NCBI GenBank assembly: GCA_040767195.1
Contig: JAXGPA010000001.1
Span: 416,001-480,000 of the forward strand
Direction of reading: 5' to 3'
Source of the DNA: Syntrophales bacterium
Lineage (GTDB): Bacteria > Desulfobacterota > Syntrophia > Syntrophales > UBA6807
Length of the DNA stretch: 64,000 bases
In this document: one piece after another, positions 1 through 64,000 of the stretch
How positions within the stretch are numbered: position 1 is the first letter of the stretch
Layout: every line of letters begins with the position of its first letter
Notes under the pieces: model-generated
What the model saw: only the letters and a program-made list of their open reading frames with translations
Told to the model about the DNA's origin: nothing
Database searches by the model: none
Program-made: the position numbers and the translations under genes

Positions 1-253
1 AAGCCGACCCCAGGGCCTTCATGAAAGCATCCACCTTTTCGCACTGGATGCCCCGGGTGCCGTCGAGCCGCAGGGGATACCCGACGACGATGCACCCGAC
101 GCCGTACTCCCGGACATAGCGGCCGATTTCCTCCATGTCCCGGGCGGTCCCCCGGGAGGGTACCGTGGCAATCCCCCGGGCCAGCATCTCAAGCTCGTCG
201 GAAACGGCCAGGCCGATCCGCTTCTCTCCGTAGTCGATTCCCAAGACTCTCAT
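1..253 (-). CDS. ruvX: Holliday junction resolvase-like protein RuvX/YqgF (N-terminal part; gene runs off the window)
   Basis: Manual translation from ATG at 253: MRVLGIDYGEKRIGLAVSDELEMLARG...CIVVGYP, the YqgF N-terminal signature; not in the ORF track. Confidence 0.9.
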   Translation of the reverse strand, partial: MRVLGIDYGEKRIGLAVSDELEMLARGIATVPSRGTARDMEEIGRYVREYGVGCIVVGYPLRLDGTRGIQCEKVDAFMKALGSA

Positions 254-560
254 CATTCCGGCAGCGACGGTAAGAATAACGACGGCCCCTGAAAAACAAC
301 CCGACGGGCCGTCCCAAAGACGCTCTTTTAACACACCCCGTCGCCAGGTCAAAGCAAATAAGTCCGATGGGCCGGCCCGGTCCCGTTGCCCCATTCTCTT
401 TTTTCGCGGCGCCCGGACAGAACCCCGTGACCCCCTGCGGCGAAGCGCCAAAGCGGGACCCGGGGAATCCCCAGGAGCGTCCGAAAGGGGGTATTTTCAT
501 TGTGTATTGCGGCCGTTTCTGATATCCAGGGGAAACGATCACGGCACAGGAACGAGATTC

Positions 561-2489
561 ATGAAACATATCATTCTCGGCACGGCGGGCCACGTGGACC
601 ATGGAAAAACCTCGCTCATCAAGGCTCTCACGGGCATCGACACGGACCGCCTGAAAGAGGAAAAAGAGCGGGGCATCACCATCGAGCTCGGGTTTGCCAG
701 GCTGACCCTCCCGGGGGGGCTCGTCATCGGCGTCGTGGATGTTCCCGGCCATGAAAGATTCGTGAAAAACATGGTCGCCGGGGCGGGGGGAATCGACCTC
801 GTGGTCCTCGTCATCGCCGCCGACGAGGGCGTCATGCCCCAGACCCGGGAACACCTGGACATCTGCAGCCTCCTGGGAATCCGGACCGGCCTCGTGGCGG
901 TCACCAAGTCCGATCTCGTGGACCGGGAGTGGATGGAGCTGGTCATCGAGGAAATCCGGGATTTCCTGAAGGAAACCTTCCTCGAGGAAAGCCCCATCAT
1001 CCCCCTGTCTTCGGTCACCGGACAGGGACTGCCGGAGCTCCTCGCGGCCCTGGAAAAAATCATCGCCCCCATGGAAGACCGCCCCGAATCGGGGTTTTTC
1101 AGGCTGCCCATCGACCGGGTCTTCACCATGCGGGGGTTTGGGACGGTGATCACGGGAACCCTGGTTTCGGGCAGCATCCGGGTCGGGGACGGCGTGGATC
1201 TCCTGCCCCAGAAAGTGCGGGCGAAGATACGGGGAATCCAGGTCCACAATGCCGCCGCCGACACCGCCTGGGCCGGCCAGAGAACGGCGGTCAATCTGCA
1301 GGGCATCGAGAAGGAGGCCGTGGAACGGGGAAATATTCTCGCCGCGCCGGACACGTTCGAGCCCTCGGTCATTCTCGACGTGGCCTTCCGGTACCTTTCC
1401 ACGGCGGGAAAGAAACTGAAAAATCGCACGGCCGTGCGCTTCCACATCGGAACCAGTGAAATCGTCTCCCGGATCGTGTTCCCGGACCGGCCGCACATCG
1501 AACCGGGAGAGGAAGCCTACGGCCAGATCCTCCTGGAGAAACCCACCGTGGCCGCCGGCGGCGACCGCTTTGTCCTGCGCAGCTACTCACCGGTCACCAC
1601 CATCGGGGGCGGCGTCATTCTCGATCCCCTGGCCCGGAGATGGAAAGCCCGGGACAGGGAAAGGCGCGACGAGTGGGGACGGCTCCATCAGGGGACGGCC
1701 CTGGAAAAAACAACGGTGATCCTGAAGAGGGCGGGGCTTTCGGGGACCCCCCGGGAACGCCTCGCTGTCCGGGCAGGACTTTCACCCGGGGAATTGAAAC
1801 GCCTTCTCGATCAGATCCTCTCACGGCGGGACGCCCTGCTCCTGGACGGCGACCCCCCGAAACTCTTTCACCGGGATGTCTACCGGGAGCTCCAGGAAGG
1901 CATCCTCACCGAGGCCGGGGCGTATCACAGAAACCAGCCGCTGAAAAAAGGCTGTCCCAAGGAGGAGTTGAGAATCCGCATCGGAACCGCCGTGGATGCC
2001 AAGCTCTTCAACCGGGCCCTCCGGGATCTCGAGGAAGGGGGAAAGATCGTGCTGGAACAGGACACGGTCCGGCTGCCTTCCTATGCCGTCTCGTTGTCCG
2101 ATGACCTTGAATCCTTGAGGGCGGCCATTGAAAGTCGATACCGGGAGGCGGCCCTCACGCCGCCCCTGACCCGGGAGGTCCTGGAACAGTTCAACGACGG
2201 CCGGGGAAGCGTAAACAAGCTTCTCGGCCTCCTGACCAAGGAGGGAATCCTGGTCAAAATCAGCGAGGACCTTTCATTCCACGGGGAGGCCATGAAAAAA
2301 CTGGCGGAGGATTACACGGCCCTTCTTCTTCGGGAAGGCAAGGCGACACCGGCCATGTTCCGCGACCTGACGAACCTCTCCCGGAAGTTCATCATCCCTC
2401 TCATGGAATACTTCGACAAGACGAAGCTCACCATGCGCGTGGGGGATCACCGGATCCTCCGGGCCCGGAAGGAGGACGGCAATGGATAG
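561..2489 (+). CDS. selB: Selenocysteine-specific translation elongation factor SelB
   Basis: [12 protein letters not shown]-loop, [18 protein letters not shown]-terminal winged-helix [13 protein letters not shown]; start trimmed to MKHIILG. Confidence 0.96.
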
Positions 2490-3249
2490 GGGAAATGTTT
2501 CCGTGGTGGAAAGAAAAATCCGTTTTTACAACGGGTCCAGGCTCATGGAACGATCCGTTTCCGTCATCCAGGAATCTTTTCTGAACGTTTTTCTGAACGA
2601 ACGGGCCATCGCCCGGATCGCCTGCCTGGGGGTTCACCCGGAAGAGCTGGCCGTGGGCTTCCTGCGCTCCGAGGGGCTCTTGAGGAGCCGGGAGGATCTC
2701 CGCGCCATCCGGGCCGCCAGGGGCGAGGTCCGGATCGAGGCCGCCGAAACGGAACGGGAGAAGGAGCAGGAACCGGCGACCCTTCTTTCCAGCGGTTCCC
2801 GGGAGAGAGGGACGGCCGTGCCGAAACCGATTCCCCCGGCCTCCCTCCCCTTTTCGCCGGCGGACATTCTCCGTCTCATGGAGGAACATCTCGAGTCCAC
2901 GGCGCTCCATGCCCAGACCCGAGGAACTCACGGCTCGTCCCTGGCTGACGAGAGGGGCCTTTTTCTTTCCCGCGAGGACGTGGGCAGGCACAACACCATC
3001 GACATGATCGGCGGGCATCTCCTTCTCCGGAAGATGGACGGCGCGGGAAAAATCCTCTTCACCACGGGCCGTCTCTCCTCCGAGATGGTCCGGAAAGTCT
3101 GGAACCTGGGGATCCCCCTTCTCGCCTCCCATGCCGCCGCCACATCCCAGGGGATCGAAATGGCCCGCCAGGGGGGGATCACGCTCATGGGCTGCGTCCG
3201 GAGCGGCACCATGAAAATATACACCCATCATGAAAGGATTTCCTATTGA
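2482..3249 (+). CDS. fdhD: Formate dehydrogenase accessory sulfurtransferase FdhD
   Basis: ELAVGFLRSEG, REDVGRHNTIDMIGG, TTGRLSSEMVRK motifs; overlaps selB stop. Confidence 0.9.
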   Translation: MDRGNVSVVERKIRFYNGSRLMERSVSVIQESFLNVFLNERAIARIACLGVHPEELAVGFLRSEGLLRSREDLRAIRAARGEVRIEAAETEREKEQEPATLLSSGSRERGTAVPKPIPPASLPFSPADILRLMEEHLESTALHAQTRGTHGSSLADERGLFLSREDVGRHNTIDMIGGHLLLRKMDGAGKILFTTGRLSSEMVRKVWNLGIPLLASHAAATSQGIEMARQGGITLMGCVRSGTMKIYTHHERISY

Positions 3250-4208
3250 GTTACAAGAACATTTACGTCCAGAATATCCAGCCGGCCAACAGGATCGAGG
3301 AGACTTTCCTCGTCACGGAAAAAAACCTGGTCCTTTCCCAGAAAGGAAGCCTCTACCTGAGCCTTCGGCTCCGGGACAAGACGGGGGAAGTCGAGGGAAG
3401 GGTCTGGGAACGGGCGGCGGAAATCAGCCGCACTTTCCAGAAAGGAGACGTCGTTCTCGTCCGTGGACGGGCCGTCCGGTACCGGGACGCAATACAACTC
3501 AGCATCGCGGACATGGAGAAACCCGATCCGGCGGACGTTGACATGACCGATTACGTCTCCGCCTCGCGGTGGAACGTGGACGACATGTTCAAAAGCCTCG
3601 TGGAAATTGCGGCAACCGTGGAAGACCCCTTTCTGAAACAGCTCCTGGACGGCATTCTCGCCGACGACGAGATCGCCGGGCTCCTGAAAAAGGCCCCCGC
3701 CGCCAAGGGAATGCACCACTTCTACCTGGGCGGGCTCCTGGAACACACCCTGTCCATGACCCGGATCCTGAACCACCTGTCGGAACACTACGACGGGGTG
3801 AACCGGGACCTTCTCATCACCGGGGGGATTCTCCACGACATCGGAAAGATCTACGAGCTGTCCTCGGAAGGCATGATCGAGTACACCGACGAGGGGCGTC
3901 TCATCGGCCACATCGTCCTGGGCCTGGAACTGGTGAACCGGAAAATGTCCCTCATCCCCGGCTTCCCCGACCACCTGGCCATGGAACTCCGCCACATTCT
4001 CATCAGCCACCACGGCGCCGTCGAATACGGTTCCCCGAAGAGGCCGAAAACCCTGGAGTCCCTCATGGTTTACTTCGCCGACGACCTGGACGCCAAGGTG
4101 AACGCCTTCCAGGAATCCATCAGCGGCGCCGGCGAAGACGAATCGAGCTGGACCCCCTATCACCGCCTGTTCGACCGGTATATCTACAAGGGGCCTAAGC
4201 CGAAGTAG
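3246..4208 (+). CDS. yhaM: OB-fold + HD-domain 3'-5' exoribonuclease (YhaM/Cbf1 family)
   Basis: N-terminal OB fold (LRLRDKTGEVEGRVW), HH..GGLLEH, LHDIGK, ILISHHG, DDLDAK. Confidence 0.88.
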   Translation: MSYKNIYVQNIQPANRIEETFLVTEKNLVLSQKGSLYLSLRLRDKTGEVEGRVWERAAEISRTFQKGDVVLVRGRAVRYRDAIQLSIADMEKPDPADVDMTDYVSASRWNVDDMFKSLVEIAATVEDPFLKQLLDGILADDEIAGLLKKAPAAKGMHHFYLGGLLEHTLSMTRILNHLSEHYDGVNRDLLITGGILHDIGKIYELSSEGMIEYTDEGRLIGHIVLGLELVNRKMSLIPGFPDHLAMELRHILISHHGAVEYGSPKRPKTLESLMVYFADDLDAKVNAFQESISGAGEDESSWTPYHRLFDRYIYKGPKPK

Positions 4209-4911
4209 GCGGCCTCACCGGCCGTTCGCCGAAGAGGGCCCGCCCCACGCGGACGATGGTGGCGCCCTCCTCCACGGCCACTTCGTAGTCCTGGGTCATG
4301 CCCATGGAAAGCTCTTCCATGGAAACCCCCGGGATCCCCGACTCCCGTACCCGTTCCCCCATTTCCCGGAGAGCCCGGAAAAACGGCCTGGCCTCCTCCG
4401 GGTCGTCGAACCAGGGCGGCATGGTCATGAGCCCCCTTACGGAGAGATGCTTCATGGCAGCCACCTCCCGGACCAGGGCCAGGGCGTCTTCCGGTAAAAC
4501 GCCGCCTTTCGTCTCCTCGCCGCCGAGGCTCACCTGGATGAGAACGGGCGTCACCACGCCGGCACGGTCCGAGCGCCTGTCCAGTTCCGCCGCCAGGCCG
4601 GACCGATCCACCGAGTGGATGAGATCGAACAGGCGGACGGCGTAACGGGCCTTGTTGGACTGGAGATGGCCGATGAAGTGCCATTCCACCTTTCTTCCCA
4701 GGATTTCGATCTTTCGTTTCGCCTCCTGGACGTAGTTCTCCCCCAGGATGTCCACGCCCGCCGCGAGGGCCTCCCCGATCCGGCTGTCATCCACCGTTTT
4801 CGTTACCGCCATGAGCCGGACGCCCGAGGGGTCCCTTCCCCGCCTCAGGGCCGCCTCGGCGATCCGTTCGCGGATCCGCGCGACGTTGTCACCTACCGAT
4901 TTCATTGTCAC
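4195..4911 (-). CDS. yggS: PLP homeostasis protein YggS
   Basis: LMAVTKT, GENYVQE, WHFIGHLQSNK, LSMGMTQD, VRVGRALFG. Confidence 0.95.
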   Translation of the reverse strand: MTMKSVGDNVARIRERIAEAALRRGRDPSGVRLMAVTKTVDDSRIGEALAAGVDILGENYVQEAKRKIEILGRKVEWHFIGHLQSNKARYAVRLFDLIHSVDRSGLAAELDRRSDRAGVVTPVLIQVSLGGEETKGGVLPEDALALVREVAAMKHLSVRGLMTMPPWFDDPEEARPFFRALREMGERVRESGIPGVSMEELSMGMTQDYEVAVEEGATIVRVGRALFGERPVRPPTSA

Positions 4912-5500
4912 CTCCCTGAAAAAAACGGACCGCCCCCACCGCCTTCAGGGCCGAAACGACTTCGCACAGGGGAAGGCCCACCACGTTCGTGTAGGATCCG
5001 TGTATCTCCTCGATGAAGGCCGCCGCCAGCCCCTGGACGGCGTACCCCCCGGCCTTGTCGTAAGGCTCGGGGGTCCTCGCGTACCAAGCCATTTCATCGG
5101 CCGCCATGTCCCGGAAGACCACCCGGGAGGTCACGGCCCGGGAGGCCGCCGGCGGTTCCCCGTCCCGGATCAGGGCAAATCCCGTGATCACCTCGTGGGC
5201 CCTTCCGGCGAGCTTCCGGAGCATGTCCCGGGCTTCCCCGGGCGTTTCGGGCTTTCCCAGGATCTCACCGCCGGCGACAACCACCGTGTCGGCGCCGAGG
5301 ACCCACATCCCGGGGTGCCGGCGGGCGACGAAACGGCTCTTTTCCAGGGAAAGGCGGAGCACATGGTCCCGGGGGGTTTCTCCCGTCAAAAAGTTTTCGG
5401 GAAGATAACTGGGGTAAACGGTGAAGGAAAACCCCAGGTCTTCCAGGAGGGCCTTCCGCCGGGGGGACGCCGAGGCCAGGATGAATGAAGGATCCGTCAT
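4889..5500 (-). CDS. maf: Maf-family nucleoside triphosphate pyrophosphatase
   Basis: FILASASPRRK, GADTVV, DKAGGYAVQG, GSYTNVVGLP; start trimmed to ATG at 5500. Confidence 0.93.
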   Translation of the reverse strand: MTDPSFILASASPRRKALLEDLGFSFTVYPSYLPENFLTGETPRDHVLRLSLEKSRFVARRHPGMWVLGADTVVVAGGEILGKPETPGEARDMLRKLAGRAHEVITGFALIRDGEPPAASRAVTSRVVFRDMAADEMAWYARTPEPYDKAGGYAVQGLAAAFIEEIHGSYTNVVGLPLCEVVSALKAVGAVRFFQGGDNEIGR

Positions 5501-5505
5501 GGCGT

Positions 5506-6309
5506 TCAATCTCCCCCCTCTAAAGAAAAGGCCATCCCATCCTCCGCCAGGGTGAGGGGCCCCGGCCAGGTCTTTCGGCACTGGGCAGCCAGGTCCGCCC
5601 CGTCGCACTCCGGGTAGAAATGGGTGAGAACAAGGCGTTTCACATCGGCCTCCCGGGCGATCCGTCCCGCTTCGGACGGCGTGAGATGACCGGCGATGCC
5701 CTGTCCGTCGGGCGTGGAGGCCTCGCAGATCAGGATATCCGCCTTTCCGGCCAGCCGGACGGCGTTGGCGCAGTAGGCCGTGTCCCCGGTCACGACGAGG
5801 GACCGGCATTCCGCCGTCTCCAGCCGGAACCCGACGCTGCTTTCCGTGTGCTCCAGGGGCAGCGTCCGGATTTCGAGCGAACCGACGGGACAGGACCCCC
5901 ACCCCGGCCCGTCGAACTCGAGGATCGCCACGCTTCCCGTTTTCTGCTCGATCGAGGAGCCGTAGAGGCGGAAAAGCCCCCCCATGAATTCCCGCATCCC
6001 CGGGCCGCCGCCCACGGTGAGGGTCCGGCTGGCGGTGTCGAAGCCCGGGTATTTCCGGGCGAAGAGGAAGGCCGCCAGTTCCCCCGAGTGGTCGAGATGG
6101 CGGTGGGTGAGGAACACATGGGTCACCCGGTCCACCGTCACCCCCGCCTTGAGGAGACGCCCCATCGTTCCGGGGCCCATGTCGAAGAGGATGACCGCCT
6201 GTCCCGCCGTGACGAGGAGGCCGGGAGCCCCCCGGGACAGGGAGGGAACGGCCGTGCCCGACCCCAGGACAACGGCCCTTGGAACCGCCGGACCGGTCGT
6301 GCCGGTCAT
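5506..6309 (-). CDS. MBL-fold metallohydrolase (RNase Z/BN-like)
   Basis: LGSGT, THRHLDH, VTGDT, GHLTP, LVLTHFYP motifs. Confidence 0.85.
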   Translation of the reverse strand: MTGTTGPAVPRAVVLGSGTAVPSLSRGAPGLLVTAGQAVILFDMGPGTMGRLLKAGVTVDRVTHVFLTHRHLDHSGELAAFLFARKYPGFDTASRTLTVGGGPGMREFMGGLFRLYGSSIEQKTGSVAILEFDGPGWGSCPVGSLEIRTLPLEHTESSVGFRLETAECRSLVVTGDTAYCANAVRLAGKADILICEASTPDGQGIAGHLTPSEAGRIAREADVKRLVLTHFYPECDGADLAAQCRKTWPGPLTLAEDGMAFSLEGGD

Positions 6310-6707
6310 TTTCCGCCGGGAAAGACGTTCACCAGGACCCGCCGCGTCCTGGGACCGTCGAACTCGCAGAAGAAAAGGGACTGCCAGGTCCCGAGGACGA
6401 GATCGCCCCCTTCCACGAAAACGGATTGGGACGTCCCGAAAAGGGAGGCCTTGACGTGGGCGGCGGCGTTGCCTTCCCGGTGACGGTAAGGGCCGTTCCA
6501 GGGAACGATCTTTTCCAGGGCGTCGAGGATGTCCCGGGGAACGTCGGGATCGGCGTTTTCATTGATTGTCACGGCGGCGGTGGTGTGGGGGACGAAGACG
6601 CGGCAGATCCCCTGCCGGACCCCGCTTTCCCGGACAATCCGCCTCACGGCGGCGGTGATGTCGACCATCTCGCTTCGGCCGCTCGTCTGGAGAGATAGAG
6701 ATTCCAT
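6306..6707 (-). CDS. yjbQ: YjbQ/UPF0047 family protein
   Basis: PHTTAAVTINENADPDV, EGNAAAHVK, LGTWQ..FCEFDGPR; start trimmed to MESLSLQT. Confidence 0.92.
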   Translation of the reverse strand: MESLSLQTSGRSEMVDITAAVRRIVRESGVRQGICRVFVPHTTAAVTINENADPDVPRDILDALEKIVPWNGPYRHREGNAAAHVKASLFGTSQSVFVEGGDLVLGTWQSLFFCEFDGPRTRRVLVNVFPGGK

Positions 6708-6853
6708 GATCGCCTCGATTTGTTCTCCTGTTCCGCTCCTGCCGGATGGTCCGGCCGATGAAACGGTTCGTCTCACTATAATGAAAGAAACAGGATTTTT
6801 CAACGGCCCGCCGGGAGGCTCTCGCTTTCGGCGTCGGAAGAAACCCCCTCCGC

Positions 6854-7498
6854 TCACGGCGCCTCGACGCTGATGGCGATCATTTCAGTGATGCGAAAAA
6901 CCACCTGTTCGCCGATTTTACCCTTGCTGAGATCCACGTCGCTGCGGACCGGAAAGGTCTTAGCGGTTCCGTCCTCGAACTTCAGGGTTGCCGTGTGTTT
7001 CTCCAGATCAATCGCCATGACGGTACCGGTGATCTGCCTGGTTTCGGCAAACAATCCGCCCGGCCGGGCGCCCTCCGGGGCCAAAGCCACCAATCCCGCC
7101 GACCCGTCACCGGAGGAGCCGTCTTCCCCGTTCATATAAATGACAAGCTCTTCGGTCACTGTGAAATTAACCAGGTCTCCTGCACGGATTTGGTCGAAGT
7201 TGACCGCTTCGGGGCCGACTTTAACAGGGAAGGCCTTTCCGCCGGCATCCACGAGAATCACTTTGCGATTGACCTTGTCAATGGCCTTGACCCGGGCGGT
7301 CACGGACAGGGTGTTAACGATGACCCCGCCCGGTACGCCTTCAACATAGGCGACCGTGCCGGTTTCCTCGGCAGGCGGCGGTGCCGGGACGGACGCGCAG
7401 GAGACGAGGGTGAGCAACCCCGTCAACAGGGCGATCACGGCCAGGGTGCTCTTGGAAATCTTACATTGCATGACACAACCTTCGCTTCTCATGTTCAT
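6854..7498 (-). CDS. Hypothetical lipoprotein with two repeated OB-like beta domains
   Basis: Lipobox LVSC after hydrophobic stretch; internal repeat (VKAIDKVNRKVIL / VMAIDLEKHTATL). Confidence 0.7.
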   Translation of the reverse strand: MNMRSEGCVMQCKISKSTLAVIALLTGLLTLVSCASVPAPPPAEETGTVAYVEGVPGGVIVNTLSVTARVKAIDKVNRKVILVDAGGKAFPVKVGPEAVNFDQIRAGDLVNFTVTEELVIYMNGEDGSSGDGSAGLVALAPEGARPGGLFAETRQITGTVMAIDLEKHTATLKFEDGTAKTFPVRSDVDLSKGKIGEQVVFRITEMIAISVEAP

Positions 7499-7694
7499 AT
7501 TCCTCCCTGTTTATTTCAAGAACGTTTATTCTGATCGATTCGATTTAAAATTCAAAAAAGCTGCCAGTCAAGGAAAATTCGGGCACAATCACCGGCTGTC
7601 ACGATCGATCAGAAAAAAAAGACTCCCGGTATTCGCCCGTGGCAAGTGAACCTGTCGTGCTTCCCTCCAGGGAGCACGTACCCTGTTTTTGAGG

Positions 7695-8372
7695 CTACTT
7701 CACGATGCCTCTCTCATGATCGATGAAGGACACCGTTTTCTCCGCCCAGAACTTGAAGGCCTCGCTCGCCGCCCCCCACTTGGAAAATCTCGACTCGAAG
7801 GCCGCCTTTTGCCTGTCCACGGCAAGGGCGAGGATTTCCCCGCTCAGGCTGTCCAGGGCCATGAGTTCCATACCTGTTTCACCGCTCCCGGACCAGCCGC
7901 CGGTTGTGCCTTTCTTTATGAGACTGATGCCGAGCCCGATGGGAACGATCGTCGTTATGGCGCTCATGCCCGGGTTGCTCGGCTCGATGTTCGTGATGGC
8001 GATACGGATCCTTGCCACTCCGGGAGCGGGTTCCGCGACAATAGGGTATTTATCCCTGAAAGCTGCAGCCATTTCCTCGTTGAACCGGTCGGCCATTTCC
8101 TTCATCTCCTGGGGATCGATGCCCTTGTATTGCGCCTTGTCCGCAAAAAAGAAGATGACGCTGTCAACCATGAACTTGTCATATTTTTTTGGATCCACCC
8201 CGTCCTTCACCCAGCGCAGTTTCACACCCCCATCGGGACCCGGAACCAGCCGGCCGTAGACAGACGGGTCACCAAGAAACCCCGAAAATTGACCATCCCC
8301 GGCCGCCGCCACGGATGCCGCGATGGCAACGCCGATGACCGCCGACAGTATCATTCGAACCGTTCTTTTCAT
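7695..8372 (-). CDS. Exported DUF3313-like protein
   Basis: Signal peptide; SGFLGD, RIRIAITNI, DSLSGEILALAVDR pattern resembling DUF3313. Confidence 0.7.
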   Translation of the reverse strand: MKRTVRMILSAVIGVAIAASVAAAGDGQFSGFLGDPSVYGRLVPGPDGGVKLRWVKDGVDPKKYDKFMVDSVIFFFADKAQYKGIDPQEMKEMADRFNEEMAAAFRDKYPIVAEPAPGVARIRIAITNIEPSNPGMSAITTIVPIGLGISLIKKGTTGGWSGSGETGMELMALDSLSGEILALAVDRQKAAFESRFSKWGAASEAFKFWAEKTVSFIDHERGIVK

Positions 8373-8507
8373 CGTCTTTTCTCCCTTTTCAAAGATATTT
8401 CGTCATCGAGGCCTTCACGGGGCCCATGGCCGCGGTCGACCCTCTTTTCGCTTCCTTCTCCCGTATTTTCGGATCGAACCGGGGCACAGACGGGAAAACG
8501 GTCTTTT

Positions 8508-9509
8508 CTATAAAAGCAACGCCAGCTTGAACCAGACGTAGTCCCCCTCGAGGCGGTTCGTCACGTCAAATTCGTGAAGCCATTTGAGTTCGGCCACGAA
8601 ATCCTTCTTCCCGATCTTCGTCGCGTAGGAGAGCACCGGCCCGACGCTGGCAGAACGGCCCTCGAAATCCCCCAGGACGGCGCCGGACCCGCTGTCGCCG
8701 CTGACCTGATCATAGTAACACCCGCTCGCGCCGAGGCCGATGAGTCCGCCCAAAAGAGGCAGGTGTTCCGCAAGCGTGACATCGAGATGAAGCTGGTTTC
8801 CCGTCCTGTAATCCGTATCATCGTTTTTTGTGTTGATGCTGAACCCGGCAAAGGCGGTCAGTTCCAGGCCCATTCTGCTGCTGATGTAGCTGAACGAGAC
8901 GGCGGGCTCGAAGGTCCAGTAGTTCTTTCCGACGTTGGCGATGTCGCCCTTGGCGTAGTCGCCGGTGGGGACATAGACACCCAGCCGGATGTCGTATTTG
9001 AGGTCGCCGCCGAGACCGGTCCAGCCGAGCATGAACGGGTAGACGGTGATGTCGCCGAAGCCGCTGGCCGTGTCGCGGACGCGGCGGGTGACGGTGGAAC
9101 CCGTTTTTGGATTGGTGAGTTGAACTTCCCCTTCGATCTCCATCCAGACAAACGGGATGGCCGCGCCTACCACGTAATAACCGCCCAGAAGGTTCAAAGG
9201 GGTTCGGTACAGCGCCAGCACCGTGTCCGCGTAAGCGGTGGCATCGATGCCCGCCACGACGAGTCCCCCGAGTTTACTGACATTCACGCTGGCGTCATAA
9301 AAGGCGAAAAAATTGGCGACGGCCGGTCCGGGCCTGCCGGGAAGGGCATCGACGAAAGAGGCGTTCGCACCGGGCATGTAATGGCCGCTGCCCCCTTCCT
9401 CGGCGGAGGCAGAGAGGGGAACCAGAATGACGACCGCCGCAAGGGTGCAGAGCGTTATGCGTATCGTGCTTTTGGCTTTTTTAATCATTGAGATGCTCGT
9501 TGTTTTCAT
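8508..9509 (-). CDS. Outer-membrane beta-barrel channel (SphA / MetA-pathway phenol-degradation family)
   Basis: Signal peptide then AEEGGSGHYMPG, SGFGDI, PTGDY...NVGKNYWTFEP, TDYRTG, C-terminal WFKL; start trimmed to avoid overlap with anSME. Confidence 0.8.
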   Translation of the reverse strand: MKTTSISMIKKAKSTIRITLCTLAAVVILVPLSASAEEGGSGHYMPGANASFVDALPGRPGPAVANFFAFYDASVNVSKLGGLVVAGIDATAYADTVLALYRTPLNLLGGYYVVGAAIPFVWMEIEGEVQLTNPKTGSTVTRRVRDTASGFGDITVYPFMLGWTGLGGDLKYDIRLGVYVPTGDYAKGDIANVGKNYWTFEPAVSFSYISSRMGLELTAFAGFSINTKNDDTDYRTGNQLHLDVTLAEHLPLLGGLIGLGASGCYYDQVSGDSGSGAVLGDFEGRSASVGPVLSYATKIGKKDFVAELKWLHEFDVTNRLEGDYVWFKLALLL

Positions 9510-9652
9510 GCCCTGTTCCTCCTGTGTGCGTTCATTCTTGAACGGGTCGCTCCCTGTGAAACCTTGTCCCCCCCGGTGCATCTTCCCCGCTGAAAGGAAA
9601 ACGAGCGGCTCCGGCGGCGCCGGGCAGTCAGATCGTCGAAAGGGCGGTTGAT

Positions 9653-10993
9653 TCATACCCTTTTCCTTTGCTGATTTTTTTCTCCGTCCACCTCTATCAG
9701 CAACGGTCCTTTCACGGCCTCCATGACATACGATGCCGGCAGGCCATGCGCCAGGAGTTGTGTTATGGCCTTTAAATATTTGCGAATGTGCAAGAAAAAC
9801 TTCTTGTAACCGGCGCACAGATAGTGAAGGCCCGGTTCATCCTCACAGGTTTTCGCAAAGCGGTGCTTGGGGCACCCGCCCCAACATGCCTTCAGCACCG
9901 GGCATTCCCTGCAGACCCTCGGTAATGATGTCTCTTTTGACACGCCGAATCCGTTGGAGATGGATCGCTCCATCATGGATACGGGATTTTCCGTCAGGAT
10001 TTTTCCCAACCGGTGTTGCGGATACACGCTGTGGTCGCAGGCGTACACGTCGCCATTGTGCTCCATGACAAGCGAACGGCCGCACTGCCGCGCAAACACG
10101 CAGACAGGGGAAGGGTTGCCGATCCAGGCCTGAAGCGCCCATTCGAAATTCATGACGTTTGTCATGCCCACGTCATGGCGCACCCAGTCGTCAAATACGG
10201 CGATGAGAAAATCACCGTATTCCTCCGGTATGACCGTCCAAGGGGTCACCTGTGTGTGGCCTTCTTCTTTGCTCAACGACGCCGGCCCGGCAAGGCGCAG
10301 GCCCAGCTTCGTACTTGCAGCATCGGGCATGCGCTCCACGATTGGCGCGAACTGGATGAACGCGACCCCTTCATCCTTGAAAAATTGATACACATCCAGA
10401 GGATGCCCCGCCGTATTCCGGGCGACGCATGCCATCACGTTGTGCGCAATTTTGTGCTCTTGCAGAAGCCTGAGCCCCCGCATCACCCGGTCGAATGTCC
10501 CGTTCCCTCTTCGGTCCCGGCGGTAGGCGTCGTGGATCTCCTTCGGGCCGTCGAGGCTGATGCCGACCAGGAAATTGTTTGTCTTGAGGAACTTGCACCA
10601 ATCGTCGTCAAGAAGCGTTCCATTGGTCTGCAGGGAATTTCTGATCGTTTTCTCATGAGCGAACGGCTTTTGCAGCTCGATCACTTTTTCGAAGAACGGG
10701 ACCCCAAGAAGGGTCGGCTCACCGCCCTGCCAGACAAAGTCAACGAGGGGGGTGGGCTGCGATGCGATGTATTTGGTGATATAGGCGGACAATACCCGGT
10801 CAGACATCCGATAATTTTCACCCACGCCGAACAGTGCCTGCTTCTCAAGATAAAAACAGTACTCGCAGTTGAGGTTGCACACGGGACCGATGGGCTTCGC
10901 CATCACGTGGATCCCCTGTGCCGGGCTGTTTTTTCCCGGATCGGTTCCCATGTCCACAGGTTGAAGACGTCTCCTCTTCATTTCTAACTGCAC
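9653..10993 (-). CDS. Anaerobic sulfatase maturase (radical SAM/SPASM, anSME/AtsB-like)
   Basis: AKPIGPVCNLNCEYCFY, WQGGEPTL, SPASM cysteines (CVFARQCG, CDH, CRECPVLKACWGGCPK, LC); true start may be downstream of 10993. Confidence 0.95.
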   Translation of the reverse strand: MQLEMKRRRLQPVDMGTDPGKNSPAQGIHVMAKPIGPVCNLNCEYCFYLEKQALFGVGENYRMSDRVLSAYITKYIASQPTPLVDFVWQGGEPTLLGVPFFEKVIELQKPFAHEKTIRNSLQTNGTLLDDDWCKFLKTNNFLVGISLDGPKEIHDAYRRDRRGNGTFDRVMRGLRLLQEHKIAHNVMACVARNTAGHPLDVYQFFKDEGVAFIQFAPIVERMPDAASTKLGLRLAGPASLSKEEGHTQVTPWTVIPEEYGDFLIAVFDDWVRHDVGMTNVMNFEWALQAWIGNPSPVCVFARQCGRSLVMEHNGDVYACDHSVYPQHRLGKILTENPVSMMERSISNGFGVSKETSLPRVCRECPVLKACWGGCPKHRFAKTCEDEPGLHYLCAGYKKFFLHIRKYLKAITQLLAHGLPASYVMEAVKGPLLIEVDGEKNQQRKRV

Positions 10994-11138
10994 GCCGGGA
11001 TATACGGGTCAGGCGCGGCGGGGCGGATCGGAGGCAGCCCGGTACTCCTTTCCATGAATGGACAGGCTGGAAGCCATCTGCCGTCCCCCACCCCCTCGTG
11101 GTGAGGGGGTAGGGATACCATAGGAAGGCAGGGGAAAC

Positions 11139-13565
11139 CTAATCAGCCTTGACCTTCGCCTCCACGGCCTTCAGCTTCTTCTGGTCCGCGGCAGAGAGCT
11201 TGTTGTTTCCGATATATTTGATGACCAGCTTGTCAATGGTGCCCGTGAACCTGAAAGGCACGTCATAGGAGAGGTCCACCGGCGTTCCCGTATCTTCACC
11301 GACGTCGAAGGTTTCATCGATGGAGAAGCGGTAGGGCACGGTCTTCTCGATCCGCCCCTGGGCCACCTGCCTGCCGTCCACGCTGAGCGTTCCGGTGCCC
11401 CCCTTGCCGAGTCCGCCGCCGTCATAGAGGAAATCGAAGACCACGGCGTGCCTGCCCGGCTTCAGGGCCTGACTGGATGCAACCCTGTAGTGGGCCACAT
11501 TCGCCATGTTGTAGTAGAAAACCGGTTTGCCTTTCTCAAACACCAAGGCGTAGCCGCCGGACAGGCCGCCCTGCGTCACCAGCACGCCCTGGCCGCTCTC
11601 TTCGGGAAAAATCACATCGGCCATGATGCGGAATGACTTGTTCATGATGTTGGGCGCTGTACCCTCGGAGATGCGCTTCACGGAGCCAGTGTAGACGAAC
11701 TCGGTACGCCCGGCCGTAAGGCTGGGCCGGATGCCCGGGGCCATCCGCTCTGTGCCGCTGTCGTCCAGGGGCAGCACGTTGTACCTGGCAGCCTCGGCAT
11801 AAAACAGCAACTGGAGGTCGTGCAGTTTTTCAGGATACTGGTCAGCAAGATTCACCGCTTCGCTGAAGTCGTTATCCACGTTGTAGAGCTCCCACTGGTA
11901 GCCGTTGATCACGTCGACCAGCTTGATCTCGGTCTGGTCCTCCCAGGGCCCGCCGTAGGGAGGCGTGGTGCAGGCCAGCCAGCCGTCGTGATAGATGGCG
12001 CGGTGGGCGAAGACTTCAAAGTATTGCGTGTGGTGCGTAGAGGGCGCCTTGGAGTCGTCGAAGGAGTAGGCCAGGCTCACCCCCTCGATGGGTTTCTGCG
12101 CCACCCCGTTCACCATGGAGGGGGCATCGATTCCGGTTGCCTCATAGAGCGTCGGCACGATGTCGATGACATGATGCCACTGGGGCCGGATCCCACCTGC
12201 GTCCTTGATGCGTGAAGGCCAGGAGATCACCATGCCGTTGGCCGTGCCGCCGTAGTGTGAGGCGTTGGTCTTGAGCCACTGGAACGGGGCGCACATGGCG
12301 TGGGCCCAAGCCGCCGGATAGTGGTTATGGGTCTTCCACGTGCCCAGGTTGTCCTTCTGCTTCAGAATCTCCTTCAGGTCTTCCGGGATCATGTTGAGCA
12401 TGGCCATTTCGTTGTAGGAGCCCTGAAGCCTGCCCTCACCGCTGGCGCCGTTGTCGCCGCAAATATAGATGATCAGCGTATTGTCCATTTGTCCCAGCTT
12501 CTCGATGGCATCGAGGACCCGTCCGACATTGTAATCCGTCTGGGAGAGATAGCCGGCATACACCTCCATCATGTAGGCATAGAGCTGCTTCTGCTCGGCA
12601 GTGAGCGAATCCCATGCAGGCAGGCCGCGGCTGCGTTCGGTGAGCTTCGTGTTTTCCGGCACGATGCCCCGCTTCTTCTGCCGTGCGAGGGTCTCATCGC
12701 GCACCTTGTCCCAGCCCTGGTCGAACTTCCCCTTGTATTTCGTGATCCATTCCTTTTTCGGGTGGTGCGGCGAGTGTGTCGCTCCGGGCGCGTAGTAGAG
12801 GAAAAACGGCTTGTCCGGAGCCACGGCCTTCTGGACACGGACCCACTCGATGGCCCTGTCAGCAAGGTCGTAGTCGAAGTTGTAGTCCGGGTTGCCCAGG
12901 TACGGCTCCACGGGATTGGTCCCGTCGAAGACCGCGGGCCGCCACTGGTCGGTCTCGGCCCCGATGAACCCGTAAAATTTCTCGAAGCCCAGGCCGGTGG
13001 GCCAGAGATCGAACGGGCCGGCCGCGCTGTTGTGCCAGTCGGGCACGTTGTGGTTCTTGCCGAACCAGGCGGTGTTCCAGCCCTTCTGCCTTAAGACCTC
13101 CGCCACCGTGGCCGTGTCCTTGCCCATCAGGCTGTCATAGCCGGGGTAGCCGGTGGCGAATTCCATGATGTTCCCGGTGTGCACCGTGTGGTGGTTGCGG
13201 CCCGTGAGCAGGGATGCCCGCGTGGGGGATGAAATGGACGTGGTGTGGAACTGGGTGTAGCGCAGGCCGTTGGCGGCCAGCTTGTCCAGGGTCGGCGTGT
13301 CGCATGGCCCGCCGAAGGTGCTCGACGCACCGAAACCGACGTCATCGAGGAGTATCAGGACGACGTTGGGAGCCTCCTTGGGTGCCTTGACCGGCTGCGG
13401 GAAATCGGATCTCGAATCTTTCACACTCAATCCGATCTGCCCCTTGAAGGGAGGAGGCGGGACAGGCAATACCTCCTGCGCGGGAGCACCCCATGGCAGC
13501 ATTCCCGTTGTAAAAACCGCGCCGGCTGCGGCCCATCGGGTAAATTTGGGTAGGCTTGGATTCAT
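11139..13565 (-). CDS. Exported arylsulfatase (Ser-type) with C-terminal beta-sandwich extension
   Basis: Signal peptide; PNVVLILLDDVG, FHTTSISSPTRASLLTGRN, GKNH, DNG motifs. Confidence 0.93.
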   Translation of the reverse strand: MNPSLPKFTRWAAAGAVFTTGMLPWGAPAQEVLPVPPPPFKGQIGLSVKDSRSDFPQPVKAPKEAPNVVLILLDDVGFGASSTFGGPCDTPTLDKLAANGLRYTQFHTTSISSPTRASLLTGRNHHTVHTGNIMEFATGYPGYDSLMGKDTATVAEVLRQKGWNTAWFGKNHNVPDWHNSAAGPFDLWPTGLGFEKFYGFIGAETDQWRPAVFDGTNPVEPYLGNPDYNFDYDLADRAIEWVRVQKAVAPDKPFFLYYAPGATHSPHHPKKEWITKYKGKFDQGWDKVRDETLARQKKRGIVPENTKLTERSRGLPAWDSLTAEQKQLYAYMMEVYAGYLSQTDYNVGRVLDAIEKLGQMDNTLIIYICGDNGASGEGRLQGSYNEMAMLNMIPEDLKEILKQKDNLGTWKTHNHYPAAWAHAMCAPFQWLKTNASHYGGTANGMVISWPSRIKDAGGIRPQWHHVIDIVPTLYEATGIDAPSMVNGVAQKPIEGVSLAYSFDDSKAPSTHHTQYFEVFAHRAIYHDGWLACTTPPYGGPWEDQTEIKLVDVINGYQWELYNVDNDFSEAVNLADQYPEKLHDLQLLFYAEAARYNVLPLDDSGTERMAPGIRPSLTAGRTEFVYTGSVKRISEGTAPNIMNKSFRIMADVIFPEESGQGVLVTQGGLSGGYALVFEKGKPVFYYNMANVAHYRVASSQALKPGRHAVVFDFLYDGGGLGKGGTGTLSVDGRQVAQGRIEKTVPYRFSIDETFDVGEDTGTPVDLSYDVPFRFTGTIDKLVIKYIGNNKLSAADQKKLKAVEAKVKAD

Positions 13566-13748
13566 GGTATAGACCTCCTTTATTTGTACCTTAAAAACAC
13601 CACATCAAAAGTCTGCTTTGTTATCGCCTGGTCATATTTTCCCTTCAGCGGGTCCGTCTGTTTCATATTTTGTTTTCGTTTCAAGGACAGGCCCAATCAA
13701 AAAAAAGAGCCGTTGCGACAAGTCCCGGGCCTGCGGGAACAGAGGGCT

Positions 13749-14072
13749 TTATGCCCGCCTTTTTATTTTCTTGAGGATTTCGATCCCTTCCCATGGACCG
13801 TCATGCCCCACCCGGACCCGGACCGTTTCGCTCAAAAGGTCGACGGCTCCGAGGAGGGCACTGCCGCTTCCGGTTTTCATGTACCGCTCGAGGTCTGCCA
13901 ATTCTTCCCAATCGACGGATAGAAAGAAAACCTCGCCATCCTCCATGTCCCGATAGACCCGGCACTCCCGGCATCCCTCCCGGCTTCGGATCGTGGGAAG
14001 GAGCGCCTGGAACGTCTGATACAGTTCCTGAAATTTTCCCGATTTGGCCCTGATCTCGATCGTAAGATTCAC
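13749..14072 (-). CDS. Antibiotic-biosynthesis-monooxygenase (ABM)-fold protein
   Basis: IEIRAKSGKFQEL..TIRSREGCRECRVYRD..W pattern of ABM domains; GTG start at 14072. Confidence 0.72.
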   Translation of the reverse strand: MNLTIEIRAKSGKFQELYQTFQALLPTIRSREGCRECRVYRDMEDGEVFFLSVDWEELADLERYMKTGSGSALLGAVDLLSETVRVRVGHDGPWEGIEILKKIKRRA

Positions 14073-14161
14073 AAAGGATCTTCCTTTTACGGCACGTGCC
14101 CTTCCCGGCGGCATCCCCGACGGCGTGATCCTGCCTTGTTTTCCTGTTTGTCTTTCTTCAA

Positions 14162-14177
14162 TCCAAAAAACGTTCCA
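14162..14177 (-). promoter_or_regulatory. Putative sigma54 -24/-12 promoter of the ABM/sulfatase operon
   Basis: Minus strand TGGAAC-GTTTT-TTGG-A vs consensus TGGCAC-N5-TTGC-W; adjacent to the EBP gene and UAS-like palindromes. Confidence 0.5.
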
Positions 14178-14274
14178 GGAAAACAGGAATCCCGTTTATT
14201 AAACATAATAGACTGAGATTACTCCTTAATATTCAATTCAAGTTTTTATTTCGTGAGAAATAAAGAAGGAAGGG

Positions 14275-14310
14275 GCCTCAATATATTGAGGATCCACAAT
14301 ATATTGAGGC
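14275..14310. promoter_or_regulatory. Tandem palindromic operator/UAS
   Basis: CCTCAATATATTGAGG (14276-14291, perfect) and CCACAATATATTGAGG (14294-14309, one mismatch). Confidence 0.7.
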
Positions 14311-14336
14311 TTTCTCTTTGGCAGGATTGTCCTGTT

Positions 14337-15965
14337 TCAGAACCGTTCGATACCCAGTTTCTTGATTCGGAAACGGAGGGTGCTCGGGTGAAGTCCGAGG
14401 ATGACGGCGGCGCCGCCTTCGCCGTCGATCTTCCAACGGGTTCTTCTCAGAACCTTGAGGATGTGCTCCCGCTCCACGGCCGCGAGTCCTTTCAGAGGAT
14501 CTTCTCCCTCCCGGGCGGTCCGCCGCTCGAGACGATCGGGAAGGCGAAACGTCGGCCCGGGGCTGGTGATGACGGCTCTTTCAATGAGGTGTTCCAGCTC
14601 CCTCACGTTTCCCGGCCAGTCATGCTCCTGGAGGGCTTTCATGGTGCCCTTCGGGATGGTTTCGTATGTTCTGCCCAGCTTCCGGGCGTGCTTTTCGACA
14701 AAGTGGTAGACAAGTTGAGGGACATCCTCGGGCCGCATCCTCAAAGGGGGCATCGAGACGGGGAAAACGTTGAGCCTGTAATAGAGGTCCTCCCGGAACC
14801 GCCTGTGCAGGACCTCCTCTTTCAGGTCCCGGCTTGTCGAGGCGATGACCCGCACGTCCACCGTGATCGTCCGGGGGCTCCCGAGCCTTTCGAACTCCCC
14901 GTCCTGGAGGACCCTCAAAAGCTTTGCCTGGAGTTCCAGGGGCAGTTCCCCGATTTCGTCGAGAAAGATCGTTCCGCCGTCTGCAATCTCGAAACGGCCG
15001 ACCTGCTTCGTGTGGGCCCCCGTGAAGGCTCCTTTCTCCCGCCCGAAGAGTTCGCTCTCGATGAGATTCGCCGGGAGGGCGGCGCAGTTGACCGTGATCA
15101 TCGGCCTGTCCCTGCGGGCGCTCATGTCATGCAGGGCATGGGCCACCATGCTTTTGCCCGTCCCCGTCTCGCCTGAAATGAGAACCGTGGCATCCGTCGG
15201 GGCGACCTGTCCGATTCGGAACAGGACGTATTTCAGCGCATCGCTGTCACCGATGATCTTCTCGAATCCCTTTTCCGTTTTAAGTTCCTGACGGAGAAGC
15301 ACATTCTCTTTCTCAAGCTGGAGCTTCAGCCTCTGGATCTCCTCCAGCCGCTCCCGAAGCTCCAGCTCAGACCTGCTTCGCTCCAGCACGTTGACAAAGA
15401 GTTCCCCGAGGAGGCGAAGTCGCGGGATGTATTCCTCCGGGCCGTTCCGATCCTCCCTGGCTGAACTGATAGCGATGCTGTACTCGGAAGACCTCAGGGC
15501 CGCGATGGGAATACACAACCCGGACCTGATATCCCATCTTTTACAGGTCTCCCTGTCCGGCCCGGCCTCTTCCGGCAGTTCTTCCAGTCTCGCGAATGAA
15601 AAGGCCTCCCCCTGCTGCAGCTTTTTCGATGCCCATGGGAAAAGCGATACCGGTATGGGAGTCCCTGTGGGAAAAGGCGAAATACCTTTCAGGTCAGCGC
15701 TGTGGGTATGCTGGAACAGCGTCTTTCCCGGCATGAGCCGAATCAGGGCGCATCGGTCGATCCGAAAGAACGCCAGGACCCTGTTCAGGGCGTTCCGAAT
15801 TTCCCCATCAACCTCTTCGGGCGCCAGGGCAACGAACCTGGCCGAGAGATCGGCCAGGAATTTTTCAAATTCCAGGCGGTTTTCCGATGCAGGCCGTTGA
15901 CCCGGGTGTTCCTCTTTTTTTTTATTCAACGGGAGCACTCTCCTTGACGAACGGATTACATCCAC
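14337..15965 (-). CDS. Sigma54-dependent enhancer-binding protein (GAF-like + AAA+ + Fis HTH; FhlA/NifA-like architecture)
   Basis: GETGTGKS, ELFGREKGAFTGA, FLDEIGE, WPGNVRELE, C-terminal HTH GAAVILGLHPSTLRFRIKKLGI. Confidence 0.93.
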   Translation of the reverse strand: MDVIRSSRRVLPLNKKKEEHPGQRPASENRLEFEKFLADLSARFVALAPEEVDGEIRNALNRVLAFFRIDRCALIRLMPGKTLFQHTHSADLKGISPFPTGTPIPVSLFPWASKKLQQGEAFSFARLEELPEEAGPDRETCKRWDIRSGLCIPIAALRSSEYSIAISSAREDRNGPEEYIPRLRLLGELFVNVLERSRSELELRERLEEIQRLKLQLEKENVLLRQELKTEKGFEKIIGDSDALKYVLFRIGQVAPTDATVLISGETGTGKSMVAHALHDMSARRDRPMITVNCAALPANLIESELFGREKGAFTGAHTKQVGRFEIADGGTIFLDEIGELPLELQAKLLRVLQDGEFERLGSPRTITVDVRVIASTSRDLKEEVLHRRFREDLYYRLNVFPVSMPPLRMRPEDVPQLVYHFVEKHARKLGRTYETIPKGTMKALQEHDWPGNVRELEHLIERAVITSPGPTFRLPDRLERRTAREGEDPLKGLAAVEREHILKVLRRTRWKIDGEGGAAVILGLHPSTLRFRIKKLGIERF

Positions 15966-16120
15966 AGATTCTATAAAAAATACTGCTGTAATCTATAACA
16001 AATAATCCGGTTGCGTTCATGAAAATTCTTCACGGGGCGGGAACGGCGCTTTTTCTGTTTATCACGGCAGCGAAACCGGCCCCGTCCGCCGGCTTTCAGA
16101 CGTTTTGTCGCATTATTTCC

Positions 16121-16149
16121 TTGACAGGAAAAAGGCATCGTTTTAGAAA
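16121..16149 (+). promoter_or_regulatory. Putative sigma70 promoter upstream of the riboswitch/pilD
   Basis: TTGACA-17 nt-TAGAAA. Confidence 0.55.
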
Positions 16150-16217
16150 AGAAACGTTTTTGTCCGGCCGGGGTTATTCATGGAAGACGTCCTCGAGCCG
16201 GGCGGGTCACCGCTCTT

Positions 16218-16305
16218 TGAGAACCGATAAAGGCAAACTATCCGTAAGGGTAGGACGCAAAGCCATGGGTCCGTGAACGCGGATCGCCAGGCTGCCGAAG
16301 TTCTT
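16218..16305 (+). ncRNA. c-di-GMP-I (GEMM) riboswitch aptamer
   Basis: AAGGCAAAC-TATCC-GTAA-GGGTA-GGACGCAAAGCCATGGGTCC...GGATCGCCAGGCTGCCGAA matches the GEMM-I consensus (GNRA loop, GACGCAAAGC, CTGCCGA); P1 GAGAAC/GTTCTT. Confidence 0.9.
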
Positions 16306-16426
16306 TCGCCGATGACCGGAGAGCCTCGTTCCTTCCCCGGAAAATCAGGGGATCCCCTCTTTTCTTTCTTGCGAAAGTGCTGTATTTTCCTTCGTGAAAA
16401 TACACCCGTCGGAAAGGATGTGTGCC

Positions 16427-17191
16427 GTGACCTTCCTCTTTCCCGTTCTCGCCTTCGTCTTCGGCGCCGTCGTGGGAAGCTTTCTCAATGTGTGCATCCA
16501 CCGTCTCCCCCTGGGACAGTCCATCGTCCGCCCCCGCTCCCACTGCCCGGCCTGCCTAAAGAACATCGCCCCGTATGACAACATCCCCCTTGTCAGCTAT
16601 CTTCTCCTCCGGGGCCGATGCCGCCACTGCAAAACGGCCATCTCACCGGTCTATCCCGCCGTGGAACTGCTCACGGCGGTGCTCTCCCTCGTCCTCTTCC
16701 GGAAGTACGGCTTCTCCCTCCCCTGGCTGGCCTCCTTCACCTTTTCCGCCGCTCTCGTCGTGGTCACCTTCGTCGACCTGGAGCACCAGATCATCCCCGA
16801 CGTCATCTCCCTTCCCGGAATCCCCCTTTTCGCAGCGGCGGGCATGGGCATCATGGGTCTTTCCGTCTGGGATTCCCTGCTGGGCATCCTCCTGGGCGGC
16901 GGCGTTCTCTGGGCGGTCGCCGCCGGCTATGAATTTCTGAAGAAACAGGAGGGCATGGGCGGGGGAGACATCAAGCTCCTGGCCATGATCGGCGGTTTTC
17001 TCGGCTGGCAATCCCTCCTCTTCGTCATTCTCGCCAGTTCCCTCCTGGGGGCCGTGGTGGGGATTTCGGTCATCCTGTACAAGAAGGGGGATTTGAAATA
17101 CGCCATCCCTTTCGGTCCCTTTCTCTCCGCCGCCGCCGTTTTGTACCTCTTTTACGGGGAAGCCTTTATGCGGATCTTCATCTATCGCTGA
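16427..17191 (+). CDS. pilD: Prepilin peptidase/N-methyltransferase PilD (GspO)
   Basis: GSFLNVCIHRLP, SHCPAC..DNIP..GRCRHC, DLEHQIIPD, GMGGGDIKL, IPFGPFL. Confidence 0.96.
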   Translation: MTFLFPVLAFVFGAVVGSFLNVCIHRLPLGQSIVRPRSHCPACLKNIAPYDNIPLVSYLLLRGRCRHCKTAISPVYPAVELLTAVLSLVLFRKYGFSLPWLASFTFSAALVVVTFVDLEHQIIPDVISLPGIPLFAAAGMGIMGLSVWDSLLGILLGGGVLWAVAAGYEFLKKQEGMGGGDIKLLAMIGGFLGWQSLLFVILASSLLGAVVGISVILYKKGDLKYAIPFGPFLSAAAVLYLFYGEAFMRIFIYR

Positions 17192-17201
17192 AAGGGCTCC
17201 C

Positions 17202-17663
17202 GTGACGGGAAAAACGGAAAAGGGGTTTACCCTGGCGGAGACCATGATCGTGGTCCTCCTCGTGGCCGTCCTCGCCGCCATCGCCGCCCCCGCCTACCAG
17301 GGCTACATGGCCAAAAGCCGCCTCAACGGGGCGGCCAGGATGGTTTATTCGGACCTCATGGCGGCGAGGATGAAAGCGGTCAAGACGAACCAGAGGGTCC
17401 GGGTGTTTTTTTACACCGATCGGTACGGCATCTGGAATGACGCGGACGGAAACGGCCGGGTCGACGACAACGAGGGGGACGACCTCTTGAGGAGCCTCGT
17501 TCCCCACTATCCCGGCATTACCATTTCCAACAAAACCGGCGACCCCCTCTTTCTCCCCAAGGGAACGGTAACGGACCTTTCGACCATCACGGTGACGAAT
17601 GCCGCCGGTCACCGGGACATTGTCGTTTCCATGGCTGGAAGGGTGAAAATCGACTCGAATTGA
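17202..17663 (+). CDS. FimT/FimU-like minor pilin
   Basis: Class III signal G|FTLAETMIVV, hydrophobic helix, SDLMAARMKAV, C-terminal GRVKI. Confidence 0.85.
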   Translation: MTGKTEKGFTLAETMIVVLLVAVLAAIAAPAYQGYMAKSRLNGAARMVYSDLMAARMKAVKTNQRVRVFFYTDRYGIWNDADGNGRVDDNEGDDLLRSLVPHYPGITISNKTGDPLFLPKGTVTDLSTITVTNAAGHRDIVVSMAGRVKIDSN

Positions 17664-17691
17664 AATTCAGAAAAAAACCGCCGAGAAAAAA

Positions 17692-18039
17692 ATGAAAAAC
17701 CGGGGGTTCTCCCTCATCGAGGTTCTCATCGCCCTGTTTCTCCTGGCCGTCACGCTGGCGGGAGCGGCGGGCCTGACGGCCGCCATCATCCGGACGAACG
17801 CCCTCAACCGGCAGTCGACGGAGGCGCTTATTCTGGCCGGCGACAAGATGGAGGAACTGACGTCCCGGCTGTACCCCGCCGTGATATCCGGTTCCGATGC
17901 CCCCTCCCTGTACGGAAGGACATGGATCGTCGACGACGGCGTTCCGCAAGAGGGGATGAAAACGGTCACCGTCACCGTGACCTGGTCCGGCTTCGGGTCG
18001 CCCCGCCAGGTCAGCCTGGCGACTGTCCGGTCCCGGTAA
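17692..18039 (+). CDS. pilV: PilV-like minor pilin
   Basis: G|FSLIEVLIAL; KTVTVTVTW. Confidence 0.8.
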   Translation: MKNRGFSLIEVLIALFLLAVTLAGAAGLTAAIIRTNALNRQSTEALILAGDKMEELTSRLYPAVISGSDAPSLYGRTWIVDDGVPQEGMKTVTVTVTWSGFGSPRQVSLATVRSR

Positions 18040-18040
18040 G

Positions 18041-18715
18041 ATGAGGGGGGCCGGCGAAAAGGAAACCAGGCGAAACCGGGGGTTCACCCTGGTGGAGGTC
18101 CTTATCGCCATGGCCGCCGGTCTTGTCGTTCTTTCCGGGCTGTACCAGGTTTTCACCTTTCACAACAGGACGCTCAAAGTCCAGGAGCAGACGGCGGAAA
18201 TGGTCCAGAACGCCCGGGCCGCCATGGACCTCATGGTCCGGGAAATCCGCATGGCCGGCGCGAATCCTTATCACACTTACGGAAAATCGGATCTTTCGGG
18301 GATCGAAGCCGCCTCGGCGGATACCTTCCGGTTCACCCGGGACATCTCGAGCCCTGCCTCGCCGGGGGACGGGGATGCCCCCGACGGGGATCACGGCGAT
18401 CCCAACGAAGACATCACCTTCAGCCTGTACGAGTCGGACGGCGACAAGACCCTGGGAAGAATCTCCCAGGGAAGCCGGCAGCCCCTCCTCTCCCCCGTGG
18501 AATCCCTCCTGTTCCGCTACTTTGACTTTTTTGGAAGAGAAATCACCGATCCGGGAAACCGGCTGACGGACATTCACGCCCTGTCCGTCACCCTCGTTGT
18601 CCGCACGGCCCGGCGGGACCCCCGTTACAGGGAAAACGGGGGATACCGGACGTTTGAGGTAACCTCATGGATAACCCTGAGAAACCGGCCGTTTTCAAGG
18701 CGAAACACGCCGTGA
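18041..18715 (+). CDS. pilW: PilW-like minor pilin
   Basis: G|FTLVEVLIAM; QNARAAMDLMVREIRMAG; C-terminal ITLRN. Confidence 0.82.
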   Translation: MRGAGEKETRRNRGFTLVEVLIAMAAGLVVLSGLYQVFTFHNRTLKVQEQTAEMVQNARAAMDLMVREIRMAGANPYHTYGKSDLSGIEAASADTFRFTRDISSPASPGDGDAPDGDHGDPNEDITFSLYESDGDKTLGRISQGSRQPLLSPVESLLFRYFDFFGREITDPGNRLTDIHALSVTLVVRTARRDPRYRENGGYRTFEVTSWITLRNRPFSRRNTP

Positions 18716-19935
18716 CGGGCAAAGCGGGAAACGGGATCACCGGAAACGAGCGGGGCGTCGTCCTGGTCACGGCGGTTCTCGTCCTGGCCGTTCTCATGAT
18801 TCTTGGCACCACCGCCTTTCTTCAGACGAACACGGATGTTCGGATCGAGATGAATTTCCTGGCCGAACAAAAGGCCTTTTACGCCGCCGAGGCCGGGATC
18901 GAGGAAGCCCGGGCCAGGCTCTGCCTCGCGGCCTCGAACGCCATCGTCGATGAAGACCCGACGAACCCGGACTGGATGGCCTGCGTAGGCACAAAAAGCG
19001 AGACCACCGGGGGGAAACGCGCCGTTCCGAATTGCCTGTCCTGGACTCCCAGTGTCCAGACGGCCCTGGATTACACCGTGACAATCGAGCACGGAAATGA
19101 CGGCTCGGGCCGGGTTCTTTACTGGGGGGACTCGGACGGAAACGGCACGAATGAAAAAAACGCCGCCGGCAGAGGAGAAACCATCTATCTCGTGACCAGC
19201 TTCGGCCGCTGCGGAACGGCCCTGAAGATCATCAGGGCCGAAATGGCCCGGGTTCCGCCGATCACCGCCGTGTCGGCTCTTTACGTGAAAGCGCCGACCA
19301 CCGTCCAGGGGCCGGGCGTCCACATTCTCGGCGCTGACGGGTGCGGAAAGAGCGATCTGCCGGGAATCTCGACAGCGGGTCCCCCGGGTTCCGTCACGGA
19401 AAGCGGCTCCCCGACCATCACGGGGTCCACACGGGTCCAGTATGACGGCCCCAACCGGGATATCCGGGCGATGATCGACGCCCTGAAAGGCCACGCCGAT
19501 TTCCTTTATGAAACCCCGTCGGCCACCCAAGGGGGAAGCGACCGTCCGGGGCCCGGTGACGGCTGGGGGTCTCCCGTCGCTGGGGCGTCCTTTCGGGGTC
19601 CCTCCGTCTGCAGCGACAGCAACATCGTCCACTACGACACCGGGGGAACCTTCATCAGGTTCAGCGACGGGGTCACAGGCTGCGGGATTCTCCTGGTGGA
19701 CGGCGATCTTGAAATCACCGGCGACTTTTCCTGGCACGGTGCCGTCCTGGTGTCGGGATCGGTCCGCTTCACCGGGCCGGGGAACAGAAACGTCACGGGG
19801 ACCCTGATGGCCGGCGGTTCCGCCGGTTCCAGCCTCATAGGCGGCGACACCACCATCGTTCGGTGCGGGTCCGCCGTCGACGGCCAGACCCTGAAACGCC
19901 CCCTGGTCATTCTCAGCTGGCGGGAGACAGCCTGA
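18712..19935 (+). CDS. pilX: PilX-like minor pilin with extended C-terminal domain
   Basis: ERG|VVLVTAVLVL (no Glu5), AFYAAEAGIE, terminal LSWRE; GTG overlaps pilW stop. Confidence 0.8.
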   Translation: MTGKAGNGITGNERGVVLVTAVLVLAVLMILGTTAFLQTNTDVRIEMNFLAEQKAFYAAEAGIEEARARLCLAASNAIVDEDPTNPDWMACVGTKSETTGGKRAVPNCLSWTPSVQTALDYTVTIEHGNDGSGRVLYWGDSDGNGTNEKNAAGRGETIYLVTSFGRCGTALKIIRAEMARVPPITAVSALYVKAPTTVQGPGVHILGADGCGKSDLPGISTAGPPGSVTESGSPTITGSTRVQYDGPNRDIRAMIDALKGHADFLYETPSATQGGSDRPGPGDGWGSPVAGASFRGPSVCSDSNIVHYDTGGTFIRFSDGVTGCGILLVDGDLEITGDFSWHGAVLVSGSVRFTGPGNRNVTGTLMAGGSAGSSLIGGDTTIVRCGSAVDGQTLKRPLVILSWRETA

Positions 19936-19975
19936 AACGATCCGCCGCCCCTTTTGTGGTGACGCTCGAAATCCC

Positions 19976-20004
19976 TTGACTTCCCGGATCGATAACGATA
20001 GAAA
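19976..20004 (+). promoter_or_regulatory. Putative sigma70 promoter
   Basis: TTGACT-17 nt-TAGAAA upstream of the small ORF and argS. Confidence 0.5.
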
Positions 20005-20034
20005 GGGGTCATTTCAGAAAGGAACACAAAGGTC

Positions 20035-20214
20035 ATGGGAACGGAAAAAAGATATTGCTCCATATGCGCCTGGCGGGCCACCTGCCAGAAGCGTTTTTCC
20101 GTGAAAACCGATTCCCTGGGCATGGTCCATTGCCCTGACTTTTCCCGGGATCTTTCCATTAAGGGAAAAGACATGGAGGATCTGATCCGGAAAGAGCGGG
20201 AAGAAAGGGCCTGA
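20035..20214 (+). CDS. Small 59-aa four-cysteine protein
   Basis: MGTEKRYCSICAWRATCQKRFSVKTDSLGMVHCPDFSRDLSIKGKDMEDLIRKEREERA; AG-rich RBS and promoter upstream; not in the ORF track. Confidence 0.7.
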   Translation: MGTEKRYCSICAWRATCQKRFSVKTDSLGMVHCPDFSRDLSIKGKDMEDLIRKEREERA

Positions 20215-20289
20215 TCCTCTTTTCTCCCGCCAAGGCGTACCCTCGAAGGTTGGCCCAGGCCAACTTTTTCGTTTTTTTAGGATGCACGG

Positions 20290-21954
20290 ATGAAAAAACG
20301 TCTCTACCCCCTCATCGAGCAGTCTCTCGTCGCCTGCATGGAAAAAGGACTCCTGCCGGAAGCCCCTCTCCCGCCCTTTGATATCGAGCCCCCCAGGGAG
20401 AAAGCCCACGGCGACTACGCCACCAACGCGGCCATGGTCCTCGCCTCGGCGGTCCGCCGAAAACCCCGGGACATCGCCCGGGCCCTGGTGGACCACCTGG
20501 ATGACGCCGGGGGATGGATCGAAAAAGTGGAAATCGCCGGACCGGGGTTCATCAATTTCTTCATGAAAGGGGAAACCTGGGCGGCCCTGCTTCGGGACGT
20601 GGACGAACTCAGGGACCGTTACGGCTTCTCGGACCTGGGCCGGGGCCGGCGGGTTCAGGTGGAATTCGTCAGCGCAAACCCCACCGGTCCCCTTCACATC
20701 GGTCACGGCCGGGGCGCGGTGGTCGGCGATGTCATCGCCAACCTGCTCACCGCAACAGGCCACGCCGTTTCCAGGGAATATTACATCAACGACGCGGGAA
20801 ACCAGATGAACACCCTGGGCCGGTCCGTTCTTCTACGGTATCGGGAACTTCTCGGGGAGCGGATCGATTACCCCGGGGAATGCTACCAGGGATCGTACAT
20901 CGCGGACCTGGCCCGGGAGATCGCGGACCGGCACGGTTCAATCTTCCTGGACAGGGATGAATCGGAAAGCATCGTCTTCTTCCGGGAGTACGCCGGAGAA
21001 TCGATTCTCCAGGGCATCAAGGAGGACCTGCGCGTTTTCGGGGTCGTCTTCGACCATTATTTCAACGAAAGCGAGCTTTACCGGGAGGACGGCGTCCGGA
21101 AGCTCCTGGAGGAACTGGAGCGAAAGGGGTTCATTTACCGGGACGGGGTGACGCTGTGGTTCAAGACAACCGACTTCGGTGACGAGAAGGACCGGGTCGT
21201 GATCCGGGAAAACGGCGAACCCACCTATTTCGCCGCCGACATCGCCTATCACCTGAACAAGTACGGCCGTCACTTCGACAAGGTCATCGACATCTGGGGA
21301 GCGGACCATCACGGGTACATCCCCCGCATGTACGCCGGCATCCAGGCCCTCGGCTACCCCAGGGAAGCCCTGGAAGTGGTCCTCGTCCAGCTGGTCAACC
21401 TCCTCAGGGAAGGGACGCCCGTGGCCATGTCCACCCGGTCCGGCGAATTCGTGACGCTTCGGGAAGTGGTGGACGAAGTGGGCAGGGACGGGGCCCGTTA
21501 CAACTTTCTCATGCGCCGGTCGAACAGCCATCTCGATTTCGACCTGGAAATCGCCAAGAAGCAGTCCAACGAAAACCCCGTTTATTACGTCCAGTACGGC
21601 CACGCCAGGATCTGCAGCATCCTGAGGACGGCCCTGGAGAAAGGATATGCCGTCCCCCGGTTCGAGGAAGTCGACCTCCGCCGTCTCGACCTCCCGGAAG
21701 AAGCGGAGCTCATCCGGACCATCGACCGGTTTCCCGAACTCATCGAGGGAAGCGCCCGGGCCCTGGAACCCCACCGGATCCCTTTTTACCTGAATGACCT
21801 GGCGGCCCTGTTCCACAGTTACTACAACAAGAACCGCGTCCTGTCCGACGATCGGGAGCTTTCCCTGGCCCGGCTTTTTCTCGTGCACTGCATCGGGATC
21901 ACCCTTCGCAACGCCCTAGGCATTCTCGGCGTGGCGGCGCCGGAAAGGATGTAG
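20290..21954 (+). CDS. argS: Arginine--tRNA ligase
   Basis: [45 protein letters not shown] terminus. Confidence 0.98.
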
Positions 21955-21975
21955 ACGGGAGAAAAGGGACGCGCC

Positions 21976-22629
21976 ATGGCTCGGGGCCGTGAAAACCGCT
22001 TTCGATTCACCCTTGGAAGAGCGGGGTTTGCTTTTTTCGTGTCTGCCATCGCCGCCCTGCTCCTGGTTTCCTTTCTCTTCGGCGTCATGGTGGGCCGGAA
22101 CATGGACACGTATCCCCGAAAGATCGCCCAGGAAATCCCCGCGGCGATCTCAAAGAAAATCGCCGGCGTGATCCAGGGTGAAGGCGAACCCCCGCCGGCG
22201 CAGGAACCGGAGAAGAAAAAAGAGGACCCGTCTTTTCAATACCGTTTTTTCGAAACCCTGACGGAACCCAAAGCCCCCCCGCCGGCGGCACCGAAAGCCC
22301 CGGCGGAATCGAAAACTCCAGTGGCGGCGAAAGCACCGGCGGCGCCTCCCGAGGCTGCCGAAGAGGAAAGCCCGGCATCCCCCGCGGGCCGGTACGGGGT
22401 TCAGGTCGCTTCGTTCCGGGATCGGGACCGGGCCGGAAAAGTCCTGAAGGAGCTCAAGTCTATGGGACTTTCCCCTGTCATCGACCCGGTAGACCTGAAA
22501 AGCCGCGGAACGTGGTACCGGATCCGCCTTCACGGTTTTCCGAGCTACGAGGAAGCGAAAGCGGCGGCCGCGGCGGCGGAAAGAAGGCTGACGGGAACCC
22601 GGTGCATTATCCGGAAGGAACAGCCTTAA
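21976..22629 (+). CDS. SPOR-domain membrane-anchored protein (FtsN/DedD-like)
   Basis: N-terminal TM, Pro/Ala linker, YGVQVASF...WYRIRL SPOR motif; follows argS. Confidence 0.85.
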   Translation: MARGRENRFRFTLGRAGFAFFVSAIAALLLVSFLFGVMVGRNMDTYPRKIAQEIPAAISKKIAGVIQGEGEPPPAQEPEKKKEDPSFQYRFFETLTEPKAPPPAAPKAPAESKTPVAAKAPAAPPEAAEEESPASPAGRYGVQVASFRDRDRAGKVLKELKSMGLSPVIDPVDLKSRGTWYRIRLHGFPSYEEAKAAAAAAERRLTGTRCIIRKEQP

Positions 22630-22648
22630 AAAGCGAGGCTAAATGTTT

Positions 22649-22814
22649 GACGACTTCGTAAAAAGATCCATATGCTGCGTTGCCCTTCATCCCTCGTCAT
22701 TGCGACGTACCAATACGTACGTCTCATTCCTCGGGATTCGGGCGCCTTGCCTCTGGATCTTTTTACAAAGCCGTCTGTAACGGAACATTTTTCGAGTTTT
22801 TAAGAGTTTATCAA
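22649..22814. repeat. MITE-like/REP-like structured intergenic element
   Basis: 22-bp inverted repeats GACGACTTCGTAAAAAGATCCA (22649-22670) / TGGATCTTTTTACAAAGCCGTC (22754-22775), 2 mismatches; 32-bp tail repeated at 29346-29377. Confidence 0.7.
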
Positions 22815-24148
22815 TGTTTGAACACCTGACGGACAAACTGGACGGCATCTTCAGAAAGCTCAAGGGGCGGGGAACCCTCGACGAGGAGGCGGTAAACCTG
22901 GGGCTGAAGGACGTCCGTATGGCCCTTCTGGAAGCGGACGTGAATTTCAAGGTCGTCCGGTCGTTCATCGACGATGTCCGCCAGAGGGCCGTGGGCCGGG
23001 ACATCCTCGACAGCATCACGCCGGGGCAGCAGATCGTTAAAATCGTTTACGACCGCCTGGTGGAACTCATGGGCGGGGGCGCGAGCCACCTGAAGCTTTC
23101 CGGTATCGTACCGGCGCCGATCATGCTGGTGGGGCTCCAGGGGTGCGGGAAGACGACCACGGCGGTGAAACTGGCCCGCCATCTCCAGCAGCAGGGTCGA
23201 AAGACCGCTCTCGTCTCCGCGGACGTCTACCGTCCGGCGGCGGTGGACCAGCTCCGGATCCTGGGTGAAAAAATCGACGCCGGAATTCTACCTTCCCCGG
23301 AGGGGGAAAGTCCCGTGAAAATCTGTCTCGAGGCCCTTCGGGAGGCCCGGGGCGGCGGGTTCGACACCCTCGTCATCGACACGGCAGGACGGCTTCAGAT
23401 CGACGAAGCCCTCATGAAGGAGCTCGTGGAGATCAAAAAGGCCGTGGCGCCGTCGGAAATCCTTTTCGTGGCCGACGCCATGACGGGACAGGAGGCGGTC
23501 AACGTCGCCCGGGCCTTCGACGAGGCCCTTGGCATTGACGGTGTCATTCTCACCAAGATGGACGGGGATGCCCGGGGCGGGGCAGCCCTCTCCCTGAAGG
23601 CCGTGACGGGAAAACCGGTCAAGTTCCTCGGCGTGGGCGAGAAGATCGACGCCCTCGAGGTGTTTCACCCCGATCGGATGGCCTCGCGGATCCTCGGGCA
23701 GGGCGATGTTCTCACCCTCGTGGAAAAGGCCCAGACAGCCTTCGATGAAAAACAGGCGAAAGAACTGGAACGAAAGATCCGGAAGGATGCGTTCACCCTG
23801 GAAGATTTCAGGGATCAGCTTCTCCAGATCCGGAAAATGGGATCCCTCGAAGACATTCTCGGGATGATCCCGGGATTCGGTAAAAAGATGAAGGCCCTGA
23901 AGGGAGCCGCCCCCGACGAGAAGGAGCTGACCAAAACCCTGGCCATCATCGATTCCATGACCCGGAAGGAGCGAAACGATCACCTCATCATCAATGGGCA
24001 GAGGCGCAAGAGGATCGCCCGGGGAAGCGGCACGACGGTTCAGGATGTGAACCGCCTCCTGAAGAACTACGGGGAGATGAGAAAGATGATGAAAAAGCTC
24101 ACCAGGGGGGGGATGAAATCTCTGCGGAGAGGCAATTTTCCCTTTTAA
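22814..24148 (+). CDS. ffh: Signal recognition particle protein Ffh
   Basis: ALLEADV, GLQGCGKTT, DTAGR, TKMDGDARGG, M-domain RRKRIARGSG. Confidence 0.98.
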   Translation: MFEHLTDKLDGIFRKLKGRGTLDEEAVNLGLKDVRMALLEADVNFKVVRSFIDDVRQRAVGRDILDSITPGQQIVKIVYDRLVELMGGGASHLKLSGIVPAPIMLVGLQGCGKTTTAVKLARHLQQQGRKTALVSADVYRPAAVDQLRILGEKIDAGILPSPEGESPVKICLEALREARGGGFDTLVIDTAGRLQIDEALMKELVEIKKAVAPSEILFVADAMTGQEAVNVARAFDEALGIDGVILTKMDGDARGGAALSLKAVTGKPVKFLGVGEKIDALEVFHPDRMASRILGQGDVLTLVEKAQTAFDEKQAKELERKIRKDAFTLEDFRDQLLQIRKMGSLEDILGMIPGFGKKMKALKGAAPDEKELTKTLAIIDSMTRKERNDHLIINGQRRKRIARGSGTTVQDVNRLLKNYGEMRKMMKKLTRGGMKSLRRGNFPF

Positions 24149-24219
24149 ATGCCAGTATATTGTGTTAAAAGGATAATTTATCTTTCATTGAAATTCTTCT
24201 GGAGGTGACATCGGACGGA

Positions 24220-24462
24220 ATGGCGGCAACAATCAGACTTACACGAATGGGCGCGAAAAAGAAACCTTTTTACCGGATCGTCGTGGCGGACGGGCGTGCG
24301 CCCCGGGACGGGCGGTTTTCCGAGGTCGTCGGCACCTATGACCCGAAACAGGATCCGGCGGAAATTCTTTTCAACGAGGACCGGGTCCGGGAATGGCTTT
24401 CCAGGGGGGCGAAACCCTCGGTAACGGTGGCGAGCCTGATGAGAAAAAAGGGCCTCCTTTAA
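24220..24462 (+). CDS. rpsP: 30S ribosomal protein S16
   Basis: [28 protein letters not shown]. Confidence 0.97.
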
Positions 24463-24566
24463 AAAAACAAAGCGGCCTGAAGCGGCGTGACTGACCGGTT
24501 TTTTCATTGTTCAATCGCTGTGAATAAGGTATGTTATGTCAACGATACTCTGCGGAGGTGGCTACG

Positions 24567-24797
24567 ATGAAAGAGTTGATCAAGTACATCGCACAGGCGC
24601 TGGTGGACCATCCCGACAACGTGGATGTCTCTGAGGTGGTGGGTGAGCAGACTTCCGTCATCGAATTGAGAGTCGCCAAGGAAGACCTGGGCAAAGTCAT
24701 CGGAAAACAGGGAAAAACCGCCAAGGCCATGCGGACAATCCTGAGCGCTGCCTCCTCCAAACTCCACAAGAGGGCGGTATTGGAGATCATCGAGTAA
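24567..24797 (+). CDS. khpA: KH-domain RNA-binding protein KhpA
   Basis: [25 protein letters not shown]; between rpsP and rimM. Confidence 0.93.
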
Positions 24798-25301
24798 TTG
24801 GACGAAACCGTCGAGATCGGAAAAATCAAAAGAGCCGCCGGTTTAAAGGGCCGTTTCCTGATCGCTTCCTATCTCGAATCACCGGAAATCCTTCACGGTG
24901 TTGAAAGAATCCGCATCGAGAGACCGGACGGCCGGTCATCGTGGCACGCTGTCGGATATGTGAACTGGTCTAAAAAAAGCATTGCCCTGGAGGTGGAAGG
25001 AATCGGAAACCGGGAAGAGGCGGAAGCTCTCGTCGGTTCGCGGGTGGGCGTCCCGTCGGATCTTCTGGGAGACCCCCCCGAAGGCGAGTACTACTGGAAG
25101 GACCTGTTGGGAATGGCCGTCTTTTCGGAAAGCGGGGAGCGCCTCGGCACGATTGGAAGGGTGTTTCGCACAGGAAGCAATGACGTCTTCGTCTGCACCG
25201 GGGGTCCCCGGGAAATTCTCCTTCCCGCCATCGAAGACGTGATCCGCCAGGTGGACATCCCCGGAAAGGCCATGGTCGTCCGTCTCCTCGAAGGACTTTG
25301 A
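24798..25301 (+). CDS. rimM: Ribosome maturation factor RimM
   Basis: GKIKRAAGLKG, EYYWKDLLG, TGSNDV, LLPAI; synteny. Confidence 0.93.
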   Translation: MDETVEIGKIKRAAGLKGRFLIASYLESPEILHGVERIRIERPDGRSSWHAVGYVNWSKKSIALEVEGIGNREEAEALVGSRVGVPSDLLGDPPEGEYYWKDLLGMAVFSESGERLGTIGRVFRTGSNDVFVCTGGPREILLPAIEDVIRQVDIPGKAMVVRLLEGL

Positions 25302-25304
25302 GGA

Positions 25305-26060
25305 ATGATACGGTTCGATGTCCTAACGATCTTCCCGGAGATGTTCCATTCCCCCCTCCGCTCAAGCCTCATCGGGAAGGCCCGGGAAAAGGGTCTCATC
25401 GCCGTGGAGATTCACGACATCCGTGAGTACGCCACGGACAGGCACCGGATGACCGATGACTATCCCTACGGCGGCGGCGGCGGCATGGTGATGAAGGTGG
25501 AACCCATCGCCCGGGCGCTGGATGACGTTCTTTCGAATCAGGAGACGGGTGTCGTCGTCCTCCTTACACCCCAGGGGGAAAGGCTGAGCCAGGAGACGGC
25601 CGAGGAGATGGCCCGTCACGGGCGGATCATCCTCATCTGCGGGCACTATGAAGGGGTCGACGAAAGGATCCGGGAACACCTGGTCGACCGGGAGATATCC
25701 ATCGGCGACTATGTCCTCACCGGCGGTGAGCTTCCGGCGCTGGTCCTCATAGACGTCCTTTCCCGTCTCGTTCCGGATGTGCTGGGAAACCGCGAATCGG
25801 CCCGCCAGGACTCCTTTTCCGCGGGACTTCTCGAACATCCCCAGTACACCCGGCCCCGCTCTTTCCGGGGCTGGGAAGTGCCCGATGTGCTTCTCTCGGG
25901 AAACCACCGGGAAATCGAGAACTGGAGAAGAAGGGAATCCCTCCGTCGGACCGCCTTGAGAAAACCGGAGCTTCTGGAGAGGGCGAACCTGACCGACGAC
26001 GAGCGGCAGGCTCTTTCCCGGTGGCTGGAAGAGAAAAACGGGAAAGGGGACATGTCCTGA
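25305..26060 (+). CDS. trmD: tRNA (guanine-N1)-methyltransferase TrmD
   Basis: [40 protein letters not shown]. Confidence 0.98.
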
Positions 26061-26174
26061 ACGTTCCGGGAGGAACGCCGGATAAAAACGGCATGGGCAT
26101 GGATTTTTTTTATTAACATTAAGCCAGGCGGGACGCCCGGATCCCCGGAAAAGACGCACGCGCCGCGGGGGCGA

Positions 26175-26780
26175 ATGACGAAGGAAGAAGACCGGGAAAG
26201 CCTCCGTGACATCGGAGAAGGCGCCCCTCTTTACATGGCTCTCTTGCATGACCCCGTTTACAACAGGCGGGGCGAGACGGTCACCGCGGCGGTGACCAAT
26301 CTCGACATCCATGACCTGGCCAGAGCCGCCATGACCTTCGGGATCAGGCGGTTTTATGTTGTAACCCCCGTGGAGGAGCAGCGGACCCTCGTTCACCGGA
26401 TCGTGGGCCACTGGATGAACGGATACGGCAGCCGGTACAACCCCGGACGGAGGAAGGCCTTCGAGACCATTACCGTCACGTCCTCCCTGGAAGAAGCGGG
26501 GAAAGACGTGGAGCGGGAAACGGGAAGCCGGCCCGTCACCGTGGCCACGGGAGCCGCCCTGGAACCGCCCCTCATGACCTTCTCCGAACTGGGAAGGCTC
26601 GTCAGGACCGGGGACCGGCCCTGTCTCATCCTTTTCGGAACGGCATGGGGCCTGGCCAAGGAGGCTGTCAGCGGGGCCGACCGGCGCCTGGAGCCGATCA
26701 GCGGTGTCGGGGAATACAACCACCTGTCCGTCCGATCGGCGGCGGCCATCGTACTTGACCGGATCAGGAAAAACCTGTAA
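26175..26780 (+). CDS. SPOUT-family RNA methyltransferase (trmD-associated)
   Basis: ALLHDPVYN, TNLDIHDLARA, FGTAWGL, YNHLSVRSAAAI. Confidence 0.85.
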   Translation: MTKEEDRESLRDIGEGAPLYMALLHDPVYNRRGETVTAAVTNLDIHDLARAAMTFGIRRFYVVTPVEEQRTLVHRIVGHWMNGYGSRYNPGRRKAFETITVTSSLEEAGKDVERETGSRPVTVATGAALEPPLMTFSELGRLVRTGDRPCLILFGTAWGLAKEAVSGADRRLEPISGVGEYNHLSVRSAAAIVLDRIRKNL

Positions 26781-26870
26781 GAAGCCGTTTTCCCGCCGAT
26801 TCGCCGGGCCGCTTGGGGACAGGGAACCTGCAAAACAGGAGAGACTGACATTTTCAGGAGGAATACAGCC

Positions 26871-27218
26871 ATGAATGTCTTGGACATGATCGAAAGAGAA
26901 CAGATGAGAGGGGACATCCCTTCTTTCAAGTCGGGTGACACCGTCCGGGTTTACGTCCGTATCGTGGAGGGACAGAAAGAACGGCTCCAGCTTTTTGAAG
27001 GGATCGTGATCCGGAAGCGCGCCGGCGGCAGCAGGGCCAATTTCACCGTCCGGAAGGTCTCCCACGGCGTAGGCGCCGAAAGGACCTTCCCCCTCCATTC
27101 CCCCATGATCGACCGCATCGAGGTGGTGACCCGCGGTAAGGTCCGAAGATCCCGGCTGTACTACCTCCGGGCCCTGAGGGGAAAGAAGGCCAAGGTCAAG
27201 GAACTCGGCCGGCGGTAG
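26871..27218 (+). CDS. rplS: 50S ribosomal protein L19
   Basis: [28 protein letters not shown]. Confidence 0.98.
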
Positions 27219-27259
27219 CATAACTTAACATATTTCGGCTGTTACGAGTTCATCATAGC

Positions 27260-27859
27260 ATGGATGTCTTTGAATCGGAGGCCCGGAAACTCGGATTCCT
27301 CTGGATCGCGGGAATCGACGAAGCGGGCCGGGGTCCCCTGGCGGGGCCCGTGGTCGCCGCGGCGGTGATCCTCCCCGAGGGTTACCGCAACGGGGACATC
27401 GCCGACTCGAAAACCCTCTCCCCGGCAAAGCGCGAGGCCCTTTACGACATTCTCCGGAAAGACGCCGTCGCCATCGGGATCGGCATGGCGGACCCCGGGG
27501 AAATCGACCGCCTGAACATTCTCAGGGCCACGAAGAAAGCCATGAAGGAAGCCGTGGCGGGGCTTTTTCACCCCTGCGACTACCTGCTCATCGACGGCCG
27601 CGACACCCTGGACCTCCCCCTGGCCCAGAAGGCCCTCGTGAAAGGGGACCGCCGTTGTCTCTCCATCGCCGCGGCCTCGATCATCGCCAAGGTCTCCCGG
27701 GACCGTGTCATGGACGACATGGACGCCCGGTATCCTCTCTATGGATTTGGGAAACACAAGGGATACGGTACCCGTGAGCACCGCCGGGCACTCTGCCTCC
27801 ACGGACCATGTCCGATCCACCGTCAATCTTTCCGGTTCAGGCGGGATGACCTCTCGTGA
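27260..27859 (+). CDS. rnhB: Ribonuclease HII
   Basis: GIDEAGRGPLAGPV, DSK, SIAAASIIAKV, HKGYGT. Confidence 0.97.
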   Translation: MDVFESEARKLGFLWIAGIDEAGRGPLAGPVVAAAVILPEGYRNGDIADSKTLSPAKREALYDILRKDAVAIGIGMADPGEIDRLNILRATKKAMKEAVAGLFHPCDYLLIDGRDTLDLPLAQKALVKGDRRCLSIAAASIIAKVSRDRVMDDMDARYPLYGFGKHKGYGTREHRRALCLHGPCPIHRQSFRFRRDDLS

Positions 27860-28232
27860 AAAAAAGCCTTCTCGGCACCGGGAAACGGGCCTCGGAGGGG
27901 AAGCCTTGGCCGTGTCCCACCTGCAGAAGAAAGGATATGAGATCCTGGCCCGGAACTACCGGTGTCTCTTCGGTGAAGTGGACGTCATCGCCCGTGACGG
28001 GAACTGCGTCGTCTTCGTGGAAGTCAAGAGGCGCCTCTCCCTCCGTTTCGGGGAACCGGAAGAGGCCATCCATGTCCGGAAGCGAAAGAAGCTTTCCCGG
28101 ACGGCCCTTTGTTACCTCCAGGACCGGGGATGGATGGACCGGAGCGCCCGGTTTGACGTCATCGTCATCCGGCCCGGCGGCGACGGGGAGGAGATACACC
28201 TCATTCGGAACGCCTTCGAGGTATGCCTGTGA
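27846..28232 (+). CDS. yraN: YraN/UPF0102 family endonuclease-fold protein
   Basis: GEALA, RNYRC..GEVDVIA, VFVEVK, RFDVI. Confidence 0.92.
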   Translation: MTSREKKPSRHRETGLGGEALAVSHLQKKGYEILARNYRCLFGEVDVIARDGNCVVFVEVKRRLSLRFGEPEEAIHVRKRKKLSRTALCYLQDRGWMDRSARFDVIVIRPGGDGEEIHLIRNAFEVCL

Positions 28233-29089
28233 CGGGAACCCTGTACATCGTGGCCACCCCCATCGGGAACCTGGAGGACATCACCTTCCGGGCCCTCCGG
28301 ATCCTCCGGGAGGTCGGTCTGGCGGCGGCGGAAGACACCCGGAGAACGGGGATCCTTTTTAAGGCCTACGACATCCGGACCCCCCTCACCAGTCTTCACG
28401 ACTGGAACGAGCGTGAAAAAAGCGCCTTCATCCTTAAAAAGCTCCTGGCGGGAACGGACGTGGCCTATGTCTCCGATGCCGGGACCCCGGGCATTTCCGA
28501 TCCCGGATACCATCTTGTCAAGACGGCCCTCGAAAGGGCCGTTCCCGTCGTCCCCGTCCCCGGCCCTTCGGCGATTATCGCCGCCGTCAGCGTCTCAGGC
28601 CTGCCCACGGACCGGTTTTCCTTTTTCGGGTTCCTCCCCTCCCGATCGGGAGCGAGGCGGAAATTCCTGGAAACCCTGGCAGAAGAAGAGAAAACCATGG
28701 TGTTCTACGAGTCCCCCCGGCGGGTCGCCGCCGCCCTGGAAGACATGAAGACACGCCTGGGAGACCGCCATGTGGTTGTCGCCCGGGAGTTGACGAAACG
28801 GCACGAGGAAATCCTTCGGGGCCGGATCACGGAGGTTGCGCCGGTCCTGACAGAGAGACCGCCCCGGGGAGAAATCACCCTCATCGTTTCGGGCCGGGAA
28901 AAAGCCCCCGCCGCCCTGCCGCCGGAGGATACCCTCCGCCGCCGGATCGAGGATCTGTCTGGAAAAGAAACCCTTTCCGTCCGGGACCTGGTGCAGCGGA
29001 TCACCGATGAAACGGGACTCCCCCGTAGCGTCGTTTACGGGCAGGTCCTTCAGATAATGAAGAAGAAAAAAGACCTCAGGCGTCCTTAG
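28223..29089 (+). CDS. rsmI: 16S rRNA C1402 2'-O-methyltransferase RsmI
   Basis: LYIVATPIGNLEDIT, AEDTR, VSDAGTPGISDPG, YESPRR, RELTK. Confidence 0.97.
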   Translation: MPVTGTLYIVATPIGNLEDITFRALRILREVGLAAAEDTRRTGILFKAYDIRTPLTSLHDWNEREKSAFILKKLLAGTDVAYVSDAGTPGISDPGYHLVKTALERAVPVVPVPGPSAIIAAVSVSGLPTDRFSFFGFLPSRSGARRKFLETLAEEEKTMVFYESPRRVAAALEDMKTRLGDRHVVVARELTKRHEEILRGRITEVAPVLTERPPRGEITLIVSGREKAPAALPPEDTLRRRIEDLSGKETLSVRDLVQRITDETGLPRSVVYGQVLQIMKKKKDLRRP

Positions 29090-29321
29090 CGAGCGCCTCC
29101 TCCATTTCCGCCGTCAGGGCAGCATAGGTCGATTGGAGGAGGGTTTCCAGGGTTTCCGTCTGCTTTCGGGCGGGAAGCCACTGAAGGACATGCTCCTGGT
29201 CCTGCCAGATCCTGTCCCTGGCCTCATCGGCCCGCCTTTGAACATCCGCCGCCCGGTCCCTGCCGAAACGGTCTTCGAAGATCCTGATGACCTTGAGGTA
29301 TCGCTCTTTCATGATGTACAA
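29076..29321 (-). CDS. Hypothetical helical protein (~78-81 aa)
   Basis: ORF fills the gap convergent on rsmI; protein-like composition; no family recognised. Confidence 0.5.
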   Translation of the reverse strand: MYIMKERYLKVIRIFEDRFGRDRAADVQRRADEARDRIWQDQEHVLQWLPARKQTETLETLLQSTYAALTAEMEEALAKDA

Positions 29322-29679
29322 GCCCTTTCAAAAATGACGGTAACTGAACATTTTTCGACTTTTTACAAGTTTATCAAAAATAATGAGACCAGAAAAAGTC
29401 TGAAAAAAGCACCTTTTCAAACATACCCTTTACTATGGAAAAAAAGGACCGTCGTCAAGGAACGAATTTCCAGGGAGAATTCTCCGTAAAACGTTGCCGG
29501 CCCCTTATTTCTTGGATCTTTCCCCGCTTTTGTGTTACCTCTCCTCGTAACGGTCCGTGGTGTTTTTTTACGGGTCCGGGAACCGCGGTCCCGTCCGCCC
29601 GCCTGTCGCCCGAATCGGCCTTGCGGGATCACGTTCAACGGACGGGGCCATGGATTTCTCTCACAAACAGGGATCCGAA

Positions 29680-31584
29680 GTGAACCGGCTTGTTCTTGTT
29701 TTCCTCATCATCTTCCTTTTTGCCCTCCCTCCGGCCGCCTATGGGGCGTCGGCGTCCCCCTTCGTTGAAGGGGAAATCCTCGTCCGTTTCGTTTCGGCAC
29801 CGGGGAAGCGAGACAACGAGACCCTGCCTTCGGGGACCCGGAACCTGTCGATGAAAAGAGGGTTTCCCCTGTACCGTGTTTCCCTTCCCGGGGGGATGAC
29901 GGTGGCGGAAGGGCTTCGTCAATACGGGAAACGCCCCGACGTGGCCTATGTCGAGCCGAACTATCTCCGCTACGGGACCGCCGTCGTTCCCGACGATCCC
30001 CTCTTCGGTCGGCAGTGGGGCCTATACAATACGGGCCAGGAGATCCGCGGCTTCTTTGGAACCCCCGGGTCCGATCTCGGCGCCGTGGAGGCCTGGGAAA
30101 AGACGACAGGAGGAAGCCCTGTCATCGTGGCGGTCATGGACTCGGGAATCGACGGCCGCCACGGCGACCTCGTGGAAAATCTCTGGCGAAACCCCGGGGA
30201 AATCCCCGACAACGGCGTTGACGACGACGGAAACGGGTACATCGACGATGTCCATGGGTGGGATTTCCTCGACGAGGACAACGACCCCATGGATGAAAAC
30301 GCCCATGGGACACACCTGGCCGGGATCATCGGGGCCCGGGGAAACAACAGCCAGGGAATCGCCGGGGTCAACTGGCGGGTGTCCCTCATGTCCCTTCGCT
30401 TTCTCGACGCCTCCGGTCTCGGCTCGGTGGCCGATGAAATCGAGGCCATGGCCTACGCCGCGGACATGGGGGCCCGGGTGGTCAACGCCAGCATCGGCGG
30501 CGCCGACGCGAGCCGGGCGGAACGGGAGGCCATCGCCCTTCTCATGGCGCGGGGGGTTCTCTTCGTCGCCGCCGCCGGAAACGAGGGGGAAGACAACGAT
30601 GATGTCCCAAGCTACCCGGCCTGCTACGATCTTCCCAACCTCATCTCCGTCGCCGCCACGGACGGGGATGACGACCTGTGCCTTTTTTCCAATTACGGGG
30701 CCCTCTCCGTCGACGGGGGCGCCCCGGGCCTCTTCATTCTCAGTACCGTTCCCGGGAACGCTTACGGGTATCTTTCGGGAACATCCATGGCGACGGCCTT
30801 CACCGCCGGCCTGGCGGGGCTTTTATGGAGCGCCTTTGCCGAGGACTCCTGGCAGGACATCCTGTACCGGGTCCTCTACGGTGCGGACCCCCGGGTCTCC
30901 CTGGCGGAAATCACCGCCACCGGCGGGCGGTTCGACGCCGGGAAAGCCCTGGACGTGAGGCCGCCGGCAACCCCCCCGGGGGCGCCGTCAGACCTGTCCC
31001 TGGAACCCCTGCCCGAGGGGGGGATAGCGCTTACCTGGCGGGACGGATCGTCCGATGAGCTGGGTTTCGAAATCGAGCGCCGGATGGAGGGGGAAGATGC
31101 CTTTACCAGGGTCGCCTGGACGGCCCTGAACGTCCGCTCCCTCGACGATGGCCCCCTCGAGGAGGGAAGGGCCTGCACCTACCGGCTCCGGGCCTTCAAC
31201 CCCCGGGGGGCTTCCCCCTACGGGAACGAAGAGACGGCGGTGACCCTTCTCCTGCCGCCTTCGGAACTTGAGGCGTCCGGTATTTCCCCGGCGGTCATCC
31301 GCCTCACCTGGAAGGACGGTTCTTCCCGGGAAAGCGGGTTCCAGGTGGAACGAAAAGGCGGGGGGACGGCGGTCTTCCGGACCGTCGCCACGATCCCCCG
31401 GGACAGCGAAACATACGATGACGGCGGCCTGGCCGCCGGGACCGCTTACACGTACCGGGTGCGGGCCTTCAACGACCGGACGGTGTCACCGTACACCACC
31501 GAGATCGAGGTCACAACCCCCGCCGGGAGCGGCGGCGGTGACGGGGGCGGCGGGTGTTTTCTTTCCACCCTCCTCACCCCCTGA
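29680..31584 (+). CDS. Secreted S8 subtilisin-like protease with two FN3 domains and a C-terminal GGGGCF tail
   Basis: Signal peptide from GTG 29680; triad motifs VAVMDSG, HGTHLAG, GTSMAT; FN3 (LTWRD..YRLRAFN; LTWKD..YRVRAFN); ends GSGGGDGGGGCFLSTLLTP. Confidence 0.93.
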   Translation: MNRLVLVFLIIFLFALPPAAYGASASPFVEGEILVRFVSAPGKRDNETLPSGTRNLSMKRGFPLYRVSLPGGMTVAEGLRQYGKRPDVAYVEPNYLRYGTAVVPDDPLFGRQWGLYNTGQEIRGFFGTPGSDLGAVEAWEKTTGGSPVIVAVMDSGIDGRHGDLVENLWRNPGEIPDNGVDDDGNGYIDDVHGWDFLDEDNDPMDENAHGTHLAGIIGARGNNSQGIAGVNWRVSLMSLRFLDASGLGSVADEIEAMAYAADMGARVVNASIGGADASRAEREAIALLMARGVLFVAAAGNEGEDNDDVPSYPACYDLPNLISVAATDGDDDLCLFSNYGALSVDGGAPGLFILSTVPGNAYGYLSGTSMATAFTAGLAGLLWSAFAEDSWQDILYRVLYGADPRVSLAEITATGGRFDAGKALDVRPPATPPGAPSDLSLEPLPEGGIALTWRDGSSDELGFEIERRMEGEDAFTRVAWTALNVRSLDDGPLEEGRACTYRLRAFNPRGASPYGNEETAVTLLLPPSELEASGISPAVIRLTWKDGSSRESGFQVERKGGGTAVFRTVATIPRDSETYDDGGLAAGTAYTYRVRAFNDRTVSPYTTEIEVTTPAGSGGGDGGGGCFLSTLLTP

Positions 31585-31603
31585 ACATCCAGGCCTTCCG
31601 GAC

Positions 31604-33292
31604 TCAGGCCATGGTCATCCTCATGACTTCCTCGACCGTCGTCAGGCCCTCGAGGATTTTTCGAACCCCGTCCTCCTTCAGGGAACGCATCCCCCCCCGC
31701 ACGGCCGCCTCCCGGATGACATTGGCATCGGAAGTCCCGCTGACGAGCCGCTTCAGGGAATCGTCGAGGACCATCATCTCGAAAATGGCGTTCCTTCCAC
31801 GGTATCCCGTGTTCAGGCAGTCGGGACAGCCCCGGCGGCGGAAGATCTCCCGGTCTTCCAGGAGCCGCCCCTCTTTACCCAGTTCGGCGAGGGCCGCCCT
31901 GTCAGGCCGGTAAGGCTCCTTGCATTTTTCGCAGAGGACCCGGACGAGCCGCTGGGCGATGATGGCGATGATGGACGAGGAAACGAGAAAGGACTCGATC
32001 CCCATGTCCGTCAGTCGGGTGACGGCGCTGGCGGCGTCGTTCGTGTGGAGGGTCGAAAAGACCAGGTGACCCGTCAGGGATGACTGGATGGCGATCTCCG
32101 CCGTCTCCCGGTCCCGGATCTCCCCCACGAGGATCACGTCGGGATCCTGGCGGACGATGGACCGCAGCCCCCGGGCGAAGGTCAGGTCGATCTTGGGATT
32201 CACCTGGATCTGCCCGATCCCCTCGATCTGGTATTCCACGGGGTCCTCTATGGTGATGATGTTGATGTCGGGCCGGTTGATGGTGGACAGGGCGGCATAG
32301 AGGGTCGTGGTCTTCCCGCTTCCCGTGGGACCGGTCACCAGGAGAATCCCGTAAGGGGACCGGATGAGCCGGTCGAGAAGGGCGAGCCGCTCCGGGTCGA
32401 GCCCGAGATCGCCCAGTCGGAACATGGCGGCGGACTTGTCGAGTAGCCGCAGTACCAGGCGCTCGCCGAAAGAGGTGGGAACCACGGAGACCCGGATGTC
32501 CACCCCGTGATCGCCGATGCGGATTTCAATCCGGCCGTCCTGGGGAAGCCGCTTCTCGGCAATGTTGAGCCGGGCCATGATCTTCACCCGGGACACGAGA
32601 GGCGAGTGGACCCGCCGGGGCAGGGTGAACATGTTGTAAAGAATACCGTCCACGCGGTACCGGACCACCACGGAACCCTGGTAGGACTCGATGTGGACAT
32701 CGCTGGCCCGCTCCTTCACCGCCCGGGACAGGATCAGGTTCACGAGGCGAATGACCGGGGCATCGCTTCTTTCGTCGAGAAGGTCGGCCCGCTCCTCGAT
32801 TTCCGAGAGGATCCGGTCCGGCGAGTCCCCGTTCATGTCCTGGATGAATTCCTCCGCCGAATCCTGGGTCATGTCATAAATCCGGTTGATGGCCCCGAGA
32901 ACGGCCCCCTGGGGGGCGGCGACAACGTCGACGGGGTCGGGCCACCCCAGGATTCTCTTGAGATCGTCCAGGGCTTCAAAACAGGTGGGGTCGGACACCG
33001 CGATAAAGCGCCCTTCCGCCGTGACGAGAGGCACAATGCGGTTCTTCCGGAGATAGGAAATGGGAACCTCCCGGGCGAAACCCTCCCCTTTCAGGTTCGT
33101 CGGAAGGTCCTTCCGGAAGGGGATGCCCATGGCTTCGGCGATCCGGGCCAGGGCGGCCTCCTCGGAGACCCCTTTCCGCTTCACCAGGGCATCGACCAGG
33201 CCTTCTCCCTTCTCCAACGCGGGGGCGTCGCCGCCTTCGAAAAAATCGGGCATGGGGCCGGGGGGGGGTCCGTCAGGGCTCTTCCGGTTCAT
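31604..33292 (-). CDS. gspE: Type II secretion ATPase GspE
   Basis: ASDVHIE, RLPQDGR, GPTGSGKTT, RQDPDVILVGEIRD, CxxC..CxxC. Confidence 0.95.
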   Translation of the reverse strand: MNRKSPDGPPPGPMPDFFEGGDAPALEKGEGLVDALVKRKGVSEEAALARIAEAMGIPFRKDLPTNLKGEGFAREVPISYLRKNRIVPLVTAEGRFIAVSDPTCFEALDDLKRILGWPDPVDVVAAPQGAVLGAINRIYDMTQDSAEEFIQDMNGDSPDRILSEIEERADLLDERSDAPVIRLVNLILSRAVKERASDVHIESYQGSVVVRYRVDGILYNMFTLPRRVHSPLVSRVKIMARLNIAEKRLPQDGRIEIRIGDHGVDIRVSVVPTSFGERLVLRLLDKSAAMFRLGDLGLDPERLALLDRLIRSPYGILLVTGPTGSGKTTTLYAALSTINRPDINIITIEDPVEYQIEGIGQIQVNPKIDLTFARGLRSIVRQDPDVILVGEIRDRETAEIAIQSSLTGHLVFSTLHTNDAASAVTRLTDMGIESFLVSSSIIAIIAQRLVRVLCEKCKEPYRPDRAALAELGKEGRLLEDREIFRRRGCPDCLNTGYRGRNAIFEMMVLDDSLKRLVSGTSDANVIREAAVRGGMRSLKEDGVRKILEGLTTVEEVMRMTMA

Positions 33293-35402
33293 CGTGGATC
33301 CTGATGCGGTTTTTTCGATAGGTCTCGATGACCTGCTCCTGCGTCTTCCGGATTTCTTCCTTCTTCTCGTCGTAGATGGTCCGGGCCTCCCCGGGGTTCT
33401 CCACGATGCGGGGGGTGATGAAGATGTAAAGGTTCCGCCGCTCCCGGGAACTGCTCTGGTACTTGAAGAGCCACCCGAGAAAGGGGATGTTCCCCAGGCA
33501 GGGGACGGCGTAATCGGTGTTCGTGATGTCGTCGCCGATGAGCCCGCCGATGACCACCGAGTGTCCGTCCTGAACGGTCACCGTCGTTTTCGCCGTCCGC
33601 TTCAGGGTCGTGGGACGGTCCGACTGCTGGGCCACCTCCTGGACGAGTTTCGTCACTTCCTGGAAAATCTTGAGACGGACGAACCGCTCCTGGCTGATCT
33701 GGGGCGTGATCCGAAGAGTCACCCCGACGTCCTTGTACTCGTAGGTGCTGTAATCGAGATTGGCCGACGATGTCTCGCTCCGGGTCTGGTACGGAACGTT
33801 CTGCCCGACGGAGATCTCCGCTTCCTCGTTGTCCAGGGTCAGGATCTGGGGCGTCGACAGGATATGGACGTCCTGATCCTTCTGATAGGCTTGGACGATG
33901 GCCCCGATGCTCGGGAAAAGGACGTTTCCGATCTTGAGGGACTCGCCCAGGATTCCCAGGGAGAATCCCTCGGGCAGGCCCTTCGTGGAGAGATCGGTCA
34001 GGTTGGGGTACCGGCCCTCGCCGCTGAAACCGCCGCCGTAGATTTTCGTTCGTCCCGACTCGGAGGAGATGTAGTCCCCGCCCATCCACTCGACGCCGAC
34101 CTTGAAGCCCCGGTCCACCGTCACTTCCATGATGAGGGCCTCGATGTAGACCATGGGCCGGGGGACGTCGAGCTGGCCGATGATTTCCTCAAGGACCCGG
34201 TAGTCGTCCCGGTCCGCCGTGATGACCAGGGTGTTCGTCGCCTTGTCGGGAACGACCTGGATGTCCCTGGAAAGCACCGGGGCCTTCCCCGCCTCCTGCG
34301 GTTTCGACTCCTTCGAGGGCAGGTTCATGAGAACCTTCGCCAGGGTCTCCGCCTCGGCGTTCTGAAGGTTGTACACCCGGACCCGGGCCTCGCTCCGGGG
34401 AACCTCCCGGTCGAGAAGGCGGATGAGCTCCCGGATCCGGAAGGTGTCGTTTTCGCTCGCCAGGGTGATCACCGCGTTGGTCCTCTCGTCGGCGACGATC
34501 TGGATGGACGCGCTGTCCATGCCCCGCCGGATCTTGACCTTCTGCTGGAAAATCAGGCTGAGGGACTTGACGAGCTCGGGGGCCGAACCGTACTGAAGGG
34601 GGATGACGGAAATCTGCTCCTGGATGCCCTCCACGTCGAGGGCGGAAATGATTCCCAGGATCCGCTCGATGTTGGAGAGAAGGTCGGTGATGACAAGCAT
34701 CCCCGTGGGGGGGTAAGCCAGGATGACGCTGGACTTGGAAACGAGGGGGGTCAGGATTTTCTTCAGCTCTTCCGGGTTGGCGTAGTTCAGCGTGATGACC
34801 TGGGTGATCACCCGGTCGGCGGGGCTGATGGCCTCCCGCTTCAACCGGGTTTCAACGCTCTTCACCGGGGCGTCCCGGATGGGGATGATCTTGATGATGT
34901 TTCCGGCGGCAACGGCGGCGAAGCCGTATACCTCGAGAACAGATTCAAAAACCCGGTACGCTTCGTCCACGTTCAGTTTCTTCGGCGACACGATGGTCAC
35001 GTTACCCCGGACGTCCCGGTCGACGACAAAATTCTTTCCCGTCAGTTCGCTCATGAACTTGACGAAAACACGGATGTCCACATTGTCGAAATCGATGGAG
35101 ATTTCCCGGTCTTTCACGGGCCGGGACTGCTTTTTCTCCTGGTCGACCACCGCCGCGCTCGGGGACGGTTGAGACGGCGCCCCGTCCGGGACCGGTTTTC
35201 GGGAACTTTCGACTGGAGCGGGAGGCCCCGTTTCGTCGGCCACGGAAACGACGCCTTCCTGGCCGGCGATGCGGGCCGGTGACGCCATGCCGCCGTAGGC
35301 CAGGATGCCAAGGAGGACCATAAGGGGGATCAGGGTTTTCAAAAGACGCTTCATCACACGACCGCCGTCCATACGCCAGGGTTCTTCAAGGACACGGGGC
35401 AA
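33273..35402 (-). CDS. gspD: Type II secretion secretin GspD
   Basis: IDFDNVDI N0 domain, ADERTNAV, ILSTPQILTLDNEEA, VPCLGNIPFLGWLFK; true start probably near 35354. Confidence 0.95.
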   Translation of the reverse strand: MPRVLEEPWRMDGGRVMKRLLKTLIPLMVLLGILAYGGMASPARIAGQEGVVSVADETGPPAPVESSRKPVPDGAPSQPSPSAAVVDQEKKQSRPVKDREISIDFDNVDIRVFVKFMSELTGKNFVVDRDVRGNVTIVSPKKLNVDEAYRVFESVLEVYGFAAVAAGNIIKIIPIRDAPVKSVETRLKREAISPADRVITQVITLNYANPEELKKILTPLVSKSSVILAYPPTGMLVITDLLSNIERILGIISALDVEGIQEQISVIPLQYGSAPELVKSLSLIFQQKVKIRRGMDSASIQIVADERTNAVITLASENDTFRIRELIRLLDREVPRSEARVRVYNLQNAEAETLAKVLMNLPSKESKPQEAGKAPVLSRDIQVVPDKATNTLVITADRDDYRVLEEIIGQLDVPRPMVYIEALIMEVTVDRGFKVGVEWMGGDYISSESGRTKIYGGGFSGEGRYPNLTDLSTKGLPEGFSLGILGESLKIGNVLFPSIGAIVQAYQKDQDVHILSTPQILTLDNEEAEISVGQNVPYQTRSETSSANLDYSTYEYKDVGVTLRITPQISQERFVRLKIFQEVTKLVQEVAQQSDRPTTLKRTAKTTVTVQDGHSVVIGGLIGDDITNTDYAVPCLGNIPFLGWLFKYQSSSRERRNLYIFITPRIVENPGEARTIYDEKKEEIRKTQEQVIETYRKNRIRIHDEPEEP

Positions 35403-35495
35403 CCCGAAAACGGGAGGATTCGTAAACGCGGACGGAGCCCCCGGGGCCGCAGCTTTTTTCGGCGCCCGGCGTTCTTCCGGCCCACGCCCTGTGTT

Positions 35496-36197
35496 TCAAC
35501 GGCCCAGGATTCTCTCAAAACCGTCATCACATCGCAGATTTTCAAGATCTTTATCATCTTTCGCCCAAGATTTCACATCTTTCTTGAGAGACGACGCTTT
35601 TTCGAGGTACTGCAGGCCCTCCCCAATCCGGCCCTGAAGCGAGCACAGGCAGGCCAGGTTGTAATAGGGATCGGCCTTTGTCCCGTCCGCTTCGGCGGCC
35701 CGGAGGAACAGCCCCTCCGCTTCCCCCGCCTCTCCCCGGGCCAGGAGGAGGACGCCCAGGTTGTTCAGGCCGTCACCGGAACGGGGATCGATCTCCAGGA
35801 GCTGCCGGTACAGGGCCTCGGCCTCCGCCGGGTCGCCCGACTGCTGGGCCCGGAGCGCCTTCTCGCGCAGAGCTTCTTTCATCGCGGAAGGAGCTGGCCC
35901 CGTCGCGACCGGGGCCGGCGGCGACGGCTTTGCCTTCGGGGTGACCGCTTCCTCCACCCGTTCCACCCGGCTGTTTTCCGTCGGTTCCAGCCCGGAAGAG
36001 GGGGGACTGCCGGGTTTCGACCCGTAGAGGACGGCTCCCGCCAGGACCAGAAGGACGACGAAGGCGACGGGAAAAAGGAATGAAAATCGCCGCCTGTCCG
36101 TACCCCGGGCCTGCCGCGGTCGCCCCGTGTCATCGGGGGAACGCCCTCCGTTTCTCATCTCCTGGGCCTTTTGCAGGGCTTCGTGGATGTAGCTCAC
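35496..36197 (-). CDS. GspB/ExeB-like bitopic protein with C-terminal TPRs
   Basis: N-terminal MSYIHEALQKAQ (ExeB-like), TM helix, TPRs (LNNLGVL, YYNLAC); next to ExeA. Confidence 0.7.
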   Translation of the reverse strand: MSYIHEALQKAQEMRNGGRSPDDTGRPRQARGTDRRRFSFLFPVAFVVLLVLAGAVLYGSKPGSPPSSGLEPTENSRVERVEEAVTPKAKPSPPAPVATGPAPSAMKEALREKALRAQQSGDPAEAEALYRQLLEIDPRSGDGLNNLGVLLLARGEAGEAEGLFLRAAEADGTKADPYYNLACLCSLQGRIGEGLQYLEKASSLKKDVKSWAKDDKDLENLRCDDGFERILGR

Positions 36198-36200
36198 GGT

Positions 36201-37145
36201 TCACCCCCTGACCAGGATCCACAGGAAAAGAAAAAAGACCAGGCCTGCTAGAAAAGCGGCGGCGAACCAGGGGGATGCCCCTGTCCCGGGGAAACGGGAG
36301 AGGCGTCCCCCTTTTTCGAAGGGGCCGCCCAGGTCTCGAACGGCCGCCCGGACGATTCCCCGGTGGATGGAAACGGTGTCCTTCGTGTAGGCCACGAGAA
36401 GGGCCCGGTCGCAGATACCGTTAATCCGCCTCGGGTTTCCCCGGGCGCGGCGATGAATGAGCCGCAGGGCGCCGGCAGTGAAGTCTACCTTGTTTTCATC
36501 CCCGGCCGCCATGGCCAGGCGATGGCGGATGTAGGCTTCCGACTGCTTTTCGTCAAGGGGCTCGAGATGGTACCGGACCATGATCCGTTCGTTCAACTGG
36601 CGGAGCGACGGGGCTTCCAGGATTTCACGCAGTTCGGGCTGGCCCATGAGGACGATCTGGAGCAGCTTTTCCCGTTCCGTTTCCAGGTTGGAAAGCATCC
36701 GGATCTGCTCGAGGACATGGGGAGAGCAATTCTGGGCCTCGTCGATGATGACAACCGCGTTTCCCCCATTGGAATAATTCTTGAGAAGAAAGGTGTTGAT
36801 CCCGTCGAGGCACCTTTTCCGGGTTTTTCTGCCCCGGCCCGGGGCAATGCCGAATTCCTGCTGAACCGCCGCCAGCAGCTCCAGTTCGCTTACCGCGGCA
36901 TTGAAAATCAGGGCCGTGGCCACGGAAGGGTCGAGTTCCGCCAGGAGGGCCCGGCACAAGGTGGTCTTTCCCATTCCGATTCCGCCGGTGATGACGACGA
37001 AACCCTTTCTCTCCCCGATGCCGTAAAGAAGATGGCTGAGCGCGTCCCGGTGCTGCCGGCTGAGATAGAGGTATGCCGGATCAGGCGTCAGGTGAAAGGG
37101 GTTTTCACGAAAGCCGAAATGGGAGGCGTAAAAATCCATGTTCAT
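36201..37145 (-). CDS. exeA: ExeA/GspA-family AAA ATPase
   Basis: FGFRENPFHLTPDP, GGIGMGKTT, IIDEAQ, GQPEL, GNPRRINGICD; C-terminal TM. Confidence 0.88.
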   Translation of the reverse strand: MNMDFYASHFGFRENPFHLTPDPAYLYLSRQHRDALSHLLYGIGERKGFVVITGGIGMGKTTLCRALLAELDPSVATALIFNAAVSELELLAAVQQEFGIAPGRGRKTRKRCLDGINTFLLKNYSNGGNAVVIIDEAQNCSPHVLEQIRMLSNLETEREKLLQIVLMGQPELREILEAPSLRQLNERIMVRYHLEPLDEKQSEAYIRHRLAMAAGDENKVDFTAGALRLIHRRARGNPRRINGICDRALLVAYTKDTVSIHRGIVRAAVRDLGGPFEKGGRLSRFPGTGASPWFAAAFLAGLVFFLFLWILVRG

Positions 37146-37162
37146 GAAACGGGACCGATCTT

Positions 37163-38002
37163 CTACTCCCTGAAAACGTACCTCAGGGTTTCTTCGTTTC
37201 CTCCCCTTTTCAGGTTCAGGACGATCTGGGAACCGTCTTTCAGGCCCCGGTAGAGTTCCATAAGACGATCAGGGCTCTCCATGGCCTGGTTGTTGACGCC
37301 CTGGATGATGTCGCCGTTTTTCAGGCCGAGTTTTTCAAAAACGCTTCCCGGCTTGATACGGGTGATGAGAAAGCCGTCCGCTTTCCCGGCGCTGAAATAG
37401 GGCCGGATCCGCGCCTCCATGAGAATCTTCGACATGTCGCCGAGGGCGCCCTCGATTTCGGATTTCTTCACGGAGACGACGCTGGCCTGAGAAGCGGCGG
37501 GACCTTCCCCGGACCCGCTCTTCCTGTCAAGGCCCTCGTCTTCCATGGAGAGGATCTCGTCCTCGCCGGCGACCCGCAGGACGACGAGGCCTCTCAGGAT
37601 ACGAAGGATTTCCGCCGAGGCCACCGTGTCCCCGACACGGTAGAGGTCCTGGATTTTCCGGTCTTTCTCTTCAATGACGGCAAACCCGCCCGACCCCGGC
37701 CCTGTGACGGTCCCGAGCAGGGCAAGATTCAACCGGGTGGGCTTGAGATCCGTCACGTCAAAGTCCCTCTGATCCTCCCCCTTCTTTTCCAGCGTGGCAA
37801 AGAGATTCCGTTCCCAGATGATCCGGAAGCTCTCCAGGGCGGGCCTCGCCGGCTCCGTTTCTCCTCTCCCGATGGTGACCCGCGGGGGGGGCTGGGGCAC
37901 GTCGGGACCCGCGAGAAGACCCTTGTAGAAGATGTCTACGGCAAAAAAGGAGAGAACGGTGATGAAAAGCAATGTGAGAGGAATTCGGTATCGCAGGCCC
38001 AT
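37163..38002 (-). CDS. gspC: Type II secretion protein GspC with PDZ domain
   Basis: TM, HR domain (LALLGTV, LYRVGD), PDZ (GLKNGDII). Confidence 0.88.
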   Translation of the reverse strand: MGLRYRIPLTLLFITVLSFFAVDIFYKGLLAGPDVPQPPPRVTIGRGETEPARPALESFRIIWERNLFATLEKKGEDQRDFDVTDLKPTRLNLALLGTVTGPGSGGFAVIEEKDRKIQDLYRVGDTVASAEILRILRGLVVLRVAGEDEILSMEDEGLDRKSGSGEGPAASQASVVSVKKSEIEGALGDMSKILMEARIRPYFSAGKADGFLITRIKPGSVFEKLGLKNGDIIQGVNNQAMESPDRLMELYRGLKDGSQIVLNLKRGGNEETLRYVFRE

Positions 38003-38004
38003 GG

Positions 38005-38826
38005 TTACCTCAGCTTTACCGTAGGCACCGATGCCGTACCGCCGATGACGGTGGCCACATCCCTGTCCAGGGGCGGCATGCGGATGGTTCCCGTGAGGGC
38101 CAGGCGGCTTCTTTCCAGGTCCCGGGTCAGATAGATGTTCCCCTTGAAGGAACCGGTGATCTGGCTTCCCGAAAAAACCACTTTCTCTACCGACACCGTC
38201 CGGTCCCGGAGAGAGCACAGGCCCTCCAGCCTGTCAAAGGAGAGAACGGAAAGCCCCAGAACATCTCCGTAAAGACCGATAGACCCGTTTTTCAGGTCGA
38301 ACGCGGCGGTTCCCTCCCCTTCCATCTCTCTCCCGGGCACCCCCTGGAAGCTGAATTTCCCGTTCATGAGACCGCTCAGGGAGCGGCCTCCCAGAAGATC
38401 CGCCCTGTTGAGGGCGTCCAGGTCCAGATCCCGAACGGTCAGCTCGGCGGAAACAGGCCCCTGAAGGGTCAGGCGGCTGGATGGCCTCACCCAGCTTGAA
38501 AAAAGTCCTCCAAAAGTCTCGGCGTAAAGACGGACGGCGGCATACCCCTGAAACAGGGAAAGGAAATCCGGCTCGAGGCGAAGGGTGTCGAAGGGGATTT
38601 CCTTCCCTCTTCCCTTCCCGAAGCGGACAGCCGCTTCCTCGAACGTGAGGGCGACGGGAAGGGCCGGGGAGATGGATGCGAGACGGAGTTCCACGCCGGG
38701 GACGTGCCGGTTCCAGAGGTCCCGGACGGACAAGGCCGCTTCATCACCCGGGAAAAGGACAAAAGCGAAAAAAAGGGTCACCCCGAACCCGTAAAGCCCG
38801 TACAGGAAGAAAAGATGTTTTTTCAA
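38005..38826 (-). CDS. gspN: Type II secretion protein GspN
   Basis: N-terminal TM ending LFP, beta-rich body; position in operon. Confidence 0.75.
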   Translation of the reverse strand: MKKHLFFLYGLYGFGVTLFFAFVLFPGDEAALSVRDLWNRHVPGVELRLASISPALPVALTFEEAAVRFGKGRGKEIPFDTLRLEPDFLSLFQGYAAVRLYAETFGGLFSSWVRPSSRLTLQGPVSAELTVRDLDLDALNRADLLGGRSLSGLMNGKFSFQGVPGREMEGEGTAAFDLKNGSIGLYGDVLGLSVLSFDRLEGLCSLRDRTVSVEKVVFSGSQITGSFKGNIYLTRDLERSRLALTGTIRMPPLDRDVATVIGGTASVPTVKLR

Positions 38827-38838
38827 GCTTCCCCCTTC

Positions 38839-39414
38839 TCAGGCCGCCGCCGGGAGCTGGTATGTCACGACCTGGAGCAGGACCGTAAGTTCTCCCGATG
38901 CCCCTTTCTCTTCCCGGATGGAAATCCGCCGGATTCGGACCAGCCGGTCCGGATCTTCCACAAAATAGAGAAATTCAACGAGTCTTTTCAGGGATACCCT
39001 TTCGATTTTCATCTCCACGGCTGACTCCTCGTAACCTGAGCCGTCCCGCGCCGCCGCCGTTGACGGTTTCATGTACTGGATCCTGTCCTTGATTCCCGCC
39101 CGGGCGGCCCCGCTTTCGAGAAAGGAAAAAAGCGTGAATTCCCGGGGGCGCGATGCCAGGATCTTCCGGACATCCGCCGTCCGGGACTGGAGGGTCTCGT
39201 ATTTATCCTGGAGTGTCCTCATTTCCTTTACCATGTTCTCGTAGCGTTCGATGGACCGGTTCATGCCTTCGCTCGCTTCCAGAAGTGGAAAAAGAACCCC
39301 CTGGAGAAACAGGAAGCCAGCCAGGAGCGCCCCCCCGGCGCAAATCATGAGGACCTCTCTCCTGGAAAGACGCCGGTAAAACTGAATGATCCGTGACAGG
39401 ATGTCGTTTTTCAT
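38839..39414 (-). CDS. gspM: Type II secretion protein GspM
   Basis: LSRRE+TM, coiled coil, ferredoxin-like C-terminus (LVEFLYFVE). Confidence 0.82.
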   Translation of the reverse strand: MKNDILSRIIQFYRRLSRREVLMICAGGALLAGFLFLQGVLFPLLEASEGMNRSIERYENMVKEMRTLQDKYETLQSRTADVRKILASRPREFTLFSFLESGAARAGIKDRIQYMKPSTAAARDGSGYEESAVEMKIERVSLKRLVEFLYFVEDPDRLVRIRRISIREEKGASGELTVLLQVVTYQLPAAA

Positions 39415-39417
39415 GGG

Positions 39418-40905
39418 TCACCGCCTCAGATCCACCCTCAGGTCGAAACCCACCCGGTTGTCTCGGTTCAGGCTCGCCGAGGCGATTGTCACCGTCCTGA
39501 AAAGTGGCGAGGGGTCCAGGGCGGCCTTGATCTGGTCGACGGCATTGAAGCGGTCCGTTTCACCTCGGATCTCCAGGGTTTCCCCGTCCCAGGACAGCGC
39601 CTTGATAATGAAAAAGGCGTCAGGGTCGACGAGGCGGCTGATCTCCCGGAGCAGAACGAGGATCGATTCCTCCCCCTCCCCTTTCCCCGGGAGGAGAGAC
39701 CGTTTCCCCGCCTCGTCGAGGGCCACTTTCATCTGCTGCAGGGGGTCGACGACGCGGCTCACCTGGGGGAGGGTCTCCCGAAAAATAAGGGAGACCTCGT
39801 TCTTCAGGGCCTGAAGGTGCCTGTTGTCCCGGGAATAGTCGAGATAAAAATCGACACCCCCGAGAAGGAGAAGGGAAAGAATCAGCAGGAGGGCCCGCAC
39901 CCCCTGTTTTCTCAGTTCTCGATGGGGTTTTCGGGGCGAAAATTCGTCCCGGGCGAAATTGACGCCCGCCGCCTTTCTGAAGTTCCGGGACGCCAGGGCC
40001 AGGGCCAGGTTCATCTCCGGCGGATCCCAGAAGGTTTTCACGGAATCGACCATGGGCATGGATTCCAGGAGGGCCAGATCCACGGGAGAGACCGGCATCT
40101 CGAGAACCCGGGCCAGCCTGTCCATCAGGCCCGGCGTTTTGGCCCCCGGACCACCGAACAGAACCCGGCCGGGCAGGGTGGGAATCTCCTCCCGCCACCG
40201 GAGGGACAGGCAGGTGTTACGGATCTGCCGGAACAGGGCCTCTTCCCTCTCGCTTCGATCTTCCCGTTCCACTCCGGGCAATTCTCCCGGCGGATCCCCC
40301 GAGCGGACCGCGTTCGCCGCGAGAAAAAAGGATCTCACGGAAATGATCCGCCCGTCCCGGCAGAGGAACGCCGTCCAGTCTGAATCGTGGGCATGGAGGT
40401 AGAGGATTGTTTCCCCCGTCTTTTCGAGGTCCGCGAGCCTGACCGCCAGGGGCAGGATCCCCCCGTCGATGATCGCCGCTTCCTTGCCGGCGGCCTTGAG
40501 GAGGGCGACCCGGGCCTCCACCCTTTCCCGCGGGACGGACACGCCAAGGAGATCCGTCGCGTCGGTCTCGCCGATGACCATGAAATCGTGGAGGCGCTCT
40601 CCCTCCCCGGGAGGAAGGAGATGCTCCATTTCCATGGGGAGCACACGGGCGATCTTCTTTCGGTCCCGGAAAGGAAGCCGCAACCGGTGAAAGGAGCAGT
40701 CCCGGGCGGAAACGGCGGTGATGAGGGTTCCTTCCCGCCACGCCCCTTCTTCCAGGAGTTTCGAAAGAGCGCCTTCGACATCGACGCCGTTGGAAACAGG
40801 CACGACTTGGCACCCCACGATCTCCGTACCCCGGAGTCCCGCTAAGACCCGGACGGCCCGGACGGCGTCTTCCCCTATGTCGAGCCCCACCCTTGATTCC
40901 GCCAT
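39418..40905 (-). CDS. gspL: Type II secretion protein GspL (PilM/PilN-like)
   Basis: VGLDIG actin-like N-terminus, VNFAR + TM, VDPLQQM, periplasmic domain. Confidence 0.85.
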   Translation of the reverse strand: MAESRVGLDIGEDAVRAVRVLAGLRGTEIVGCQVVPVSNGVDVEGALSKLLEEGAWREGTLITAVSARDCSFHRLRLPFRDRKKIARVLPMEMEHLLPPGEGERLHDFMVIGETDATDLLGVSVPRERVEARVALLKAAGKEAAIIDGGILPLAVRLADLEKTGETILYLHAHDSDWTAFLCRDGRIISVRSFFLAANAVRSGDPPGELPGVEREDRSEREEALFRQIRNTCLSLRWREEIPTLPGRVLFGGPGAKTPGLMDRLARVLEMPVSPVDLALLESMPMVDSVKTFWDPPEMNLALALASRNFRKAAGVNFARDEFSPRKPHRELRKQGVRALLLILSLLLLGGVDFYLDYSRDNRHLQALKNEVSLIFRETLPQVSRVVDPLQQMKVALDEAGKRSLLPGKGEGEESILVLLREISRLVDPDAFFIIKALSWDGETLEIRGETDRFNAVDQIKAALDPSPLFRTVTIASASLNRDNRVGFDLRVDLRR

Positions 40906-41873
40906 CAGGTTTCTCTCCAGTCGAGGGTCACCAGCCCCCCCCCCTCGCCCCGTCGAAGAACGGCGGCAACCTGTCTCGGGATGTGCCTGAAACGGCCTGA
41001 AGCGGTGACACGGAAAACGGACCCGGCCGTTTTCAGGACGGGGGGCAGGACGATACCGCTCATCCCAGGAACCTTCTCAACCCACCGCCCGTCGGCCAGG
41101 TCGTTGTCGGCGTTACGCCTGTATTCGTCGAGAGCCCTGGCCCGTTCTTCATCCATGTCTTCGGACAGGGCCATGAGAACGGCTAACGGGGCCGTGTTGA
41201 TATTGATTTTTCCGTCTCCGTAAACGGTCAGGCAGTCCCGCAAACCCGGCCTTCCTTCTGTCCCTTCGAAGAGTTCCTCCGTGACGCCCCGAACGAGCCG
41301 CAGTTCCTCCACCCGGTCCAGGGGGCCGTTCTTGCACTGGTGAGGCGTCTCCAGGGACCGGTAATAGGAATTTTCCGCCCCGAATCCCGTAACATCGTCA
41401 TCGGAGTCAATCCAGTCTTTCAGGGCATCCACGAGATCCCGGACGTCATTCTCCGCCAGCCGGAATTCCGGCAGAAGCAGGAGCCGCGACAGGATATCCC
41501 TGATTTCAGCCTGGTATTCATTTCCGGCCACAAGGTTGTTTACGGGGATCTTACCGGATTCATCCTCAATTTTCAAAAGAAAGGACCCTTCGGAAAAAAG
41601 AAGCGTCGACTGGGCGGAAAGGACCTCCGCCCGCGCCCAGGTTTCCAGGAATGAATCGACGGAGGCGTCGTCCTCCCCCAGAAGGGCTCTCCCGAGATGG
41701 ACACCCGATTTGGCGATGTAAAGAGCCCGGAAACCGTCAGCCAGGTTCGCCGCTTCATGGAGCTGGGCCCGGGAGGCCCGATTCAGGTCCAGCGTCATGG
41801 GGATGACAAGCCCGAGCACGAGAAGAACCAGAAGGACCGCAACACCTCTTGAGTTTCCCGTCTTGATTCTCAC
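40905..41873 (-). CDS. gspK: Minor pseudopilin GspK
   Basis: RG|VAVLLVL, DESGKIPVN, DWIDSDD, EELRLVRG, ININTA. Confidence 0.93.
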   Translation of the reverse strand: MRIKTGNSRGVAVLLVLLVLGLVIPMTLDLNRASRAQLHEAANLADGFRALYIAKSGVHLGRALLGEDDASVDSFLETWARAEVLSAQSTLLFSEGSFLLKIEDESGKIPVNNLVAGNEYQAEIRDILSRLLLLPEFRLAENDVRDLVDALKDWIDSDDDVTGFGAENSYYRSLETPHQCKNGPLDRVEELRLVRGVTEELFEGTEGRPGLRDCLTVYGDGKININTAPLAVLMALSEDMDEERARALDEYRRNADNDLADGRWVEKVPGMSGIVLPPVLKTAGSVFRVTASGRFRHIPRQVAAVLRRGEGGGLVTLDWRET

Positions 41874-41875
41874 GT

Positions 41876-42604
41876 TCAGGCCCCCAGGGGGATGAAGACG
41901 GCGGTCATGAACGGGAAGGGACGGTCCTGGTCTGTCCTGTTAACAAGCCAAAGTTCTACGGTGATCCGGTCGGGAACTTTGCCCGACATGGCCGCCTCCT
42001 GGGACAGGGAATCCCAGTCCTCGTATTCCGATCCTTCCCGGTAAAAGCGGAAAATCATGGACTTGACGGACTCGCAAAGAACAAACCCGCCTTTTTCCCC
42101 GTCCCGGGCGGTCACATCCAGGGAGGCCTCGTCCCGATAGGGAACCTCCTGCCGGACCAGGGCATATCCGGCATCATCCCCATCGCTCTCGGACTTTTCC
42201 CGCAGAAAATAGTCGATCCGGGAGAGGCCGGAGGCCGATTCCCTGAGGAAAGGAACGGTGGATCGCGAGAGAAAAGAGATGTCCCGGCCCGCTTCAGGAT
42301 ACTTTCCCTCCCGGGAGACAAGGAAAAAGGACCCTTCCGCCATTCCCAGGGAAGCGAGATCCGTGGCGAGGGTGTCCAGGGTGTCCCGGGCCATTCGATA
42401 GACCCGGTCCTCGGTAACGACGGCGTTCACGATTTTTTCCGTCCCGCCGAAAGCCCCGTAGACAAGGGCAGTGACGACGGCGAGGAGGGTGACGGCAAGA
42501 AGGATCTCCAAGAGAGTGAACCCGGCGGCGGAAGCGACCCGGCCCCGCCGGACGGGGTGGACGCCAGGGGAAAAGCGCGATTTTTTCATGTGCTGGCGCC
42601 TCAT
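41876..42604 (-). CDS. gspJ: Minor pseudopilin GspJ
   Basis: AG|FTLLEILLAV; position between gspI and gspK. Confidence 0.85.
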   Translation of the reverse strand: MRRQHMKKSRFSPGVHPVRRGRVASAAGFTLLEILLAVTLLAVVTALVYGAFGGTEKIVNAVVTEDRVYRMARDTLDTLATDLASLGMAEGSFFLVSREGKYPEAGRDISFLSRSTVPFLRESASGLSRIDYFLREKSESDGDDAGYALVRQEVPYRDEASLDVTARDGEKGGFVLCESVKSMIFRFYREGSEYEDWDSLSQEAAMSGKVPDRITVELWLVNRTDQDRPFPFMTAVFIPLGA

Positions 42605-42963
42605 GACCCCTCGTATCGATATAATTCCAGAAGGTAAGGAGCGAAGGCGCCTCCTTCCTTGCCCACCGTGACGGTCACTTTTTTGATTCCCGTTATTTCC
42701 GTCTGCTCAACGGTCGTCTCCCAGTAAAAGTCTTCGAAAGGAACCTCCCAGGATCCTGATTCCGGCGCACCCGCTTCTCCCTGGCCGGACTCGAGGCCCA
42801 CCATCTTTTCCCGGGCGAGGAAAGCCACATGGGTCAGGTACCGGGCCTCCTCGCCCATGGACACGCTCTGGGCCTGGTTCCGAAAGGCGGCGACCAGGAC
42901 CAGGGCAAGAATGGAAAGGGCGATCATGATCTCCAGGAACGTAAATCCCACCGGCCGATTCAT
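42601..42963 (-). CDS. gspI: Minor pseudopilin GspI
   Basis: G|FTFLEIMIAL; KVTVTV. Confidence 0.85.
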   Translation of the reverse strand: MNRPVGFTFLEIMIALSILALVLVAAFRNQAQSVSMGEEARYLTHVAFLAREKMVGLESGQGEAGAPESGSWEVPFEDFYWETTVEQTEITGIKKVTVTVGKEGGAFAPYLLELYRYEGS

Positions 42964-43847
42964 GGCATGATTTCGATACGGTATTTCTCTTTCAGCTTTT
43001 CAAAGGCTTTTTCGATACATTCTCTTTGTTTTTCCTGGATCATCATGGCCCTTATTCTCGGGGCGGCGGCGCTCAGTTCCTGTGTTTCTCCGGGCCGGCG
43101 ATCCTCGACCTGGATGATGTGAAAACCGTGGATGGTCCGGACGGGGTCGCTGGTCTCCCCCTTTTTCATGGAAAAGGCGGCATCGGAAAAGGGTTTTTCC
43201 ATCCTTTCGGGGGTAAAATATCCCAGGTCCCCTCCCTTGTACTTGGTAGCCGGGTCATCGGAAAAATCACGGGCCAGCTTCCAGAAGCTCTCTCCCGAGT
43301 CGACTTGTTTTCGGACCGTCTTCGCCTTCTCCAGGGCCTGGTTGACGGCGTCCTCTCCGGCGCCTTCAGGGACCTGGATCAGGATGTGGCGGGCCCGAAC
43401 CGCATCTCCCTTCCGGAACATCCCCTCATGGGTCTTATAAAAAGCTTCTATCTCCTCCGGCGGGGGATCGGGCGGGGTCGGGCAGACTTTCTGAAGATAC
43501 GCTTGGGACAGGATGCCTTTGGCGGCGTCGTCCAGCTTCTTTTTCACCTCTTCCGCCTCGTCCATTTTCTCGTCCCGGGCGGCCAGGGAGAAGGCCTCCA
43601 TCTGAACAATCCGCTCCATGAAAGATTTGCGATGAACCGGATTCTGAAGTATGTTTCTATATTCCACGGGAAGCCCCTGGATCTGGGCATCCAGGTCCTT
43701 TTCCGTGAACACTTTGTCCCCGATTCTGGCCAGGACGGCAGTTTCCTTCGTCTCCGGCGATTCAGCCGGTCCCGCGGCAAGGGCCGCCGAAGCGGCGATG
43801 AAAATCACTAAAACAAAAAACAGGTCCTTTCTGATGATGAATGTCAT
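42960..43847 (-). CDS. Exported parvulin-type peptidyl-prolyl isomerase (PrsA/PpiC-like)
   Basis: Signal peptide; VRARHILI, FWKLARDFSDD, GGDLGYF, GFHIIQV. Confidence 0.92.
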   Translation of the reverse strand: MTFIIRKDLFFVLVIFIAASAALAAGPAESPETKETAVLARIGDKVFTEKDLDAQIQGLPVEYRNILQNPVHRKSFMERIVQMEAFSLAARDEKMDEAEEVKKKLDDAAKGILSQAYLQKVCPTPPDPPPEEIEAFYKTHEGMFRKGDAVRARHILIQVPEGAGEDAVNQALEKAKTVRKQVDSGESFWKLARDFSDDPATKYKGGDLGYFTPERMEKPFSDAAFSMKKGETSDPVRTIHGFHIIQVEDRRPGETQELSAAAPRIRAMMIQEKQRECIEKAFEKLKEKYRIEIMP

Positions 43848-43859
43848 TCCGATCTCCTT

Positions 43860-44390
43860 TCAGGAAAAGTTTCCCGAGCCCGTTTCGACTTCCGATTCTT
43901 CATAAGACACATAGCGCTCAAAAACGCGCAAATTTCCTAAAAACGGTTCCAGGACCAGGGACAGGTCCCGATCTTTTTCCTGGAGGTGAAAAACGGACGG
44001 GACAGCCGTCCCGTCCTTGAAGAAGAGAACTTCCGCCTCTCCTTCGATGATTTTCCCGCCGCCACGGAATTCCAGGTCCCGGACCGTCACGCCGTGAGGC
44101 AGAGGCCAGGCCTTTTTCCAGGCTCTTTCCCGGGCTTCCGGGGAGTCTTCTTTCCGGTAAACGGCCACCTTGCCCTCATTCAGGTTCAAAGACAGGACCT
44201 GGTCGGCATACTCCCGGACGGCCTGGTACCGGAGTTCCCGGGACAGACCGGCCATGTGCCGCCGCGCTTCGCCGAGGCCGTCACCGGAGAGCCACCCCTG
44301 AAAGGCTGGAAAAGCCACGAAAAAGGCCAGCCCCACGATCCAGACGACGATAACGAGTTCCAGGAGCGTGAACCCTTTTTCAGTCCACAT
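43860..44390 (-). CDS. gspH: Minor pseudopilin GspH
   Basis: KG|FTLLELVIVV; FFKDG; start at ATG 44390 overlapping the gspG end. Confidence 0.83.
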   Translation of the reverse strand: MWTEKGFTLLELVIVVWIVGLAFFVAFPAFQGWLSGDGLGEARRHMAGLSRELRYQAVREYADQVLSLNLNEGKVAVYRKEDSPEARERAWKKAWPLPHGVTVRDLEFRGGGKIIEGEAEVLFFKDGTAVPSVFHLQEKDRDLSLVLEPFLGNLRVFERYVSYEESEVETGSGNFS

Positions 44391-44820
44391 CGTGATTGGT
44401 GATGTCCCTGTTCTTTCCTTCTCCACCTGGTTCCCCGTCGGCGCCATAGGAAATGAGGTCGTATTCTTCCTCGATACCGGGGCAGAGGTACACGTATTCA
44501 TTGCCCCATGGGTCTTTGGGGATTCTTCCCTTGTCCAGATAGCCCCCCTGGCGCCAGTTTCTCGGAAGGTCCCCCACGGAAGGCGGTTCCACGAGGGCTT
44601 GGAGCCCCTGTTCCGTGGACGGGTAATCCCCGTTGTCGAGCCGGTAAAGTTTCAGCGCCGTGTCGAGACTTTCCAGCTGGATCCGGGCCTTCGCCTGCCG
44701 GGCCTCCTCCGGGCGCCCCATGATCCGGGGAACGATGAGCCCGGCCAGAATTCCGAGAATGACGACCACCACCATGAGTTCTATGAGGGTGAAACCCCCG
44801 CTCTTTCGAATCGATGCCAT
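44380..44820 (-). CDS. gspG: Major pseudopilin GspG
   Basis: GG|FTLIELMVVVVILGILA, YPSTEQGLQAL, PKDPWGNEYVY, SYGADG. Confidence 0.97.
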   Translation of the reverse strand: MASIRKSGGFTLIELMVVVVILGILAGLIVPRIMGRPEEARQAKARIQLESLDTALKLYRLDNGDYPSTEQGLQALVEPPSVGDLPRNWRQGGYLDKGRIPKDPWGNEYVYLCPGIEEEYDLISYGADGEPGGEGKNRDITNHDVD

Positions 44821-44901
44821 GCCTTTCCTCACCTCGTTTCCCTCCGTGTCTTCACCTGCCGAGTCCCGTCTCCACGGGCCGGCGGTCACGGACGGGACAT
44901 T

Positions 44902-46128
44902 TTAACGGATTAACTGGTTCATTTCAAATATGGGCAATAAAATCGAAACGACGATAAACGCCACCAGGAGGCCCATGACGAGGATCATCACCGGCTCGAG
45001 AAGAGACGTCAGGACCACGAGCCTCGACGCGGCTTCGTCCTCGTAGCTCCGGGAAACCTTGAGGAGCATGTTTTCCAGGGCCCCGCTCTGTTCCCCTACG
45101 GAAATCATCTGGATAACGAAGGGAGGGAAGAGGTCGCTTCCCGACAGGGTGTCCGCCAGGGTCCGGCCCTCGGCCAACTCGGTACCCGCCCTCTCGATCA
45201 ACGACGCCATGGGACGGTTGTGAACCACCCGTCTCGATATTTCCAGGGCCGTCAGAAGGGGCACGCCGCTCTGAAGGAGTGTCCCCAGGGTATGGGCGAA
45301 CCGGGCCAGGAGGACCTTGTGAAAGACCGTCCCCGCCAGGGGTACTTTCAATTTCAGGCGGTCCATGAAAAAGGCCCATTTTTCCGATCTTCGAACACCG
45401 AGGCGAAGGGCGATGTAAACAAAGGCCGCGACAAGAGCCATGGCCCACCAGTAAGAGCGGACTGTTTCGGAAACACCGAGGAGAATCTCCGTGATGAGGG
45501 GAAGATCCTGGTTCACCTCTTCGAAGATGCTTGTAATTTTCGGTATGATGACCGTCGTGAGAAAAAAGAGGACCAGCGCTCCCACGAAAAACATGAAAAA
45601 CGGATAGGCGAGAGAGGCCGTTATTTTTCCCCGGAGGGCCTGCTGCATCTCCGTGTAGTCGGCCACCCGTTCGAGGACGAGGTGAAGGGTCCCCGACGTT
45701 TCACCGGCCCTCACCATGTTGACGTAGAAGGGGGAGAAGACACGGGGGTAGCCGGCCAGGCTGCCGGCAAAACTCTCCCCTTCATTGATCTGCTCCCGGA
45801 GCTCCGCGAGGATCTTCTTCAGCCTCGGGTTGGCCGTCTGGTCGAGGAGGGAAGACAAAGCCGGGACCAGGGGAAGCCCCGCTCCCAGGAGCGTGGCCAG
45901 CTCCCGGGTCATGGCGGAAACGTCCCGGTGACTGGCGCCCCTTAACCGGAAGCGGCCCAAAAAAACCTTTCCCCCGGGGGCTTCTTTTTCCGTCGTTTCC
46001 TTGATCTCAACGGGATAGTGCCCCCTTTCCCGAAGCTTTCCCTTTACCGCGGCCAGGCTTTCCGCGTCGAGGATCCCTTTTCGCTTCCGGCCCTTACCGT
46101 CGAAAGCCTCGTACTCAAAAACAGGCAT
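44902..46128 (-). CDS. gspF: Type II secretion platform protein GspF
   Basis: MPVFEYEA, RELATLLGAGLPL, AGETSGTL, LAYP, GEQSGAL, LLEPVMI. Confidence 0.95.
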   Translation of the reverse strand: MPVFEYEAFDGKGRKRKGILDAESLAAVKGKLRERGHYPVEIKETTEKEAPGGKVFLGRFRLRGASHRDVSAMTRELATLLGAGLPLVPALSSLLDQTANPRLKKILAELREQINEGESFAGSLAGYPRVFSPFYVNMVRAGETSGTLHLVLERVADYTEMQQALRGKITASLAYPFFMFFVGALVLFFLTTVIIPKITSIFEEVNQDLPLITEILLGVSETVRSYWWAMALVAAFVYIALRLGVRRSEKWAFFMDRLKLKVPLAGTVFHKVLLARFAHTLGTLLQSGVPLLTALEISRRVVHNRPMASLIERAGTELAEGRTLADTLSGSDLFPPFVIQMISVGEQSGALENMLLKVSRSYEDEAASRLVVLTSLLEPVMILVMGLLVAFIVVSILLPIFEMNQLIR

Positions 46129-46536
46129 AAAAAAAGGGGACAGATTTATTTTTTTTATCTATTGATATTTGGATATTCATTCGTTACAAGGGTTTCATGC
46201 CAAGAACATGACGGATTATCATCGCCAACTACCCTCATCATATAATACAGCGCGGCCACAACAGGCAAGCCGTTTTCACCTCCGAAGGCGATTTCCTGTA
46301 TTATCTCGCCACGCTTCAGGAATGGAAAGATATTTATGATTGCAGGATTTATGCCTACTGCCTGATGGCAAATCACGTTCACCTTGTCATCGAGCCCGGA
46401 GAAAATGAACGTGATCTTTCTTGACTCATGAAACGAGTCGCCGGTCGTCAGACACGATACGTGAACAGGCGACACAACCGATCGGGGACCCTGTGGGAAG
46501 GTCGCTTCAAATTTTCCCTTTTTTGTCCCTTTTTTT
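46129..46536 (+). mobile_element. Decayed RAYT/Y1-transposase element with A7-G3/4-ACA inverted ends
   Basis: AAAAAAAGGGGACA (46129-46142) and TGTCCCTTTTTTT (46524-46536) are inverted; AT-rich interior encodes a transposase remnant. Confidence 0.7.
46197..46515 (+). pseudogene. REP-associated tyrosine transposase (Y1_Tnp) pseudogene
   Basis: MPRT*RIIIANYPHHIIQRGHNRQAVF...AYCLMANHVHLVI...DLS*LMKRVAGRQTRYVNRRHNRSGTLWEGRFK; stops at 46209 and 46422; C-terminus missing. Confidence 0.88.
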
Positions 46537-46537
46537 C

Positions 46538-47194
46538 TCAGCGGCTTATGGTGACGCCGACGCGGTCGCATGACGCTGCCACGGGGCAACGGCTGCACAG
46601 GGGGGAGACGGGTTTGCAGATTTTTTTGCCGAAAGCCACGAGGAGGGTGTTGTAGGCGGACCACTCGTCCCGGGGCAGTTTCTTTCTCAAGGCCCGTTCC
46701 GTTTCATCCGGGGTTTTCGTTGAGACGTACCCAAACCGGTTGGAAATGCGGTGAACATGCGTGTCCACGCAGATGCCCGGCTTTCCGAAGGCCATGGTAA
46801 TGACGAGATTGGCCGTCTTTCTCCCCACGCCTTTCAGTGCCAGGAGTTCCTCCAGGGTCCGGGGAACCCGGCCCCCGTGTTTTTTCAGGAGTTCGCGACT
46901 CACGTGGAGGACCGTCTTCGCCTTGGTCCGGTAGAACCCGACGGGAAAGATGATATGGGCGATCCGCTCTTCCGGGAGCGCGACCATTTCCGCCGGGGTG
47001 GCGGCCAGGGCGAAAAGCCGGTCCGCCGCCGCCCCCGTCACCTCGTCCTTGGTCCGAAGGCTGAGAAGAGTGGACACCAGGATCCGGTAAGGATCCCGGT
47101 CCGTCTTCACCATGTCCGCCACGAGAGGGAGGTCTTCCTCACCCAGTTCTTCTCTTAGGGTGGCCAGAACGGAAACGAGCGTTTCCGTTTTCAA
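46538..47194 (-). CDS. nth: Endonuclease III
   Basis: LLSLRTKD, LKGVGRKTAN, VDTHVHR, CKPVSPLCSRCPVAASC. Confidence 0.95.
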   Translation of the reverse strand: MKTETLVSVLATLREELGEEDLPLVADMVKTDRDPYRILVSTLLSLRTKDEVTGAAADRLFALAATPAEMVALPEERIAHIIFPVGFYRTKAKTVLHVSRELLKKHGGRVPRTLEELLALKGVGRKTANLVITMAFGKPGICVDTHVHRISNRFGYVSTKTPDETERALRKKLPRDEWSAYNTLLVAFGKKICKPVSPLCSRCPVAASCDRVGVTISR

Positions 47195-47196
47195 CG

Positions 47197-48045
47197 CTAT
47201 TCGTATCCTTCCTCGTTAGCCAGGATATCCAGGTGGATGGTGGCGAAATCCTCCACGTCCAGGCAGGCGGCCCGGTCCATCTTCCGGAAATCGACGGTCT
47301 TGATGTACCGGTTACAGTTGTTGCACACATCCACCCGGTACTGTTCCTCGCCCTCGACGGTGAAATAGGCCAGGGAGTCCTGATCGTCGTTCCCGCAGAA
47401 GGGACAGCGGATTCGGTTGAAAGACCACTCGTAACCGCACTGGTTGCAGAAGAGAAAGCGCCTTCCTTCTTCCTCGCGAATTTCAGCGATCTTGGGCTCC
47501 CGCCCGCATATGGGGCAAAACCCCTCGTTCCAGGGTGTCTTCTTCAGAAGGGGGGCGTAGATTTCCGCCACTCTTTCCAGGGAAGGCCGGAGGCTTTCCT
47601 CGATAAAGAGGCTGAGGAGATCGAACACATCCCCGCTCTCTTCATCATCCTCGTCTTTGTCACCGGCCGTTTCGTCACCGGCTTCGGAAAAGGACTCCCG
47701 GACGACTTTCTCGTAGGAGAGCGCCCCCGTTTCCAGCTCCTCGAGGATGCGATCCACCTCTTCCGGTGACTTCTTCCGGCCGATTTCCAGGAGATCCCGG
47801 AAATACGCTTCCGGTTCCTCCAGGTGTAGAACGCCGCCGGAGAAATCGACAAGGGGAAAGCCGCCGCCGATTTTCCGTTCCGCTATCTTTTCCTCCATGG
47901 AAACCAGGGAGGCCCCGGACAGTCGTCGCTTTTCTTCCCGAAGAATAAGGATGTCCTGAAGGATGTCGAGGAGTTCCCCGTAATGGGGCTGTTCGCTTTT
48001 GTAATGCTCTATGGTTTTCAGTGATTGTTTCAATATGGCTGCCAT
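47197..48045 (-). CDS. fdhE: Formate dehydrogenase accessory protein FdhE
   Basis: CPICG, CNQC..W..RIRCPFCG, CNNCNRYIK, LDILA. Confidence 0.93.
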   Translation of the reverse strand: MAAILKQSLKTIEHYKSEQPHYGELLDILQDILILREEKRRLSGASLVSMEEKIAERKIGGGFPLVDFSGGVLHLEEPEAYFRDLLEIGRKKSPEEVDRILEELETGALSYEKVVRESFSEAGDETAGDKDEDDEESGDVFDLLSLFIEESLRPSLERVAEIYAPLLKKTPWNEGFCPICGREPKIAEIREEEGRRFLFCNQCGYEWSFNRIRCPFCGNDDQDSLAYFTVEGEEQYRVDVCNNCNRYIKTVDFRKMDRAACLDVEDFATIHLDILANEEGYE

Positions 48046-48126
48046 GAAAAAGTCGACCTCTTTTTTATTGACCCCAAACCGGGATCCGAATCTCGTCATA
48101 AATCATTCCGGTCCATTCGGCAAGGT

Positions 48127-48164
48127 AAAAAAAGGACCCGCCCCGGTGAGCGGGACGGGTCCTT
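48127..48164 (-). terminator. Intrinsic terminator after fdnI
   Basis: Minus strand AAGGACCCGTCCCG-CTCAC-CGGGGCGGGTCCTT continuing into a T run. Confidence 0.8.
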
Positions 48165-48186
48165 CACTGTCAGGCTGTGTCAATGT

Positions 48187-48855
48187 TCAGTGAGAAGGGG
48201 CTGTCTTCTCTTCTCCGTATACTTCGAGCTTTCCTTCCTCTTCCATCTCACGGAGCCACTTGGGGCACTGCTTCTCGCACCAGGCCCGGGTCACGTACCC
48301 CGTCACGATGGCCGGGAACGAACCGGGAACACCGATCGTCCCAAGGTACAGGTGAATGAAAAAGAACGGAAACAAAACAACGAAACCCAGGGCATGGAGG
48401 AAATACATGAGCCGAACCGTGCCCACCGAAAAGGACAGGGGAAACCACATGATGAGACCGCTCACCACCATGACGATACCGAACCCCGCCACGGCCAGAA
48501 AAAACGCCTTCTGACCGGGATTGTACTTCCCCGTCTCCGGGGGATGCTCCACGTGCCACAAATACCCGCCGGCGCACTTGATCCACTCCAGATCATCGGG
48601 AAAATCGAAAATCGCCGCCTCGCGCCACCAGATGAGTATCCCGAAAAAAAGCGCCGGGGCGAAAACCAGGCCCGAAAAATTGTGGATCAGCTTCAGGTTC
48701 TTCAAACCCCCAACGGGTATCGCCAGAAAATTCAGGGAATGGAACATCATCCCCAAACCCGAAACAGCCAGGATCAGAAAGGAGCCGGCAAGGCACCAGT
48801 GGACGATCCTCTCGAAACCATCAGATACTTTGATCATTCCTTTTTTCGGTATCAT
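48187..48855 (-). CDS. fdnI: Formate dehydrogenase gamma subunit (cytochrome b)
   Basis: ERIVHW, IHNFSG, GKYNPGQK, LHAL..IHLY heme-ligating His. Confidence 0.93.
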   Translation of the reverse strand: MIPKKGMIKVSDGFERIVHWCLAGSFLILAVSGLGMMFHSLNFLAIPVGGLKNLKLIHNFSGLVFAPALFFGILIWWREAAIFDFPDDLEWIKCAGGYLWHVEHPPETGKYNPGQKAFFLAVAGFGIVMVVSGLIMWFPLSFSVGTVRLMYFLHALGFVVLFPFFFIHLYLGTIGVPGSFPAIVTGYVTRAWCEKQCPKWLREMEEEGKLEVYGEEKTAPSH

Positions 48856-48856
48856 C

Positions 48857-49645
48857 TTACTCACCTCCTCCCTGGCCGGCTTCTCCGCCGCTCGTGTCCT
48901 TCGGCCCGTGCAGAATGTAGTGCAGGAACGACCCGACCAGGACACCGCCCGTCGCCAGGAGGCTCAGAGGCTTCAACCAGTCCTTCCAGGCGACGACCGT
49001 CAGGGGAACTTTCGGCTTCTCGGGAAGCTTGGCGTACACGGAAGCCTTTTCGGGCAGTATGTAAACGAAGTGGGTTCCTCCCACGAACTTGTCCCCGTAG
49101 ACACTGGCATCGCCGCCCAGTTCCTTCGCCCGTGCCGCGGCCACCTGGAGCATCTTCTTCTTTTCTCCGAAAAGGAGTGCGCCCGTGGGGCAGGCCTTGA
49201 CACAGGCCGGGATCATGTTGTTCTCGATCCGGGACAGGCACATGTCGCACTTGGCCACCTTGTCCGTCGCCGGGTCGTACTTGGGCACCTCGAAGGGACA
49301 GGCGAAGATGCACTCCTTGCACCCGATGCACTTGTCCCGGTCGAGGCCGACCGTTCCGTATTTCGTGTAGTAAAGGGCGCCGCTGGGACAGACGGTGACG
49401 CAGCCCGCGTCGGTGCAGTGCATGCAGGCTTCGTTCCGGAAAAACCACTTGACGCCGTTTCCGTTTGACGTTTCCTGGAACCGCATGAGCATCCAGGTGT
49501 TGGGCTGAAGTTCCGGCGGGTTCTGGTAGGTACCGGTGTTTTCCGTCTGTTTCGCGGGGAGCTGATTCCACTGCTTGCAGGCAAGCTGGCATCCCCGACA
49601 GCCGGTGCATTTCGAACCATCATAGAGTTTAACGTATTCCGCCAT
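48857..49645 (-). CDS. fdnH: Formate dehydrogenase beta (4x[4Fe-4S]) subunit
   Basis: CTGCRGCQLAC, CMHCTDAGCVTVCP, CIGCKECIFACP, KCDMC..PACVKACP; C-terminal TM. Confidence 0.95.
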   Translation of the reverse strand: MAEYVKLYDGSKCTGCRGCQLACKQWNQLPAKQTENTGTYQNPPELQPNTWMLMRFQETSNGNGVKWFFRNEACMHCTDAGCVTVCPSGALYYTKYGTVGLDRDKCIGCKECIFACPFEVPKYDPATDKVAKCDMCLSRIENNMIPACVKACPTGALLFGEKKKMLQVAAARAKELGGDASVYGDKFVGGTHFVYILPEKASVYAKLPEKPKVPLTVVAWKDWLKPLSLLATGGVLVGSFLHYILHGPKDTSGGEAGQGGGE

Positions 49646-49646
49646 G

Positions 49647-52600
49647 TTACTTCACCCCCTTCTTCTCGACATTCACCATGAACGCCTTGCTCTCCGGGAT
49701 CATGGTGTTCGGGTCCCCGATAAACGGGGTCAGGAGATTGGCCGCGTCGCCAAAAGTGTAGACTTCGGGTTTCTTGTCTTCATGGGCGTATTTCCGCATG
49801 GCCGTTGTTATCCATCCGTAATGCCACGGAATACCGACCTGGTGAATGATCTGCCCGCCGATGTTGAACGGCTTGAAACGGGCCGTCACGATGGTCACCG
49901 CCTCGACTTCGCCTCTGGCCGATCTGACCGTGACCACTTCCCCGTTTTTCAACCCCTTCAACTTGGCCAGCTCCTCGCTCATTTCGACGAACATGGAGGG
50001 CTGCATCTCCGCCAGCCAGGGGCACCAGCGGGTCATGAGGCCCGTCTGCCAGTGTTCGCTCACCCGGTAGGTGGAGCAGACGAAGGGGAACCGGGGATCG
50101 CAGGTCGCCCTGAGATCGAGTTCCGACCCTTCTTCGTCCCATCGCTTGATGGTCGGGTTGATGAACTGCGGTGAAAGCAGGTTCTTGTCGATGGGGCATT
50201 CCAGGGGCTCGTAGTGTTCCGGGAACGGACCGTCTGCCAGACCTGGCCCGAAGATGCTCCCCACGCCGTCGGGTTTCATGATGAAGGGCGGACGTCCCGC
50301 ACCGGGGGCCGCTACGCCGTCGGGAACGTCGCCGACCCACTTGGAGCCGTCCCAGACGATGACGGGATGTTCCTTGTCCCAGGGCTCCCCCGTCTCGGGA
50401 TCAACGGACGCCCCGTTGTAGATGATCCGCCGGTTGACAGGCCAGCACCAGGCCCACTCGGGATAGAGGCCGATGGGCGAGTGGTCCTCGCTGTTTCTCC
50501 GGGCGGCCATGTTGCCCTTTTCGGTGTATGAATTGCAGTAGAGCCAGTTCCCCGAAGATGTCGTCCCGTCGTCCTGGAGGAAGGCGAAGCTGGGAACCAG
50601 GGTCCCCTTCTTGTACAGGACACCGTTGATTTCCTTGTCTTCGAGAAAATAGCCGTTGATGGCCTTGGCGATGGCATGGCTGTCGAGATGCCGGATTTTC
50701 CCGTCAGGCCCCATGGGACCGTAATTCCAGGTGAGTTTCGTGATCGCCTCTTTCAGCGGGCCGCCTTCCTTCTCGTAAAGCTCCTTGACCTTGAAGAAGA
50801 GCTCGCTGATGAGTTCCCCGTCGGGCAGGGCCTCTCCGGGGGGATCGACGGCCTTGTACCGCCACTGCATCCAGCGGCCGCTGTTGGTGATGCTCCCTTC
50901 CTTCTCGATGGAAGCGGCGCAGGGCAGCATGAAGACTTCCGTCTTTATCTTCGCCGGGTCCATGCCGGGACCTTTCCAGAAGGAGCCCGTCTCGTTATCG
51001 AAAATGTTGACGTTCACCATCCAGTCCAGCTTGGCCATGGCCTGTCGCGTCTTGTTGGAACTGGCGCCGCTGCAGGCGGGGTTCTGACCCCAGGCGAAAA
51101 AGCCGGTGAATTCGGACTTGTACATGGCGTCGAAAAGACTGAGCCAGGAATAGTTCTTGCCGTCGTCGAGCTTGGGCAGATAGACGTAGGCCTCCTCGGG
51201 GGTGGCGTTCATACCGTAGAATTCCCTGAGAAGGCTCGTGATGTACTTGGGATAATTTTTCCACCAGTTGAGGCTCTTGGGCTCCGACGTCGTCGGCGGA
51301 ACCTTCTCGATGTATTCCTTCAGGGTGGGGATCGACGCCGTCGGGTTCTTGAGGTAACCGGGCAGAATGTGGAAGAGAAGGCACTGGTCCGTCGACCCCT
51401 GGACGTTGGACTCGCCCCGGAGCGCGTTCACGCCGCCGCCGGCGACGCCCATGTTGGCCAGAAGCATCTGGATGATGGACATGGTCCGGATGTTCTGGAC
51501 GCCCACCGTGTGCTGGGTCCAGCCCATGGCGTACATGATGGTCCCCGCCTTGCCTTTTTCTCCCGTTTTGGCATAGGCCTTGTAGACCTCCACCAGTTTG
51601 TCCTTGGGAGTCCCCGTAATCTCGGAAACGATCTCCAGGCTGTACCGGTCGTAGTGCTTCTTCAGAAGCTGGAACACGCAGTTGGGGTCCTGGAGGGACA
51701 TGTCCTTGACGATGACGCCGTCGGCTCCCTTCTGGAAAGCCCAGGTGGACTTGTTGTATTTCGTCCCCTCGAGACCGGAGAAGACCCCGTCATTTTCCCC
51801 GGGAAGCTTGAAATCGGGACCCACGAGGAAAGGGGCGTTGGTGTAGTACTTGACATATTTTTCGTTGTAAAGATTGTTTTCGATGATGTACTTGATCATG
51901 CCGCCGAGGAAGGCGATGTCCGTCCCCGACCTGAGGGGGGCATACATGTGGGCCCTCGCGGAGGTCTGGGTGAACCGGGGATCGACACTGATCAGGGTCG
52001 CCCCCTTGTCCATGGCCTTCTGGACGTACTTGAAGGATATGGGATGGTTGGAAGCGGGATTGCTTCCCATGGCCAGGATACAGTCACTGAACTGAATGTC
52101 GATCCAGTGATTCGTCATCGCGCCGCGTCCGAACGACTCTGCCAGAGCCGCAACCGTGGCGCTGTGTCATATCCGGGCCTGATGCTCGATGTAGACAAGG
52201 CCAAGGGACCGGAGAAACTTCTGGTAGATGAAGCACTCCTCGTTGTCCATGGCGGCGCTGCCCACGGAGGCGATACCGTTGGTCCTATTCACCGTCTGGC
52301 CCTTGGCGTTCGTCTCCGTGAAGCTCTTGTCCCGGCTCGCCTTGATCCGCTTGGCGATCTCGTCGAGAGCCCACTCCATGGACACTTCCTGCCAATCGGT
52401 GGCATAAGGCGCCCGGTAGAGCGGCTTATCGAGCCTGTTCTTGTTGTTCGCGGAAATCTGATAGATGGACCCGCCCTTGCTGCACAGGGAGCCCCGGTTG
52501 ATGGGGTGGTCGGGATCCCCTTCCGTGTTGACGACCTTCCCGCCCCGCGCGGACACGATGATCCCGCATCCCACGGAACAATAGGGGCAGATCGTGGTGG

Positions 52601-52727
52601 TTTCCCTGGCGTACTGGATCTTGAGCGGCTGCGCGTGGGCCGCCACGGGCTTCAGGTTGATTCCGAGCCCACCCGACACCAGTGCAGCGCTCGAGACTTT
52701 GAGGAAACCTCTCCTCGTTACCTCCAT
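49647..52727 (-). CDS. fdnG: Selenocysteine-containing formate dehydrogenase alpha subunit (Tat-exported), 1026 aa with UGA readthrough
   Basis: TRRGFLK Tat motif, CPYCSVGC, in-frame TGA at 52167-52169 in EHQARI-U-HSATVAALAESFGRGAMTNHW, continuous with the 823-aa ORF; LRGESNVQG. Confidence 0.96.
52141..52166 (-). promoter_or_regulatory. Putative bacterial SECIS element 3' of the fdnG UGA
   Basis: UGA-CACAGC-GCCACGGUUGCGGCUCUGGC: GCCA/UGGC stem with a GU-rich apical part immediately downstream of the UGA. Confidence 0.65.
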
Positions 52728-52765
52728 ATCGATGCGCTCCTTTCTCTGGATTTGAGACCCTTATG

Positions 52766-52869
52766 GCTATCTCCTTTCCAAGCACGGGAGGCGCAACCGT
52801 TTCCGGCGGCACCCAATGTCCATCCCTCATGAAGCGGAAGCTCTTTAGAGAAGATGGATCGGAGAGGGC
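52766..52869 (-). ncRNA. Moco RNA motif riboswitch (P3-less, tungsten-cofactor-type variant)
   Basis: Minus strand TCTCCGA-[TCCATC..CTAAA..GATGGA]-CATT-GGGTG-CCGCCGGAAACGGTTG-CGCCT-CCCGTGCTTGGAAAGGAGA matches the Moco motif core (GGAAAC loop, GCCTCCCGT..TGGAAAGGAG). Confidence 0.85.
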
Positions 52870-52941
52870 ATCCTTGTGAATTTTTAATTACATGCAAAGA
52901 ACGGAAAAATTAAAGACGCAGGTGACCCTTTGAAGCATTTA

Positions 52942-52970
52942 CTCATAGCGGTTCCGTGTTTTTCTGTCAA
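52942..52970 (-). promoter_or_regulatory. Putative sigma70 promoter of the fdn operon
   Basis: Minus strand TTGACA-17 nt-TATGAG upstream of the riboswitch. Confidence 0.55.
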
Positions 52971-53008
52971 GACTTTTTTCCCGATGACCGACTTTCCGGG
53001 GAGGCGGT

Positions 53009-53482
53009 TCACGGGGCCGTCCAGGCGGCTCCAAACACCCGGGACAGCGCCTCTTCCTCCGGTAACCCTCTGTCCCGCTCGGCCCAGTAGGCCTCAATCC
53101 GGTCGATGAGAACCAGGGCCTGCAGGGGGGTCATTTTTTCAAGCTTTTCCGACAGGAAGGGCACGTCGATCCCCTGGTCCCGGCCCAGTTTTTCGTATTT
53201 CTCCACATCCTCCAGGTCCCAGGCGAGAAAGGACGGCCATCGGTCGAACCGGTTCGGGTCGTACCGGGCGTTCCGAAGGGCGTCGCAAAGGAGAACCGTT
53301 TCGTCGGGGGAGAAAAGCCCCGCCAGGGACGGCCACACCCACCGGAGCGCAGCTTCGTAACGGGCGAGGTCCCGCAGCAACAGGGCCTGCTGCTTCCGTT
53401 CCTCTCCCCCACCTTCCATTCGCCTTCGCGCCCCCTCCTCCAGGGAAACAATCCCGGAACGGTCCTCTTTTTTTGCACCCAT
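53009..53482 (-). CDS. Hypothetical all-helical protein
   Basis: 157-aa ORF with a good SD (GAGGAGGA); no named family recognised. Confidence 0.7.
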   Translation of the reverse strand: MGAKKEDRSGIVSLEEGARRRMEGGGEERKQQALLLRDLARYEAALRWVWPSLAGLFSPDETVLLCDALRNARYDPNRFDRWPSFLAWDLEDVEKYEKLGRDQGIDVPFLSEKLEKMTPLQALVLIDRIEAYWAERDRGLPEEEALSRVFGAAWTAP

Positions 53483-53498
53483 GACAATCCTCCTCTTT

Positions 53499-54203
53499 TC
53501 AGCGAAAGATATTGTACTTCAGGATGCACCAGATCGCCCGGCACCCGTCTTTCCAGTTGATCTTCTTGCCCTCGGCATAGGTCCTGCCGTAGTAGGAGAT
53601 GGGAACCTCATAAATGCGCAAGTGTTTTTTGGCGGCGATCTTGGCGGTGATCTCGGGCTCGAACCCGAAGCGGTTCTCTTCGATGACGATCCCCTCCAGG
53701 GCTTCCCGCCGGAAGGCCTTGTAGCACGTTTCCATGTCCGTCAGGTTGATGTTGGTGAACATGTTGGAGAGAAGGGTGAGGAACCTGTTCCCCACGTAAT
53801 GCCAGAAATAGATGACCCGATGGGCGCCGTGCCCCCCGAATCGGGACCCGTAAACGACATCGGCCCGGTCCTCCAGAATGGGCTGAAGAAGCACGGCATA
53901 CTCCCGGGGGTCATACTCCAGGTCCGCGTCCTGAATGAGAACGACATCCCCCTTCGTCTCGCCGAACCCCGTCTGGAGCGCCGCGCCCTTCCCCCGGTTT
54001 TTCTCATGAAAGAGGACCCGTACCTGAGGATGATCGTATGCCTTCAGAAATGCCCGGGTTCCGTCCACGGATCCGTCATCGACGACCAGAAGTTCCTTTT
54101 CATAGGGCGCGGCCAGAACGGCTTCGAGCACTTTACCGATGGTGTCCGCCTCGTTATACGCGGGAATGACCACCGACAGCAGAAAATCCTTTTTTTTCAT
54201 CAT
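53499..54203 (-). CDS. GT2 glycosyltransferase (polyprenol-phosphate mannosyltransferase-like)
   Basis: SVVIPAYNE, VDDGSVDGT, QDADLEYDP, TDMETCYK, EVPISY. Confidence 0.93.
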   Translation of the reverse strand: MMKKKDFLLSVVIPAYNEADTIGKVLEAVLAAPYEKELLVVDDGSVDGTRAFLKAYDHPQVRVLFHEKNRGKGAALQTGFGETKGDVVLIQDADLEYDPREYAVLLQPILEDRADVVYGSRFGGHGAHRVIYFWHYVGNRFLTLLSNMFTNINLTDMETCYKAFRREALEGIVIEENRFGFEPEITAKIAAKKHLRIYEVPISYYGRTYAEGKKINWKDGCRAIWCILKYNIFR

Positions 54204-54507
54204 GTCCTCCGGCATTCCCTGATTCCCGCGCCCCATTCACACCCGTTCCGCTTCTTCCGCGGGGAAGCCTTTACCGCACCGGTGCCGGATCGTATAAGAA
54301 ACGGGAAAGATTATCCGGCTGGCGCGGGTAACCCGGGATTACAAACGATCATGGCCGTGTGAAACACGGGGAACCCTTAAACAATCTGTGAAGGCTGTCG
54401 CGAAACCAGATCAGGGAGTTGTTTTAACGTTGCTCACGTGACCGGTTCCGGTGATGAGACGGTTTTCACCCCGGTTCCCGGTGAATGCCGGGAGGCCTTT
54501 CCGCGTA

Positions 54508-55173
54508 CTATGACAGAATGACGGATTTACGCTTTTTCTGGTGCTGCCCGACAACGACGCCGATGAGGAGCCCGCACAGAAGAACGAGCGCCCCCGTCAG
54601 AAACCAGCGTGTCTGCCGGGAAGAAGCCAGTTCGTCGTGTTCCCGGAGAAGCGCCTCGTGCTCCCTTTCCAGCTGGTCCAGCCGGGCCTTCGCTTCCCGG
54701 TATGTTTTCTCGAGGGCCAGGTACCCCGTTGCCCCCTTTTTCAGGGCCTCGTATTCCTTCTGGAGACGATCCAGGTCCCCCCGGGTCTTCTCCAGGTCCT
54801 CCTTCAGGCTTTTTTCCCGGGCAAGGGCCGTCTGGTACTCCTTTTCCAGGCGGGGAACCTTTTCCTTGAGTTCGGCGTTGGTCCGGCTCAACTCCTTCAC
54901 CTGCACAGACCACGGAAGCCTGTTTCTCAGGAGGTGGCGGGTCAGGATCCACCCTTCCTGTCCCGTATTGACCCGAACACGGCTCCAGTCCTCCTGAAGT
55001 TGAAGGATCTCAACGGCCTGACCTGAATATGGCATGGCGATGATCTTGTATTCCACGCCCGGCCCAACCCGCAGGGTCACTTGCATGGCATCGGTTACGT
55101 AGGCGGTTTCGGCCCCTGCGGCGGATGCCGTGAAGAGAAGAAGGATGAGGATGAGAAGGACCTTTTTTTTCAT
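54508..55173 (-). CDS. SH3-domain protein (YgiM/TIGR04211-like)
   Basis: Signal peptide, ETAYVTD..LRVGPG SH3b, coiled coil, WFLTGA C-terminal TM. Confidence 0.85.
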   Translation of the reverse strand: MKKKVLLILILLLFTASAAGAETAYVTDAMQVTLRVGPGVEYKIIAMPYSGQAVEILQLQEDWSRVRVNTGQEGWILTRHLLRNRLPWSVQVKELSRTNAELKEKVPRLEKEYQTALAREKSLKEDLEKTRGDLDRLQKEYEALKKGATGYLALEKTYREAKARLDQLEREHEALLREHDELASSRQTRWFLTGALVLLCGLLIGVVVGQHQKKRKSVILS

Positions 55174-55302
55174 GGAATCTCCTTTTTTTCGTCGTTCATC
55201 CGGTAAAGATGAGACCTCTGGAATCTGAAAACCGACCGTCGTTCAACGTCCGGGAAATCTCGAACCGCCATCCACCCGCCGCGGTCGACGGCTTTCGAGA
55301 TG

Positions 55303-57912
55303 TCACATGAAACGGAAAATCTGCGACCTGAGAGCTTCCAGGCCGGTCTTTTCGTCATTGAGGGTGAACACCGGGTTGTCTCCCCGGGCGCCCGAAATAT
55401 ACTCGGGGAGGACAACCTCCCCGTCGACAAGAAACCGCAAGGCGTTTTTGTAATTGGGAACGGAAAGGGCCTCGGTCTTTGAAATCTCCCCCTTCTTGTA
55501 CATCTTTGTTCCAAGTTTCTGCAAGGCTTTCAGGAAATCCTTTTCCCCTTTCTTCCGCCCCCGGAGGACCGTCGCGCCACGGAGGGCGATCCAGTATGAT
55601 TCGATGTAATTGTGGATGAGGCCGTAATACGGGACGAGGCCGAGCCTCCCTTTGCCCTTGACCTCGATCCAGGGGGCCTCCGGATCGTCGAGATGGCCTT
55701 CTATCATCCTGCTGTCATGAATGTAGGCTAAAACGTCGTTGACCTCATCGGCGTCGTCCACGGCGTCGTCAAATATGAACTCGTGGCGGAACATGCGCTT
55801 GAAAAAGCGGTAATCCTCCAGGATCTTCTGAAGCGAAACGCGGTCTTCCGTCGCGGACAGGATGGAGGCGGCGACAAAGGCCAGGGGAATGAAGAAGTGG
55901 AGGATGTTGTTCTTGTAATATTCGAGGTTCATCCTCTTGTCCTCGTCCACGGAATAAACCGTCTCGCTCAGCTCCTCCATCTCTTCCTCCTCCTCCGGTC
56001 CCATCCTGGAAATGAGCCCCAGGGACTCGAACCGGGCCAGGGCATCGATGACGGCTTTTTCCCGGTGGACGAAGGTGGAGGCGAATTTCGCCCCCCGACG
56101 GGTCAGGTAATCGTAAAATTCGGCGACCATGGACATGAAGTCCACGTGGGAAACACCCCGTCGGAAATGGGCCAGAAGCGCCGAGGCCGCCAGCGAAAAG
56201 GGGGTGACCACGGTCACCCGGTTGATCCGCGAGGCGATATCGTAGCTGATCTTCCGATAGAAGGCCCGGCGGTCCTCCGTGTCCATCCCTTCGAAGGGCC
56301 CCTCCTGGGAAGCCAGGTAATCCCTCAAAAAAATGGGCTCGGCGATGTTGAGATAGACGCTCCCGTAGCGCTTTCTCAGGATCTTCCGGCTCCGGAAAAG
56401 GCCTTTCGTGTTTTCCGCGACTTTTGACTCCCCGCCGATTTCCCTCAGGTAGGATTTTTCCTCGATGACCCGGTCATACCCGATGTATGCCGGTATGAGG
56501 GCCAGGTTTTCGCACGCCCCTTCCCGGTAGGCCTGAATAACCATGGAGATGAGGCCGTACTTGGGCATGACCATTTTACCCGTGCGGCTTCGCCCGCCCT
56601 CGATGAAGAATTCGATGGGATAACCTTCCTCCAGGAGAACTTTCAGATACCGTGAGAACACCTCGGGATAGAGGAGGTCCCCCTTGAAACTCCTGCGGAT
56701 GAAGAAAGCGCCCGACCTCCTGAAGATGTGACCCAGGGGCCAGAACATGAGGTTCGTTCCCGCGGCGATGAAGGGAAGCTGGATGTTGTTGTGATAGAAG
56801 ACATAGGAGAGAAAGAGGTAGTCGATGTGGCTCCGGTGGCAGGGAATGACCACGAAGGGCATTCTCTTCGACACGGCCCGCATCCGGGCGAGGCCCTCGC
56901 GATCGATGACCACCCCGTCGTAGATGTCGTGCCAGAGCCAGGTGAGGAACTTGTCCCAGAGGCCCGTGTAGACCTCGTTGTAATCGGAGGCGATCTCGTA
57001 GAGAAATTTCTTCGACTGCTGGACGAGGTCCTGGACGTCCCGCCCTTCGCTTTCCGCAAGGTCCCGGATAAAGGAGATAAACTCGGGTTCCCGGAGGATC
57101 TTGCCGATGAGCTCTTCCCTGGACTTGAGAACGGGACCCACGATGGAACGCTTTTCCTCGTTGATACCCTCGATGAGGCGCCTTCTCAGCAGATAGGAGG
57201 CGGTTTCGGCGGTACGGCTTCTGTTACTTTCCAGGAACGCCTGGAGATCGACGGGCTCCGAGGCGACCACGAAGGCCTTTTTCGAAAAGCGGAAAAAATT
57301 GACGGTCCGCCTGAGCGGTCCCGGGTTCTCCACGTCTCCGAAAAGGAGGTCCCACAGGGTCTTGTCCTTTTTCTCCCTCCGCCGCCCGTACGAAACCAGG
57401 ACGGGAACGATGAATATCGGGTGGGCCAGGTCCTTCTGCTTGTCCATGAGTTGGAGGAGGGGGTCCCGGACCCAGCGGCTGCCGAAAAACTCGGAACCCC
57501 GGAGATAAATGACGGCGCTTTCCTTCCCTTCCACGATTCTTCCCAGGTACCCCAGGCGATCGGGATTGTGAAAAGGGCGGGTTAAAAAAGAGCGGACGGC
57601 CTTGAGGAAGGGCTGCCAGAGCATCATGTTGACCCCGTGGCTGTAAACGGGAACGGGAAGTTCCGTCCGCTCCGTCAGGTTTTCAAGAATAAGCGTGTTG
57701 ATCTGGCTCCTGTTCTTGAGGCCGTAAATCACCGTCCCCTTCCGGGCGAGATCCCGGATTTCCGCCGCCGACTCGTCGGCGATCCGGACCCGGTCGAGGA
57801 TTCGCCTCAGCAGGAAAAAGAAAAGAGAGCGTGTTTTTTTCGGATAGAGGGTCCCGCTGTAGGATTCGCGGAACCGGTTTCCCAGAGCGTCAAAAAAGGA
57901 CCGCAAGCCCAT
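55303..57912 (-). CDS. plsB: Glycerol-3-phosphate acyltransferase PlsB-like
   Basis: CHRSHIDY (HX4D), GAFFIRR, FFIEGGRSRTG. Confidence 0.88.
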   Translation of the reverse strand: MGLRSFFDALGNRFRESYSGTLYPKKTRSLFFFLLRRILDRVRIADESAAEIRDLARKGTVIYGLKNRSQINTLILENLTERTELPVPVYSHGVNMMLWQPFLKAVRSFLTRPFHNPDRLGYLGRIVEGKESAVIYLRGSEFFGSRWVRDPLLQLMDKQKDLAHPIFIVPVLVSYGRRREKKDKTLWDLLFGDVENPGPLRRTVNFFRFSKKAFVVASEPVDLQAFLESNRSRTAETASYLLRRRLIEGINEEKRSIVGPVLKSREELIGKILREPEFISFIRDLAESEGRDVQDLVQQSKKFLYEIASDYNEVYTGLWDKFLTWLWHDIYDGVVIDREGLARMRAVSKRMPFVVIPCHRSHIDYLFLSYVFYHNNIQLPFIAAGTNLMFWPLGHIFRRSGAFFIRRSFKGDLLYPEVFSRYLKVLLEEGYPIEFFIEGGRSRTGKMVMPKYGLISMVIQAYREGACENLALIPAYIGYDRVIEEKSYLREIGGESKVAENTKGLFRSRKILRKRYGSVYLNIAEPIFLRDYLASQEGPFEGMDTEDRRAFYRKISYDIASRINRVTVVTPFSLAASALLAHFRRGVSHVDFMSMVAEFYDYLTRRGAKFASTFVHREKAVIDALARFESLGLISRMGPEEEEEMEELSETVYSVDEDKRMNLEYYKNNILHFFIPLAFVAASILSATEDRVSLQKILEDYRFFKRMFRHEFIFDDAVDDADEVNDVLAYIHDSRMIEGHLDDPEAPWIEVKGKGRLGLVPYYGLIHNYIESYWIALRGATVLRGRKKGEKDFLKALQKLGTKMYKKGEISKTEALSVPNYKNALRFLVDGEVVLPEYISGARGDNPVFTLNDEKTGLEALRSQIFRFM

Positions 57913-57946
57913 GGTTCATCCCGGATTACAGGAAATGGAAAAATTT

Positions 57947-59716
57947 TTATATGCCGGCCTGGAACTCATCGGGAAAGCGGCGGACCAGGTATTCCCGCAC
58001 GAAGGCCTCGATCTCTTCCGCCACGACCATTTTCATGATGTCGTCCACGAGGCGCCGGCACTCGTCGAGACGAACGTTCCTCACGATGTGTTTCACCTTC
58101 GGGATCGCCAGGGGAGTCATGCTCAATTCGTGAAGGCCGAGCCCCAGAAGGACCATCGTGTAGACCGGGTCGCCGGCCATTTCACCGCACATGGCCACCC
58201 GGATACGCGCCTGGACCGCCGCCTGAACCACCTGGCTGATGAGCCGAAGGATGGCCGGGTGCAGCGGTTCGTAAAGATAGGTGACCCGGTCGTTCACCCG
58301 GTCGATGGCCAGGGAATACTGGATCAGGTCGTTCGTCCCGATACTGAAAAAATCAACCTCCCGGGCCAGGGCGTCGGCCATCATGACCGCCGACGGGACT
58401 TCGATCATGACACCGATCTCGAGATCCCGCCCGAAAGGCGTCCCTTCCCGGAGAAGGTCATCCTTCACTTCCTCGAGAATCCTCTTGGCTTCCCGGATCT
58501 CCTTCACCCCGGAAATCATCGGGAAAAGGATCCGGGTCTTTCCCAGGGCGCCGGCCCGCAGAATGGCCCGCAACTGGGACTTGAAGAGGTCCACCTCCTG
58601 GAGGCAGAACCGGATGGCTCGCAGGCCCATGGCGGGGTTCATCTCTTCGGCGAGACGGGGGTCGGAAATGAACTTGTCACCGCCCAGATCGAATGTCCGT
58701 ATGGTGGCCCATTGAATCCGGGAATTCTCCACGAGGCGCCTGTAGTTGGCGAAATGCTCCTCTTCCGTGGGAAGCCGGTCCCGGTTGATGTAGATGAACT
58801 CGGTCCGGTAAAGCCCGACACCGTCCGCCCCGTGGCTCAGGACCGACGGGATTTCCTCGATGAATTCGATGTTGGCTCCCACGAAAACTTCGTGACCGTC
58901 CCGGGTGACCGCCGGCAGGCCGGCGTTGAGCAGATACTGTTCGCTCATGGCCCGGTGATGCCGCTTCTTGTCTGTGTATCTCTTCCGGACCTCCGGATCG
59001 GGGTTCACGATGACGACGCCGGCGTCCCCGTCGATAATGAGCAGGTCGCCGCTTTGGACATTCGCCGTGATTTCCTGCAGCCCCACAACAGCGGGGATTT
59101 CCATGGACCGGGCGACGATGGCGGTGTGGGAGGTCTTGCCCCCCACGTCCGTGGCGAATCCGAGGACCTTATCGGGGCTCATCTGAACGGTGTCCGCGGG
59201 GGAGAGGTCCCGGGAGACGAGGATACACTCTTCTTCGAGATCGGCAATGGTTTCAGCGGTCTTCCCGGAAAGGTTCCGGAGGACCCGCTGGGCCACGTTC
59301 TCCACGTCGGAAATCCGCTCCCGAAGATACTCGTCATCCATTTTACTGAATATTTCCCGATATTTAAGAAGCGTCAACCGAAGAGCCCACTCGGCGTTGA
59401 TTCTTTTTTCCCGAATCGTGTTCGCCGTTTCCCTCCGAAAGGAGCGGTCTTTAAGGATCAGGGCGTGGATATCGATGAACCGGGCGTCGATCCCCTCGTG
59501 GCTCTTCAGTTTTTCCCGGATCAGGGCGAGCTCCCGTTCGGCCTTTTTCAGGGCCTCGCGGAAGCGCCTGATCTCGTCGGCCACCTGGGAGGCCTTTACC
59601 AGGCGATAGGAAGGAGCGGACATGTCCTGATAGTGGAGGACGTAAGCCCGGCCGCTGACGATGCCGGGAGAGACGCCGACCCCTTTGAAAACCGCTGTCG
59701 TCTTGGGTGAATGCAT
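57947..59716 (-). CDS. ptsI: PEP-protein phosphotransferase (PTS enzyme I)
   Basis: GGKTSHTAIVARS, GVGLYRTEF, NPAMGLRAIR, FSIGTNDL, MCGEMAG. Confidence 0.96.
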   Translation of the reverse strand: MHSPKTTAVFKGVGVSPGIVSGRAYVLHYQDMSAPSYRLVKASQVADEIRRFREALKKAERELALIREKLKSHEGIDARFIDIHALILKDRSFRRETANTIREKRINAEWALRLTLLKYREIFSKMDDEYLRERISDVENVAQRVLRNLSGKTAETIADLEEECILVSRDLSPADTVQMSPDKVLGFATDVGGKTSHTAIVARSMEIPAVVGLQEITANVQSGDLLIIDGDAGVVIVNPDPEVRKRYTDKKRHHRAMSEQYLLNAGLPAVTRDGHEVFVGANIEFIEEIPSVLSHGADGVGLYRTEFIYINRDRLPTEEEHFANYRRLVENSRIQWATIRTFDLGGDKFISDPRLAEEMNPAMGLRAIRFCLQEVDLFKSQLRAILRAGALGKTRILFPMISGVKEIREAKRILEEVKDDLLREGTPFGRDLEIGVMIEVPSAVMMADALAREVDFFSIGTNDLIQYSLAIDRVNDRVTYLYEPLHPAILRLISQVVQAAVQARIRVAMCGEMAGDPVYTMVLLGLGLHELSMTPLAIPKVKHIVRNVRLDECRRLVDDIMKMVVAEEIEAFVREYLVRRFPDEFQAGI

Positions 59717-59722
59717 GCCCGC

Positions 59723-59992
59723 CTATGGTTCCCCGAATTTGCTCTCGATGATTTCCGCAAGTTTGTCCATGGCTTCCCGGGCGTCGACGCCGTCGGTGTT
59801 CACCGTGATGACCCCTCCTTGAGGGCAGGCCAGCGTGAGAATCCCGAGAATGCTCTTTCCATTGACCCGGACGCCGTCCTTTTCCAGGAAGATTTTCGAC
59901 TTATACTGACTGGAGGCCGTCACGAGAAGGGCCGCCGCCCTGGCATGAAGTCCCAGTTTGTTTTTCAGGACGAAAGATCTCGATTCTTTCAT
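59723..59992 (-). CDS. ptsH: Phosphocarrier protein HPr
   Basis: GLHARAA (His15), GKSILGIL (Ser46). Confidence 0.95.
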   Translation of the reverse strand: MKESRSFVLKNKLGLHARAAALLVTASSQYKSKIFLEKDGVRVNGKSILGILTLACPQGGVITVNTDGVDAREAMDKLAEIIESKFGEP

Positions 59993-59996
59993 GCTC

Positions 59997-60746
59997 TCAC
60001 AAGAAGAAAGCCAGGCCGCACGCCGCCAGAGCCGCCCCGTACACCACCCATAGCGTGGAAAGCCCGCGTCGGATGACGACATGGGAAAGGGCGACAAACC
60101 CAAACGCCGGCAGGCACATCCAGCCCTGAAGAACCGGTTCTCCGGGAGTGGATGTCACCGGGAACAGAAACCCGCCGTAAAGGGCCGCCGCAACGGCAGC
60201 GGCACTCTTGGCATGGACCGTCCATCGGGGAAGGTTCCGTTTTTTCAGGAAATCGGCGCCTCCCCGCCCATCCCGGTATCCCGCGAAAAATCCGCCGCAC
60301 CGGACCCACCCGTGAAGGGTGTTGTAAAGAAGAAGGCTGAAAATCCCTCCCCATAAAAAGCCGTTCATGATCAGCAGAACGCCCAGGGTCATGGAGAAGG
60401 GTTTCCAGGCCCCCCAGAAGAAAGGATCTCCCAGGGCAGCGTAAGGCCCCATGAGCACTTTCTTCAATCGAACAGCACCGTGATCCCGCCCCTGGGAGAA
60501 AGTTCCTTTTTCCTCCTGGCGGACGACCGAACCCAGGATCGGCCCGACAAGACAGGGATTCGTCTGAAATCTTTCCGTGTGCCTCGTCAGAAATGCTTTG
60601 CGGCAGTCATCGTCGCCGGGCAGAAAGTCGAGAAGCGGAAGAAGGGCGAAAGCGAACCCCACGTTCTGCATCCTTTCCACGTTCCAGCAGGCCTGGATGA
60701 AGAAAGACCGGAAAAGAATCTCGCGGAGCCTTGAACGAGGGATCAT
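59997..60746 (-). CDS. Mannose-family PTS EIID component
   Basis: WNVERMQNVGF, FQTNP, MGPYAALGDPFFW. Confidence 0.88.
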   Translation of the reverse strand: MIPRSRLREILFRSFFIQACWNVERMQNVGFAFALLPLLDFLPGDDDCRKAFLTRHTERFQTNPCLVGPILGSVVRQEEKGTFSQGRDHGAVRLKKVLMGPYAALGDPFFWGAWKPFSMTLGVLLIMNGFLWGGIFSLLLYNTLHGWVRCGGFFAGYRDGRGGADFLKKRNLPRWTVHAKSAAAVAAALYGGFLFPVTSTPGEPVLQGWMCLPAFGFVALSHVVIRRGLSTLWVVYGAALAACGLAFFL

Positions 60747-60974
60747 GGCCTTCTCACCAATCAAACGACGTCCCCCCACAAAGAGAGAACCCCCGGGAAC
60801 AATTCCGGATTTCCGGCCCGTCCCGCTGTTGTCCTCCCCTAACACGATTGATGAGGGAAGTCAACGTCCTCAAGGACCGCCATGGTGAACCGCCCCGTCG
60901 CCACCGCCAAACGATCCTTTTGAAAATCCTCAACCGGGCGCCCGTTTACGGGATGCCCTTCATATATTTTTTTA

Positions 60975-61003
60975 TTGACAGCGCCTTTTCTCTCTGCTAT
61001 ATA
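60975..61003 (+). promoter_or_regulatory. Near-consensus sigma70 promoter
   Basis: TTGACA-17 nt-TATATA preceded by an AT tract (UP-like). Confidence 0.7.
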
Positions 61004-61092
61004 GCGGCGCCGCTTAAAAACACACATCCTGTAAGAAAACAGCGGAAAACTCTTTATATTATAAAAACCAATATCAGAAGGGGGTGATTCCC

Positions 61093-61377
61093 ATGATTTG
61101 CGATTCCGTAAAAGCAGGTTCCGAGTGCGCCTTCATGACGAAGAAAGGCTGCAGCTACAATGGCGGCAGCTGCCATGAAATCGTCGAGAAATGCGAAGGT
61201 TGTGGAAAAATCATTGTCTATGCCGAAAAAAAATACTGCTCCGTCTATCCCGACCCGGCCAGCAAGTGGGCCATGGGCGGCTGCAGGACGGCGACCCACA
61301 TCAAGAAAGCCTCAGTGGATCAGGCCCAGAAGGTGAATCCGCTGAAGGCGTCGAAACGCGCGGCCCACGGGCGTTAA
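61093..61377 (+). CDS. PxxKW-family cysteine-rich protein
   Basis: 8 Cys; YCSVYPDPASKW; C-terminal KVNPLKASKR. Confidence 0.85.
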   Translation: MICDSVKAGSECAFMTKKGCSYNGGSCHEIVEKCEGCGKIIVYAEKKYCSVYPDPASKWAMGGCRTATHIKKASVDQAQKVNPLKASKRAAHGR

Positions 61378-61423
61378 GCCTTCATTCATCCCATACGGAA
61401 AAACACCTGAAATAGGATTACAA

Positions 61424-61466
61424 AAACGGCCGGCTTCAGGGGTAAACCCTGTAAAGCCGGCCGTTT
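61424..61466. terminator. Hairpin terminator between convergent genes
   Basis: AAACGGCCGGCTT...AAGCCGGCCGTTT 13-bp inverted repeat with an inner CAGGG/CCCTG stem. Confidence 0.8.
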
Positions 61467-61486
61467 CACGGATACCTGTAATCGGT

Positions 61487-61855
61487 TTATGACAGGATGG
61501 CCCTTATTTCCAGGAGGGCTTTCTTGATCGCCGCCAGCCTGCGGCTGTCTTCCCGGTTCGGCGACGGAGCGGTCTCCCCCTGTTGCGGTCCGGACCGGGC
61601 GAGCCTTTTACGGGCGCCGGCGACGGTGTAAAGCTCGTCGTAGAGAAGATGCCGGATATGAAGAAGCTCCATCACGTCTTTTCTGCGATAGAGCCGCTGG
61701 TCCGACTTCGTCCTGTGAGGCCTGACCGATTTGAATTCCGACTCCCAGTAACGGATGACGTAGGGCTCCACCCCGACGATCCGGCTCACTTCCCCGATTC
61801 GGAAGTAGGCCTTGTCGGGAATTTGAGCCTCTCGCTCCAGGGGAGGCCGGGTCAT
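61487..61855 (-). CDS. MerR-family transcriptional regulator
   Basis: IPDKAYFRIGEVS, YVIRYWESEF, QRLYR, YTVAGARKRL. Confidence 0.92.
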   Translation of the reverse strand: MTRPPLEREAQIPDKAYFRIGEVSRIVGVEPYVIRYWESEFKSVRPHRTKSDQRLYRRKDVMELLHIRHLLYDELYTVAGARKRLARSGPQQGETAPSPNREDSRRLAAIKKALLEIRAILS

Positions 61856-64000
61856 GTCCCTCGCACGCTTCCCTTCGTTTCGGCCACAAGGCGGTCTACA
61901 ATGTTCTGATGAACGCGGCTAACGGTCTCGTCGGTAAGCGTCCCTTCCGCTGACCGGTACGTGATCCGTATGCCCATGCTCATCAGGCCGGGGGTAATCC
62001 CTTTCCCTTCATATACATCGAATATTTCCGCCGACTCAAGATATTTTTCCCCAGAATCCCGGACAATGCGGAGAACCGCGGCGCTTTCCGTGTCCCGGTC
62101 CACGAGAAGGGCCACATCCCGGCTCACCGCCGGAAAACGGGGAATTTCGTGGAATCGATCCTTCTTCGCCCGGTGACGGGCGAGGCCCGCCAGATCCAGC
62201 TCGAAGGCGATGACCCGCTGATGCAGGTCCATTTTTTCAAGGACATCCGGGTGGATCTCTCCCAGAAAACCGATTTCATCTCCGCCGATAACAATCCGGC
62301 AGGATCTCCCCGAATGGACGAAGGAAGGGGTTTTATCGGCGACATAGTGGGCCTCTTCCGTCCCGATTTTCTGAAAAACCCGTTCGAGAACCCCCTTGAG
62401 ATCGTAGAAATCGGCCTCCCGGCCCTCGTCGTTCCACTTTTCTCGGTAACGAAGACCGGTAATGATACCGGCGACGCGCTCCTCCTCTTCAGGAAGGATC
62501 CCCTCGCCACGGTCATAGAAGACATTTCCCGTTTCAAAAAGCTTCAGGTCGGGGTTCCCCGCGTTGATGTTCTTTTTCACCGCCAGGAGAAGGCCGTAGA
62601 GGAGATTTGTCCGGAGAACGGAAAAATCTTCGGCCAGGGGATTCCGGATCCGGACGAACCGCCGCCACCGGTCGCCCTCCTCGAGATTCAGGATGTCCGC
62701 CGCCTGGGGGGAAATGAAACTGTAACTGATGGCTTCCGAATAGCCCGACCCGTTCAGGACGTTTCGAAGAGACGCCACGATACTTCTCTTCTCGTCTCCC
62801 GCGCCGCTTCGGACCGAAAGGGGCGGCATGGTCACGGGAACGGCTTCATACCCGGAAATCCGGGCCACTTCCTCCACCAGGTCAATCTCCCGGACCAGGT
62901 CCACCCGGGCCGTCGGCGGGGTGACTTGATACACGGCCCGGCCCCCGCTCGTCACTGTCATTCCCAGGCTTTTCAATACTTTCCTGACATGCCGGGCTGT
63001 GAATTCCGTGCCCAGGACCTGGTTCACCCGCCGGACCCTGAGGGGAATGTCCTGCGACGACACCACCTTTTTCGGGTAAGCGTCGATGAGGCCCCGGCAG
63101 ACCCGGCCGCCGGATAGCTGCGCCAAAAGACGGGCCGAGCGGTTGAGGGCGAAGAGAACCCCTTCCGGGTCGATTCCCCGCTCGAACCGGTAGGCCGCTT
63201 CCGTGGACAGGCCGAGGCGCTTCGAAGACCGCCGGATGCTCGACGGCGTGAAATAGGCGCTTTCAAGGAGGATCGTGTCCGTGTCTTCCTTCACTTCCGA
63301 ATTGAGACCGCCCATGATCCCGGCGATGGCCACCGGTTTCACGCCGTCGCAGATCATGAGCGTCTTGGCGTCAAGCGTTCTGACCTTCTCGTCCAGGGAG
63401 GTGAATTCTTCGCCGTCCCGGGACCCCCGGACCACGATCCGGCCTTCCTCGAGAAACCGAAAATCGAAGGCGTGAAGCGGCTGGCCGCACTCGAGCATGA
63501 CGAAATTGGTCACATCCACGGCGTTGTTTATGGCCCGCATGCCCGACGCTTCGAGACGGAGGCGCATCCAGCCGGGCGACGGCGCGATGGTGATGCCCTT
63601 GACCATCCGTGCCGTGTACCGGGGGCAGAGGTCGGGGTCCAGAATGTCCACCGATGTGAGGTCGTGGATGGTCTCTCCCGACTCGTCGATGGATGTCTCG
63701 GGGTATCGGACCCTGGCTCCGGTGAGGGCGGCGACTTCCCGGGCGATTCCCAGGATGGAAAGGCAATCGGGCCGGTTCGGCGTAATGCTCACTTCCAGGA
63801 CCGTGTCTTCCAGGTTCAGGGCCGCGGCGAGATCCTGCCCCGGATGGAGGGTTTCAGGAAGGACCAGGATGCCCGCGGCATCCTCGCCGATACCCAGTTC
63901 CTCCTCGGAACAGAGCATCCCCTCGGAAACTTCACCCCGGATTCGGGAACTTTTTATCGTGTATCCTCCCGGTATGGTGGCACCCACCTTGGCCAGGGGC
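61852..64000 (-). CDS. pheT: Phenylalanine--tRNA ligase beta subunit (5' end outside the window)
   Basis: SEGMLCS, ITPNRPDCLS, RFERGID, DLVEEVAR, LRTNLL, RFPAVSRD FDX-ACB domain. Confidence 0.97.
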   Translation of the reverse strand, partial: PLAKVGATIPGGYTIKSSRIRGEVSEGMLCSEEELGIGEDAAGILVLPETLHPGQDLAAALNLEDTVLEVSITPNRPDCLSILGIAREVAALTGARVRYPETSIDESGETIHDLTSVDILDPDLCPRYTARMVKGITIAPSPGWMRLRLEASGMRAINNAVDVTNFVMLECGQPLHAFDFRFLEEGRIVVRGSRDGEEFTSLDEKVRTLDAKTLMICDGVKPVAIAGIMGGLNSEVKEDTDTILLESAYFTPSSIRRSSKRLGLSTEAAYRFERGIDPEGVLFALNRSARLLAQLSGGRVCRGLIDAYPKKVVSSQDIPLRVRRVNQVLGTEFTARHVRKVLKSLGMTVTSGGRAVYQVTPPTARVDLVREIDLVEEVARISGYEAVPVTMPPLSVRSGAGDEKRSIVASLRNVLNGSGYSEAISYSFISPQAADILNLEEGDRWRRFVRIRNPLAEDFSVLRTNLLYGLLLAVKKNINAGNPDLKLFETGNVFYDRGEGILPEEEERVAGIITGLRYREKWNDEGREADFYDLKGVLERVFQKIGTEEAHYVADKTPSFVHSGRSCRIVIGGDEIGFLGEIHPDVLEKMDLHQRVIAFELDLAGLARHRAKKDRFHEIPRFPAVSRDVALLVDRDTESAAVLRIVRDSGEKYLESAEIFDVYEGKGITPGLMSMGIRITYRSAEGTLTDETVSRVHQNIVDRLVAETKGSVRGT

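Follow-up and report, generated by a model that had tools for sequence, protein, structure and literature searches.

The fdn operon and its leader

The window, which is the whole 64,000-nucleotide stretch of Syntrophales DNA analyzed here, carries on its minus strand an operon for a formate dehydrogenase preceded by a riboswitch aptamer. The first gene, fdnG (49647..52727, −), encodes a selenocysteine (Sec) formate dehydrogenase alpha subunit of 1026 amino acids (TIGR01553) with a twin-arginine leader, and its frame reads through one TGA at codon 187. It is followed by fdnH for the iron-sulfur beta subunit (48857..49645, −; TIGR01582, 260.6 bits, below the cut-off of 334.7), fdnI for the cytochrome b gamma subunit (48187..48945, −; TIGR01583, 152.9 bits against a cut-off of 115.85), and a gene for an fdhE-like maturation protein (47197..48099, −; partial match to TIGR01562, E 5e-18). 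The coordinates of fdnI are those of the longest open reading frame, and the real start is probably downstream of that of the frame. The TGA codon and this gene order bear out the first-pass annotation of the DNA, which had placed the aptamer ahead of a Sec formate dehydrogenase.

In the genome, selB and selA were found over cut-off, selA on another contig, and the genome search found neither selD nor tRNA-Sec over cut-off. Elsewhere in the window, selB followed by fdhD is located at 507-3249 (+), and an endonuclease III gene with a type II secretion cluster (gspF, G, I, K, L, and PPIase) is located at 39418-47194 (−), downstream of fdhE on the same strand. Three FdnG homologues of the order (G102:C9:147095, and G092:C37 at 8032 and 2674), two of which carry the riboswitch, have open frames of more than 1030 codons and therefore apparently no in-frame TGA (Cys forms).

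A putative sigma70-type promoter was read from the sequence at 52942..52970 (−), with TTGACA at 52970-52965 and TATGAG at 52947-52942 separated by 17 nt, from which transcription would start near 52936. A comparable TTGACA-17-TA spacing was seen by eye upstream of several relatives. A consensus promoter scan gave nothing at threshold, the TTGACA/TATGAG candidate scoring below it. Contigs from four RNA-library runs span all or part of the leader, one of them reaching the upstream gene and two ending in the aptamer (52829 and 52853); they were left unused because they give no start, strand, or level. An imperfect palindrome, TGTAA-N8-TCACA, lies at 52875-52892 (−) in the A/T-rich 5' UTR directly before the aptamer, and may be a protein site or a chance occurrence.

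A P3-less aptamer of the RF01055 family

The Rfam model RF01055 matched the fdnG leader at 52875..52759 (−) over model positions 1-135 with 63.3 bits (E 7e-13), against a gathering cut-off of 36 bits. This match is far above chance, and it is the only one in the genome-wide scan. The element is a Moco/Tuco RNA aptamer lacking P3: the P3 columns are deleted in the alignment, and P2 passes to P4 through C-AUU. The P1 5' strand UCUCC is located at 52865-52861 (−), P4 carries a GAAA tetraloop, and a receptor-like P2 bulge (UCUAAAG/CAUGA) aligns with CCUAAG/UAUGG of the model; a tetraloop-receptor contact is predicted. A P3-less Moco-motif core with these P1, P2, and P4 elements had been recognized in the first-pass annotation, and the covariance-model search proposed there as a check returned the match given above.

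Alignment of 16 leaders with RNAalifold recovered P1, P2, P4, and a P5-like stem, the register of P5 being slightly off that of Rfam. Double-sided changes were observed in 12 of 32 pairs, with P2 and P4 covarying, and P1 was nearly invariant. As RF01055 members do, the aptamer sits ahead of genes using the Mo/W cofactor, here fdnGHI-fdhE.

The RF01055 model had matches in 53 of the 151 Syntrophales genomes scanned. Of 62 loci examined, 44 were parsed as fdnG leaders and the other 18 were dropped; two more were without an anchor, leaving 42 anchored leaders. A search pattern consisting of the aptamer end and the fdnG start, of which the Shine-Dalgarno sequence (SD) was not part, was present in 71 of 339 Syntrophales genomes and in 114 metagenome stretches, and is kept in at least 12 families. 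The resulting 190 loci gave 119 distinct leaders (10 loci failed anchoring while this set was built), and L299, L380, and L021 (no AGGAG, mis-anchored, or atypical P1) were excluded from the tests, which used 116 leaders. The P2-P4 junction is 2-3 nt long in 115 of the 119 leaders, the other four not being parsed by the rule, so that every parsed fdnG-led aptamer has a short junction.

Other RF01055 matches in the order (L004, L024, L025, L027, L030, and L057) lead genes other than fdnG, which by eye from their translations include aldehyde-dehydrogenase-like, TonB-receptor-like, AOR-type Fe-S subunit, TupA-like, and porin-like genes; in L057, a terminator arm matches the L5 loop. Eroded remnants of the aptamer were seen by eye before the fdnG orthologues L177, L200, L202, L209, and L214, pointing to repeated loss of the riboswitch.

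An aptamer in decay or weak use, which folds but barely alters translation, would agree with the many close orthologues that have no RF01055 hit, some of them with such remnants, and with the presence of the aptamer-plus-start pattern in 71 of 339 genomes versus fdnG-type genes in 117 of 151. The complementarity to the SD described below would then be a by-product of two SD-like sequences and shared ancestry. We consider this explanation rather unlikely: where the aptamer is present, its core is nearly invariant, its P2 and P4 covary, and it has been kept in no fewer than 12 families.

Two SD-like sequences and their predicted pairing

The sequence GAAAGGAG occurs twice in the leader. Copy 1 (52771..52778, −) forms the junction and the P1 3' strand in the RF01055 alignment, at the position that the consulted part of PMC2408646 gives to the ribosome-binding site (RBS) in E. 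coli-type members, and has its end 43 nt upstream of the fdnG ATG. Copy 2 (52737..52744, −) lies 9 nt before this ATG at 52727 and is the fdnG SD: the 16S 3' tail of the genome reads CACCUCCUUUCU, of which GAAAGGAG is the complement, and at this position AGGAG is conserved in 118 and GAAAGGAG in 111 of the 119 leaders. The earlier assignment of the downstream copy, not that of the aptamer, as the fdnG SD is thus confirmed by the distances to the ATG. An E. coli-type OFF platform, in which the gene uses the GGAG of the P1 3' strand as its RBS, was not found in the fdnG leader.

The duplication had been taken as a possible switch signal, which did not hold. GAAAGGAG is an ordinary SD sequence, as 63 of its 267 genomic occurrences stand ahead of an ATG with an open frame of 100 codons or more (ranking second of 70 permutations, with a median of 13.5). 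The FdnG homologues of the order form two groups, a close clade and a distant clade. Among the 54 close orthologues that gave no riboswitch hit, 45 still have GAAAGGAG, indicating that copy 2 is the ancestral SD; in the distant clade, GAAAGGAG is present in 0 of 24, and the SD is AGGAGG in 22 of 24. L224 and L226 were left out of the riboswitch-less set, and 20 of its 54 members were rescanned with Rfam and gave no hits, the remaining ones resting on a stricter earlier scan. Judged from the alignment, copy 1 is the conserved SD-like P1 strand of the RF01055 family. The duplication was therefore rejected as proof of a switch and is no evidence by itself. Moreover, any pair of this aptamer and a GGAG SD biases folds toward ON, an ON-like result being obtained with 37% of null chimeras carrying a GGAG SD behind the aptamer, so that evidence for a selected switch must come from the flanks.

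From the observed aptamer, SD, operon, and complementarities, and from their distribution among relatives, we infer folds, a direction of switching, a ligand, and an enzyme metal as follows. The P3-less Moco-family aptamer would be a translational ON switch of fdnGHI-fdhE, a reading to which we assign a probability of about 0.58. Without ligand, aptamer strands bearing CUCC would pair with the fdnG SD region; in this OFF fold, copy 1 would be captured by the spacer (52758-52746), and the SD, together with the bases that follow, would be paired by the P1 5' strand (52872-52861) or by the 3' strand of P4 (52799-52787). The cofactor, likely in its tungsten form, would on binding lock the CUCC strands in the aptamer and leave the RBS free.

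Two anti-SD candidates are predicted in the fdnG leader, namely the P1 5' strand with its outer flank (52861..52872, −; duplex −12.8 kcal/mol), which shows covariation in relatives, and the P4 3' strand with the P5 5' strand (52787..52799, −; duplex −14.0 kcal/mol). The bases of the SD-to-start spacer (52728..52736, −) lengthen both anti-SD helices in the folding and duplex predictions. A further spacer strand at 52746..52758 (−) is predicted to capture copy 1 (GUCUC on GAGAU and UCCAG on CUUGGA), which would free the anti-SD strands. The capture of copy 1 amounts to 9.0 kcal/mol, compared with 4.1 kcal/mol for 60 shuffles (p 0.02), and that of the SD to 2.3 kcal/mol, compared with 3.0 kcal/mol for shuffles (p 0.6). 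The single anti-SD strand proposed earlier, the CUCC of P1, is thus retained but incomplete, the P4 3' strand being predicted to be an equal or stronger anti-SD; this second anti-SD, the copy-1-capturing strand, and the upstream open reading frame (uORF) start in 23 of 119 leaders described below are additions of the present analysis.

When folded from 52880, the leader had the swap as its minimum-energy structure, with CUCC on the GGAG of the SD, GAUGC on GCAUC, and the spacer holding copy 1. Opening of the SD cost 6.1 kcal/mol in the free leader and 3.0 kcal/mol with the aptamer enforced, and 4.4 and 2.7 kcal/mol, respectively, with 12 more coding bases. When the fold began at the putative start, 52936, this difference was nil or reversed (4.2 vs 4.1 and 3.7 vs 4.9 kcal/mol). 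Hence, the pairing of the P1 5' CUCC with either copy, as proposed in the first-pass annotation, holds as the minimum-energy fold from 52880, whereas its effect is gone from 52936, and the predicted direction of switching is not robust but depends on the 5' boundary. The fdnG leader alone was not significant, with an SD-flank percentile of 0.14 against shuffles and −0.8 kcal/mol in the genus-level ensemble comparison, and the folding of the whole leader was not unusually stable (z −1.24).

Among the 116 leaders, the P1 5' strand paired with its own SD region better than with swapped ones, with p values of 0.005, 0.026, and 0.029 for 42, 30, and 21 clusters, respectively, which overstate the signal because the clusters are kin. 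These average-linkage clusters were run after single linkage, which merged 67 of the 116 leaders and gave p values of 0.16 and 0.087. The second base outside CUCC was Watson-Crick to the second base after the GGAG of the SD in 0.76 of the cluster weight (z 3.0-4.5), compared with 0.38-0.43 for copy 1 as the control. In a 40-leader tree, the pair was C-G in 17, U-A in 8, G-C in 2, U-G in 5, and unpaired in 8, and the C-G, U-A, and G-C forms stood on separate branches. A tree-independent test of this covariation was dropped, since its contrasts number only 4-5 and are not able to reach significance.

When the best of three aptamer strands was compared with swapped SD partners, a statistic picked after inspection of the data, the p values were 0 of 3000, 0.001, and 0.019; the P4 3' strand alone gave 0.05-0.34 across clusters. 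Lineages with weak P1 pairing often use the P4 3' strand or the L5 loop to pair with the SD. In the congener G001, the P4 3' strand reached −18.5 kcal/mol and the P1 candidate only −4.6 kcal/mol, and in L020 the P4 3' strand paired with the SD at −15.4 kcal/mol. Two candidates were rejected as general features: the L5 loop as an anti-SD (−13.3 kcal/mol in one family, p 0.04-0.15 overall) and the capture of copy 1 by the spacer (p of 0.1 or less in only 5 of 30 clusters).

The pairing of aptamer strands was weakened in 25 of 30 clusters when the bases after the SD were shuffled. Over shuffles, the gain averaged −2.0 kcal/mol for cognate and −0.95 kcal/mol for non-cognate pairs, −0.41 kcal/mol in 44 riboswitch-less orthologues, and +0.17 kcal/mol in 60 unrelated genes. 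The SD-flank complementarity fades where the aptamer has been lost, and this fall in excess complementarity also argues against the decay of the aptamer considered above. With the aptamer enforced, the SD became cheaper to open in 19 of 30 clusters and costlier in 1-2, with an ensemble mean of −2.0/−1.7 compared with −0.7/−0.5 for the nulls. In the 42-leader set, 25 leaders were ON-like and none OFF-like, and ON-like leaders were observed in 13 of 19 genera (p 0.015) and OFF-like ones in 1 of 19. Two results count against ON: approximately one third of the clusters showed no predicted switch, which is also in line with decay, and no more than 21 of 42 leaders had copy 2 ahead of copy 1. The ON switch proposed in the first-pass annotation is partly supported by the complementarity of the relatives' SD flanks above controls and by the swap fold, while its direction in the fdnG leader depends on the 5' boundary.

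In 23 of the 119 leaders (among them L019, L023, L044, L047, L055, L265, L274, and L320), an ATG is located exactly 6 nt after copy 1. The uORFs starting there span 3-78 codons and run toward or over the fdnG SD, several ending 0-7 nt from the fdnG start; by eye, an outer extension of P1 would pair with the uORF AUG. At this position, the fdnG leader (52762..52764, −) and four others have ATA, and the sister leaders L378 and L379 have ATG and ATA, respectively, suggesting that ATA is likely a relic uORF start. The state of the uORF start changes three times on a 104-row tree. Such a uORF could occlude the fdnG SD (ON) or be coupled to fdnG (OFF). A riboswitch acting through a coupled uORF has been reported (PMC11260477, in part), as has an absence of occlusion with a 39-nt uORF (PMC13285730, in part).

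It is mainly for the uORF, with both occlusion and coupling reported in the consulted parts of PMC13285730 and PMC11260477, that an OFF switch is kept as a rival. Here the ligand would sequester copy 1 in P1, and the freed spacer would cover the SD; in the uORF lineages, the uORF SD and AUG would be hidden too, so that coupled translation of fdnG stops, and the ligand could be the cofactor that FdnG does not use. With the full 5' UTR, the aptamer fold indeed leaves the SD no more accessible, or even less so; in G001, capture of the SD by the spacer amounts to 5.2 kcal/mol, compared with 1.5 kcal/mol for shuffles; and the uORF layout resembles translational coupling (cf. the same two sources). 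However, OFF-like leaders were predicted in only 0 of 42 leaders, 1 of 19 genera, and 1-2 of 30 clusters, the fdnG SD, a strong match over 8 nt, is capable of initiating on its own, and the fdnG leader has ATA, not ATG, and a spacer that prefers copy 1. In addition, a selected complementarity between the aptamer strands and the SD flank would have no role in an OFF switch, which we regard as unlikely.

Control could also be exerted on the mRNA by Rho-dependent termination or decay, or could need a protein, with the SD pairing being secondary. Untranslated leaders invite Rho. Termination has been reported at the E. coli Moco riboswitch (preprint 10.1101/2024.10.15.618519, in part), and a protein sensor is allowed for in the Conclusions of PMC2408646. 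Against this, no terminator-like site was found in 52600-53100, which leaves the fdnG leader with neither an intrinsic terminator nor a terminator-based platform, the spacer is only 16-47 nt long in the 42 anchored leaders, and the comparative signal centers on the SD flank. Control of this kind therefore seems improbable.

Ligand, enzyme metal, and known systems

WtpA was found over cut-off in the genome and WtpB is also present, TupA (377.8 bits) and TupB (282.3 bits) were just under their cut-offs of 400 and 320, and modABC is carried as well, so that importers for both metals are present. Five AOR-family genes were also found. The P3-lacking Tuco subclass comprises 58 of 176 RF01055 members in the consulted part of PMC2408646, and the fdnG leader resembles it in the absence of P3 and in a host with tungsten metabolism genes, namely tungstate transporters and AOR-family genes. 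The first-pass annotation had referred to a proposal that P3-less RNAs sense the tungsten cofactor; the proposal is indeed made in PMC2408646, as a correlation, not a binding result, and ligand binding for the Moco family is not shown in the sections consulted. The same sections report that deletion of P3 in the Moco RNA of E. coli abolished regulation. A review, in the part consulted, states the identity of P3-less and Tuco RNAs as fact, citing that paper (PMC10265488). On balance, we favor the tungsten form as the cofactor sensed.

A second Sec fdnGHI (G000:C8:153694-161918, L097), 53% identical and without RF01055, lies beside fdhE and modABC. It is a candidate Mo isoenzyme, and the arrangement fits a W/Mo pair. 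The best PDB matches of FdnG were Sec formate dehydrogenase alpha subunits (1304-1326 bits), compared with 948 bits for the nitrate-inducible FdnG 1KQF; we take 6SDR to be DvFdhAB, 1H0H to be the W enzyme from D. gigas, and 1KQF to be the Mo enzyme from E. coli. The riboswitch-less paralogue scored nearly as high against the same solved enzymes (1228-1240 bits), so this likeness does not fix the metal. By eye, 6 genomes have modA no more than 2 kb from the riboswitch-less clade, and approximately 9 have it 3.5-7 kb from the riboswitch clade. Neither PDB likeness nor the modA neighborhood was decisive as a metal call, since both paralogues are alike and modA is near either clade; the W dependence of FdnG cannot be read from sequence. 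In the second FdnG clade (L227-L250), palindromes were seen by eye upstream of the −35 (TATGTTA-N9-TAACATA) and around the −10 (TATGYCA..TGRCATA), and these are likely regulator sites.

Both the aptamer class and its occurrence ahead of Fdn operons are already known (Regulski 2008, PMC2408646, in part): its supplement places a Moco RNA of Syntrophomonas wolfei before an operon of Formate-Dh-Na, HybA, FdnI, and FdhE. The E. coli moaA leader (same paper, in part) shares with the fdnG leader the RF01055 family, P1, P2, P4, and P5, the GAAA on P4, and the SD-like P1 3' strand. There, this strand is the RBS of the gene, and binding is accordingly read as OFF; in contrast, the fdnG SD is a separate copy 26 nt downstream, P3 is absent, and the predicted output is ON. 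In the literature covered, in part, a single Moco RNA has been tested, and it is an OFF switch acting on biosynthesis (PMC2408646). The terms "ON switch" and "formate dehydrogenase" are absent from the main text of that paper and Syntrophus from its supplement, and its sections consulted describe no platform that sequesters the SD of an enzyme gene. The mostly open-access literature searched, in part, gave neither an ON-type Moco/Tuco switch nor a platform like that of the fdnG leader.

Terminator-wired Moco RNAs of the same phylum (L057, L064, L066, L074, and L075) are similar in that an aptamer strand complements a downstream control element, but by eye it is the L5 loop that matches the 3' arm of the terminator hairpin, and these switches are transcriptional and presumably OFF. 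Mycobacterium tuberculosis ppe2/metE (PMC11260477, in part) has a riboswitch-controlled upstream RBS and short ORF, as in the 23 leaders with a uORF start, but it is of the B12 class and shown to be OFF, and the fdnG leader has ATA at the uORF start. The W-FdhAB of Desulfovibrio vulgaris (PMC9774666, in part) resembles FdnG as a Sec formate dehydrogenase alpha subunit, to which the fdn operon adds a cytochrome b subunit.

More tentatively, Syntrophales may have turned an OFF-type cofactor riboswitch into a W-cofactor ON switch. The aptamer would have stayed unchanged, its own RBS would have become a decoy (a uORF in some lineages), the true SD would have moved downstream, and the anti-SD would be taken from P1, P4, or L5 depending on the lineage. 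The cell would then choose between two periplasmic formate dehydrogenases by sensing finished W cofactor at translation. A leader that naturally lacks P3, comes in 119 sequence variants, has defined anti-SD strands, and responds with a gain of signal would open Mo-versus-W specificity to direct testing by reporter, and is also relevant to the way in which syntrophs share out limited W and Se for formate transfer in methanogenic communities.

A second riboswitch, of the c-di-GMP-I-GGC class (RF03167, 72.3 bits), is located in the window at 16223-16300 (+), approximately 90 nt before a prepilin peptidase gene (16394-17191).
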